A stretch of DNA of 64,000 nt. It comes from Hormiphora californensis (lineage: Eukaryota; Animalia; Ctenophora). Shown here piece by piece: positions 1 to 64,000 of the stretch (positions are counted from its first letter, which is position 1; every line of letters starts with the position of its first letter). The translations under genes and the position numbers were made by a program. The stretch lies in assembly GCA_020137815.1 (NCBI GenBank), contig CM035354.1, forward strand, positions 7,006,001 to 7,070,000, in the 5' to 3' direction. Below the pieces are notes generated by a model. It had not been told where the DNA came from and made no database searches. It worked only from the letters and a program-made list of their open reading frames with translations.

Positions 1-215
1 TTAACGAGTATTTCCCAACTACTTCGGTAGTACTGAAAGACACGTGGTCAGTGATAGAAACACATGGTCACAATTAGGTATGAGCTAACACAGTTATTTA
101 GGACAGAGGCTAGAGGGTTTGTTGAATAAGTGAATGAGTTATTAACAACTATAATCAGTTAATTAGATAATTAGTATATTTCACAACTAATTAGTTAATT
201 AGTTTCCCCAATTAC

Positions 216-5939
<5,724 letters not shown>

Positions 5940-7283
5940 CACCAACGTTACAACTAGGCAGCATGTTTATGAGTTCTAGTTTCAAAGAATTTCAGCATTA
6001 GGGATCGTACTCACTATGGGAAGGTGTACTGCGGGAGGAGGAAGAATTGGAGCAGATAGAATCTGGCCTAATGTTGGGGTGTGTCTCCCCTGCTTCACTG
6101 ATCTCAGATCTCAGAGACTCATTTGGAGGGTGTTCCAACCCAGATATGACCTCTGTCATCGTTCACAGGGGTACATTCTATCAGATATTATCGGATATTA
6201 CTTACGCTACAAGACACAATTTTAGGTAAGTTTAAATATTTCCAGTCTTGAAACAAGGTCAAACATATGTCATACAATCCAGGACAAAATCACGGTTTCT
6301 ACTTGATAATTTCAAACTTTGCGTACACCTCAACTGCATGCACAAGTTAAATTTTAAATGTGTTTTTCAGCTCTTACAACCCGAAACCTAACCGTTATAT
6401 TAGTCCTAGCCCAGCAATTCTATGACTGTTGACATCAAAACAACCGAATTGAAACGTTTTTTGAAACTTTTTAACAAAAACTTCTTGTTTTTTAAAAAAT
6501 TTCTTCTTTTATTTTTATATTTTATTTCTGCATCAAACGAAACGCGCGCGTGTTAAGTCTGCAGCGCATGTCAAATCAAGCGCGCGCTCAAAACCAGGCA
6601 AAGAAAAAAAAAACGTTTTTTTAATTTATTTTGTTCGAACGTTTTTTTAACCTTTTTTACGCCGAGTTGACGTGCGCTGTCTTATTTTAGGGCCAGTGTT
6701 TTTATGCCAATACGCGGAGGTTATCAGCTTTTTCCTAACCAGACTCAGATGCATATTGCTCATGACATCAGAAACCTCGGAAATGATATTATTGGTCAAA
6801 ACAGTAAACAGGTCACGGCTCACGCTGACGGCTGACTAGCTTGAACATTTCCGAGGGTTGACAGCTGCTTCAATACTTAATCGCTCTCCGTAAGGTCGGT
6901 AAGAATATTGAACAAATCAATATGCACGAAGTTAAACTGCTTACATAGCATTTGTTGGATCAAATTTTCTTTTCTTTCTTTTTTATTTTCTCAAACATGA
7001 CATCTCTTTGGCATTTCTCTGACTCTAAAAAGGCCGCTATAAACGCGGTGCTAGTCTTTAAGATAATCTCGGTGTTCTAGGAGTTAGTCTTTTAGTTCAA
7101 GAATAAACGGGTAGTGACTAGTGGACTATCATATTTAACGCATAATGGCGGGATATAAATACTCTATATTATCATTATTTTTAAATAAATAAAATGCGTG
7201 AAATTGGTTATTTGTATTTAAGTGACATTTTCTATTCTGATAACAGAGATTGTAATGGCCAAATGTTTATGAGCCGCATGAAG

Positions 7284-7470
7284 ATAATTAGAATTAGTAG
7301 AGTATACCGGCGGCCTCTAGGGTTGAACAACATGTAAACACGGTGGTTTGTTAACTGTTTCGGCGTCAACGCCTTCGTCAGAACTAAAGAAAATGGTAAC
7401 TTTACAAAATAAATATATCTCGTTAGATCAACCCTAGAGGCCGCCGGTATACTCTACTAATTCTAATTAT
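7284..7470. mobile_element. Small MITE-like element with 43-bp inverted termini
   Basis: ATAATTAGAATTAGTAGAGTATACCGGCGGCCTCTAGGGTTGA with its reverse complement ending at 7470; no clear TSD. Confidence 0.7.
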
Positions 7471-7624
7471 TTTCTATTCTGTTATTCTTTTGCAGTATTA
7501 GATTTCTGTCTTGCTGGGTTTTTTTATGTCCTTGTGATTCAATCTCCTGCATTTAATTTCAGTTTGCTATGGCAAACTATGTGAAAATTAACTTGTTAAA
7601 CCAAATTATTTTGTAGGAGAAAGA

Positions 7625-10075
7625 ATGCCGTTTGCGAACAAAGTGAAGCTCCAAGATGGAAATCTGGGGGTTGTTGAGTGCGGTCTAGTGGTTAAACATG
7701 AGGACCAAGCAATTGGAATCCCTTTGACACATGTCGCCGCAGAAATAGACATCACATTCTGTGCGGCAGAGGTGAAGCTTACTCAGACATACCTCAACAA
7801 CTCCCCTGACCCACTCAACTGTGTCTACTTCTTTCCTACGGAGACGTCCGTTGCCCTCCACAAATTTACCGCCACCATCGGGGACAGGAAACTAAGTGGT
7901 GTAGTAAAAGAGAAGGAAGTGGCTCGGGAGGAGTTTTCCGATGCGGTCAAGCAGGGGAAGACTGCATTTTTATTGGAGCAACTGAAGCCCGACATCATGG
8001 AATTGATGGTTGGTAATCTAGGATCGAATGAAACGTGTCAGATAGAGATATGTTACATCCAGGAGTTACCTTTCCAAGATCTCCTAACCCGTTTCACCCT
8101 ACCTACCAGCATAGCACCACGATACATCCCAGCTAGTGACCCTGACCCGGTGGTGGGACTAATGAACATGCAGTACACTGGAGATGTGCCCCTCTCCATT
8201 GGGTTCCAGATTAAAATGAGGAGTGAGATCAAGAATATCACCTCACCCTCTCACAAGGTGGAAGTTACTCAACACTCTGAGGAGGGGTGGTTCTGTGCAG
8301 GGGGGACTCTGGAGGACTTCACCTCACTTCTTGACAGGGATTTTGTGCTCACGCTGGAGTGTGATGACCCCCTGCTACCTGTTGTACTGTATGAAAACAC
8401 AGAGCAGGGAGAAGTTGCTCTCATGATGTCGTTCATCCCTGAGACGCACGCCAAGGACCGGTTGTGTGAGTTTGTCTTTATTGTCGACTGTTCTGGGTCC
8501 ATGAATGGTGATTGCATTAAAAAGGCAAAAGAAGCTATGCGGGTGTTCATTCAGTCCCTTCCTGAGGACTGCTACTTTAACATACTTCATTTTGGAAGTT
8601 CCTACGAGGTCATGACGAGCAAAGTCTGTCCAGTACAACGATGAAACGCTGACAAAAGGCAAAAAGATTACATTGAAGAGTCTGTCCACGCTGATTTGGG
8701 TGGAACTGAAATCCTGGAACCACTGAAAACAGTACTGGCATTGGAAATATGAAAAAGGATTATGAACGGACAGATTCTAATTCTCACTGACGGAGCTGTT
8801 AGTAATACTGAGAAAGTCATTAAGACCATTAAAAACAGATCCAACAAAGACAAATGTCGTGTGTTCAGTTTGGGTATTGGTGATGGTGTCTCCCGGGAAC
8901 TGGTAACAGGTATGGCAGAGGCTGGAGATGGGATCCAATTGTTCTGTACTTCCAACGAACCAATGAGGGAGAAAGTGATCAGAATGCTGTCATGTGCTTG
9001 CTCGAACCGATCTGAAATTAGTTGTGTCGAGATGGAGGGTCAGGAATCCCTCACCCCACCTGTACCCGTGACCCTGTTCACTGGAGAGAAAACTGTCCTG
9101 TACACCCTCACGCCCACCCTACCAGCTGAAATTACTGTCCATTGTTCGGGTAGTAAACATACAGTGACCAGTGGGAACTTTGTCCAGGTGCACTCTGGCA
9201 AGATGCCCAAGTTGGTTGCCCACAAGGTGGCTACTGGAGGTGTTGTCAGCGAGGGGAGGGGAGTTGAGTTGGCTCTTAACTACCAGGTGGTTACCAAGGA
9301 AACCTCCTTTGTGTGTGTTGATGGGGATGTCACTACTACAGCTAACATGCTTCCTAAATCTAATATGTGGGATGATGAAATGGAAATGCAAATGATGTCG
9401 TTGCAAGCGTGCGGGTTAAATGGTGGAGGCCATCAACTCAGAAGTATGCCCAAGAAAAGCATGGGCTTCGGTTTGCCCTCTTTTGGAGGTCTCTTTAGTA
9501 GAAAGAAGAAGGCCAAAATTCATACTCCTACACTGCGCTGTGCAAGACGTGTAGAACTTCTACACGTAGAAGATGCAAGCGACGGGAATAATGATCCAGC
9601 TTCTGCTCCACCAGGGGGGTCCGATTTGATGAGAATAGTTACTTGACAAACAGAATCGTAGATCGGGAGCAGGTTCATCTCTTACGAAGAAGAGGGATGG
9701 AAAAGAGGGGATTCAGTCGTCGTACTCCTTCCGCCGGGTGTTGGAGAGAGTGGGAGTTTGGAAGCAGGTGAAGATGAACCCGGTGGTCAGCTTGCTAAGC
9801 TGATGGACCTGGCCGATACGAAGGGTCGCTTTACTGATCTTGCCAAAATTAGGGCTGTGTTTAAGTTAGGAGAGCTGACGACAGCTAGTAACTTTGCAGA
9901 GGACATCGTAGCAACTGTTCTGGCTTTGGTTTTGTTGGAAATCAAGTTTGGGGTACAACGGGATGTTTGGTATAGGTTTGCTGGGAAATCTGAAAAGTGG
10001 CTGGATGGAAAGATCTCCAAAGAAGAGTTGAAAAATCTCAAGGATGAAATGAAAAACTTTGTCTCCTCTTTCTGA
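7625..10075 (+). pseudogene. VWA5A: VIT-vWA (VWA5A-like) copy 1, several frameshifts (pseudogene or sequencing errors)
   Basis: ORF pieces 7625-8644, 8762-9646 and 9758-10075 are colinear with the intact copies; single-base insertions around 8630-8760 and 9635-9730. Confidence 0.8.
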
Positions 10076-10354
10076 TTAAATGATGATCATATAATTACTA
10101 GACAGTTAGCATTTAGAGTTGGTACATTTATTTTGTTAATTGTTTTTTATGTGATTGTGATCTGTATTTTGAGTATTGATTTGTAAAATTTGTTAGCATG
10201 TTTATAACTTAATCTTTTTGTAAAACATTCAAATGTCTTTATTTCTGAAAACATGTCTTTTTCTATGAGTGTCTTGGCGACCCCATCCTTAATTTCTTGC
10301 ATTTTACTATCGTAGAAAAAAAATAACTTGTAAAATCAAATTATTTAGTTAGAG

Positions 10355-12532
10355 ATGCCGTTTGCGAACAAAGTGAAGCTCCAAGATGGAAATCTGGGGG
10401 TTGTCGAGTGCGGTCTAGTGGTTAAACATAAAAACCAAGCAATTGGAATCCCTTTGACACATGTCGCCGCAGAAATAGACATCACATTCTGTGCGGCAGA
10501 GGTGAAGCTTACTCAGACATACCTCAACAACTCCCCTGACCTACTCAACTGTGTCTACTTCTTTCCCACGGAGACGTCCGTTGCCCTCCACAAATTTACC
10601 GCCACCATCGGGGACAGGAAATTAAGTGGTGTAGTAAAAGAGAAGGAAGTGGCTCGGGAGGAGTTTTCCGATGCGGTCAGGCAGGGGAAGACTGCGTTTT
10701 TATTGGAGGAACTGAAGCCCGACATCATGGAATTGATGGTTGGTAATCTAGGATCGAATGAAACGTGTCAGATAGAGATATGTTACATCCAGGAGTTACC
10801 TTTCCAGGATCTCCTAACCCGTTTCACCTTACCTACCAGCATAGCACCACGATACATCCCAGCTAGTGACCCTGACCCGGTGGTGGGACTAATGAACATG
10901 CAGTACACTGGAGATGTACCCCTCTCCATTGGGTTCCAAATTAAAATGAGGAGTGAAATAAAGAATATCACCTCACCCTCTCACAAGGTGGAAGTTACTC
11001 AACACTCTGAGGAGGGGTGGTTCTGTGCAGGGGGGACTCTGGAGGACTTCACCTCACTTCTTGACAGGGATTTTGTGCTCACGCTGGAGTGTGATGACCC
11101 CCTGCTACCTGTTGTACTGTACGAAAACACAGAGCAGGGAGAAGTTGCTCTCATGATGTCGTTCATCCCTGAGACGCACGCCAAGGACCGGTTGTGTGAG
11201 TTTGTCTTTATTGTCGACTGTTCTGGGTCCATGAATGGAGATAGGATTAGCAAGGCGAGAGAAGCTATGCGGGTGTTCATTCAGTCCCTTCCTGAGGATT
11301 GCTACTTTAACATTGTTCGCTTCGGAAGTTCCTACGAGGTCATGATGAGCAAATCTGTCCCGTACAACGATGAAACGCTGAAAAAGGCAAAAGCGTACAT
11401 TGAAAATTCTGTCGAAGCTGATTTGGGTGGAACTGAAATTCTGAAGCCACTGAAAAAAGTACTGGGGTGGAAATATAGAAAAGGTTACGAACGTCAGATT
11501 CTAATTCTTACTGACGGAGCTGTTAGTAATGCTGAAAAGGTTATCAAGAAAATTAAAAACAGATCCAACAAAGACAAATGTCGTGTTTTCAGTTTGGGTA
11601 TTGGTGATGGTGTCTCCCGGGAACTGGTAAAAGGTATGGCAGAGGCTGGAGATGGGATCCAATTGTTCTGTACTTCCAATGAACCAATGAGGGAGAAAGT
11701 GATCAGAATGCTGTCATGTGCTTGCTCGAACCGATCTGAAATTAGTTGTGTCGAGATGAAGGGTCAGGAATCCCTCACCCCACCTGTACCCGTGACCCTG
11801 TTCACTGGAGAGAAAACTGTCCTGTACAACCTCACACCCATCCTACCAGCTGAAATTACTGTCCATTGTTCGGGTAGTAAACATACAGTGACCAGTGGGA
11901 ACTTTGTCCAGGTGCACTCTGGCAAGATGCCCAAGTTGGTGGCCCACAAGGTGGCTACTGGAGGTGTTGTCAGTGAGGGGAGAGGAGTTGAGTTGGCTCT
12001 TAACTACCAGGTGGTTACCAAGGAAACCTCCTTCGTCTGTGTTGATGGGGATGTTACTTACACCGCCAACATGGTGGCCAGAGAGGAAGAGGAAGAAGAA
12101 AACTACTTAGTAGATTGCAATCTGTTTGGACCGTCGTCACCTCCACCTCTTAGGAAGAAAAGGATGGTAAAGAGTCGTTGTACCCCTCTGCCGGGTGTTG
12201 GAGAGGGTGGGAGTTTGGAAGCTGGTGAAGATGAACCCGGTGATCAACTTAACAAGCTGATGGACCTGGCCGATACGAAGGGTGGCTTTTCTGATCTTGC
12301 CAAGATTAGGGCTGTGTTTAAGTTAGGAGAGCTGACGACAGTCAGTAACTTTGCAGAGGACATCGTAGCAACTGTTCTGGCTTTGGTTTTGTTGGAAATC
12401 AAGTTTGGGGTACAACGGGATGTTTGGTATAGGTTTGCTGGGAAATCTGAAAAGTGGCTGGATGGAAAGATCTCCAAAGAAGAGTTGGAAAATCTCAAAG
12501 ATGAAATAAAAAACTTTGTCTCTTCTTTCTAA
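10355..12532 (+). CDS. VWA5A: VIT-vWA (VWA5A/BCSC-1-like) copy 2, intact, 725 aa, intronless
   Basis: VIT motifs (QTYLN...YFFP, VKEKEVAREEF, VGNL), vWA MIDAS (FVFIVDCSGSM, GGTEI, ILTDG, VFSLGIG) and C-terminal ATVLAL..LE...W...K..KWL typical of VWA5A/PARP4-like proteins. Confidence 0.88.
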   Translation: MPFANKVKLQDGNLGVVECGLVVKHKNQAIGIPLTHVAAEIDITFCAAEVKLTQTYLNNSPDLLNCVYFFPTETSVALHKFTATIGDRKLSGVVKEKEVAREEFSDAVRQGKTAFLLEELKPDIMELMVGNLGSNETCQIEICYIQELPFQDLLTRFTLPTSIAPRYIPASDPDPVVGLMNMQYTGDVPLSIGFQIKMRSEIKNITSPSHKVEVTQHSEEGWFCAGGTLEDFTSLLDRDFVLTLECDDPLLPVVLYENTEQGEVALMMSFIPETHAKDRLCEFVFIVDCSGSMNGDRISKAREAMRVFIQSLPEDCYFNIVRFGSSYEVMMSKSVPYNDETLKKAKAYIENSVEADLGGTEILKPLKKVLGWKYRKGYERQILILTDGAVSNAEKVIKKIKNRSNKDKCRVFSLGIGDGVSRELVKGMAEAGDGIQLFCTSNEPMREKVIRMLSCACSNRSEISCVEMKGQESLTPPVPVTLFTGEKTVLYNLTPILPAEITVHCSGSKHTVTSGNFVQVHSGKMPKLVAHKVATGGVVSEGRGVELALNYQVVTKETSFVCVDGDVTYTANMVAREEEEEENYLVDCNLFGPSSPPPLRKKRMVKSRCTPLPGVGEGGSLEAGEDEPGDQLNKLMDLADTKGGFSDLAKIRAVFKLGELTTVSNFAEDIVATVLALVLLEIKFGVQRDVWYRFAGKSEKWLDGKISKEELENLKDEIKNFVSSF

Positions 12533-12769
12533 AAAAGAAATGTATAATTACTAGACATTTATTAATATTTAGAGTAAGTTCTTTTATATTTTTATTGGGA
12601 TTTTTTGTGATTGTAATCTTTATTTATTTGTAAAATGTGTATTTATAATTCCTTTTTTTTTGTAAAACATCGATTTATTTATTTTTTTTTCTCAAAACAT
12701 GTCGTTTGAAAAGTATTGCCTCCAATTTCCCTATATATCAACCACCTATCTGTTATAGCAATCCAGGGT

Positions 12770-12882
12770 ATGCCCGATAACTTTCCTACACCGATTGAGC
12801 CGGCCAAGGTTTGCCAGGTCCTCTCTACCATTCTCTCCCGGCAAAAGGACAACTATGTTCGGTCCGAGGAAATGGGAAAACT
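12770..12882 (+). pseudogene. TADA3: Orphan copy of TADA3 coding exon 1, truncated just before its donor
   Basis: Nearly identical to 32441-32553 (MPDNFPTPIEPAKVCQVLSTILSRQKDNYVRSEEMGKL), then fused to antisense LINE sequence. Confidence 0.85.
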
Positions 12883-13580
12883 CATTGCTGTCTTTGATGC
12901 TCATATACCGTTTCACAGGGGTAGCTGGTGCAGGCTTCTTCTCTTGCTGACCAGAACTACACCCTACTTCACTCTCCTCTCGGTTCTTCTTCAATATCTC
13001 ATTAACTACTGGGGCCATGAGTCCAGGTAGGCTATCCATCAACTCTTGCTTCAGTTTTGAGAAACCATCCTTCAAATCATCACTCGAAATCGAGACTCCA
13101 GAATCAGACGATGGTGTAGGACACCGGGAACTGTCCGGAAGCATCCGGTAACACATAATTAACATCTGCCAAAGATCCTTCTTCGTAGGTCCACCTTGAG
13201 CATCCATAGGCTCACCTGGGGTACCAGCATCATCCTCCAATTTCTTCCACACTGTACTGCCTTTACATTTGTCAGAGAAGCTCGTGACAAGGAGCTTACC
13301 TTCGAAGTCTTTCTTCGTTCCACTTTCATACTGGGGTGCCAATCCCGACATTCTATATCCTGTAACAGTGGCGCGAGGATCCGATCCACCAAGATTTGGC
13401 TTCCTGGATTTGGCTCAACGAGGTCTCCCAAGATCTGCTCGACTTAGAAAGATACAGGAACACCAGGCTTGTCTTGTCTTGAGATAAGAGGGATTGAGCA
13501 GAAGTCTTAGAAGAGTAACGAGGAGCAGTTGAACGGAACCTCAAATTAATTTGTTTAAAATAGTGTTGAAAAGTTTGAAA
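12883..13580 (-). mobile_element. 5' fragment of a LINE (SL-like head, 5'UTR, ORF1 N-terminus from ATG 13351)
   Basis: Begins with the same head as the LINE at 52595. ORF1 segment GPTKKDLWQMLIMCYRML resembles GITKDILWNFAINLLRMV of that LINE. Absent from the upstream flanks of copies 2 and 5. Confidence 0.75.
13540..13580 (-). other. Putative spliced-leader exon sequence (41 nt, one mismatch)
   Basis: Minus strand TTTCAAACTTTTCAACACTATTTTAAACAAATTAATTTGAG; matches the ctenophore SL as recalled. Confidence 0.8.
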
Positions 13581-13630
13581 GTAGAATAAGAAAAAAAATT
13601 AACTTGTAAAATCAAATTATTTAGTTAGAG

Positions 13631-16600
13631 ATGCCGTTTGCGAACAAAGTGAAGCTCCAAGATGGAAATATGGGGGTTGTTGAGTGCGGTCTAGTGGTTA
13701 AACATGAGAACCAAGCAATTGGAATCCCTTTGACACATGTCACCGCGGAAATAGACATCACATTCTGTGCGGCAGAGGTGAAGCTTACTCAGACGTACCT
13801 GAACAACTCCCCTGACCCACTCAACTGTGTCTACTTCTTTCCCACGGAGACGTCCGTTGCCCTCCACAAATTTACCGCCACCATCGTGGACAGGAAACTA
13901 AGTGGTGTAGTAAAAGAGAAGGAAGTTGCTCGGGAGGAGTTTTCCGATGCGGTCACGCAGGGGAAGACTGCATTTTTATTGGAGCAACTAAAGCCCGACA
14001 TCATGGAATTGATGGTTGGTAATCTGGGATCGAATGAAACGTGTCAGATAGAGATATGTTACATCCAGGAGTTACCTTTCCAAGATCTCCTAACCCGTTT
14101 CACCTTACCTACCAGCATAGCACCACGATACATCCCAGCTAGTGACCCTGACCCGGTGGTGGGACTAATGAACATGCAGTACACTGGAGATGTGCCCCTC
14201 TCCATTGGGTTCCAGATTAAAATGAGGAGCGAGATCAAGAATATCACCTCACCCTCTCACAAGGTGGAAGTTACACAACACTCTGAGGAGGGGTGGTTCT
14301 GTGCTGGGGGGACTCTGGAGGATTTCACCTCACTTCTTGACAGGGATTTTGTGCTCACGCTGGAGTGTGATGACCCCCTGCTACCTGTTGTACTGTATGG
14401 AAACACAGAGCAGGGAGAAGTTGCTCTCATGATGTCGTTCATCCCTGAGACGCACGCCAAGGACCGGTTGTGTGAGTTTGTCTTTATTGTCGACTGTTCT
14501 GGGTCCATGAATGGAGATAGGATTAGCAAGGCAAGAGAAGCTATGCGGGTGTTCATTCAGTCCCTTCCTGAGGACTGCTTCTTTAACATAATTCGTTTTG
14601 GAAGTTCCTACGAGGTCCTGACCAGCAAATCTGTCCCTTACAACGATGAAACGCTGACAAAAGCAAAAGATTACATTGAAAAGTCTGTCCACGCTGATTT
14701 GGGTGGAACTGAAATCCTGGAACCACTGAAAACAGTGCTGGGTTGGAAATATGAAAAAGGTTACGAACGGCAGATTCTAATTCTCACTGACGGAGCTGTT
14801 AGTAATACTGAGAATATTATTAAGACCATTAAAAATAGATCCAACAAAGACAAATGTCGTGTGTTCAGTTTGGGTATTGGTGATGGTGTCTCCCGGGAAC
14901 TGGTAACAGGTATGGCAGAGGCTGGAGATGGGATCCAATTGTTCTGTACTTCCAACGAACCAATGAGGGAGAAAGTGATCAGAATGCTGTCATGTGCTTG
15001 CTCTAACCGATCTGAAATTAGTTGTGTCGAGATGGAGGGTCAGGAATCCCTCACCCCACCTGTACCCGTGACCCTGTTCACTGGAGAGAAAACTGTTCTG
15101 TACACCCTCACGCCCACCCTACCAGCTGAAATTACTGTCCATTGTTCGGGTAGTAAACATACAGTGACCAGTGGGAACTTTGTCCAGGTGCACTCTGACA
15201 ATATGCCCAAGTTGGTTGCCCACAAGGTGGCTACTGGAGGTGTTGTCAGTGAGGGGAGAGGAGTTGAGTTGGCTCTTAACTACCAGGTGGTTACCAAGAA
15301 AACCTCCTTTGTGTGTGTTGATGGGGATGTCACTACTACTGCTAACATGCTTCCTAAATCAAATATGTGGGATGATGAAATGGAAATGCAAATGATGTCG
15401 TTGCAAGCGTGCGGGTTAAATGGTGGAGGCCATCAATTCAGAAGTATGCCCAAGAAAAGTATGGGGTTCGGTTTGCCCTCTTTTGGAGGTCTCTTTAGTA
15501 GAAAGAAGAAGGCCAAAATTCATACTCCTGTCGAACGCTGTGCAAGACGTGTGGAATATACCAGCGACGGGAATAATGATCCAGCTTCTGCTCCACCAGG
15601 GGGGTCCGATTTGATGAGAATGTTACTTGACAAACAGAATCGTAGATCGGGAGCAGGTTCATCTCTTACGAAGAAAAGGATGGAAAAGTGGGGTTTTAGT
15701 AATCGTACTCCTCCGCCGGGTGTTGGAGAGAGTGGGAGTTTGGAAGCTGGTGAAGATGAACCCGGTGATCAACTTAACAAGCTGATGGACCTGGCCGATA
15801 CGAAGGGTCGCTTTACTGATCTTGCCAAGATTAGGGCTGTGTTTAAGTTAGGAGAGCTGATAGGCCAGTCATATGACGTCGATATTTCGCTGAAAAAGGA
15901 AGTAATTGATCTAAAAGCGATTCCACTTCCAGGGCCCTCCAATGGGTCTCTACAACCACCAAAAAAATTTACCGCGGGTACCGCGATGGAGAAATCGGTC
16001 ATTTCCGGGTTTATTTTGCACCTGCATAAATATAGGCTAGGACGAATGCGATATACGGTAAAAACCGTCTTTGGAAACAAGTAGAAAAGAAATCAAGGGC
16101 ACTAAAGTGTGTAGCGTCCTCGCATTAGTGGGGGTAGGTGCTGGAATTAAGTCTCTATCTTATCAGGTTAATTAGATAATTGGATAATTAGATGCGCACA
16201 TAGCCGTTTTATGGTTATACGGTAAAAACCATCTTTGGAAAGGAGGAGAGAAAAAACCGAGGGTACTAGAGTGATCAGCGTCCTCGAATTAGTGGGGGTA
16301 GGTACCAAAATTAAGTTCCTATCTCATCGCGTTAATTAGATAATTGGATAATTAGGTATGCGCATGACCGTTTTTAGGTTACATGGCTATAGCCACTTAG
16401 GAATGGTTTAGAGACTTTTCATTGGTGCCATTTTGTAGGCAATAGCCAAGTTATTGGGGGTCGACGTCGGACTTTTAAGCTCTATATTCAACCGTTTAGC
16501 CGTTATTTGGCATATAAGGTGCTCAAAATGAGCAAAAAAGCGGTAAAAAGACCGATTTTGAGCACCTTTAAAGCCATATAACGGCTAAACGGTTGAATAT

Positions 16601-17394
16601 AGAGCTTAAAAGTCAGACTTCGACCCCCCATAACTTGGCTATTGCCTACAAAATGGTACCAATGAAAAGTCTCTAAACCATTCCTAAGTGGCTATAGCCA
16701 TGTAACCTAAAAACGGTTATGCGCATACCTAATTATCCAATTATCTAATTAATGCGATGAGATAGGAAATTAATTTTGGTACCTACCCCCACTAATTCGA
16801 GGACGTTGATCACTCTAGTACCCTCGGTTTTTTCTCTATTTACCGTATAACCATAAAACGGCTATGTGCGCATCTAATTATCCAATTATCTAATTAACCT
16901 GATAAGATAGAGACTTAATTCAAGCACCTACCCCTACTAATGCGAGGACGCTACACACTTTAGTGCCCTTGATTTCTTTTCTACTTGTTTCCAAAGACGG
17001 TTTTTACCGTATATCGCATTCGTCCTAGGCTATATTGATGCAGGTGCAAAATAAACCCGGAAATGACCGATTTCTCCATCGCGGTACCCGCGGTAAATTT
17101 TTTTGGTGGTTGTAGAGACCCATTGGAGTGCCCTGGAAGTGGAATCGCTTTTAGATCAATTAGTTCCATTTCACAACGTCATATGACTGGCCTATGAAGT
17201 CAGTCAGTAACTTTGCAGAGGACATCGTAGCAACTGTTCTGGCTCTGGTTTTGTTGGAAATCAAGTTTGGGGTACAACGGGATGTTTGGTATAGGTTTGC
17301 TGGGAAATCTGAGAAGTGGCTGGATGGAAAGATCTCCAAAGAAGAGGTGAAAAATCTCAAGGATGAAATGAAAAACTTTGTCTCTTCTTTCTGA
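13631..17394 (+). pseudogene. VWA5A: VIT-vWA copy 3, interrupted near its 3' end by a foldback transposon
   Basis: ORF 13631-16084 reads into the insertion after FKLGEL. The native C-terminus (SNFAEDIV...FVSSF) resumes at about 17198-17394. Confidence 0.85.
15861..17194. mobile_element. 1.33-kb non-autonomous foldback DNA transposon (TAG termini, 3-bp TSD; possibly Academ-like)
   Basis: TAGGCCAGTCATATGACGT...ACGTCATATGACTGGCCTA; arms over 600 bp centred near 16540 with internal subrepeats; TGA on both flanks. The empty site is visible in paralogues. Confidence 0.88.
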
Positions 17395-17632
17395 AAAAGA
17401 AATGTATAATTACTAGACAGTTATTAATATTTAGAGTAAGTTCTTTTATATTTTTATTGGGATTTTTTGTGATTGTAATCTTTATTTATTTGTAAAATGT
17501 GTATTAATTATAATTCCTTTTTTTGTAAAACATCGATTTATTTATTTTTTTTTCTCAAAACATGTCGTTTGAAAAGTATTGCCTCCAATTTCCCTCTATA
17601 TCAACCACCTATCTGTTATAGCAATCCAGAGT

Positions 17633-17826
17633 ATGCCCGATAACTTTCCTACTCCGATTGAGCCGGCCAAAGTCTGCCAGGTCCTCTCTACCATTCTCTC
17701 CCGACAAAAAGACAACTATGTTCGGTCCGAGGAAATGGGAAAACTCATTGCTGTCTTTGATGCTCATATACCGTTTCACAGGGGTAGCTGGTGCAGGCTT
17801 CTTCTCTTGCTGACCAGAACTACACC
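17633..17826. pseudogene. TADA3: Orphan TADA3 exon 1 (17633-17745, +) fused to a short LINE ORF1 remnant (17746-17826, -)
   Basis: Same junction GGGAAAACT/CATTGCTG as at 12882. Confidence 0.8.
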
Positions 17827-18656
17827 CCGATTTAGGGACAGGATTTTTTTCCCCAAAAATTTTTTGAATTTTTTTTGTGACATTTTTTGTGAAATTTTTT
17901 TGAAAATTTTTCAAAAAGATACCAGCCACGTCCGAATCGTGTTTCGAATCAGTGAATCTTATCGCATGTCCTGCTGCTAATTAGACGGTTCGGAACGAAC
18001 CGATACGTGATCCCCATGGGACCATTGAATCACAAGTTCACCAAGCGTCAAAATTTCGATTCGATGGGGATCACGTTTCGATTCGTTCCGAACCGTCTAA
18101 TTAGCAGCAGGACATGCGATAAGATACACCGATTCGAAACACGATTCGGACGTGGCTGGTATACCTTTAAAAAAATTTAAAACTTTTTGCAAAATTTTAC
18201 AGTACGATTGTCAATGCTTTCATCGGTGCTCCCCATAAATTTTGAGAGAAAAAGTTATTTTGAATTTTACTTCCTCACCCGCTTATGGTGCCCCGATTCA
18301 GTATGGTATCACGTATCGGTTCGTTTCGAATCCGCTAATTAGACAGGACATCCAGTAAGCTGCACCGATTCGAAATACAAATCGGACGGGCTGGTATAAC
18401 TTAGAAAATTTTTCACATTTTTTTTGAAAAAAAAACTATTTTATATTTTTCTATTTCTAATCAGAAATGATGATGTCATCAATACATGAATATTGCATAT
18501 AACAGTTAGAGGTGTCTTTAGTCTTAATAATATAGCATTTTGGGCATAAAATAGGTTTTTATGGGGCAAATATGGCTCACCCCGATTTAGTGGACATCCC
18601 GATTTAGTGGACAAGACCCTTTCCCCCGAGGGTGTCCCTAAATCGGGGTCCGACTG
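17823..18656. mobile_element. CAGTCGGACCCCGA-family MITE, left end truncated
   Basis: Right TIR AAATCGGGGTCCGACTG plus TA; body homologous to 24914-25732; joined to the LINE remnant through CACCC microhomology. Confidence 0.8.
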
Positions 18657-18963
18657 TACCGTGTGGGGCAATAAAAATGCCCCCAAGTCTACCATAGTTC
18701 CAGATATCGTGGAGTGCTAAAATTTGGTACAGTAACTCTATGAGACAAATAAATAACTTGAAAATATCAACGAACTACAAAATAGGCCCTCTTTCCGCGG
18801 ATGAAGCGCACGGAAAGAGGGTCGACCAACGCAAGCGACGTTAGGCTGCACCGCCACGGGACTTCCTGGCTTTTTTAATGTCCTTGCGTCTAAATTTCTT
18901 GCATTTTACTATCGCAAAATAAGAAAAAAAATTAACTTGTAAAATCAATTTATTTAGTTAGAG

Positions 18964-21139
18964 ATGCCGTTTGCGAACAAAGTGAAGCTCCAAGATGGAA
19001 ATCTGGGGGTTGTTGAGTGCGGTCTAGTGGTTAAACATGAGAACCAAACAATCGGAATCCCTCTGACACACGTAACTGCGGAAATAGACATCATATTCTG
19101 TGCGGCAGAGGTGAAGCTTACTCAGACATACCTCAACAACTCCCCTGACCCACTCAACTGTATCTACTTCTTTCCCACGGAGACGTCCGTTGCCCTCCAC
19201 AAATTTACCGCCACCATCGGGGACAGGAAACTAAGTGGTGTAGTAAAAGAGAAGGAAGTGGCTCGGGAGGAGTTTTCCGATGCGGTCAGGCAGGGGAAGA
19301 CTGCATTTTTATTGGAGGAACTGAAGCCCGACATCATGGAATTGATGGTTGGTAATCTGGGATCGAATGAAACGTGTCAGATAGAGATATGTTACATCCA
19401 GGAGTTACCTTTTCAGGATCTCCTAACCCGTTTCACCCTACCTACCAGCATAGCACCACGATACATCCCAGCTAGTGACCCTGACCCGGTGGTGGGACTA
19501 ATGAACATGCAGTACACTGGAGATGTGCCCCTCTCCATTGGGTTCCAAATTAAAATGAGGAGTGAGATCAAGAATATCACCTCACCCTCTCACAAGGTGG
19601 AAGTTACTCAATACTCTGAGGAGGGGTGGTTCTGTGCAGGGGGGACTCTGGAGGACTTCACCTCACTTCTTGACCGGGATTTTGTGCTCACGCTGGAGTG
19701 TGATGACCCCCTGCTACCTGTTGTACTGTATGAAAACACAGAGCAGGGAGAAGTTGCTCTCATGATGTCGTTCATCCCTGAGACGCACGCCAAGGATCGG
19801 TTGTGTGAGTTTGTCTTTATTGTCGACTGTTCTGGGTCCATGGATGGAGAGAGGATTAGCAAGGCGAGAGAAGCTATGAGGGTGTTCATTCAGTCCCTTC
19901 CTGAGGACTGCTTCTTTAACATAATTCGTTTTGGAAGTTCCTACGAGGTCCTGACCAGCAAATCTGTCACGTACAACGATGAAACGCTGAAAAAGGCAAA
20001 AGATTACATTGACAAGAGTGTCGACGCTGATATGGGTGGAACGGAACTCCTGAAGCCACTGAAAAAAGTGCTGGGGTGGAAATATAAAAAAGGTTACGAA
20101 CGACAGATTCTAATTCTCACTGACGGAGCTGTTAGTAATACTGAGAAAGTCATTAAGACCATTAAAAACAGATCCAACAAAGACAAATGTCGTGTGTTCA
20201 GTTTGGGTATTGGTGATGGTGTCTCCCGGGAACTGGTAAAAGGTATGGCAGAGGCTGGCGATGGGATCCAATTGTTCTGTACTTCCAACGAACCAATGAG
20301 GGAGAAAGTTATAAGAATGCTGTCATGTGCTTGCTCGAACCGATCTGAAATTAGTTGTGTCGAGATGGAGGGTCAGGAATTCCTCACCCCACCTGCACCC
20401 GTGACCCTGTTCACTGGAGAGAAAACTGTCCTGTACAACCTCACACCCATCCTACCAGCTGAAATTACTGTCCATTGTTCGGGTAGTAAACATACAGTGA
20501 CCAGTGGGAACTTTGTCCAGGTGCACTCTGGCAAGATGCCCAAGTTGGTGGCCCACAAGGTGGCTACTGGAGGTGTTGTCAGTGAGGGGAGAGGAGTTGA
20601 GTTGGCTCTTAACTACCAGGTGGTTACCAAGGAAACCTCCTTCGTCTGTGTTGATGGATGTTACTTACACCGCCAACATGGTGGCCAGAGAGGAAGAGGA
20701 AGAAGAAAACTACTTAGTAGATTGCAATCTGTTTGGACCGTCGTCACCTCCACCTCTTAGGAAGAAAAGGATGGTAAAGAGTCGTTGTACCCCTCTGCCG
20801 GGTGTTGGAGAGGGTGGGAGTTTGGAAGCTGGTGAAGATGAACCCGGTGATCAACTTAACAAGCTGATGGACCTGGCCGATACGAAGGGTCGCTTTACTG
20901 ATCTTGCCAAGATTAGGGCTGTGTTTAAGTTGGGAGAGCTGACGACAGCTAGTAACTTTGCAGAGGACATCGTAGCAACTGTTCTGGCTCTGGTTTTGTT
21001 GGAAATCAAGTTTGGGGTACAACGGGATGTTTGGTATAGGTTTGCTGGGAAATCTGAGAAGTGGCTGGATGGAAAGATCTCCAAAGAAGAGGTGAAAAAT
21101 CTCAAGGATGAAATGAAAAACTTTGTCTCTTCTTTCTGA
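18964..21139 (+). pseudogene. VWA5A: VIT-vWA copy 4, 2-bp deletion at about 20656
   Basis: GATGGGGATG has become GATGGATG; the C-terminus is in ORF 20504-21139. Confidence 0.85.
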
Positions 21140-21377
21140 AAAAGAAATGTATAATTACTAGACAGTTATTAATATTTAGAGTAAGTTCTTTTATATTTTT
21201 ATTGGGATTTTTTGTGATTGTAATCTTTATTTATTTGTAAAATGTGTATTAATTATAATTCCTTTTTTTGTAAAACATCGATTTATTTATTTTTTTTTCT
21301 CAAAACATGTCGTTTGAAAAGTATTGCCTCCAATTTCCCTCTATATCAACCACCTATCTGTTATAGCAATCCAGAGT

Positions 21378-21571
21378 ATGCCCGATAACTTTCCTACTCC
21401 GATTGAGCCGGCCAAAGTCTGCCAGGTCCTCTCTACCATTCTCTCCCGACAAAAAGACAACTATGTTCGGTCCGAGGAAATGGGAAAACTCATTGCTGTC
21501 TTTGATGCTCATATACCGTTTCACAGGGGTAGCTGGTGCAGGCTTCTTCTCTTGCTGACCAGAACTACACC
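21378..21571. pseudogene. TADA3: Orphan TADA3 exon 1 plus LINE remnant (duplicate of 17633-17826)
   Basis: Same sequence offset by 3745 bp. Confidence 0.8.
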
Positions 21572-22401
21572 CCGATTTAGGGACAGGATTTTTTTCCCCA
21601 AAAATTTTTTGAATTTTTTTTGTGACATTTTTTGTGAAATTTTTTTGAAAATTTTTCAAAAAGATACCAGCCACGTCCGAATCGTGTTTCGAATCAGTGA
21701 ATCTTATCGCATGTCCTGCTGCTAATTAGACGGTTCGGAACGAACCGATACGTGATCCCCATGGGACCATTGAATCACAAGTTCACCAAGCGTCAAAATT
21801 TCGATTCGATGGGGATCACGTTTCGATTCGTTCCGAACCGTCTAATTAGCAGCAGGACATGCGATAAGATACACCGATTCGAAACACGATTCGGACGTGG
21901 CTGGTATACCTTTAAAAAAATTTAAAACTTTTTGCAAAATTTTACAGTACGATTGTCAATGCTTTCATCGGTGCTCCCCATAAATTTTGAGAGAAAAAGT
22001 TATTTTGAATTTTACTTCCTCACCCGCTTATGGTGCCCCGATTCAGTATGGTATCACGTATCGGTTCGTTTCGAATCCGCTAATTAGACAGGACATCCAG
22101 TAAGCTGCACCGATTCGAAATACAAATCGGACGGGCTGGTATAACTTAGAAAATTTTTCACATTTTTTTTGAAAAAAAAACTATTTTATATTTTTCTATT
22201 TCTAATCAGAAATGATGATGTCATCAATACATGAATATTGCATATAACAGTTAGAGGTGTCTTTAGTCTTAATAATATAGCATTTTGGGCATAAAATAGG
22301 TTTTTATGGGGCAAATATGGCTCACCCCGATTTAGTGGACATCCCGATTTAGTGGACAAGACCCTTTCCCCCGAGGGTGTCCCTAAATCGGGGTCCGACT
22401 G
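21568..22401. mobile_element. CAGTCGGACCCCGA-family MITE, truncated (duplicate of 17823-18656)
   Basis: Near-identical copy offset by 3745 bp. Confidence 0.8.
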
Positions 22402-22708
22402 TACCGTGTGGGGCAATAAAAATGCCCCCAAGTCTACCATAGTTCCAGATATCGTGGAGTGCTAAAATTTGGTACAGTAACTCTATGAGACAAATAAATA
22501 ACTTGAAAATATCAACGAACTACAAAATAGGCCCTCTTTCCGCGGATGAAGCGCACGGAAAGAGGGTCGACCAACGCAAGCGACGTTAGGCTGCACCGCC
22601 ACGGAACTTCCTGGCTTTTTTTAATGTCCTTGCGTCTAAATTTCTTGCATTTTACTATCGTAGAATAAGAAAAAAAATAACTTGTAAAATCAAATTATTT
22701 AGTTAGAG

Positions 22709-24884
22709 ATGCCGTTTGCGAACAAAGTGAAGCTCCAAGATGGAAATCTGGGGGTTGTTGAGTGCGGTCTAGTGGTTAAACATGAGAACCAAGCAATTGG
22801 AATCCCTCTGACACACGTAACTGCGGAAATAGACATCACATTCTGTGCGGCAGAGGTGAAGCTTACTCAGACATACCTCAACAACTCCCCTGACCCACTC
22901 AACTGTGTCTACTTCTTTCCCACGGAGACGTCCGTTGCCCTCCACAAATTTACCGCCACCATCGGGGACAGGAAACTAAGTGGTGTAGTAAAAGAGAAGG
23001 AAGTGGCTCGGGAGGAGTTTTCCGATGCGGTCAGGCAGGGGAAGACTGCATTTTTATTGGAGGAACTGAAGCCCGACATCATGGAATTGATGGTTGGCAA
23101 TCTGGGATCGAATGAAACGTGTCAGATAGAGATATGTTACATCCAGGAGTTACCTTTCCAAGATCTCCTAACCCGTTTCACCCTACCTACCAGCATAGCA
23201 CCACGATACATCCCAGCTAGTGACCCTGACCCGGTGGTGGGACTAATGAACATGCAGTACACTGGAGATGTGCCCCTCTCCATTGGGTTCCAAATTAAAA
23301 TGAGGAGTGAGATCAAGAATATCACCTCACCCTCTCACAAGGTGGAAGTTACTCAATACTCTGAGGAGGGGTGGTTCTGTGCAGGGGGGACTCTGGAGGA
23401 CTTCACCTCACTTCTTGACCGGGATTTTGTGCTCACGCTGGAGTGTGATGACCCCCTGCTACCTGTTGTACTGTATGAAAACACAGAGCAGGGAGAAGTT
23501 GCTCTCATGATGTCGTTCATCCCTGAGACGCACGCCAAGGACCGGTTGTGTGAGTTTGTCTTTATTGTCGACTGTTCTGGGTCCATGGATGGAGAGAGGA
23601 TTAGCAAGGCGAGAGAAGCTATGAGGGTGTTCATTCAGTCCCTTCCTGAGGACTGCTTCTTTAACATAATTCGTTTTGGAAGTTCCTACGAGGTCCTCAC
23701 CAGCAAATCTGTCACGTACAACGATGAAACGCTGAAAAAGGCAAAAGATTACATTGACAAGAGTGTCGACGCTGATATGGGTGGAACGGAACTCCTGAAG
23801 CCACTGAAAAAAGTGCTGGGGTGGAAATATAAAAAAGGTTACGAACGACAGATTCTAATTCTCACTGACGGAGCTGTTAGTAATACTGAGAAAGTCATTA
23901 AGACCATTAAAAACAGATCCAACAAAGACAAATGTCGTGTGTTCAGTTTGGGTATTGGTGATGGTGTCTCCCGGGAACTGGTAAAAGGTATGGCAGAGGC
24001 TGGCGATGGGATCCAATTGTTCTGTACTTCCAACGAACCAATGAGGGAGAAAGTTATAAGAATGCTGTCATGTGCTTGCTCGAACCGATCTGAAATTAGT
24101 TGTGTCGAGATGGAGGGTCAGGAATTCCTCACCCCACCTGCACCCGTGACCCTGTTCACTGGAGAGAAAACTGTCCTGTACAACCTCACACCCATCCTAC
24201 CAGCTGAAATTACTGTCCATTGTTCGGGTAGTAAACATACAGTGACCAGTGGGAACTTTGTCCAGGTGCACTCTGGCAAGATGCCCAAGTTGGTGGCCCA
24301 CAAGGTGGCTACTGGAGGTGTTGTCAGTGAGGGGAGAGGAGTTGAGTTGGCTCTTAACTACCAGGTGGTTACCAAGGAAACCTCCTTCGTCTGTGTTGAT
24401 GGATGTTACTTACACCGCCAACATGGTGGCCAGAGAGGAAGAGGAAGAAGAAAACTACTTAGTAGATTGCAATCTGTTTGGACCGTCGTCACCTCCACCT
24501 CTTAGGAAGAAAAGGATGGTAAAGAGTCGTTGTACCCCTCTGCCGGGTGTTGGAGAGGGTGGGAGTTTGGAAGCTGGTGAAGATGAACCCGGTGATCAAC
24601 TTAACAAGCTGATGGACCTGGCCGATACGAAGGGTCGCTTTACTGATCTTGCCAAGATTAGGGGTGTGTTTAAGTTAGGAGAGCTGACGACAGTCAGTAA
24701 CTTTGCAGAGGACATCGTAGCAACTGTTCTGGCTCTGGTTTTGTTGGAAATCAAGTTTGGGGTACAACGGGATGTTTGGTATAGGTTTGCTGGGAAATCT
24801 GAGAAGTGGCTGGATGGAAAGATCTCCAAAGAAGAGTTGAAAAATCTCAAGGATGAAATGAAAAACTTTGTCTCTTCTTTCTGA
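22709..24884 (+). pseudogene. VWA5A: VIT-vWA copy 5, same 2-bp deletion (about 24401) as copy 4
   Basis: ORFs 22709-24505 and 24249-24884; near-identical to copy 4. Confidence 0.85.
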
Positions 24885-24913
24885 AAAAGAAATGTATAAT
24901 TACTAGACAGTTA

Positions 24914-25732
24914 CAGTCGGACCCCGATTTAACGGCCCCCGATTTAGCGGCACCCCGATTTAACGGCAGGATAAATTTCCCCCAACAATTTTTTGAAACC
25001 ACGTCCGAATCGTGTTTCGAATCGGTGCATCTTATTGCAGGTCTTACCCGTAATTAGACGGTTCGAAACGAACAGATATGTGATCCCCATGAGGCCAATC
25101 GAGTCGCAATTTTGACGCTTGTTAAACTGGCCCCATGGGGATCACGTATCGGTTCGTTTCGAACCGTCTAATTAGCGACAGGACGTGCGATAAGATGCAC
25201 TGATTCGAAACACGATTCGGACGTGGTTGATATATCTTTGAAAAATTTTCATAACTTTTTTTTGGAAAATTTTACAGAATGATTGTCAATGCTTTGATCG
25301 GTGCTCCCCATGAATTTTCAGAGAAAAAGATATTTTGAAATTCGAATTCTTCCTCACCCCGCTTAAAGTGCCCCGATTCGGCATGGTATCACGTATCGGT
25401 TCGTTTCGAACCGTCTAATTAGCAGCAAGACATGCGATAAGATGCACTGATTCGATATACGATTCGGACGTAGTTGATATACCAGTACACGTACCTTAGA
25501 AAATTTTTATAACCTTTTTTAAAATTTTTAAAATTATTTCATTTTTCTAACCAGAAATGATCATGTAATTAATACATGGACATAGCATTTACTTAGAGGT
25601 GTTTTAGTATAGTATTTTGGACAAAAATAGGGTTTTATGGGCCAAATATGCTCTACCCCGATTTAACGGACACCCCGATTTAACGGACAAAACCCTTTCC
25701 CCCGAGGGTGCCGTTAAATCGGGGTCCGACTG
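24914..25732. mobile_element. Complete 819-bp MITE (Tc1/mariner/pogo-type, TA TSD)
   Basis: TIR CAGTCGGACCCCGATTTAACGGC. TA duplicated relative to the empty site GACAGTTATTAATA seen after copies 3 and 4. Internal palindromic subrepeats. Confidence 0.92.
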
Positions 25733-25938
25733 TATTAATATTTAGAGTAAGTTCTTTTATATTTTTATTGGGATTTTTTGTGATTGTAATCTTTATTTAT
25801 TTGTAAAATGTGTATTTATAATTCCTTTTTTTGTAAAACATCGATTTATTTTTTTTTTTCTCAAAACATGTCGTTTGAAAAGTATTGCCTCCAATTTCCC
25901 TCTATATCAACCACCTATCTGTTATAGCAATCCAGAGT

Positions 25939-26051
25939 ATGCCCGATAACTTTCCTACACCGATTGAGCCGGCCAAAGTCTGCCAGGTCCTCTCTACCAT
26001 TCTCTCCCGACAAAAAGACAACTATGTTCGGTCCGAGGAAATGGGAAAACT
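25939..26051 (+). pseudogene. TADA3: Orphan TADA3 exon 1
   Basis: Copy of 32441-32553. Confidence 0.83.
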
Positions 26052-26732
26052 CATTGCTGTCTTTGATGCTCATATACCGTTTCACAGGGGTAGCTGGTGC
26101 AGGCTTCTTCTCTTGCTGACCAGAACTACACCCTACTTCACTCTCCTCTCGGTTCTTCTTCAATATCTCATTAACTACTGGGGCCATGAGTCCAGGTAGG
26201 CTATCCATCAACTCTTGCTTCAGTTTTGAGAAACCATCCTTCAAATCATCACTCGAAATCGAGACTCCAGAATCAGACGATGGTGTAGGACACCGGGAAC
26301 TGTCCGGAAGCATCCGGTAACACATAATTAACATCTGCCAAAGATCCTTCTTCGTAGGTCCACCTGGAGCATCCATAGGCTCACCTGGGGTACCAGCATC
26401 CTCCTCCAATTTCTTCCACACTGTACTGCCTTTACATTTGTCAGAGAAGCTCGTGACAAGTCTTTCTTCGTTCCACTTTCATACTGGGGTGCCAATCCCG
26501 ACATTCTATATCCTGTAACAGTGGCGCGAGGATCCGATCCACCAAGATTTGGCTTCCTGGATTTGGCTCAACGAGGTCTCCCAAGATCTGCTTGACTTAG
26601 AAAGAGACAGGAACACCAGGCTTGTCTTGTCTTGAGACAAGAGGGATTGAGCAGAAGTCTTAGAAGAGTAACGAGAGCAGTTGAACGGAACCTCAAATTA
26701 ATTTGTTTAAAGTAGTGTTGAAAAGTTTGAAA
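26052..26732 (-). mobile_element. 5' LINE fragment with putative SL head (26732-26692)
   Basis: Minus strand starts TTTCAAACTTTTCAACACTACTTTAAACAAATTAATTTGAG then GTTCCGTTC; paralogous to 12883-13580 with small deletions. Confidence 0.75.
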
Positions 26733-26783
26733 GTAGAATAAGAAAAAAAAATTAACTTGTAAAATCAAATTATTTAGTTAGAG

Positions 26784-28943
26784 ATGCCGTTTGCGAACAA
26801 AGTGAAGCTCCAAGATGGAAATCTGGGGGTTGTTGAGTGCGGTCTAGTGGTTAAATATGAGGACCAAGCAATTGGAATCCCTCTGACACATGTCACTGCA
26901 GAAATAGACATCACATTCTGTGCGGCAGAGGTGAAGCTTACTCAGACATACTTGAACAACTCCCCTGACCCACTCCACTGTGTCTACTTCTTTCCCACGG
27001 AGACGTCCGTTGCCCTCCACAAATTTACCGCCACCATCGGGGACAGGAAACTAAGTGGTGTAGTAAAAGAGAAGGAAGTTGCTCGGGAAGAGTTTTCTGA
27101 TGCAGTCAATCAGGGAAAGACTGCATTTTTATTGGAGGAACTGAAGCCCGACATCATGGAATTGATGGTTGGTAATCTGGGATCGAATGAAACGTGTCAG
27201 ATAGAGATATATTACATCCAAGAGTTACCTTTCCAGGATCTCCTAACCCGTTTCACCCTACCTACTAGCATAGCACCACGATACATCCCAGCTAGTGACC
27301 CTGACCCGGTGGTGGGACTAATGAACATGCAGTACACTGGAGATGTGCCCCTCTCCATTGGGTTCCAGATTAAAATGAGGAGTGAAATCAAGAATATCAC
27401 CTCACCCTCTCACAAGGTGGAAGTTACTCAACATTCTAAGGAGGGGTGGTTCTGTGCTGGGGGGACTCTGGAGGACTTCACCTCACTTCTTGACAGGGAT
27501 TTTGTGCTCACGCTGGAGTGTGATGACCCCCTGCTACCTCTTGTACTGTACGAAGACACAGAGCAGGGAGAAGTTGCTCTCATGATGTCGTTCATCCCTG
27601 AGACGCACGCCAAGGAGCGGTTGTGTGAGTTTGTCTTTATTGTCGACTGTTCTGGGTCCATGTATCGGAAAATTGGTGACACGCGAGAAGCTATGAGGAT
27701 GTTCATTCAGTCCCTTCCTGAGGACTGCTACTTTAATATTGTTCGCTTCGGAAGTTCCTACGAGGTCATGGCGAGCAAGTTCCTGAGCAGCAAATCTGTC
27801 CCGTACAACGATGAAACGCTGAAAAAGGCAAAAGAGTACATTGACAAGAGTGTCGACGCTGATATGGGTGGAACTAAAATCTTGAAACCACTGAAAAAAG
27901 TACTGGGGTGGAAATATAAAAAAGGTTACGAACGACAGATTCTAATTCTCACTGACGGACGTGTTAGTAATACTGAGAAAGTCATTAAGACCATTAAAAA
28001 CAGATCCAACAAAGACAAATGTCGTGTGTTCAGTTTGGGTATCGGTGATCGAGTCTCCCGGGAACTGGTAAAAGGTATGGCAGAGGCTGGAGATGGGATT
28101 CAAATGTTTTGTACTTCCAACGAACCAATGAGGGAGAAAGTGATCAGAATGCTGTCATGTGCTTGCTCGAACCGATCTGAAATTAGTTGTGTCGAGATGG
28201 AGGGTCAGGAATCCCTCACCCCACCTGTACCCGTGACCCTGTTCACTGGAGAGAAAACTGTCCTGTACACCCTCACACCCACCCTACCAGCTGAAATTAC
28301 TGTCCATTGTTCGGGTAGTAAACACACAGTGACCAGTGGGAACTTTGTCCAGGTGGACTCTGGCAAGATGCCCAAGTTGGTGGCCCACAAGGTGGCTACT
28401 GGAGGTGTTGTCACTGAGGGGAGAGGAGTTGAGTTGGCTCTTAACTACCAGGTGGTTACCAAGGAAACCTCCTTCGTGTGTGTTGATGGGGATGTTACTT
28501 ACACCGCCAACATGGTAGCCAGAGAAGAAGAGCAAGAAGAAAACTACTTAGTAGAGTACAATCTGATTGGACCGTCGTCACCTCCACCTCTCGAGAAGAA
28601 AAGAATGGAAAGGAGTCGTCGTAGATTGGAAGCTGGTGAAGATGAACCCGGTGCTCAACTTACGAAGCTGATGGACCTGGCCGATACGAAGGGTGGCTTT
28701 TCTGATCTTGCCAAGATTAGGGCTGTGTTTAAGTTAGGAGAGCTGACGACAGCCAGTAACTTTGCAGAGGATATCGTAGCAACTGTTCTGGCTCTGGTTT
28801 TGTTGGAAATCAAGTTTGGGGTACAACGGGATGTTTGGTATAGGTTTGCTGGGAAATCTGAGAAGTGGCTGGATGGAAAGATCTCCAAAGAAGAGTTGAA
28901 AAATCTCAAGGATGAAATGAAAAACTTTGTCTCTTCTTTCTAA
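26784..28943 (+). CDS. VWA5A: VIT-vWA copy 6, intact, 719 aa
   Basis: Uninterrupted ORF with VIT, vWA and C-terminal domain. Confidence 0.88.
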   Translation: MPFANKVKLQDGNLGVVECGLVVKYEDQAIGIPLTHVTAEIDITFCAAEVKLTQTYLNNSPDPLHCVYFFPTETSVALHKFTATIGDRKLSGVVKEKEVAREEFSDAVNQGKTAFLLEELKPDIMELMVGNLGSNETCQIEIYYIQELPFQDLLTRFTLPTSIAPRYIPASDPDPVVGLMNMQYTGDVPLSIGFQIKMRSEIKNITSPSHKVEVTQHSKEGWFCAGGTLEDFTSLLDRDFVLTLECDDPLLPLVLYEDTEQGEVALMMSFIPETHAKERLCEFVFIVDCSGSMYRKIGDTREAMRMFIQSLPEDCYFNIVRFGSSYEVMASKFLSSKSVPYNDETLKKAKEYIDKSVDADMGGTKILKPLKKVLGWKYKKGYERQILILTDGRVSNTEKVIKTIKNRSNKDKCRVFSLGIGDRVSRELVKGMAEAGDGIQMFCTSNEPMREKVIRMLSCACSNRSEISCVEMEGQESLTPPVPVTLFTGEKTVLYTLTPTLPAEITVHCSGSKHTVTSGNFVQVDSGKMPKLVAHKVATGGVVTEGRGVELALNYQVVTKETSFVCVDGDVTYTANMVAREEEQEENYLVEYNLIGPSSPPPLEKKRMERSRRRLEAGEDEPGAQLTKLMDLADTKGGFSDLAKIRAVFKLGELTTASNFAEDIVATVLALVLLEIKFGVQRDVWYRFAGKSEKWLDGKISKEELKNLKDEMKNFVSSF

Positions 28944-29188
28944 AAAAGAAATGTATAATTACTAGATAGTTAATATTTAGAGTAAGTTCTTTTATATTTT
29001 TTTTGGGATTTTTTGTTATTGTAATCTTCATTTATTTGTAAAATGTGTTAGCAATATTTATAATTCTATCTTTTTGTAAAACATCGATTTATTTATCTCA
29101 TTTATTTTTCTCAAAACATGTCGTTTGAAAAGTATTGCCTCCAATTTCCCTCTATATCAACCACCTATCTGTTATAGCAATCCAGAGT

Positions 29189-29301
29189 ATGCCCGATAAC
29201 TTTCCTACACCGATTGAGCCGGCCAAAGTCTGCCAGGTCCTCTCTACCATTCTCTCCCGACAAAAAGACAACTATGTTCGGTCCGAGGAAATGGGAAAAC
29301 T
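29189..29301 (+). pseudogene. TADA3: Orphan TADA3 exon 1
   Basis: Copy of 32441-32553. Confidence 0.83.
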
Positions 29302-29982
29302 CATTGCTGTCTTTGATGCTCATATACCGTTTCACAGGGGTAGCTGGTGCAGGCTTCTTCTCTTGCTGACCAGAACTACACCCTACTTCACTCTCCTCTT
29401 GGTTCTTCTTCAATATCTCATTAACTACTGGGGCCATGAGTCCAGGTAGGCTATCCATCAACTCTTGCTTCAGTTTTGAGAAACCATCCTTCAAATCATC
29501 ACTCGAAATCGAGACTCCAGAATCAGACGATGGTGTAGGACACCGGGAACTGTCCGGAAGCATCCGGTAACACATAATTAACATCTGCCAAAGATCCTTC
29601 TTCGTAGGTCCACCTGGAGCATCCATAGGCTCACCTGGGGTACCAGCATCCTCCTCCAATTTCTTCCACACTGTACTGCCTTTACATTTGTCAGAGAAGC
29701 TCGTGACAAGTCTTTCTTCGTTCCACTTTCATACTGGGGTGCCAATCCCGACATTCTATATCCTGTAACAGTGGCGCGAGGATCCGATCCACCAAGATTT
29801 GGCTTCCTGGATTTGGCTCAACGAGGTCTCCCAAGATCTGCTTGACTTAGAAAGAGACAGGAACACCAGGCTTGTCTTGTCTTGAGACAAGAGGGATTGA
29901 GCAGAAGTCTTAGAAGAGTAACGAGAGCAGTTGAACGGAACCTCAAATTAATTTGTTTAAAGTAGTGTTGAAAAGTTTGAAA
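29302..29982 (-). mobile_element. 5' LINE fragment with putative SL head (29982-29942)
   Basis: Duplicate of 26052-26732 offset by 3250 bp. Confidence 0.75.
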
Positions 29983-30033
29983 GTAGAATAAGAAAAAAAA
30001 ATTAACTTGTAAAATCAAATTATTTAGTTAGAG

Positions 30034-32193
30034 ATGCCGTTTGCGAACAAAGTGAAGCTCCAAGATGGAAATCTGGGGGTTGTTGAGTGCGGTCTAGTGG
30101 TTAAATATGAGGACCAAGCAATTGGAATCCCTCTGACACATGTCACTGCAGAAATAGACATCACATTCTGTGCGGCAGAGGTGAAGCTTACTCAGACATA
30201 CTTGAACAACTCCCCTGACCCACTCCACTGTGTCTACTTCTTTCCCACGGAGACGTCCGTTGCCCTCCACAAATTTACCGCCACCATCGGGGACAGGAAA
30301 CTAAGTGGTGTAGTAAAAGAGAAGGAAGTTGCTCGGGAAGAGTTTTCTGATGCAGTCAATCAGGGAAAGACTGCATTTTTATTGGAGGAACTGAAGCCCG
30401 ACATCATGGAATTGATGGTTGGTAATCTGGGATCGAATGAAACGTGTCAGATAGAGATATATTACATCCAAGAGTTACCTTTCCAGGATCTCCTAACCCG
30501 TTTCACCCTACCTACTAGCATAGCACCACGATACATCCCAGCTAGTGACCCTGACCCGGTGGTGGGACTAATGAACATGCAGTACACTGGAGATGTGCCC
30601 CTCTCCATTGGGTTCCAGATTAAAATGAGTAGTGAAATCAAGAATATCACCTCACCCTCTCACAAGGTGGAAGTTACTCAACATTCTAAGGAGGGGTGGT
30701 TCTGTGCTGGGGGGACTCTGGAGGACTTCACCTCACTTCTTGACAGGGATTTTGTGCTCACGCTGGAGTGTGATGACCCCCTGCTACCTGTTGTACTGTA
30801 CGAAGACACAGAGCAGGGAGAAGTTGCTCTCATGATGTCGTTCATCCCTGAGACGCACGCCAAGGAGCGGTTGTGTGAGTTTGTCTTTATTGTCGACTGT
30901 TCTGGGTCCATGTATCGGAAAATTGGTGACACGCGAGAAGCTATGAGGATGTTCATTCAGTCCCTTCCTGAGGACTGCTACTTTAATATTGTTCGCTTCG
31001 GAAGTTCCTACGAGGTCATGGCGAGCAAGTTCCTGAGCAGCAAATCTGTCCCGTACAACGATGAAACGCTGAAAAAGGCAAAAGAGTACATTGACAAGAG
31101 TGTCGACGCTGATATGGGTGGAACTAAAATCTTGAAACCACTGAAAAAAGTACTGGGGTGGAAATATAAAAAAGGTTACGAACGACAGATTCTAATTCTC
31201 ACTGACGGACGTGTTAGTAATACTGAGAAAGTCATTAAGACCATTAAAAACAGATCCAACAAAGACAAATGTCGTGTGTTCAGTTTGGGTATCGGTGATC
31301 GAGTCTCCCGGGAACTGGTAAAAGGTATGGCAGAGGCTGGAGATGGGATTCAAATGTTTTGTACTTCCAACGAACCAATGAGGGAGAAAGTGATCAGAAT
31401 GCTGTCATGTGCTTGCTCGAACCGATCTGAAATTAGTTGTGTCGAGATGGAGGGTCAGGAATCCCTCACCCCACCTGTACCCGTGACCCTGTTCACTGGA
31501 GAGAAAACTGTCCTGTACACCCTCACACCCACCCTACCAGCTGAAATTACTGTCCATTGTTCGGGTAGTAAACACACAGTGACCAGTGGGAACTTTGTCC
31601 AGGTGGACTCTGGCAAGATGCCCAAGTTGGTGGCCCACAAGGTGGCTACTGGAGGTGTTGTCAGTGAGGGGAGAGGAGTTGAGTTGGCTCTTAACTACCA
31701 GGTGGTTACCAAGGAAACCTCCTTCGTGTGTGTTGATGGGGATGTTACTTACACCGCCAACATGGTAGCCAGAGAAGAAGAGCAAGAAGAAAACTACTTA
31801 GTAGAGTACAATCTGATTGGACCGTCGTCACCTCCACCTCTCGAGAAGAAAAGAATGGAAAGGAGTCGTCGTAGATTGGAAGCTGGTGAAGATGAACCCG
31901 CTGCTCAACTTACGAAGCTGATGGACCTGGCCGATACGAAGGGTGGCTTTTCTGATCTTGCCAAGATTAGGGCTGTGTTTAAGTTAGGAGAGCTGACGAC
32001 AGCCAGTAACTTTGCAGAGGATATCGTAGCAACTGTTCTGGCTCTGGTTTTGTTGGAAATCAAGTTTGGGGTACAACGGGATGTTTGGTATAGGTTTGCT
32101 GGGAAATCTGAGAAGTGGCTGGATGGAAAGATCTCCAAAGAAGAGTTGAAAAATCTCAAGGATGAAATGAAAAACTTTGTCTCTTCTTTCTAA
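30034..32193 (+). CDS. VWA5A: VIT-vWA copy 7, intact, 719 aa
   Basis: Uninterrupted ORF; differs from copy 6 at about four residues. Confidence 0.88.
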   Translation: MPFANKVKLQDGNLGVVECGLVVKYEDQAIGIPLTHVTAEIDITFCAAEVKLTQTYLNNSPDPLHCVYFFPTETSVALHKFTATIGDRKLSGVVKEKEVAREEFSDAVNQGKTAFLLEELKPDIMELMVGNLGSNETCQIEIYYIQELPFQDLLTRFTLPTSIAPRYIPASDPDPVVGLMNMQYTGDVPLSIGFQIKMSSEIKNITSPSHKVEVTQHSKEGWFCAGGTLEDFTSLLDRDFVLTLECDDPLLPVVLYEDTEQGEVALMMSFIPETHAKERLCEFVFIVDCSGSMYRKIGDTREAMRMFIQSLPEDCYFNIVRFGSSYEVMASKFLSSKSVPYNDETLKKAKEYIDKSVDADMGGTKILKPLKKVLGWKYKKGYERQILILTDGRVSNTEKVIKTIKNRSNKDKCRVFSLGIGDRVSRELVKGMAEAGDGIQMFCTSNEPMREKVIRMLSCACSNRSEISCVEMEGQESLTPPVPVTLFTGEKTVLYTLTPTLPAEITVHCSGSKHTVTSGNFVQVDSGKMPKLVAHKVATGGVVSEGRGVELALNYQVVTKETSFVCVDGDVTYTANMVAREEEQEENYLVEYNLIGPSSPPPLEKKRMERSRRRLEAGEDEPAAQLTKLMDLADTKGGFSDLAKIRAVFKLGELTTASNFAEDIVATVLALVLLEIKFGVQRDVWYRFAGKSEKWLDGKISKEELKNLKDEMKNFVSSF

Positions 32194-32440
32194 AAAAGAA
32201 ATGTATAATTACTAGATAGTTAATATTTAGAGTAAGTTCTTTTATATTTTTTTTGGGATTTTTTGTGATTGTAATCTTCATTTATTTGTAAAATGTGTTA
32301 GCAATATTTATAATTCTATCTTTTTGTAAAACATCGATTTATTTATCTCATTTATTTTTCTCAAAACATGTCGTTTGAAAAGTATTGCCTCCAATTCCCC
32401 TAGATATATCAACCACCTATCTGTTATAGCAATCCAGAGT

Positions 32441-35400
32441 ATGCCCGATAACTTTCCTACTCCGATTGAGCCGGCCAAAGTCTGCCAGGTCCTCTCTACC
32501 ATTCTCTCCCGACAAAAAGACAACTATGTTCGGTCCGAGGAAATGGGAAAACTTCAGGTACATTGTGAAATATCGATCAGGAGGTTTAGTTTAGTTGAAT
32601 TTGAAGAACTGACCTATCTTTTACTAACCCACCCCTACCCCTCCAGTCGGATTTAGAGAAATTATTGTCCGATGCTGAGGCAAGGTTGACATGGTTACAA
32701 TCAGAAAATGAAACGCTTGATGCTTCAGACAAGGTATAATTGGATTTTAGTACTACTGTTTTCTATAAAAGGTATAATTTTCCACTTGCACGCAAGAATT
32801 ATTAAGAACAAAATACTCCGTAATTGTATCAAATAGTTTTTGACAATGAGTAAGCTAATTGTATGCCACATGCAGGCGATGCATTTAGATTTTTATCCCG
32901 GCTCTCACTGAGAGCCTCTCTCTCTGAGAGTCTCAGTCGAATTCATCTCAAGAGAAAATGTCAAGTACAACACATACCACATAATACATCAGGCTCAATA
33001 ATTAGTGATTAATAATAATCCCCCTCTCCCACAGGGTCTGAGTAGTGACAGTAGTGACTCTCCCAGTCTGTCATCCTCCCATACGTCGCCAAAACAGAAA
33101 CTGGGCTGCAAAAGGGGTCCTGGTCGCCCTGTGGTGAATGAGCGGGTGAAGAATATCAAATTGGGAAACCCCAAACAAACACTGAAAAACAAATCCAAGA
33201 AGAATGAGGTGAGAGAGTTGTTTTGAATAAAATGTTTTGAGGTGAGTGGTTTATTTTCGTTTGTACCTCCAACTTCCAATATTTAGGCTCCTCTTGTCAT
33301 AGTTTCATATTATTAGATATTTGGTAGGTTATTAAATAGAGGTTTGACGCACGTATTCTAGACATAACAATTCAGTATTGTGAGCCACGTGTGAGCCACG
33401 TCGTGTCGAGTATTTATTATCGTCCGTGTTGTGTTATTCAGTGATTCTCTCGTGCACTAGTTCTTTACCGTTATACCGGTAGTTCTGATAGTCAACCCCC
33501 GTCACTACTACTACCACCCTTCACCCGTCACTACTCCATCTACTCAACCACCCGGAGATCATTATACTCGATTATAATGGTCTAGCGTTCGAAAGAGTGA
33601 CTGTAATCTCTTTCAGCAATATGTTACTTCCCTCTATAATTTGTTTAAATTTGCTTCAGCCAGTAACACCAGTGGTGGATAAAGCGCCTGCGATCATCTC
33701 TGATGCACCCCACAAATTCTGGCAGACTCTCGATGCGTGGTGTTCTGATATTACCCCCTCTGATGTGAAGAGACTTCAGGAGCTAACCAAGAGTCAGGAG
33801 TGCACTGAGGAGCACTTCAAAGTTCCCACACTAGGTAATTAGGTAGTAATTAGGTGGTGACTAGGTAGTAGCTAGGTAACATAGTAACTAGGTAATTATG
33901 TAATTAGGTAGTAATTAGGTAATCAGGTGGTAACTATGTATACGTAAACACCACACAGACCCACTTCCACTGTGTGGAAGTTTGTCTGTCTGTGTGTAAG
34001 TGGGTCTGTGTGGTGTTTATTTTTCCGGTGGCTTTAATTTTTGGTAAACATAACACCGGCTAAATACATTCCTCTCATAATATGAGACATACATAATTAC
34101 ACACCTCGCACTAAATAGCACAATTATCATTCTCTCGCATATATTACACGCCTGGAACGCACTATTCACAGAGAATATCTCAATCTCTCTGACTCAGGAA
34201 CGCACTATTCACAACGTTGGGCAATGGAGGACATGCTACTGGAACAGAGAGAGGGAACTGAGCCGGGAAGTAGGAACAGTGAGATATCGAATATTACCCC
34301 ACAAGCCATGGCGGGACAAGATGGAAAACAGGCATCAAACAAGTCAGTTTCATTACTTGAATTACCCATTTGTTATTGTTACCCTGGGACCCGGGTCCTA
34401 AAGTGCAATATCCACCCCCCCCCCCCTAGAACACTGGGACCTCCAACAGACCACCTCCAAAGTGCAATATTCACCCCCCCCCCCCTAGAACACTGGGACC
34501 TCTAACAGAGAAGCTACTGTCTGCACTCATAACCCCCTCCCCCCCCCCCCCCCCCCCCCCCCTAGAACACTGGGACCACTAACAGACCACCTCTAAAGTG
34601 CAATATCACCCCCCCCCCCCCTCCTAGAACACTAGGACCACTGACTCGACAGAGAAACTACTGTCCGCACTCATCACCCCCCCCCCCCACCACAGAACAC
34701 TGGGACCTCTAACAGAGAAGCTACTGTCTGCACTGATGGAGGAAGATGGGTTGGGGACAGTGAAATCAGAGGCAATCGATGACTACGCAAATATTCCCTC
34801 TCCACCAATGGAGGTAAAGCTTCATAATATACCTGATTAGTTCGCCAGGGATACCTTTGTAGAGCCGATTAGTTGTTGCTTTTTAAGTATGTATGTCCCC
34901 TTTTTCAATATATCTAGGCTGCTAATATCATTTAGACCATTTGAGCTAAACACACCCCCCGCCTCATTAGGGTGGTTCCAGTTCCTGGGTTGGTAGTGCG
35001 CCCCAAGTTGAGAAGAGGATCAGGGACGAGCTGGTGTGCCTGGGTATCCTGGGAGCTAGTGATGAGGAGAGCGAGGACGAGATCTTATCGGAGCTACTGG
35101 AGAAACAGGCTGAGTTGAGGAAACTAGCAGAGTACAACCAGACACAACTTGGCATCCTCACTGATACCGCCACAGAGGTAACCAATGGTAACTGGCCATG
35201 CTAGACTAACAGCTTGATATACTCCCCTTGCATTGTTACAAATGTAAAGAAGGGTTAGAACATAACAAATCCCCCCTCTGAGTACCCCTCCAACTACCCA
35301 CTAACAAATCCTCTCCCTTTCAGTACATGAAGCAACAAGAGATAAGGCACCGTATTGACGCTATTGATGACCAAGTGTGTGACACCTACAGGAACTTTAT

Positions 35401-35521
35401 GCTCAAGAAACACAAGAAGATCCCCTATAGCAAGAAGGAGAAAGATCAGGCTTCCAAACTGCTACAAGAGAGAGAGGAACTGAACAAACAGTTGCAGGAT
35501 AACTTACTATTGAGTCCTTGA
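32441..35521 (+). CDS. TADA3: Transcriptional adapter 3 (SAGA/ATAC subunit); exons 32441-32557, 32647-32733, 33035-33208, 33660-33834, 34198-34342, 34696-34813, 34971-35177, 35324-35521
   Basis: The spliced product has KVCQVLSTILSR...LQSDLEKLL, DAPHKFW, FKVPTLGTHYSQRWAMEDMLLEQREG, LGPLTEKLLSALMEE and EKRIRDELVCLG..DEILSEL, all recognisable Ada3 motifs. GT-AG junctions are in phase. Confidence 0.92.
33945..34019. repeat. Short hairpin/mini-MITE in a TADA3 intron
   Basis: TAAACACCACACAGACCCACTT...AAGTGGGTCTGTGTGGTGTTTA. Confidence 0.6.
34400..34735 (+). repeat. Minisatellite (about 60-75 bp, 5 units) made of the TADA3 exon-6 acceptor plus exon start
   Basis: poly-C, then (T/C)AG, then AACACTGGGACC repeated; only the last unit continues in frame. 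Confidence 0.85.
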
Positions 35522-35867
35522 GGAACTGAACAAGCAGCTACAGGATAACTTACTATTGTGATTCACATTGTGTGAACTTTGTTAGACGTGAGTTGTGAGT
35601 TGTGACTTCGGACTTGGGTCAATGGGGAGTTAACTTAACTTATTATAGCTATTCTATTGAAACTGAGAATGATTGAATATTGTTTGTGCATTTTCAGTTT
35701 CTTCACTTAACCGATCTGTTTATTCATTATTGTAACCAAGACAACCAAGATTCTCTGATCTGTCACCTTTTCCAATGAGTAACCCACTTTGTTTAAACAC
35801 AACCAAATACACAGATATTTTTTGGGTTTCAGAACTAGATCATAGAATACAACATTCAACAGGAGAT

Positions 35868-38278
35868 CTAGGCAAGGTATCGCCTCATGGCGGTCAGGAA
35901 GGGGTTCTTTCCCTCTCCGCAGTTGCCCTTGAAGTCATCCATGGTGACATCCCAGACCATACCTCCACCAAGACCCTTCTCTTTGACGTAGTTCATCTTG
36001 AACTTGACAGCCTCGATATCATCATATCCAACCCACTGGTTGCCCTTGTAGGCGTAGGGTCCAACGACACAGTCGGGAGTCTTGACCTTGGTCCATCCCT
36101 TCTTCAGGTTCAGGCAGATCTGGAGGGGAGATGGGGTGTTGAAATATTAGGGAGGGGAGATGTGGTGTTATGAGGAGGGGGGAGATGGGGTGTTTTGAGG
36201 ATGGGGGAGATGGGTTTTAATCTGGGGAATGGGGTGGTAAACCGATGGCGAAATGAGTAATTGTTGTGGTATTTATTTAGGGAGAATGCTAGAATACGTC
36301 CTTTGCCTTATTCTCGGAATCGTTGGCAGTTCGAGAAGTAAGACCGACCCGTTTCTAAGAATATTGGGGCTAGGCAGGATTGTAAAAACACGAACGCAAT
36401 GAATAAGGGGCGGATATGTCAAAGAAAGAGATCAGGAGGGAAATGGGTGAAAAAACACGAACAGAACGTCCATGACCAAGACCAAACCGAGGGGAGAGAT
36501 ATCTCTCACTTCTCAGCTTTCTAACTAAATCCTAAAACATCCTGAATGGACAATATACCCAGGGTGACCCATAAATTATTAGGCCGGGGGATGAGCCGTA
36601 GCTCCGAAAAGGTATTAGTTGAACATACCTCGTAGTAACCGAGGAATCCCTTGGCTCGGGTCCACTTTCCAGCAATACCTCCATCCCTGGCGGGGGCTCC
36701 AATTCCGTTGTTCTTGGGATCATTCAGGGTGAAAGATCGGCCGTAGATGGGCAGACCGAGCATGATCTTCCTAGCGGGGAATCCAGACTTGATCCAGTAG
36801 TTGACAGCAGAGTCGGTGTTGAAGAAGTCAATGGCATCTCCCTCACAGTAGAACATGGGGGCGTTGTGGCCGGTCTGTTTCTCCCAAGATCCGTGGAAAT
36901 CGTAGGTCATCAAGTTGAGGATGTCGAGAGATCGTCCAATTCGGGGGACATCATATCCAGCATCAATGATGGTCTTGGAGGCGGAGACAGCAGCAGAGAG
37001 CATCAGTCCCTTGGGCTTGAAGGCAGCCTTGAGCTCAGCACACCAGTCAGCGAAGGCCTTCTTCTCTCCCTGTTTGCCCCTCTTGCAGTTACCCTGCCAG
37101 CACATGGGGTACTCCCAGTCCAGATCTAGACCGTCGAACTTGTACTTCTCCAGGAAGGGCACGACGTGCTTGATGAAGGCAGTCCTCTTGCTCTTGTTCA
37201 TGACCATGTCGGAGTACTTGGATCCGGCGGAGTCGTTCCATCCTCCGATGGCCAGGAAGACCTTCCTGACTCGGGATCCGGGAGCGTTCTTCAGAGCAAC
37301 GGTCCTCTCGTAGAAGGCTGAAGGGGGTAAATACATTGTTATCATGTTTAAGCAATATATTAGGATTTAGTTTTGTCTTTCTGGCGGTAGCTCAAACCCC
37401 ATGTTGAATATATCGCGATCGGACCGTTGTCCTTTTCAACCCCCACCCACCACATCTCAAAGATATAAGATGCCTCCCACAGCTAATTTGCCCCACAGTC
37501 CCTAACTATAACTTACTGTTGTCCTTATCAGCCCAGCTATCGTGCATCCTGAGGATTCCATTGGTTCCCAGAACAGAGAAGGCGTAGTTGACAATGGTAC
37601 AGAGTTTGGGGTCAATATCCTCGGGAACGTACTTGCCATCACCGGGTCGGTACCAGGCCCAGTTGATGAAGTAACAGACGACATCCTTCTCCGTCTCTGC
37701 GAGGGGGGGGGGGGTCACATAATGAGGGGTGATGGTATTATTTTGTTTGGTAATGATGACATCTAAGTTCAAATTTATGTGGGTATTGAGAAGATATCTT
37801 ACCGGGCCAAGGCTCGGTGGGGCCGGGAGGAGTGGTGGGCTTGGGAGGGTCAGTAGGGGGAGGAGCAGTGGTGGGAGCAGGGGGGTCGGTGGGTCCCTCT
37901 TTACAGTTGGCATTGGCGGGCCAGTCACAGTTCTGGGCATCAGCGTTGAAGTGAAGTCCGGGGGCACAACTCTTGTGCCAGAATCGCCCTCCTGCGGAAT
38001 CATATTGGGATGAGGTTAGAGGTTTGGGGATGATCAACATTCTTCGGGGTTACTGGTTAGGAGAACCCTCCTGGAATCATATTTAAAGGAGTCTCCATTA
38101 GGAGTCCTGGTTTATAGTCACTCTAGGTAACACTAAACACAATTTTAATTTATCCTCACTTACCGGCACAGTGGTAGTATTTCTCACAGTTGGCGGGGTC
38201 CCTGAACATACCATCCCCAGGACAGGTGAAGGCAGCGATGGCCCCGAGGAGCGCACTAATCACAAGAATCAACTTCAT
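35868..38278 (-). CDS. Secreted chitinase: signal peptide, N-terminal CBM14, Pro/Thr linker, GH18 domain; 5 coding exons
   Basis: MKLILVISALLGAIAAFTCPGDGMFRDPANCEKYYHC...CAPGLHFNADAQNCDWP; VCYFINWAWYR; AIGGW; catalytic FDGLDLDWEYP; MTYDFHGSW; QWVGYDD; GMVWDVTMDDF. Confidence 0.93.
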
Positions 38279-38601
38279 AATTTCAGAACTTGCTGGTCTA
38301 GTCCGCCACTGAGCCTGTCTTTTAAAGTAACCACACCAGGTGTCAAGGAGATGATTTTGTTTAACTTGGACAATGGGAGAACTTCAATTTGATTAATTTA
38401 CTCCTTCACAAAGCGTTTAAATTGGTGTAAAATGGATTAGTAAAGTGCGTAGAGGGGAGACAGTGCAGTGGAGTTGTGACATTTGACGTTCAATAAAATC
38501 CGAGTATTTTAAATTTCCTAACATTAAAAAGATTCACATTTACATTCAAGAAAAAAACAATATTTCAAACCACAATATCACTATTTTATCTCTCGCTAAC
38601 T

Positions 38602-40785
38602 CTACATCGGTACTTGATCATACTCAATATCACTACCCTCCTCTTCCTCCTCACCTCCCTTCTCTGCTAACTCCTTCCTCTTTTCCATCTTTCTCTCCTC
38701 TGTCTCATCTAGCTCTCCTCCCTCTTCACCTCCCTCTCCATTAGCGGCCTCCTCCTCAGCCCTCTTCCTTGCCTCTTCCTCCTCCTTCAACCTCCTCTCC
38801 TCCTCTATCTCCTCCCAAGTCTTCTTCCTGACAATAAACTTGAGATGGATATAGAAAGTCTTGTCATCATTTGCTATCTTCTCCAGCTCTGCTAACTCTT
38901 CCTCGGTCAGATCGGGGCCGAAGAAGATCTCTTTGTACTCCTGAAGCCTGGCCTCCAGTTTATCCGTCTTGAATACTATTCTGACTCCTGTTTCGTCCTC
39001 GATCTGCCCCAGAATACTCCTATCCTCACCCTCCTCCTCTTCTTCTTCACTACTAACCCACTCATCACCCCTTGCCAGAGTACGCCCCTTCTTTCTCAAC
39101 TTGTGCTCCGCCATCCACGCCTTCTTCTTTTCCTTCCTCACTTTCTCCCTCTCCTCCCTTCCCTTCTCCCTCTCCTCCCGCTCTGCTTTCTGTTCTTCAG
39201 TCAACTCTTCCTCTGGTATCTCATCTGCTGGCAACTCTCCAATTTCCCGCTCAGGCTCCTCTTCTGTCTCGGGGTCACTCGGCTCGTAGGGTGTATCGCA
39301 ACTTGAGACACTCAATGTACCAACACCTGTAAGATAAGGAAGTTAGTATTCAGGGAGAACGAGAGTGGGATCCCATTCCCCCGCCCAAGTGTGAATGAGA
39401 GATTTTGATGAACTAGGTTTTATTGGTCAGGAGTTAAGTTTGAAGTGTGACTATATCGAATGGAAGTGAATAATCTACCTTGTTCCCTTGCCTTCTCCCT
39501 TCTCAAACCCAATCTCTTCTCCTCCCTCAGCCTGTGCTCCTCTTCCTTCCGAATCCTCTCATTCTCAGCTCTAATCCTGTACTTCTCCTCCAACCGGATC
39601 TCTCGCTTCTTGTTGAGTTTTTGAGATCGCGTTATCGACTGAAAGAGACGAGTTCGATTAGGAACTATTCTGAGATTATTGAAGGAGGGAACTCACTTGC
39701 ACTAGACAAAAACTTCGTTACAATTAAACAATTATGAATGGTTTTGTTTTTTTGGTATCAAATCGCATGTTGTGAGTTGACACCACAACCTTTGCTACCT
39801 TTATGATCCGTTTCAGTCGTTTCTTCTTTGCTGTCGGTCTTTCCGGCATCACAGGTGTCTCCAGGCCCGTCTAAGAGAGGAGCAATATTCATTAGTTGCT
39901 ATGGTTACAGTTGGTAACGAAATTACGTCACGAGCGACCTTGCCGCACTGGGAAGGGAGGGGTAACTTCGTTACCAAGCCCTACAGTTACTATGGTAATT
40001 GGTACCAATTACTGCAGTTGCTATGGCTACAGTTCACATACCAAATCAGGCTGTATCTCCTGCTCATCGGGATCATCTGATTCTGGTTTCTCGTTTTGTG
40101 GAGTTGTATGGATAAAGTCAAGGCGGAACTGAATCTCCAACACATTTTCATCATTAATCACTACAATTAACTTCTTCGTCCTCTCTTCTTTAGTGCCCTT
40201 ATCTGAAATAATGGTTAATACATTTAATTGTATATCAATTAATAAGCTGAATAATTAACTAACTTAATTAAATAATTAGTTAACTTACTGTTAAGGTACA
40301 TATCCTTGATGTCTTTTAGCATTAGCCTCGTCTTGATAACCATCTGCTTCCAGTCATCATCATCCTCTATCGTATCAACACCACAACCCCTCAACACATT
40401 CCTCATCCTGTCCTCCCAAGTAACCTCATCCTCCTCCTCTCCCTCCTCAATCTCCTGCACTTCTGCATCAGCCATCTCATCCGCCAGCTCCTGCTCTGTC
40501 TTCTCGCCCTGGTCTTCAGGTGCTGCTGAGCCTTCTTCTTCAGGAGTTGGAGGTGGCGTCACTTTTCTAGCGAACATACTGAATCTCGGCTTGCTGTCAC
40601 CTTCATCTTTAGGTTTCGATTTGAAGAGACCAAATCCGCTGCTCTTCTTTGGTTTTTGTTCCTCCTCTTCTTGTTCTTCGACTACTTCCTCCGGGGAAGG
40701 GACTTCAGGCGAGTCTTCTTTAGCAGGCATCTCCTCTTTCTTATCCTCCTTCCGCAAGAACCAACTTTCACCCATTATTCACTGT
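38602..40785 (-). CDS. Multi-exon Glu/Lys-rich low-complexity protein of unknown family (5' end uncertain)
   Basis: Long open acidic exons 38602-39326 and about 40268-40785, with small GT-AG-bounded exons near 39478-39639, 39780-39870 and 40040-40203. Confidence 0.6.
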
Positions 40786-41615
40786 AAAATTGTCAGCCAG
40801 AACGCATATTAAAACGACAGGATAACGACAGGTCGGAAAAGTAGGTCAGGCCACTACGCTCACACACTCGAATTACATACCGAATCTCTTTGAGTCAGCC
40901 AATCGTAGTTCCGTAAATGTAAAAAGTAGCACCAGCCAGCACATACTATATACGTACCATATAGTATTGTAGTTGGTAGTGGTGCATGATACATGATATT
41001 TTCCAAGCTCGGTTTTGGGTTTTATAATTGACGTCAATAACATGATAAACCACTGATATAAGACTTAGTTAAGACTTTAGAATTAAATTAAATTAAAAAG
41101 AATTAAATTCGCCTGCTAATATATGCAATAGTGTGCATCATGTGTAAACCACCGAGTCTCATTCTTCGAGCATATCATGATATATCACACAGAATGAGCA
41201 TCGAAAAGAACACAATTCCTATAAATCAGATTCAGTTCTCCATACTCCATATTTTACAACTTTCGTGTGATGAGTTTACTGAAGAATGAAGATTCAATTG
41301 TCTGCCCCATTTCTATCTCTCTCCCGCCCCCTGCTCATCCAACTTCTCATTCCTATATTCTGGGTATTCACCCATTCTGCAGTAGTTACCCCCTCCTTCC
41401 TAGTAGCTGGTATAATAATGTTAACTATTCCAGTTCCAGTGCTGCATATGATTCCACGCAACAGCAGCTGTTTCCGACTACCCTCGGAATTCCAAGAAAT
41501 AGAAAGACGTGATATTTGGAAAAGCTGTCGAACATTGCAAAATAAACAAAGATGAAAATCACATACCATGCGCAATATAATATACCAAAACTCGATAAAC
41601 CATATATCGACCAGC

Positions 41616-42272
41616 TCAACTCACTAACACCAATGCGCTTCTAGATAATTTTACAGTCAGTTCTCGGAAGCGCTTCAATAATCCTGGGTTAAATAGTGTA
41701 AAGATCTCGTAAAATAGTTCGTCGACCCCTTCATGGAAAAGTGCTGAGGTCTCCCAATACAAATCCGCCCTGACTGACTGAGCAAACTCTCTCCCCTCCA
41801 GGGGGCTCACCATTGACTTTTGTGAGTCGAACAGCTCGAATAACAGGTCCTGGTTGAATCTCAGGTCTGCTTTGGTTCCCACTACAACCAACTTGGGCCT
41901 TAGAACTGATCTAGTGGAGCATGGGCAGCACAGACAATCTTCTGAGTGTAATTCTACATAGTTCAATACGTTCAGGGCAGTCGTCATCGATCCTCTATCT
42001 GATACATCATAACACAAGATAATGAGATCAACAGATGGCATGAGAGAGGGTCCAACCTCCAGAATCCGACTCACAGGCCCTCCGTCAATGATGTTTAGTG
42101 TTTGTGTTCTCTTCCCCCGGGATATAGTCCGTTCAACGTGGAGCTCGGTTGGTAGGGCAGTGTTGAGGAATACTCCCCGGTCGTAGGAGAACAATAAGGA
42201 TGATTTACCTGATCCGGGGCCACCTAGAACCAGGATGTTAACTGTGTCAACTGATGTAGGCGTCCAAGACAT
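41616..42272 (-). CDS. Atypical Rho-like small GTPase, intronless
   Basis: G1 GGPGSGKSS, G4 TKAD followed by a Rho-insert-like helix, G5 ETSA; G3 degenerate (IIDGGP); no CAAX. Confidence 0.8.
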   Translation of the reverse strand: MSWTPTSVDTVNILVLGGPGSGKSSLLFSYDRGVFLNTALPTELHVERTISRGKRTQTLNIIDGGPVSRILEVGPSLMPSVDLIILCYDVSDRGSMTTALNVLNYVELHSEDCLCCPCSTRSVLRPKLVVVGTKADLRFNQDLLFELFDSQKSMVSPLEGREFAQSVRADLYWETSALFHEGVDELFYEIFTLFNPGLLKRFRELTVKLSRSALVLVS

Positions 42273-43559
42273 AATGTAGTTAAATGTGCTAGGGAGGGAG
42301 GGTGTTAGGGAAAGAGGGTGTTAAAATAGGGAATAGGGAAGGAGGGTGTTACAAAGCAACCAGTGATGACGGACTAAAATAAGGAAGGAGGAGGGTTAAA
42401 ATAGGGAAGGAGGGTGTTAAAGTAGGGAAGGAGTTGGTAATGAAATTACCCCTCCGAGAAAGCAATACTAGGGGTGACTTCGTAACCAAGGGAAGGAGGG
42501 TGTTACTGGTTACAGAGCAACCAGTGATGACGGACTAAAATAAGGAAGGAGGAGCTAGTGAGTATTGGTTGTTATATGAGGGACGAGCAAAGTGCAAAGT
42601 GTGTGCTAAAATAGGGAAGAGGGCCCAAGTTAGATAAACATGTATACTAACTACCACCAGCAGCAAGAGAGAGACGCGTGTCACACAGCATTAGTGTAAA
42701 TACATTGTTTTTACAGGGATTAACAATGGGGGGGGGGGGGGTTAAAATAGTAAGAACCGGCGTTTCCTTGCCCGAACCTGTCTCACCAAACCCCGAAAAA
42801 TAAAAAGGGTTAGAACAAAACAGAGCTGGCCGTGAAAGGAATGAGGGGGAATGGTAGCAAGGAGAAATATTAATAACTGAAATATTAAAAACTGAAACTA
42901 ACTAATCAGTTATGCTGAATGCTCGACTAATTGAAGTAGAACCACAGGAGCCGCTCAGAGAAGAAACTACTCCGAGGACAGCAAATCCAGTACTGGGTAT
43001 ATTCCCCCGGCTCCCTGGATCGCTCCCTTTGGGATCTACCTGGGAAGCATACCATTTCTAGGACTTTCCTGGATGCGGCGAAAGACAGGGGATTCCGAGA
43101 AAACCTGGAAGAGGGAGAGAGGGGGAGGTATTGAATACAGGGAGAGAGAGAGGAAGGTAGTTGAGTTAATAAAGGAAAACCGACAGAGAGAGAGAGAGAG
43201 AGAGATAGGTAGAGGTAGAGGTAGGGAAGTAGAGGGGGCTGTAGTAAATAAACATTTAAATCACATACGCTTTTTTCCTCGAATTGTCACATTGCCCCGG
43301 GCTCTACCATTATTCTTGTTAATAGGGAGAAAAGTAAACAATCGTTTGTTAATGTTAGGCGATTGAAATAACTAGCACAGGGTCATCGGAAATTATAAAT
43401 ATAGACATATATTTACCAGATTAATCAAATCAGAATAAACACCTGCTGTAGCTGTAATTTTAGGTGTACTACCCTTTTACTCTCTTTCCTCCCCTCTTTT
43501 CTCTCTTTCGCTATCACTTTTTTTTCTCTCTCTCTCCCTCTCTTTTCTCTCTTTCGCTA

Positions 43560-44463
43560 CATTTTATGCTTCATACTCACACCTACCCAAAATGTATTTC
43601 CGAAAACCCAAGCGTCTCTCTCGCACTGTGCAGCAGTTGTATCTAAATTGCTAAATCTATCATCAAATGTGGTATAAAAAACATCAAAAAAGTCACTCCA
43701 GCTCTTTCTTTTCTCTATTTCATCAATCGGCTGTTTTAAGACAACTAATAACGTCTGTAACGATGGTAGCACACCCACTCATCTGCATTAGAAGCAACAA
43801 GAAATCCTCTCTGATCATGACACCCTGATACCGGTTCAGATCTCTCACATGTACAGCCACCTCAACCTCGTGCCCTGCTAGAAATGTCTTGCACACGTGC
43901 ACTAAATCGTCCTTTTTCCGTACACGTTTCATTGCCACTGCAGGTTCGTGGCCAAGTGTCCAAAAGGCGTACACATTGTGCACTGCAATACAATTCCTAA
44001 CCCACTCCATCGCAAGACGGTACATATTGTCCACTTGGTAGAGAACTGAGAACCTCAGAATGGTAATAATATTCCTATCAGACAGGATGACACCTCCACC
44101 ATACAACAACAGTAGACACTCCTCCGCTAGACACTCCTGGCCTCGGGGACACTTCAAATCGTCCAGGTTTATTATCCCAACACCACGGGAGAGCTGGTAC
44201 TCAAAGAAGGGGGAATGGTAGGCGAGGATTGCCCCCGAACAGGATATTTTGACATCATTCACCTGGATATCCACGTGATTACTAAAACCCCTGATACCTA
44301 GCAACCGAGATACATTGACCCTTTCAACAGTACCTTGGACGGGTCGGGTAGGCTGGGAAGAGACACTGGATGATGATGTTGCTAGTGTCAGACTTGATGT
44401 CTTTACACCCGTTACTTTGGACACCATAGTAGGTCTAGGATCCTCTAGGACCTTCACAGTCAC
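43560..44463 (-). CDS. BTB/POZ domain coding region (second BTB), frameshifted at the 3' end
   Basis: FSNHVDIQVNDVKISCSGAILAYHSPFFE...LLYGG; paralogous to the BTB at 46076-46849. Confidence 0.75.
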
Positions 44464-45810
44464 CTTGCCGGGTGAGGAAGATCTCTCTGGTGACCGAGTT
44501 TTAGGAGGTGATTGATGACACTTTGATCGGTGTACGTTGTTTGGGATCTAGGGACCTGGTGATGATTGTAGTTTTCATCATGGCGGGTGGCCTCTCTGAA
44601 GCTTTCTTCGTCTCAGTCGGTTGTTTCGCTGACCCGAGTTGTTAGTCGTGGTTGTGTTTCACCAGCCGGACTCGTCGTTCCTGCCTCTGTAGATACTGGT
44701 GGCGGGGTCTCTGAGTTGGGTAGATCAGGAGATTTTATTGGAGAAGTTTGTCCAAACCTCCGCACTTTTCGAGATGCAAATGGATCAGGTTTAGAACCAG
44801 TCACTGGGTGTCTTACTACTACTGGTAGTACTTGGGGGTCCTATTTACCTGATCTAGTGGAACCAGCAGATCGTTGCCTTGGCCTTTCCTCGGACGCTTT
44901 TCGAAGACGGAGAACTGGGAGCAGCGATGGTAGGTTTAGTGACCGGTTCTTCCAGTTTTGTAGGCTTCTCTGGAGTTTCAGTAATCGGTTTTGTTAAAAC
45001 TGATTGAGCCGGCTTACCGGTAGTTTTTTCAGACGTTAGACTGTTTGCCCCACCTGAAGCAAGTTGTTTTTGAACGACTGGAGGCTGTTTTTCACCGGCT
45101 GAAGGCTGTTTTTCGAGGACTGGAGGTTGTTTTTCACCGACTGGAGGCTGTTTTTCACCGACTGAAGGCTGTTTTTCACCGGCTGAAGGCTGTTTGACAT
45201 CGGCTGAAGGCTGTTTTTCGAGGACTGGAGGCTGTTTTTCACTGACTGATGGCGATTTTATACTTGCTGAAGGTTGTTTTTCACCAGTTTGGGATTTGTC
45301 ACCGGTTGGACGTTGTTTTTCACCGGCTTGAGGACGTTTTTCACCGGTTGAAGGCTGTTGGCCACCGTTGGAAGGTTCGTCTTCATTTTTCGGCCTGTTG
45401 CTCTCTGTCGTTCTCGGTCTATTATCTCCAGACCTTCTCGAACCCCCGGAACGACCCCTATCCGAAGTGTTCCTCTCTCTGTTTATCTGGGACGGACTCC
45501 TCCCAGTATCACCGAGACCTGGTTTGGAACCTCCATTTTGTACTGCTCTTCCCTCATTGTTAGCTGTTGATATACTGACAGAACTTTTTGTCCTTTCAGG
45601 GGAATTGTTAGGGACTTTTTCTAGATCTCTTGACCTCCTGGCAGCATCTCGCCTCTCATCTCGCCTCTCATCTGCTGACCTCTCCCTTGGACGGTTGTCT
45701 GTTTCCCTAGAAGGCTTGCTGGTAGGACGGGAGGATGCTGAGGGTGATTTGGTGTCACCCCCACCTCCAGGTGGGTCGTCATTTGGCATCTCGCATCCTA
45801 CATAAGGGAC
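44464..45810 (-). CDS. Long Ser/Pro/Arg-rich linker exon with a 21-bp coding minisatellite (EKQPxxx), probably joining the two BTB domains; frameshifts present
   Basis: ORFs 44854-45789 and 44613-44804; acceptor CTCTCTAG near 45811; about 14 heptapeptide repeats at 45060-45365. Confidence 0.55.
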
Positions 45811-46075
45811 CTAGAGAGGGGAGGGAGTAAAGATTACGGGAGGAAGATTGAAATGACAGTAAATAAATCGTAATTTTAAACAAAATATAATTTTCACCCC
45901 TTCACAATTGGACTGAGGACATAAACACATTACACATAAACAAAAACAGTTTGTAAAATGTCTCTCCGAAAGTTTCCTCATTTGTTATCTAGATCTGGGA
46001 AATTTCTAAAGTTGGTTGCCATAACAACATGTCTCTCGAATAGTTTCCTCATTTGCTATCTAAGCTAGGTCTGGA

Positions 46076-46849
46076 TCACATCTTCAACACACTCATTTGA
46101 ATGTCGATGAGTTGTTTTAGTCGGAATGGGTCCTCCATGCTCTTGTTCATTGACCCAATCAAATTGTTAAAGAGTTCCTTGTACTGCGCAAAGAGGTTCT
46201 CGTAATTAATGAACTCGCTAAGGTCAAGGATAAAGTTGGTATTACTGCTGCCCTCCCCACAGAACGCGATCAAGAAGCTGATATACCCGGGACAATTAGT
46301 TAGCTGTAACATGGCCTTCACGAAGTCCCTCACAACCCCCTTTTTGTCATCCTGCAACCTCGTTATCAGCTCTTGAGCGATGTCCTCCTCGTTCTTTTTC
46401 ATGAACTCCAAGCAGAAGGCCATGAGGTCTCCCTTCCGACTCTTCACCTCCGGCAGATTCGCTATATCGAATATTTTACAAATGTGGGAGGAGGTGGTGT
46501 TTTCCTTTATCCAATCAAATGCCAGGTCCCACATGAACTTAATCTCGTAGATTAGGGAAAACCGGACCAGAGAGGCAATGTTACTAATGGTGATGAGCAC
46601 TTTACCACCGTATAGCAGGGTCAGACACTCCTCAATAGCCAGTTCCGATCCTTGAAAGAAGAAATCCTCGAGGAGGACAAAAGTCGCACCACCCATGAAC
46701 AACTTCTCAAAGACTGGACTCTGTTGAGCGACAATCACTCCGGAACACACAAACTTGGTCTCGTTGACGATGATCTCCACCGTGTTGGAGAACTCCTTCC
46801 GGTTGAGAAACCGAGACACATTGACCGTCTCGGGCAGGGTAGATGCCAT
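46076..46849 (-). CDS. BTB/POZ domain protein exon (first BTB)
   Basis: EFSNTVEIIVNETKFVCSGVIVAQQSPVFEKLF...LLYGGKV...FSLIYEI, followed by BACK-like helices. Confidence 0.8.
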   Translation of the reverse strand: MASTLPETVNVSRFLNRKEFSNTVEIIVNETKFVCSGVIVAQQSPVFEKLFMGGATFVLLEDFFFQGSELAIEECLTLLYGGKVLITISNIASLVRFSLIYEIKFMWDLAFDWIKENTTSSHICKIFDIANLPEVKSRKGDLMAFCLEFMKKNEEDIAQELITRLQDDKKGVVRDFVKAMLQLTNCPGYISFLIAFCGEGSSNTNFILDLSEFINYENLFAQYKELFNNLIGSMNKSMEDPFRLKQLIDIQMSVLKM

Positions 46850-47085
46850 GGTGATCTGGGAGCGCAGAAGCTAACTGAAACATGAAGGGGCAGGGTTTAG
46901 TAGTTATAACCATGGCTGGTGATCAATATATTTCTATAAATAACCATGGCCCAATATATATCACACGAGCTAAGGAGGGTGGGATACAACGTGATGCAGC
47001 TCGAAATGGCATGTGAGCGTGTGTATTGTTGCTGCTAATCAAAAGGAGGAAGTCTTACTAAAACTTGCTTGAGGTTACCATACAT

Positions 47086-47305
<220 letters not shown>

Positions 47306-48466
47306 GATAACTCTAATTCTAACATCTCTCTTCTTTCTCTTGGTGCACACCAATTAACGAGCACCGGTGATCATTTCCTTTTATTTTGCTCGAATTTCTC
47401 TCTCTTTTTCTCTCTCGCTCTCTCTCTCTTTCTCTCCCTCTCTTTCCCCTCCCCACTCACTCTAGCTCTATCGCCTTCAGAAAGCACAATCGATGATGAT
47501 GATTTGGCGACTCAACCACCATACTTGATCACTAAATAGTAAGGCATCCAAATTTAGCTGCACCGACAGAGACAAGGTCAGACAGTGTGAGAGAGGGAGA
47601 AAGAGAGAGAGAAATATAAAAAGAGAGAGATATAAAAAAGATAGAGAGATAGAAAGGATAACAAAGAAAATACGAAAATGACTGTATAAAGTAGAGCGGA
47701 AGAGTCGACAAAAAACAGCGACAAAAAGAAGAAAAAGAGCAGCAGAGGGGAAAATAGTACAAGATGTAGTAATTGCATTTCTTGATCACATTCTAATGAA
47801 GCTGAAGAGAGAGAGAGTATTTTCCAGTATTGATTTGTCAAAAGTCTAATTTTAGAACGTTCTAGTCTCCAGACGGCTGCTCGCCAAAACGGAAAAAAAG
47901 CAGCAACAGGGATTCGTCACTGCTGCACGCATGAATGTATTATGAATATGAGTCTAGCAGCGTGTCAAATAGCAGCAGCACTTGAGAGAGTTGTTGCTAT
48001 TGGCAGGTGAGACAGACAAGATCATTGGCCCGGAGAGAGAAAGAGAAAGAGAGAGAGAGACAGAATGACTGAATTTAAGTTAAACCAACAGTACCCCCCG
48101 TGCTTGGTGGATTTGGTATATGCAAACAATAACAGACCTGATGATGAGTCATTCAGCCGCTGCTTGTCTCTCTCTGTAGTTATTTTATCATCTGCTTTTC
48201 TCTCTGTGGTCATTCTATCTCTGCACCACGAGCACATTCCACGGGGAATGCTGATAGTCGATCATGACACGTGGCTTTTCCTTCATGTTGCGTTTATGTG
48301 TCAAGCGTCGACAAAAATAATATCACAGATATACTAAAAAATAGCATTTGAGATCAGGCCTTATTCAAGGCAAATTTGACACAATTTTATGCAGGATCCG
48401 ACTTAGATGGATATTATTAGAAATACGAGGTAAACATGTGAAAGTCTAACTAAACAGATACATTGA

Positions 48467-48610
48467 TAGTGGAAGCTCTTACGGTATTCCCACGACCGTG
48501 GGAAAAGATAGATAAATAGAAATACTAAGAGAGAGAAATTTCTCTCTCTTAGTATTTCTATCTATCTCTCTTTTCCCACGGTCGTGGGAATACCGTAAGA
48601 GCTTCCACTA
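48467..48610. mobile_element. 144-bp loopless palindromic MITE, TAG termini, TGA TSD
   Basis: TAGTGGAAGCTCTTACGG...CCGTAAGAGCTTCCACTA with its centre at GAGAAATTTCTC; TGA on both sides. Confidence 0.8.
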
Positions 48611-49115
48611 TGAGCAAATGTTATCATACTACACGACTGTATTTTCGTGAATGTTATTTTCCTCGGCCGGGCCGAAGGAGGGGACAATTTTTTGTGAGAC
48701 AAACGAAGTGTGATATTTTGTATCACAGATGCAACAAATTCGTAAGAAGATGTCATATTTTTAACCTGGGTCGTAGAAAGAAAACATGCAATGTCTGTAG
48801 AGAGTGGTCGAGTATTAAACAAATACAGATAGGTTTGACCCAATCTTAGAGAAAGTTGGGTTATGTGTTTATTGAAGTGGTAACATTATGTCATCATCAA
48901 TTTAAGAATTTAAGATGAATCATGGTGTTAAACAAGCAGGAACCGGCAGTAATGGCATCATGGCAATTCAGTTCAAGTAGTAGTTAGTAAACAAGGGTAA
49001 CTTGTAAATCATAATTTCAACTAAACAATCCCGAGAAGTCTCTCTCTCTATCCATCGTTTGGATCCTTTCTACGAAGTCACCCATTTATAGGGCGCTCAT
49101 AATGTCATTACCAAT

Positions 49116-50352
49116 TTACAGCCCACTGCTGCTTGCAGCACGTGATTTCAGTGTTTCCCGAAGGGGTGTTCTCTCCTCCTCACCAGCAGCAGATGAGATG
49201 TCGAAACCAGGAACGGTATAGGTCCGTACAATGGTGGCAAAACAGAATACCAGGCACACCAGGAATATACCAAGTACAAACACGTAGTTGATACAGAGAC
49301 ACACGAACGCAGCCCAAAACACCTGGTGAAAAGAGAGGGTGGGTGTTAGTAGGGGAACTGTAGTTACAATGCAGGGCAGATAGCCGTATCACGGCTGTTG
49401 CTTGGGCAGTGCCCAATGGACACACGCACCTCTGTGTTTGATTTTTCCGTTGTTTCAGTTCATAGTTTGGAAAACGAGGGATGCTAAAGTATAGTGACTC
49501 AACTTAACCCCTCACATACCCAGAAATCACAGTAGTTGTTGTTCTCCAGTCCTCCTCGGATGGTCCTGTCTTCTGTGTCTACCGTGGAGAATATACCAAA
49601 CACGAATATAGTCCCTGCAGAACACAATGTGTTAACATTTCCGGGTTGGTTGGTTGGAGCGGCTGGTGCTTTTTGGAGCTACATTTCCCGGTATGTTATC
49701 CATGTGGAATTATGTTAGATATGTTCCTTTCGCAATTCAACTTCCCACACCAAAAGTGTGACACAATTCCTATACAATATCACTCCCCATGAGTCACCAA
49801 CATTAAGTGAAAGTTGACTTTTACCTGTTACAAATATCCCCATGCCAGCGAGAGCTAGTGCAGACCTGAGTCCCGCTAGAACCAGGGGGTTACAGCACTT
49901 GCACTTTAGATTCTCTATCAGCAGGAGTGTCCCAGTCACAACACCAGCAAATATCTAGGATGTTTAGCAGTGCTTAGTTTTAGTTAATTAACTAATTTGA
50001 GGAACTAATTGAGGATTGACTAATTTCATACTGAGAATGAACAGTTTATACAAGAAATAACTGCTACTACACACAATCTATACCAGGTAGAATGGAAGGT
50101 GTGTACAGGCGGGGCAGTTTCCAACCCCTAATCCACCTATTACAATCTGGACCACATCCACTAGGAACACCAGGACCATTAGACCACACTTTAGGGATGC
50201 CCCAAATACTGACCCTCCCTGGGCGCCTCGCAACTGAAAAAGTTTTTAGGAAAATAATGACTTTAGGTAGTTTTTAGGAAAGTAATGACTTTAGGTAGAG
50301 GGAGCTGGGAACTAGGTTGCACGGTATTTACCAACTTCACGTAGCCAGGCAT
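49116..50352 (-). CDS. Small multi-pass membrane protein, TMEM272-like topology; 5 exons, probable frameshift(s) in exon 2
   Basis: Exons about 50352-50332, 50233-50032, 49956-49824, 49615-49520 and 49322-49116. Motifs QIVIGG..NCP....PFYL and NYCDFW/VFWAAF; four hydrophobic segments. Confidence 0.5.
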
Positions 50353-50937
50353 GATAGCAGTTCTAGAAGAGAGGCGTTGTGTAGCTCACACTGCAAGGGT
50401 TTGGTAGATCAAGAGTGGCGTCAAATAATACGGGTGGGAAGTGCGGACTGGTGCATTGTTTTCCAATCTACCCTGATTTCTCTCAAACAGCACTACACCC
50501 ATGGGTAGCTCTATAGATAGGGCTATTGTCTGATTGCACTGAATAATTATACCGTGTGTATTATAGTGGATGAATCCCAGCTGTATCAGACCCAGTGACC
50601 GGGAACCATGGTAATGGTATTAATGTGGGAATGGGAGATATTCGAGTCTCGAGATACCACTAACCACTGCACTGGCTGAGATTGCCTGCAGATTGTGTAT
50701 TCGACTTCAAGGGATCTGTGTCTCTAGTTCGGACACTAATAATGTGAAGTGAGGGTTGATGAAGACAAACTTATTCGAGTTTATGTCTTATGATTAACAC
50801 ATTAGAACGAAAGGTTATTCTCCAAAAACTGTATTCCATTCACTACATTCAACTAATTATATGATATTCATTTTCAGAACTCTTAAGAAAATCACAAAAT
50901 ATGCTATCGAGCCATCGGAACAGTATTGATACAGGGT

Positions 50938-52494
50938 TCACGAGCATTCCAAGATACAGGAAAATCTCCAATACCTTTTCTGTTTCAGAACTGATTTAAA
51001 GTACTGAGAGATACTATTCACAGCTCGCTCAACTCCAGCAAAATAAAGGAAAAACAATCCAATTAAGAATATGATTATAGAGGAACCAATAGCATTTACA
51101 CGTTTGGTTTGTGGCGAATTTTCTTCGAAAATTTCCTCGAAAAAATTAAACACACTTAATAATAATAATAATAATAATATTCATACTTATATCCTGCCCA
51201 TATTCTACAGGGACAGCAGAGCTTTACAGATGCTGCCACTGGAGGAAACTCAGAGCAGTTAACTAACTCTTAACCCAAATATAGAGACTCAAACAAAAAA
51301 ACGGTGGAAAAAATCCAAATTATCCGGCTCACATAAGTGGAAAACAGATTAGGCTCATAACAGACCAAAATAGAAAAAACTCGAAAAAAAAGGCCACAGG
51401 ATAAATGTCACCACTGTCACTTCATGATTCATCACTCCAAATATAGACACAGATCAAATGTTCAGACAACAGATTCTGAACAACTGGATAACTGAAAATC
51501 GGAATAAAATTACACACTCGTGCTTCACTCATGCTGCAAACCCATCGAATAAAGATCAGTTAAAAACTTGTCACGAGGTAAGATACAGACCTAAGTACAA
51601 TACTTACGCTAGACAGTACAGCGTGATGGGAGGAGTAGGTACCGAGAAAAGATGTAGGCTGGAAAAAGGAAAAACAACCGGAACTAGCCTGATCCAAAGG
51701 CATCCACAAACAATCTTGTCTTTAACCCCGTTTTGAAAGATTCCACAGCAGGCCGAGATCGCAACTCAAGGGGGAGTGCATTCCACAGATCTGGCAGGAG
51801 AACAGATGGTCTCCTTTTCCTCAGTTTAGAATTTGCATTAATGCTCGACAGCTTCGGGTACTGGAGCTTATAAGGGTCTGGAACAGCAGTCGATCTGGTA
51901 CGGCAAGTAACATCAACGATATCTGTAGGTATTTGCTCAATGAGGTAATCTGGAGCACTTCCATGTACAATCTTATAGGCCATGAGACAGGCCTAGAAAG
52001 ACAATAATTATAGAGATGCTAAGCCATATGGCTCCAACAAAAACAAAATCTTCAAAGACTTTGTAATTGTTATCGATCAAAATAATCCAAACTAAAACCA
52101 TCAGCACATAACTCATCGTTGTTAAGCAAGAAGTCACATTCCTACAGTTTCCCAGTCCTGCGGATAAACTTCCTTCCCTCGTTTCAGGGAACCTCCAGCA
52201 AAGTATGGACAGCACCAGTCTTAGAATTATGGCGAAGAGAAAACTGACTGGATGTTTCATCTCCACTAAGTTACTTTCACCTTTAATTAACTCATCAGCA
52301 TAAACTGGAGACCAAGGTAGGCTTATACACAGATTGATGACGTGTAGAACAAGGCAGAATATATAAATCTTATATTTTCCATCTCTCCATGCCCTCCTCA
52401 CTGCAGGACATCCAAAAAGGATAGCTTTGCCGGCACCAAACAGCATTTTGACCGCAGCTTTCAAGATGACACGCACCATTACCCAATTAACCAT
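50938..52494 (-). pseudogene. Intronless multi-TM protein gene interrupted by a truncated LINE
   Basis: Hydrophobic ORF 52494-51984 stops at the LINE boundary. A hydrophobic frame (LSVFNFFEE...IIIFLIGLFFLYF) resumes right after the LINE tail at about 51157. Confidence 0.6.
51158..51983 (-). mobile_element. 5'-truncated L2/CR1-group LINE with (ATT)n tail
   Basis: ORF2 C-terminus AYKIVHGSAPDYL...LWNALPLELR...FKTGLKTRLF, about 500-nt 3'UTR and an ATT microsatellite tail. Confidence 0.88.
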
Positions 52495-52594
52495 GTTGAT
52501 CTGAATCTGAATTAGTTGTGTTATATCTTATTATCTAAAACTGACAGCTATCAACAAAAAAAGCCTGCTCACGATGTTATTATTGGTGTCAAAT

Positions 52595-52630
52595 AACTTT
52601 TCAACACTACTTTAAACAAATTAATTTGAG
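52595..52630 (+). other. Putative spliced-leader exon sequence (36 nt)
   Basis: AACTTTTCAACACTACTTTAAACAAATTAATTTGAG, identical to the 3' 36 nt of the minus-strand copies at 26692-26732 and 29942-29982. Confidence 0.8.
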
Positions 52631-52843
52631 GTTTCGTTTTTCCAATTCGCTAAGTTCTTTGGTATTTATTCGGCTCTTTATACTTTTTTGTTTTGTCTTT
52701 TCTGGGTTTATCAGAGACTGGTAACAGTTTCTGTGTGAGAAAGACAAGGCCTAAGACAAGAGAAGACCGGATCTTACCCGGAGGATTGACACTAGTTGTC
52801 GTTAGGCGAGGCCTTGAATTTATCCTGCAGATCGTAGCTAGTG

Positions 52844-54057
52844 ATGACATTGAAGGCAATCCCGCTGAAGTTATGGACGAGGAAAGAGTTGGACACGTTT
52901 ATGAAAGATAATCTACCTATGGATATGGACCCAATCTTGCAAGGTAAAAAAGCTCCCCCAGCGGGTATCACTAAAGATATTCTATGGAATTTTGCTATTA
53001 ACCTATTGAGAATGGTGGACAAGCAGCAGGATGACCTTGTGAAGACCAAGTCAGAAGAAGGAGCAGTAGTGGGACAGGATAAGTCTGAACAGGTTCTCAA
53101 GGAGCTTGAGGCTATGCGGGAGTGTTTTGCAAACATACCAGACATGATACAGAAGGCGATAAACGGCAAGGAGAAGACTGATGATACTGGAAAGTTGCTC
53201 AACCCCAGCCCTAAGAAGACACCACAGAAGCACACCCTCAAACTTGAGAAAGTTGGACTGGAAAAATGGAAAGTTGTAAAGGCGAAGGTACGAAAGACTC
53301 TGCAGTCAATCCCAGTTGATGGAACCAGCTCGAATGAAGAGGATACCAATCTAGTTTTCAAGGACAAGTCTCAACGAGACAAAGCTGAAGAACTGCTGAA
53401 ATCTGAATTTGATACTTCAACAGCCACTCTGACCACCAAGAAGCTCAATCCCAAAGTTACAATCTCAGACATTGCTGGAGAAATTACCACTGCCGAGGAA
53501 GTGTACAGTGAAATACTGAGGAAAAATGAGGAAATCAAAGAGCAGGTTGAAAGTCACCAAGAGGAACTGAAAGTCATCTTTCTTCACAAGGAGGATCGAT
53601 ATGCAGTTGTCCAGATGTCAAAAAAGATACGGGAGATTGTTCGCAAAAGGAATGACAGAATTAACCTTGATTTTCAAATCCACATTGTGAAGGATCGATT
53701 CCATATCGTTCAGTGTTTCAAGTGTCAACGCTATGGTCACAAGTCAGACTCAGTGATGTGCCCCAGGAGAGACAGCGGAGATCAGTTTGTACCTACTGTG
53801 CTGGAAATCATCGGTTCAAGGATTGTCAAGTGAAGAAGGATAGAAAAGTTGACTCCAGATGCTGTGCAAACTGCAAGAGTAGCCGAAGCAAGATCGATCA
53901 GCTCAATGCCACCACCCACACAGCGAACAGTTTCCAGTGTCCCTTCTTTATCATGGAGAAGGAGAGATTGATGAGTAGAACAGCCGGAGCTGAGATGTTA
54001 AAAAACGAGTACAGTCGGAAGGCACGAGACTTCTTGGAAAGAAGGAGAACTCACTAA
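52844..54057 (+). CDS. LINE ORF1 (gag-like zinc-knuckle protein), frameshift near 53780
   Basis: Coiled-coil region, then QCFKCQRYGH...C, CTYCAGNHRFKDC and CANC...H....C. Confidence 0.8.
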
Positions 54058-54068
54058 GAGTTGGAACA

Positions 54069-56833
54069 TTGAACTGCAACTCCCTTGTCAATAAGACTGC
54101 TGGTGTACTGGAACACCTTGAGGACCAGCTTGTTGACATTTGTCTTCTTCAAGAGACCTACCTGAGGAAAGGTGACAATGCTAAACATCATGAGATAAAG
54201 GAAAGAGGATGGGAAATCCACTCGGCACCGAGGAAGCAGAGGATTGGTGGTGGAGTAGCAATGGTATACAGAGCGGACCTGGGTGTTAAATCTGGACCTA
54301 CCAAGTGTTTCAAGACCTTTGAGTGTACAGAGACTACTATTGGAAATGCTAGTGAGATGTACCGGCTAGTAAACATCTATAGGCCACCGTACTCGAAGAA
54401 GGCACCTCATACCCAGAGCCACTTCCTGGATGAATTCAAGGGATACCTTGAGGAACTAAACTGTAAAGTCGGGACACCATTAATCATGGGAGACTTCAAC
54501 TTTCACATGGAAAGGCCTGATGAATTTTATCCAAAAAAGCTACAGGAGATGATCGAGGAGTTTGACTTCAAACAGATGGTTCCCTTGATATCAACACACA
54601 GACATGGAGGTACTCTAGACCTAGCCCTGATGGATGCTACTGTAGCAGACTGTCTTGAACCAGTTAGGATCTTGGAGGAGGGAACTACTTCAGACCACCA
54701 TCTTGTAACAGTGGACCTACAACTGACTGCGAGGATTAGTAAGAGGAAACGGCCGGAGACAATTTGGTATCGGGACTTCTCGAAGGTGGATGTGGAGAGT
54801 TTTAATGAGGATCTAAAAGCCAGTGGACTGTTTACCTCACCTGCTGATGAAGAGGATGTTGATAGCCTTGTTGAGAAGTTATATGGAACGTTGCTAGTCC
54901 TGGTTGATAAGCACTGTCCAATGAAGAAGAGAAGGAAGAAAGAGAAGTATACACCATGGATGGAAGAAGAGCTGCTAACCCTCCGGAGGAAGAAGCGGCG
55001 TGCTGAGAGAAAGTGGAGAAAGGACAAGACTAAAGAGAAGCCGCAGCTAAGGGCCATGTATGTGGAACTAAGGTCAGCTTTCAACAAGATGGAGGTCAGA
55101 AAACGGTCAGAATACACCAGAAGAAATATTGAACTCTGTGGACGCGATCAAAAGAGGCTCAACCAACAACTGAGCAAGCTACTGGGTAACTCCAATGTTA
55201 TCCTCCCAGATATGGTCAACCCGGAGAAACTAGCAACTGAGTTTGGAGAGTTTTTCAAGTCCAAGATTGATAAACTACAGAAGAAGATTGGTGACAAGAT
55301 TGAAGAGTTGGGTGAAAAGAAATCAACGGAGTCCGGTGCGAGTCAGGACTGAAAGAGGCTATTGTGAGGCCCACGATCAAGAATACTTCTGGAGATGTGG
55401 ACTCTCTTGCGAACTACAGACCAGTCTCGAATCTCAGTGTTCTGTCCAAGCTAGCGGAGAAAGCTGTTAATGTACAGCTAAATGAACATTTGGAGAAAAA
55501 CGACCTGCGAGGTGAATGCCAATCTGGTTTTCGCCCCAACCACAGTTGTGAGACACATATGGTGCGAGTCGTTGATGATGTCCTTGGGGAAATGGACAGA
55601 GGAAATGTTGTGGCAGTCGTTCAAATTGATCTTTCGGCTGCATTTGATACCATTGACCACCCTCAGCTTTTGAAGAGACTGGAGAAGCGGTTTGGAATTG
55701 GATCAACGGTACTCGAATGGTTCACTAGCTATCTCAATGACAGGAGCTATAAAGTTAAAATTGGAGATGCCCTCTCACCTAGGCTCTTTCTCAAATATGG
55801 AGTACCCCAAGGCTCTCTCCTTGGTCCTGTCCTCTTTGCCCTGTATGTGGAACCTCTAGAACCTATTGTAAAGAAGTATGGACTCACAATACGACTTTAT
55901 GCAGACGATAGCACAATATACATCGGATTCTGCCCTGTGGAAGGCTGGACAGGTTCAAAGGAGACTATTGAGAAATATTTGGAGGAGGTAAGAACGTGGA
56001 TGATTGAAAACAGACTGATGGTTAATGAGGATAAAACTGAGTTTCTTATCCTGGGGAAGAAGAAGAAGATGGATATTGTACGTGAGGAGAGTGACCTGAC
56101 TCTTGAGCTAAATGGGAACATCATTTCCCCCATGGACATGGCTGGAAAATCGGGAAAGACCCTTGGTGTCTATCTTGATGAACAAATGGATATGAAACGT
56201 CAAATCTCCATGGTCAAGAGGAATGCTGGAGTTACTATGAGGAACCTCTGGCAGATCCGCCGATTCATTGATAAACCTCTACGTCTGATGCTTGCCTCCC
56301 AGCTGGTCATATCCAAAGTGGACTATTGCAATGCCCTGTATTTCAACCTACCGGCCTCTACCATCAAGCCGCTGAAAGGACTAATGAATCAAGTAATAAG
56401 ATACATCCATGGAGTCAGAGAGAGGAAAGTTGATCTGGACCCCTTCTACCGTGATTCCCATATCCTTACGATTGAGAAGAGGATATTTTTCAAAATCTGT
56501 TTACTAGGGTACAAGATCTATTATGGAAGTGCCCCTCAGTACCTTCAGGATCTAGTGGAACATGATGAAAATACTGCAGTGCAGAAGTCTACTCGTCAGA
56601 GCTGTAAAGTAGACCATTACAAGTTAAAGCTACTTTCTGGAAATGTGAAAGTGAGCAAACTGGGAAAAAGGAGAATATCCCAATATCTCCCCCATGTCTG
56701 GAACAACCTACCGGAGAACCTCAGAGACGCACCTTCAGAGGACTCCTTCCGTATTCGCCTGAAGACCTACCTGTTCGATGCTACTGTTACCTTCTCTGAA
56801 AGACCTTATTTGGTTTTCGACATCAGTCTTTGA
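54069..56833 (+). CDS. LINE ORF2 (APE endonuclease + reverse transcriptase), broken by a deletion/frameshift near 55345
   Basis: LNCNSL, LQET, GGGV, YRPP, GDFN, TLDL, SDH; NYRPVSNL, QSGFR, DLSAAFDTIDH, GVPQGSLLGP, YADD, LGV, SKVDYCN. Confidence 0.93.
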
Positions 56834-57766
56834 TAATTTCTTTTCGGTTATTCATTAGTCCCCGTTCTCACACGGTCACCCCTGCTGCTGTCACATAATT
56901 CTTTATAATCTAAGATACTATTCAGTTTATCATTTTTGTTATTATTTTTTCTGATTATACTTGTCACCCACAGTCACCAAGTGTTGAGAGTTAATAAAGT
57001 CTACTATATATGTCAGTTATAAGTCACCAGTATGAGTTACCATTTACGACCTTTTGTCAACCAATATGTCAAGATAGGATGAGAGAACCGCTATGAATGG
57101 CAATTGCTCTTCGAACCAATCGAGAGTACTTGTCTATTTAGTCGGTATATAAATCCATTTTGTTGTTGTTGTTGTTGTTGTCCTAAAAAGCATACGTGGC
57201 GAAATATGATTTGCTTGGTCGAATAGGGAGCATATTCTGCGTTATGATGATCTAATAGATCGGTGTATCCTAAATTTCTGGTTGCTATGAAAACTAAAAT
57301 AGGGTATTCATTGTTGAGTAAGGGGTATTCAACCTATTTCGAAGCAGAGAGAAAGAGGGGTAAAGATAGGAAACTACAGAGAGATAGAGATGAGATATAT
57401 TATGGAGAGGTTTGAGCCTTGTGATTGTATGACCTATGTGCTATGGAAGTCTTTCACAATGACAAATGAACAGACATGGTGAAGAGTGAGTGAATGAAAC
57501 CACTTGTAGGGCATACTCTAGGCGATTCTGCAAATAAACAGAAAAAAGGTATGCCAGCCTATGATAGATGTAGGTGGTTGTTTTTACTTGTGACGTGTTA
57601 CCTGTCGTGATCTGAATTTTCTTACCTTGTGACGTTACCACCGGGCTACTTTCGCCCAACTTTTGGAAGAAAATTGTGTTGAGAGTAGCTGGAAATTGAC
57701 AAATGAAGAATTCTCTCTCTCTCAGTATCAAAAGTACGTATCTCTCTATCTGTCTATCTATCTCTT

Positions 57767-57892
<126 letters not shown>

Positions 57893-58052
57893 TCTCTCTG
57901 ATCTCTCTTAGTTCCTAGTTGTATATCTATTTGCCTCATGGAAGTAGAAGTGAAGGCTATTGCACAAACAACGCTTTTGATTTGTCTCGTAGTCTTACCA
58001 TACATTCTCAGATCTATTTGCCAACCCTTTTAGCCCCATTAGTATCGAAACG

Positions 58053-59409
58053 ATGAGTAATTGTCAAAGTGAAACAGACGACTCAAAATGCAGCAAATCA
58101 ATGGACAGTTGGACCTTCCACACAGAGCTATCTCCAAGGTTAACGGCACTAGAGAACTCATTGATACATAGTAAACAGCACTTCGCCACTTCTTCACCTT
58201 ATAATACTTTTAGACTGAATGAGATTGTGAGCAGTAAAGGATGGAAAACACTAGATCTCAGCGACCTCCTTTCACTACGGGGTGTCGATTATTTAGGACC
58301 CATTGAGTACACGGATATTTGTTTGGCGTGGATTGAGTGTCACCAGCCTGACCAGGAAACTTTCAACCTAATTTGGGAGAGTGTGCCCATTGGGCGACTC
58401 AGTGAGAGGTTAGTAATTCTAGTACAGTCGGACACCGATATACCGGCCACCGATTTACCGGATACCCCGTCACCCCAATTTACCGGATAAGACACTTTCC
58501 ACCGAGCAAGCATCCTTGTAAATCGGGGTCTGACTGTACCACATGAAAAGTGGTCCACATTACAATTGTGTACTACAATAGTTAGTTATGTGACTAATTC
58601 TAATAGGTTCGTGGACGATCTTATGAATCACATCCGGGACCAGCTGCACTATAAGATGCAGTGCCGGCACCGGTCTGGATCAGGGTTCTCTTCATACACG
58701 TTCGAGTTCAATCCTGCTGAGGTGAAATCGAGGAAGAAGTGCTGGAGAGAATGTTGGAGAGAGTGGCATGGTACGTTATGGTTATGACTTATGACTTAGT
58801 GACATAGACACATGTGCGAGATAGAATTCATGGGACAAAGCGTGATCTGGAACGTGCTAATGTTTCAACTAGTTAAATCTCTCACTCTCCCTCTCTCTCC
58901 TAGGTGACCATTGTTATTTCAAGTCAGTCAACTTCAAGAAGTTCGACAATTTGGGAATTCTAAGGACACCTATGCGAAAAGCGGTCGAAACCTGTGGGAA
59001 AATTGCAAGGCAACATATCCCTACCCCCATTGGCCCACTTTCCCCATTTACCCCCTGTCCTCATCAACCCCTTCCCCCACTACCCCCTGGTACTGTTTTA
59101 CATTGGTGGGGGTGGACAGAGACTTGGACTTACCGAATTCTAAACCCCGCCGATTACAATAACCCTGGGGAGTTCGATAGTGCGGATATTCAAAATGATG
59201 AGTGGTGTAGAAGGTCTTTTGTCAGTTTGTCTACCAACACCATTGAGGAATTTGTGGAGAAAATGTACAAGGATGGTGGGTCAAAACACTTGGCGTGTAG
59301 TATACAGTATGACATGGTAGATCATACCACACCGAGGGATAATGAGGATAGGAAGAGTGGGTGTGGGTTGTGTCATTACTGTAGGACCACCAAACAGCTT
59401 ACACAGTAG
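58053..59409 (+). pseudogene. Two-exon gene with a BACK-like N-terminal region, exon 1 interrupted by a MITE; intron 58771-58903
   Basis: Removing 58425-58538 fuses ORFs 58053 and 58566 in frame. A phase-1 GT-AG intron joins ORF 58951. WKTLDLSDLLSL...ICLAWIECH...VPIGRLS resembles a BACK domain. Confidence 0.65.
58425..58536. mobile_element. 112-bp short member of the CAGTCGGAC MITE family, TA TSD
   Basis: TA-CAGTCGGACACCGATATAC...GTAAATCGGGGTCTGACTG-TA. Confidence 0.85.
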
Positions 59410-60104
59410 GTACTAAGATGGCTGATTATTATAGTAGATGCTTAGTGCTGGGACCATCAGATTTCATAATTACTACTATTGGGTAGGCGGATTGCCGCTA
59501 AAGTGCCAATAACTAATTTACTAATCACCAGAAGTTTTGAATGACGGCAGTTGTTTTTTTGAATATGTGGACACGTTAAATCAATCAATTAGTTTTTGTA
59601 TGAAACTGCAGGGAAAACAATGAAACAATAAAATCTGCAGGTAGACTGAAAACGTAGACGTGGTATGTATTCTTTTTATCAGGATTTGTATGTGTATCAC
59701 CTGTAAACATAAACTTTATTATGATACTGTTTAGATCATTGTAAAACGAAAAATAATTAAAAAATAGTTCAAGTAATGCATTTACCTTTGGTTTCAAGGT
59801 ACACATGTGGTGATTTAAGGGTCTGGGATAAGGGCGGTGTATTCCAAATGTGATTCTTCAGCTTTTAGTTCTGTTGATATAAGTATCCAGAAAGTCAGAT
59901 TGGAGATTTGCTTGTTTCGACCTGAAAGTGATTGTTGATTAATAAATGGTATGAATTTGAACTTATCTGCTAACAAGCAAACAGGCCAAATCAATTAATT
60001 TAGAAATTTAAATCAGAAGTCAAAACTCACTATGGTAGCATGTAATGTAAAGTGTTGTAGTCACGTAACGTAGCTCTAAATAGCTGGTTTGACAGCAAGT
60101 TACT

Positions 60105-60720
60105 GGGGTGCTCGTGTTGTGAACTGGGAAGTTCTTGAAACTGAAAACGATAAAAAAAAAGGTGGTTGAAGGCTATAATTGACTCTGGGATTATTGCTTT
60201 AAGCTGATAAGCTGTTAATCAATTCTCACCAGTAGGTCAAATATTCAAAAGTGTGGCAGGTGCTCGTGTCGATCCAAGGTACCCAGTAGATAGCAGGGCG
60301 AATAACTTCACTAGGTTCCTTTAGTCTGCATTGATATACCGAGGAAGTGTAAATAAGTAGGTATGTGCTCGTTTCTGCTGAACCTGAAATGATATTTATT
60401 TTAAACTTCCAAACAATAATATTCAAACTAGCACTCACAGTCATATCTAGTTTTCACAATTAGAATAATTACAAATCATTCAAAACTCACCATGATAGTC
60501 TGCGATGGAAAGTGTAGTCGATTAAAAAGCTGGTTCTGTGTGGACGCGATCGTGGTGCTCATGTTTTGGCTCGGTACACTTGGTTTTAAAAACTGAAAAT
60601 GATAAAAAGGGGGTTGAAGGCTATAATTGACTCTGGGAATATTGCTGAGCTGTTAAACTGTTCATCAAATCTCACCAGTGTAATATTATGATGGTTCTAA
60701 GGTGTGGTCGGTGCTCGTTT
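60105..60720. repeat. Diverged direct duplication (about 130-160 bp, copies at about 60107 and 60554)
   Basis: Shared AAACTGAAAAYGATAAAAA..GGTTGAAGGCTATAATTGACTCTGGGA..TCTCACCAGT. Confidence 0.7.
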
Positions 60721-61152
60721 GGATAGATAGTCATGAATGGTTCCTAGCTGAAAATGGGTCGATTAGAACAAGAAATTGCAGATTAGAACTAAAACAGGAG
60801 ACTCTGAACAACTAACCTGCAGGATTGGTGTGTTGTTGTGGAGAGAGAGATGTTACTGATGGGTTTCTAGTTTATGTTAAATTTCGTGGATGGGTGTTGG
60901 GATTGGGTCGGGCCGTCAGGAATGGAGTGTAGCTGGAGAGTTGAGGCAGGGCGCTGCTTTGGTGGTTCCTTTGCCTTCGCCTGAGAAAAAGGGAACACTG
61001 TTACTTGTTAGGATACATAAATCAGGCAAAATCTGTTTACTACAAAGCAACGATGTTTACAAGGGGTTTAGAACTGATGTCTGATTAAAACGAACCTCTG
61101 TGTAGCCCCATGTGAAGGCATATTGGGAGCTGCCACCATGAAGCACCACCCC

Positions 61153-61823
61153 CTACACCATCATCTCTGCAGTCTGAACTCCCCGACTGGCACAGGGGGT
61201 TCCCGGTACCAGATCCTGGTACAGTTCAAGTCCTTTCTCCATAATAGACTGCTGTCCTACCAGCAGCCCAACAGCTGCCTGGCGCTGATCCTTCTCTATG
61301 TCAAAGAGGACCACCTCCAGCTCTTGCAGCTTAATATCGGTGTCCTGCACTCGCAGCTGTGTATCGTGCAGTTGCTGGATAGTATCCTCCAGCTGCTTGT
61401 GGGTTTGATGGTGGAGATCTCCGACTTTCTGATGAAAATTATTATCGGTAAAATAAGGGGAAGAAGGGTTCAAAATTTACGATTGGTACAAAAAATGATG
61501 TGATTTTAGAAACTTACGCCGAACAGACGGGTGAATGGTTTGACGATTCCTTTCACCCCCTGGATCTCCTCCACAATCACATTGATTGCTTGGATAACAA
61601 CACTGTCAATCCTCTTCTTCAGCTCCGTAATGGAATCTTTACTTGCGAAAGTCTCCATTCCCTTCTCAAGGTCGTTCAGACGATGATTTAGTTCCTCGCT
61701 CTTAGCTGTGAACATATCCATCTGACTGGTCGTGGTCCTCTTCATCAATAAGATGATGGCCACCTGGGTGGCCAACATTACCACTGCAAAGGCAGCCAAA
61801 GATATCAGTAGGATGGTTTCCAT
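61153..61823 (-). CDS. Small N-terminal TM plus coiled-coil protein; exons 61823-61518 and 61428-about 61153
   Basis: METILLISLAAFAVVMLATQVAIILL then heptad-rich sequence; a phase-0 GTAAGT...CATCAG intron joins the KVGDLHHQ coiled coil. The 3' end is uncertain. Confidence 0.6.
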
Positions 61824-61970
61824 GTTGAACAGAACGAACAGTAAATTAAACGAAATGTGAGTGATTTAACCAGAAATGGTAACTGCACGTGCTGTTTGTG
61901 TCCTCTAATATGTGAGCTTTAGTTACCTTGGCAACACGTGCAGTACCAGTTTTTACATTCCAGAGCTTAA

Positions 61971-63273
61971 GGGTACACCTGGCGTTTTTCATCATCGAGT
62001 GCCCAACCAAATGACTTCACCAGGGTTTAGGTCATACAAAATGGACCTCAAATATGCAATTTTAGCCCTAAAGTCGAATTCATATTTTTGCTACAGCCTA
62101 TTTTCAAAGTGGCGTTTTTTCAATTTTTGTTGGAATTTTTAACCTCAGGACCACTTTTTTTGAGATAGAAACATTAAATTCTTGAAATTTGAAGAGAATA
62201 TAAAGGTGAATAAGCCCAAAGAAGGATTTTTGAAATGGAGCTTATTTCTGGCCATGAGAAGGGTTTACTTTTTTGCTTCTTTGACACGCTGGCTGAGAAT
62301 GTTCCCATGCTTCATTAGAGATGAAAATCTGGAAATAGTTGCTCAAAACGATTATCTATGTGGCCCAAAAATTTTGGAACTTTCCCGTCAAAGATGTGGT
62401 GTACAGAGCTTGTTTTGTGAAACCCGTCTTTTTGAAAAAGAGAGGAATTCCCTGTATCTCCAAAACGGATGATCGTAGAGACCTGGGACCAAGCTTAATC
62501 GATTCAGAAGGTCCGATTTTGGGGGGGTCTTCTGAGAGACATTTTGCTCCTACTCCAACCGTTTTTGCTGTAATTGCGAAAAAGGTATCAGCAAGTAAGG
62601 GGGAAATCAGCCCGAAGCAGGCTACTGGAATAGAGTTGTTCCCCCTTTTCATAGAATTGGTTTTTTGCAATTACAGCAAAAACGGTTGGAGTAGGAGCAA
62701 AATGTCTCTCAGAAGACCCCCCCAAAATCGGACCTTCTGAATCGATTAAGTTTGGTCCCAGGTCTCTACGATCATCCGTTTTGGAGATACAGGGAATTCC
62801 TCTCTTTTTCAAAAAGACGGGTTTCACAAAACAAGCTCTGTACACCACATCTTTGGCGGGAAAGTTCCAAAATTTTTGGGCCACATAGATAATCGTTTTG
62901 AGCAACTATTTCCAGATTTTCATCTCTAATGAAGCATGGGAAAATTCTCAGCCAGCGTGTCAAAGAAGCAAAAAAGTAAACCCTTCTCATGGCCAGAAAT
63001 AAGCTCCATTTCAAAAATCCTTCTTTGGGCTTATTCACCTTTATATTCTCTTCAAATTCCAAGAATTTAATGTTTCTATCTCAAAAAAAGTGGTCCTGAG
63101 GTTAAAAATTCCAACAAAAATTGAAAAAACGCCACTTTGAAAATAGGCTGTAGCAAAAATATGAATTCGACTTTAGGGCTAAAATTGCATATTTGAGGTC
63201 CATTTTGTATGACCTAAACCCTGGTGAAGTCATTTGGTTGGGCACTCGATTATGAAAAACGCCAGGTGTACCC
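61971..63273. mobile_element. 1.3-kb non-autonomous foldback transposon, TTAA TSD with GG termini (Kolobok-like)
   Basis: TTAA-GGGTACACCTGGCG...CGCCAGGTGTACCC-TTAA; near-perfect arms of about 610 bp and a spacer at about 62581-62660. Confidence 0.9.
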
Positions 63274-63556
63274 TTAAGCCCTGTTTAGAAGTTTGTTGTT
63301 GTTTCCATTGTTCACACCGGTTGTGTGGGAGGGTGTAACACAGCCCCAAAAGTCACCGTATTTTCTTGAAGAACATGACACAGAAGACGATCATAACCAT
63401 GATAACTGGTCCATCCTTTTTGGCACATTTTGGCACATTTGGCACATTTGTAACTAGAATACAATTGGTTACGCAGTTTGTAGACTCCAAATTTAAAGCA
63501 CTTTCACCCTCTGCCAGTCATCTACCGTTATTCCAACACATTGCACAGAGAATTCA

Positions 63557-63927
63557 CTATACACAAAAGTTTGGTTTTGGAAAAGATAAACATGAAATAA
63601 CATTTTCAAATAAGATTTTATCAACAAAGTTGGCTAATTCCATCATTCCACAAAATTCGTTTCCTACACTTTCGATCCTCTTCTTGACACCCAACATGAT
63701 GTCCTTTTTAGCAACGGTATCCTTCCTAGCCAAAGAATCAAATCCTTTTTCAAGATCTCTGAGGCGGTTGTTGAATGCTTCACTTTTGGCTGCGAACAAA
63801 TCTATCTGGCTGGTAGTATGCTTCAGCTGCTTTGTCCCGTTTCTTTTATCAAAAAGATAACGACGATTTGGCTTGCCAACATAACAACCGTGAAGATAGC
63901 TACTCCAATCAAAGTGATGGAGTCCAT
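63557..63927 (-). pseudogene. Paralogue of the TM/coiled-coil gene at 61823, frameshift near 63835
   Basis: MDSITLIGVAIFTVVMLASQIVVIFLI then TTSQIDLFAAKSEAFNNRLRDLEKG, versus TTSQMDMFTAKSEELNHRLNDLEKG. Confidence 0.65.
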
Positions 63928-64000
63928 GGTAACTTTGGTAACAAAATTAAACGTAAAACGATTGAAGAATCCAGAAATGGACGTGAACCTCCTTACACCA

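Follow-up and report, generated by a model that had tools for sequence, protein, structure and literature searches.

A broken ctenophore APE-type LINE with a spliced-leader head, probably gained by trans-splicing and reverse transcription and renewed through the final AG of the integrated leader

The window analysed here, a stretch of 64,000 nucleotides on contig CM035354.1 of Hormiphora californensis, contains four copies of the 25-nt core of a spliced leader (SL), against 0.00 expected from 100 shuffles. One of them forms the 5' end of a LINE retrotransposon at 52.6 kb (Table 1). This element opens with the SL 36-mer at 52595-52630, followed in the window sequence by GTTTCGTT. The initial annotation had described a UTR of about 210 nt, ORF1, ORF2 and a repeat tail, and measurement gave a 213-nt UTR and a (TTG)7 tail whose repeats span 57160-57180; short tandem repeats, here (ATT)n, also end the related LINEs of L043 and L065. 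The 5' UTR shows 97% identity to L086, and the first ATG is at 52844. Profile searches of ORF1 gave zf-CCHC matches under the Pfam cut-off (E 0.008-0.08), with the Cys/His motifs visible, and detected no RRM. ORF2 carries an APE domain (PF03372, E 2.8e-11) and a reverse transcriptase (RT) domain (PF00078, E 1e-30), PF14529 is also matched in LINEs of the SL-headed group, and there is an L2-like C-terminal motif. The copy is broken, by a frameshift in ORF1 and by a deletion at 55337-55343 in ORF2, where 67 residues are gone relative to P0078 (an intact relative, 95% identical) and the frame changes. No target-site duplication was found at its junctions, the longest common word being 7 nt and lying 37 nt left of the junction, and no joint across the element that would mark an empty site was found in four DNA runs. 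Since the adjoining TCAAA also matches the SL, the left boundary may lie a few bases further upstream. As had been proposed, the 52.6-kb LINE is of APE type and sits at a dispersed site, its flanks unrelated to the SL gene. The other three SL copies (13540-13580, 26692-26732 and 29942-29982, minus strand) represent one insertion of a second lineage, B, triplicated with a tandem array of VIT genes. The DNA upstream of these heads is unrelated to that upstream of the 52.6-kb LINE, in agreement with the earlier remark that the motif copies share nothing upstream.

Table 1. SL-headed LINE features in the window
Feature	Position	Strand	Basis or remark
SL exon, last 36 of 43 nt, 0 mismatches; 5' end of lineage-A LINE	52595..52630	+	match to published leader
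5' UTR, 213 nt	52631..52843	+	GTTYCR-type motif at start, common to lineages B-D; first AG ends 24 nt past SL
ORF1, putative C-terminal Cys/His knuckles, frameshift near 53782	52844..54057	+	frames 52844-53833 and 53671-54057
ORF2, N-terminal part, APE endonuclease	53994..55352	+	domain match; stops at internal deletion
ORF2, reverse transcriptase and C-terminal part	55343..56833	+	different frame past deletion
3' UTR	56834..57159	+	repeat-level depth stops near 57150
(TTG)7 tail	57160..57181	+	window sequence
Lineage-B LINE 5' fragment: 41 nt SL with 1 substitution, UTR, ORF1 start	12882..13580	-	76% to L065
Lineage-B head, tandem duplicate, 41 nt SL, 0 mismatches	26051..26732	-	sequence comparison
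Lineage-B head, tandem duplicate, 41 nt SL, 0 mismatches	29301..29982	-	sequence comparison

The motif is the ctenophore SL exon, as the initial annotation had proposed. This follows from three observations: all 36 nt of the window copy agree with the 3' part of the published H. californensis leader (36/36), the sequence lies at mRNA-like 5' ends, and an SL RNA gene carries it. In 110 of 111 transcript-like control contigs, which were drawn from environmental assemblies with the SL as search bait, it is found within 30 nt of the contig end, ahead of unrelated sequences. L067 and L019 were kept among these controls as likely assembly chimeras. L067 consists of 71 other bases, 24 nt of SL and then an EF-1-alpha-like frame, and it may also be conceived as a retrocopy. 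The SL RNA gene (L088/L089) has a GTAAG donor, a 778-bp tandem unit, stem-loops and a folding z of -4.1, and its upstream and intron letters were seen at loose ends in DNA run X2, from the best-matching organism. SL patterns gave no match in the viral contig and genome contig collections searched. According to a published account, the leader occurs 718 times in the genome of H. californensis and 491 times in that of M. leidyi, and the passage on the subject regards such copies as leader loci that draw mis-mapped reads (PMC8527503).

Nine independent dispersed SL sites could be compared, two in the window and the others in L028, L039, L043, L065, L072, L082 and L086. Seven of them head LINEs of this group, one precedes an ORF1-like frame and one an unclassified frame. 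The junction coincides with the end of the SL exon at all nine sites, with no intron. Retained SL lengths are 36, 41, 35, 43, 40, 42, 41, 42 and 42 nt (0-8 nt missing at the 5' side), so that the copies do start at variable positions within the leader, 35-43 nt of it being kept. The heads fall into four LINE lineages (A-D) at unrelated sites, with 47-66% identity between lineages in the RT half and weak or no alignment of the first 150 UTR bases (local scores 12-25 versus 123-271 within lineages). A clade uniting the four has a support of 0.68 in an RT tree of 123 rows that includes the window RT, leaves out P0110 because of the length filter and carries no labelled reference clades. A GTTYCR-type motif stands directly past the SL in all seven LINE heads and in none of the 111 control contigs; with this motif common to all LINE heads, the SL-UTR junction looks inherited from a common ancestor. 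The first AG past the SL ends 22-34 nt away in 7/7 LINE heads, and a distance of at least 20 nt is seen in 22 of the 111 controls. We count this spacing in favour of the renewal model set out below; T-rich composition and shared ancestry may account for the AG-free stretch.

How did the leader come to head these elements? One explanation is that a LINE inserted in an SL RNA gene, or took up the exon together with its donor by template jump, in the style of NeSL or CRE elements. The presence of GT behind the SL in lineages A and B is in line with it, as are matches to the SL intron of 18/22 in the lineage-A UTR and 14/15 in the lineage B of the window, scores reached by 8 and 18 of 1000 dinucleotide shuffles. 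However, 2 and 3 of the 111 controls match the intron as well, for which reason this likeness was set aside, and the matches are absent from L065, L028, L043 and L039. The 3' flank reaches a score of 26 against L088 at a place 176 nt beyond the donor, which looks like chance. The comparison of the sequence behind the SL with the SL RNA gene intron, proposed beforehand, revealed a difference: the SL gene continues with GTAAG and the LINEs with GTT, TGT or TTT. The alternative of a captured SL exon plus GT donor does not hold, because two of the four lineages, C and D (three loci), have TG or TT past the SL. Moreover, an SL gene was not rebuilt from the flanks at any of the seven sites compared, and an empty paralogous VIT site places the lineage-B boundary in host DNA. 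We regard insertion into the SL gene and capture with the donor as largely refuted. Trans-splicing is the likely origin that this difference leaves, and we consider it very likely that trans-splicing of LINE RNA created the SL junction and that target-primed reverse transcription ran to the cap or almost to it. The initial annotation had named three contrary findings in advance (a motif missing from mRNA 5' ends, full-length family members without it, and flanks that reconstruct an SL RNA gene), and none of them was made.

The leader is strikingly constant. Across all heads it shows no substitution except one in a duplicated copy. In lineages B and C, 12% and 17% of UTR sites are variable and no SL site is; at the UTR rate such invariance has P values of 0.005 and 0.0006, which overstate the case, because conservation is also high over the initial 30 nt of the UTR in both lineages (with a single substitution and a single indel in each) and the SL may be under selection. 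One rival explanation is a permanent head: a leader acquired by trans-splicing on one or a few occasions, with an internal promoter starting at or near its first base and selection keeping its identity with the host leader. The conserved motif directly behind the SL would then be a possible downstream promoter element, and the variable 5' truncation fits a permanent head equally well. In Ascaris the SL exon may itself be a promoter element, for which literature searches yielded no confirmation. For dinoflagellate retrocopies, a role of the SL as basal promoter has been suggested (PMC12014239), an idea repeated for Paulinella (PMC9311404). On the other hand, a permanent head requires four lineages with diverged UTRs and 47-66% RT identity each to hold 35-43 nt identical to the host SL. 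Host leaders seem to change over such spans, as suggested by the passage on the Mnemiopsis leader in PMC8527503, where an 8-nt end motif is the one part given as mostly conserved. In addition, none of the seven flanks resembles the upstream region of the SL gene (scores 16-20, null median 18). Taken together, we judge a permanent, promoter-bearing head to be rather unlikely, without dismissing it.

We favour instead a reading in which this broken APE-type LINE owes its head to trans-splicing and reverse transcription and is, in our estimation, probably renewed through the final AG of the integrated SL. According to this model, host read-through RNA would supply transcripts of a promoterless LINE, the host spliceosome would add the SL exon to the LINE RNA, and the SL-capped RNA would be reverse-transcribed by target priming, to the cap or almost so. 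The final AG of the integrated SL would then serve as the next trans-splice acceptor, and each round would restore a full, current SL and a cap, with no relic left. Renewal at any other AG would alter the UTR, and renewal therefore implies the final AG. It is more probable than otherwise, judging from the sequence, that RNA running through an integrated copy would be trans-spliced at this site. Three features favour such reuse: the exact SL, the lack of a stack of relics, and an SL-like predicted acceptor before intronless VIT genes. No relic SL was found in the first 200 nt behind the SL of 10 heads (best score 16; controls up to 18), nor a second SL upstream of the heads in seven flanks of 38-300 nt. 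As for the third feature, 2378 AT-rich sites out of 8601 AG sites were scored for likeness to the SL 3' end. Outside the SL copies, the top score fell to the predicted acceptor ahead of the intronless VIT gene at 7616, and 1 of 2000 shuffled SLs scored as well there; the match was spotted by eye prior to testing and both sequences are AT-rich. This predicted acceptor resembles an SL that was integrated long ago and whose end has become TAG.

What disfavours reuse of the final AG is the acceptor itself. The SL ends in GAG, and a G at position -3 of an acceptor is disfavoured. In the chitinase-like gene, four introns are backed by RNA joints from four RNA or RNA-like runs over 34800-47050, and every one of them has a C-rich tract followed by a terminal CAG; the acceptors predicted by eye before start codons all end in YAG (5/5). 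In the same four runs no SL junction was seen on window genes at 34800-47050, the uncovered parts being uninformative. That GAG is an unusual acceptor also speaks for the permanent head discussed above. Furthermore, no GAG acceptor is needed if source copies come equipped with a promoter, an outron and a normal acceptor of their own, if the SL-headed copies are their dead-end by-products, and if the lineage persists via unspliced RNA. Such a scheme accounts for an SL that is always current, about 30% of Hydra transposon Iso-Seq reads are SL-bearing (PMC12220107), and our SL-baited metagenome search could not recover SL-less copies. However, copies with a different upstream part are expected to break an assembly at the SL-UTR junction. 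In DNA run X7 one contig is unbroken from 52604, inside the SL, to 53072 at a depth of 609, which argues against a large class of copies with another 5' end there; this evidence comes from a single run, and since rare variants are lost from contigs, a rare SL-less source copy could escape. We therefore hold the by-product scheme to be improbable. Among the 111 SL-capped control contigs, tblastn with the LINE group found none that are LINEs of this group. The RNA-like run X22, which bears the species label of the best-matching organism, contains next to none of the LINE's words, and RNA runs X16, X18, X19 and X20, which share 0.05-0.19 with it, give no evidence of expression. That the LINE lacks a promoter and relies on host read-through for its RNA is a tentative part of the favoured model, to which we give slightly less than even credence.

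Several known systems bring an SL or a processed 5' end together with a mobile element. NeSL-1 and CRE/SLACS/CZAR have SL RNA genes as their insertion targets and encode restriction-like endonucleases. Like them, the ctenophore LINE is a non-LTR retrotransposon adjoining SL sequence; unlike them, it has an APE domain and occupies dispersed sites, and nothing of the SL gene but the exon is attached to it. R2 is freed from co-transcripts by an HDV-like ribozyme, and HDV-like ribozymes are likewise described for L1Tc/ingi elements. If our best reading holds, the ctenophore LINE resembles R2 and L1Tc/ingi in having its 5' end cut from a longer RNA, but the host spliceosome would do the cutting and the capping; Rfam gave no match at gathering score over the whole window. 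Slamovits and Keeling (2008) reportedly described SL-relic retrogenes of dinoflagellates with DinoSL/DinoRL recycling. In these, as here, a genomic SL heads a reverse-transcribed copy (PMC12014239). According to that account the retrocopies are trans-spliced inside the integrated SL, a precedent for the reuse that we propose for the ctenophore LINE, and the cargo is host mRNA with stacked 15-nt relics, whereas here it is an autonomous LINE with no relic (PMC12014239). In Schistosoma mansoni, six SL exons are merged with transposable elements, and the authors suggest trans-spliced, retro-transcribed elements (PMC5832876). Both cases have an SL exon fused to a mobile element in the genome; in the S. 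mansoni passage the elements are unclassified, assembly chimerism is left open, and neither a lineage-wide head nor a renewal cycle is proposed (PMC5832876). Transposon RNAs of Hydra also undergo host trans-splicing, as the Iso-Seq reads mentioned above illustrate, but this finding is at the RNA level, and an SL at genomic 5' ends does not appear in the passage concerned (PMC12220107). By its APE and RT domains, putative Cys/His knuckles and tandem-repeat tail, the element is like LINEs of the Jockey superfamily or CR1 group (L2 or CR1, type I ORF1; PMC4120745), from which its SL exon as 5' end sets it apart. Titles and abstract openings in the literature yielded no account of SL-headed LINEs in ctenophores; dispersed copies may already be described by Derelle et al. 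2010 (PMC2844618) or in the supplements of PMC8527503.

It is a long-standing question how LINEs preserve a 5' end with its promoter when reverse transcription truncates the copies. The known answers are internal promoters and ribozymes, to which host trans-splicing would add a third. Such renewal predicts a perfect SL on the RNA of a copy whose own SL is damaged. It also offers an explanation for the 718 and 491 leader copies of H. californensis and M. leidyi (PMC8527503); 7 of the 9 dispersed copies sampled are LINE heads. The most far-reaching version, which is conceivable though we lean against it, is that the whole ctenophore LINE radiation is promoterless, cut from read-through RNA at the final AG of the SL with a scarless 5' renewal in every generation, and that its heads account for the majority of the several hundred dispersed SL copies in ctenophore genomes. 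If this is true, new intronless host genes would obtain their acceptors from SLs integrated long ago.

The 36-mer that opens the broken LINE corresponds to the 3' part of the published H. californensis leader, which is reported on 56% of Iso-Seq reads and in 718 genomic copies (PMC8527503). The 25-nt core of this spliced leader (SL) occurs four times in the window and in none of 100 shuffles, and a search of Rfam with the SL exon copies of the window gave no match. Scanning metagenome contigs for a 22-nt SL core gave 121 loci, spread over 56 of the 64 collection parts. Ten were set aside (two SL genes, five LINE heads and three other frames) and the remaining 111, three of which were translated, served as controls. 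In 110 of these metagenome-derived controls the SL lies at most 30 nt from the contig end, ahead of unrelated sequences, i.e. at mRNA-like 5' ends. The median distance from SL to first ATG in the controls is 12 nt, and in 56 of them a C directly follows the SL, a position where cis acceptors usually have G. Two contigs (L088 and L089) are units of a tandem SL RNA gene (778-bp unit) in which a 43-nt exon is followed by a GTAAG donor and an intron structured by stem-loops (z -4.1). Loose ends in sequencing run X2 carry upstream and intron letters of the L088 type, and therefore the best-matching organism has such an SL gene. The host is accordingly a ctenophore that shares its SL with H. californensis. 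The initial annotation had recognized the 36-mer as the ctenophore SL, and the published leader, the contig ends and the gene itself all agree with this identity.

Features of the window discussed in the text
Feature	Position	Strand	Remarks
VIT-vWA (VWA5A-like) tandem array, about seven genes	7592-32193	+	long uninterrupted frames, several frameshifted
SL-like predicted acceptors before intronless VIT-vWA genes	7590-7616; AG at 10348, 13624, 18957, 22702, 26777, 30027	+	
Chitinase-like gene	35866-38281	-	four GT-AG introns with RNA joints; CAG acceptors, C-rich tracts
SL-derived 36-mer	52595-52630	+	directly followed by GTTTCGTT
5' UTR	ends before ORF1 start at 52844	+	213 nt
ORF1	from 52844		frameshift near 53782
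ORF2			APE and RT domains
(TTG)7 tail	57160-57180		

The layout first described for this element, from 36-mer through UTR, ORF1 and ORF2 to the tail, is found in the sequence. Judged by its anatomy, with that of APE-type LINEs of the Jockey superfamily as reference (PMC4120745), it belongs to this superfamily. The copy is broken, with a frameshift in ORF1 and a deletion in ORF2, which is 67 residues shorter than in P0078, an intact relative of 95% identity. Depth over the element is far above that of its right flank in four DNA runs; this agrees with a multi-copy family, depth not being equal to copy number. A lineage-B-like LINE 3' fragment lies about 600 bp to the left in opposite orientation (51163-52004, minus strand). 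Identity with NeSL or CRE-type elements, from which the element had been set apart at the outset, was ruled out: both tested defining features are absent and an APE domain is present.

Nine independent dispersed SL sites were compared, i.e. two in the window (the lineage-B insertion counted once) and the contig loci L028, L039, L043, L065, L072, L082 and L086. Seven of them head LINEs of one group, comprising lineages A (window, L086), B (window, L065), C (L028, L043) and D (L039). The elements at L043 and L065 are complete and have (ATT)n tails, with just 6 and 5 nt, respectively, of sequence before the SL; those at L086 and L028 are partial. In L043 ORF2 a Gly-rich unit of 13 residues is repeated in tandem about eight times between the APE and RT parts, the frame remaining open. 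RT-half identity between the four lineages is 47-66%. In a FastTree analysis of 123 RT stretches the clade common to all four contains 38 rows, with heads known for A-D members only; support is 1.0 for B+C+D and only 0.68 once A joins. The SL is 35-43 nt long over the nine sites, in line with the expected variable start, and the junction is at the exon end in all nine. In host DNA the lineage-B boundary is set by VIT paralogues without the insertion and leaves 41 nt of SL to the element. Just before the 36-mer, 20-24 contigs per run diverge into other sequence in four DNA runs, while the consensus continues the SL; just behind it, 14-21 contigs diverge in three of these runs. Such divergent ends agree with many dispersed genomic SL copies. 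The SL head is a real, lineage-wide feature.

Other SL-headed loci lie outside this LINE group. L072 carries a frame that we liken to ORF1, and its protein is related to that of the SL-capped contig L015, whose nearest Atlas clusters are large, unnamed and mostly ctenophore; the frame headed at L082 is without class. A YAG is found within 3-6 nt after the SL in all three, and three contigs of run X13 have a loose end matching them, which points to a multi-copy family. In L082 (1-622), which comes from an assembly rich in SL-capped transcripts, an integrated 42-nt SL is preceded by at least 280 nt; the contig could be DNA carry-over or RNA reading through this SL.

A joint that falls precisely on the end of the exon, with the intron absent, is the product of the spliceosome. 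Since the joints are of this type at all sites, the head very probably arose by trans-splicing of LINE RNA, as the initial annotation had proposed. Another origin would be capture of SL gene sequence, exon plus GT donor. Local UTR-intron matches exist in two LINE UTRs (18/22 and 14/15), but 2-3 of the 111 controls match the intron equally well. Moreover, the GTAAG that follows the SL in the gene is missing from all LINE heads, which continue with GTTTCG, GTTCCG, TGTTCC or TTTGCC, and none of seven upstream flanks resembles the upstream region of the SL gene, as insertion into such a gene would have left it. Capture thus appears extremely improbable, and the evidence for both the SL head and a junction made by the spliceosome is good.

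Once LINE RNA has been trans-spliced and reverse-transcribed, all that lay 5' of the acceptor would be gone, so a persisting lineage must renew its SL, keep a permanent start or use unspliced sources. No relic or second SL was found beside the heads, and renewal would thus need the final AG of the integrated SL. Such renewal, at least occasional, is on balance likely. The SL is constant between lineages whose UTRs align weakly at best, outside one short motif after the SL shared by 7/7 LINE heads and 0/111 controls. UTRs differ at 12% of sites in lineage B and 17% in lineage C, the SL at none. The first competing AG lies 22-34 nt downstream of the SL in all seven LINE heads, at least 20 nt in 22 of the 111 controls, and just 3-6 nt in L072, L082 and L015. 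Against renewal count the GAG terminal triplet of the SL, the CAG acceptors behind C-rich tracts of four introns supported by RNA joints, and the YAG ending of all five acceptors predicted by eye. In addition, no LINE of this group is among the 111 SL-capped controls. Conservation within lineages extends into the UTR over its first 30 nt, and selection could therefore account for part of the SL constancy. A permanent SL head seems unlikely. Maintenance by source copies without SL is quite improbable: one contig of run X7 links 27 nt of SL to UTR and ORF1 at a depth of 609, evidence against any large class of SL-less copies. The renewal cycle would be plausible. The stronger claim, that the element lacks a promoter and depends on host read-through, would fall slightly short of an even chance; no host gene was identified around 52.6 kb.

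The working principle would be that of dinoflagellate mRNA recycling as described in PMC12014239; unlike there, the ctenophore cargo is an autonomous LINE and the relic is absent. In S. mansoni, six cases of an SL exon fused to a mobile element are reported, assembly error being left possible (PMC5832876), and the SL is on about 30% of transposon reads in Hydra (PMC12220107). Judged by titles and abstract openings, we found no report of SL-headed ctenophore LINEs.

The predicted acceptors of the VIT genes are closer to the SL 3' end than nearly all other AG sites of the window. The one at 7616 ranks first among non-SL matches (2378 AT-rich AG sites scored); shuffled SLs equal its score in 1/2000 cases and that of the 10348 paralogue in 3/2000. 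Four other predicted acceptors score 4-11 versus 27.5-30.5 for the VIT sites. The second-best non-SL match is a 13-nt exact SL match followed by TAGAG (33632-33650, minus strand), with no obvious frame after it. Three VIT units bear the lineage-B LINE head, antisense, about 45 bp ahead of the predicted acceptor. The likeness was spotted by eye before scoring, and its weight in support of renewal is therefore suggestive only. A VIT acceptor may be a decayed integrated SL now ending in TAG, a change that would count both for and against renewal. If the VIT acceptors are decayed SLs, the VIT genes would be retrogenes.
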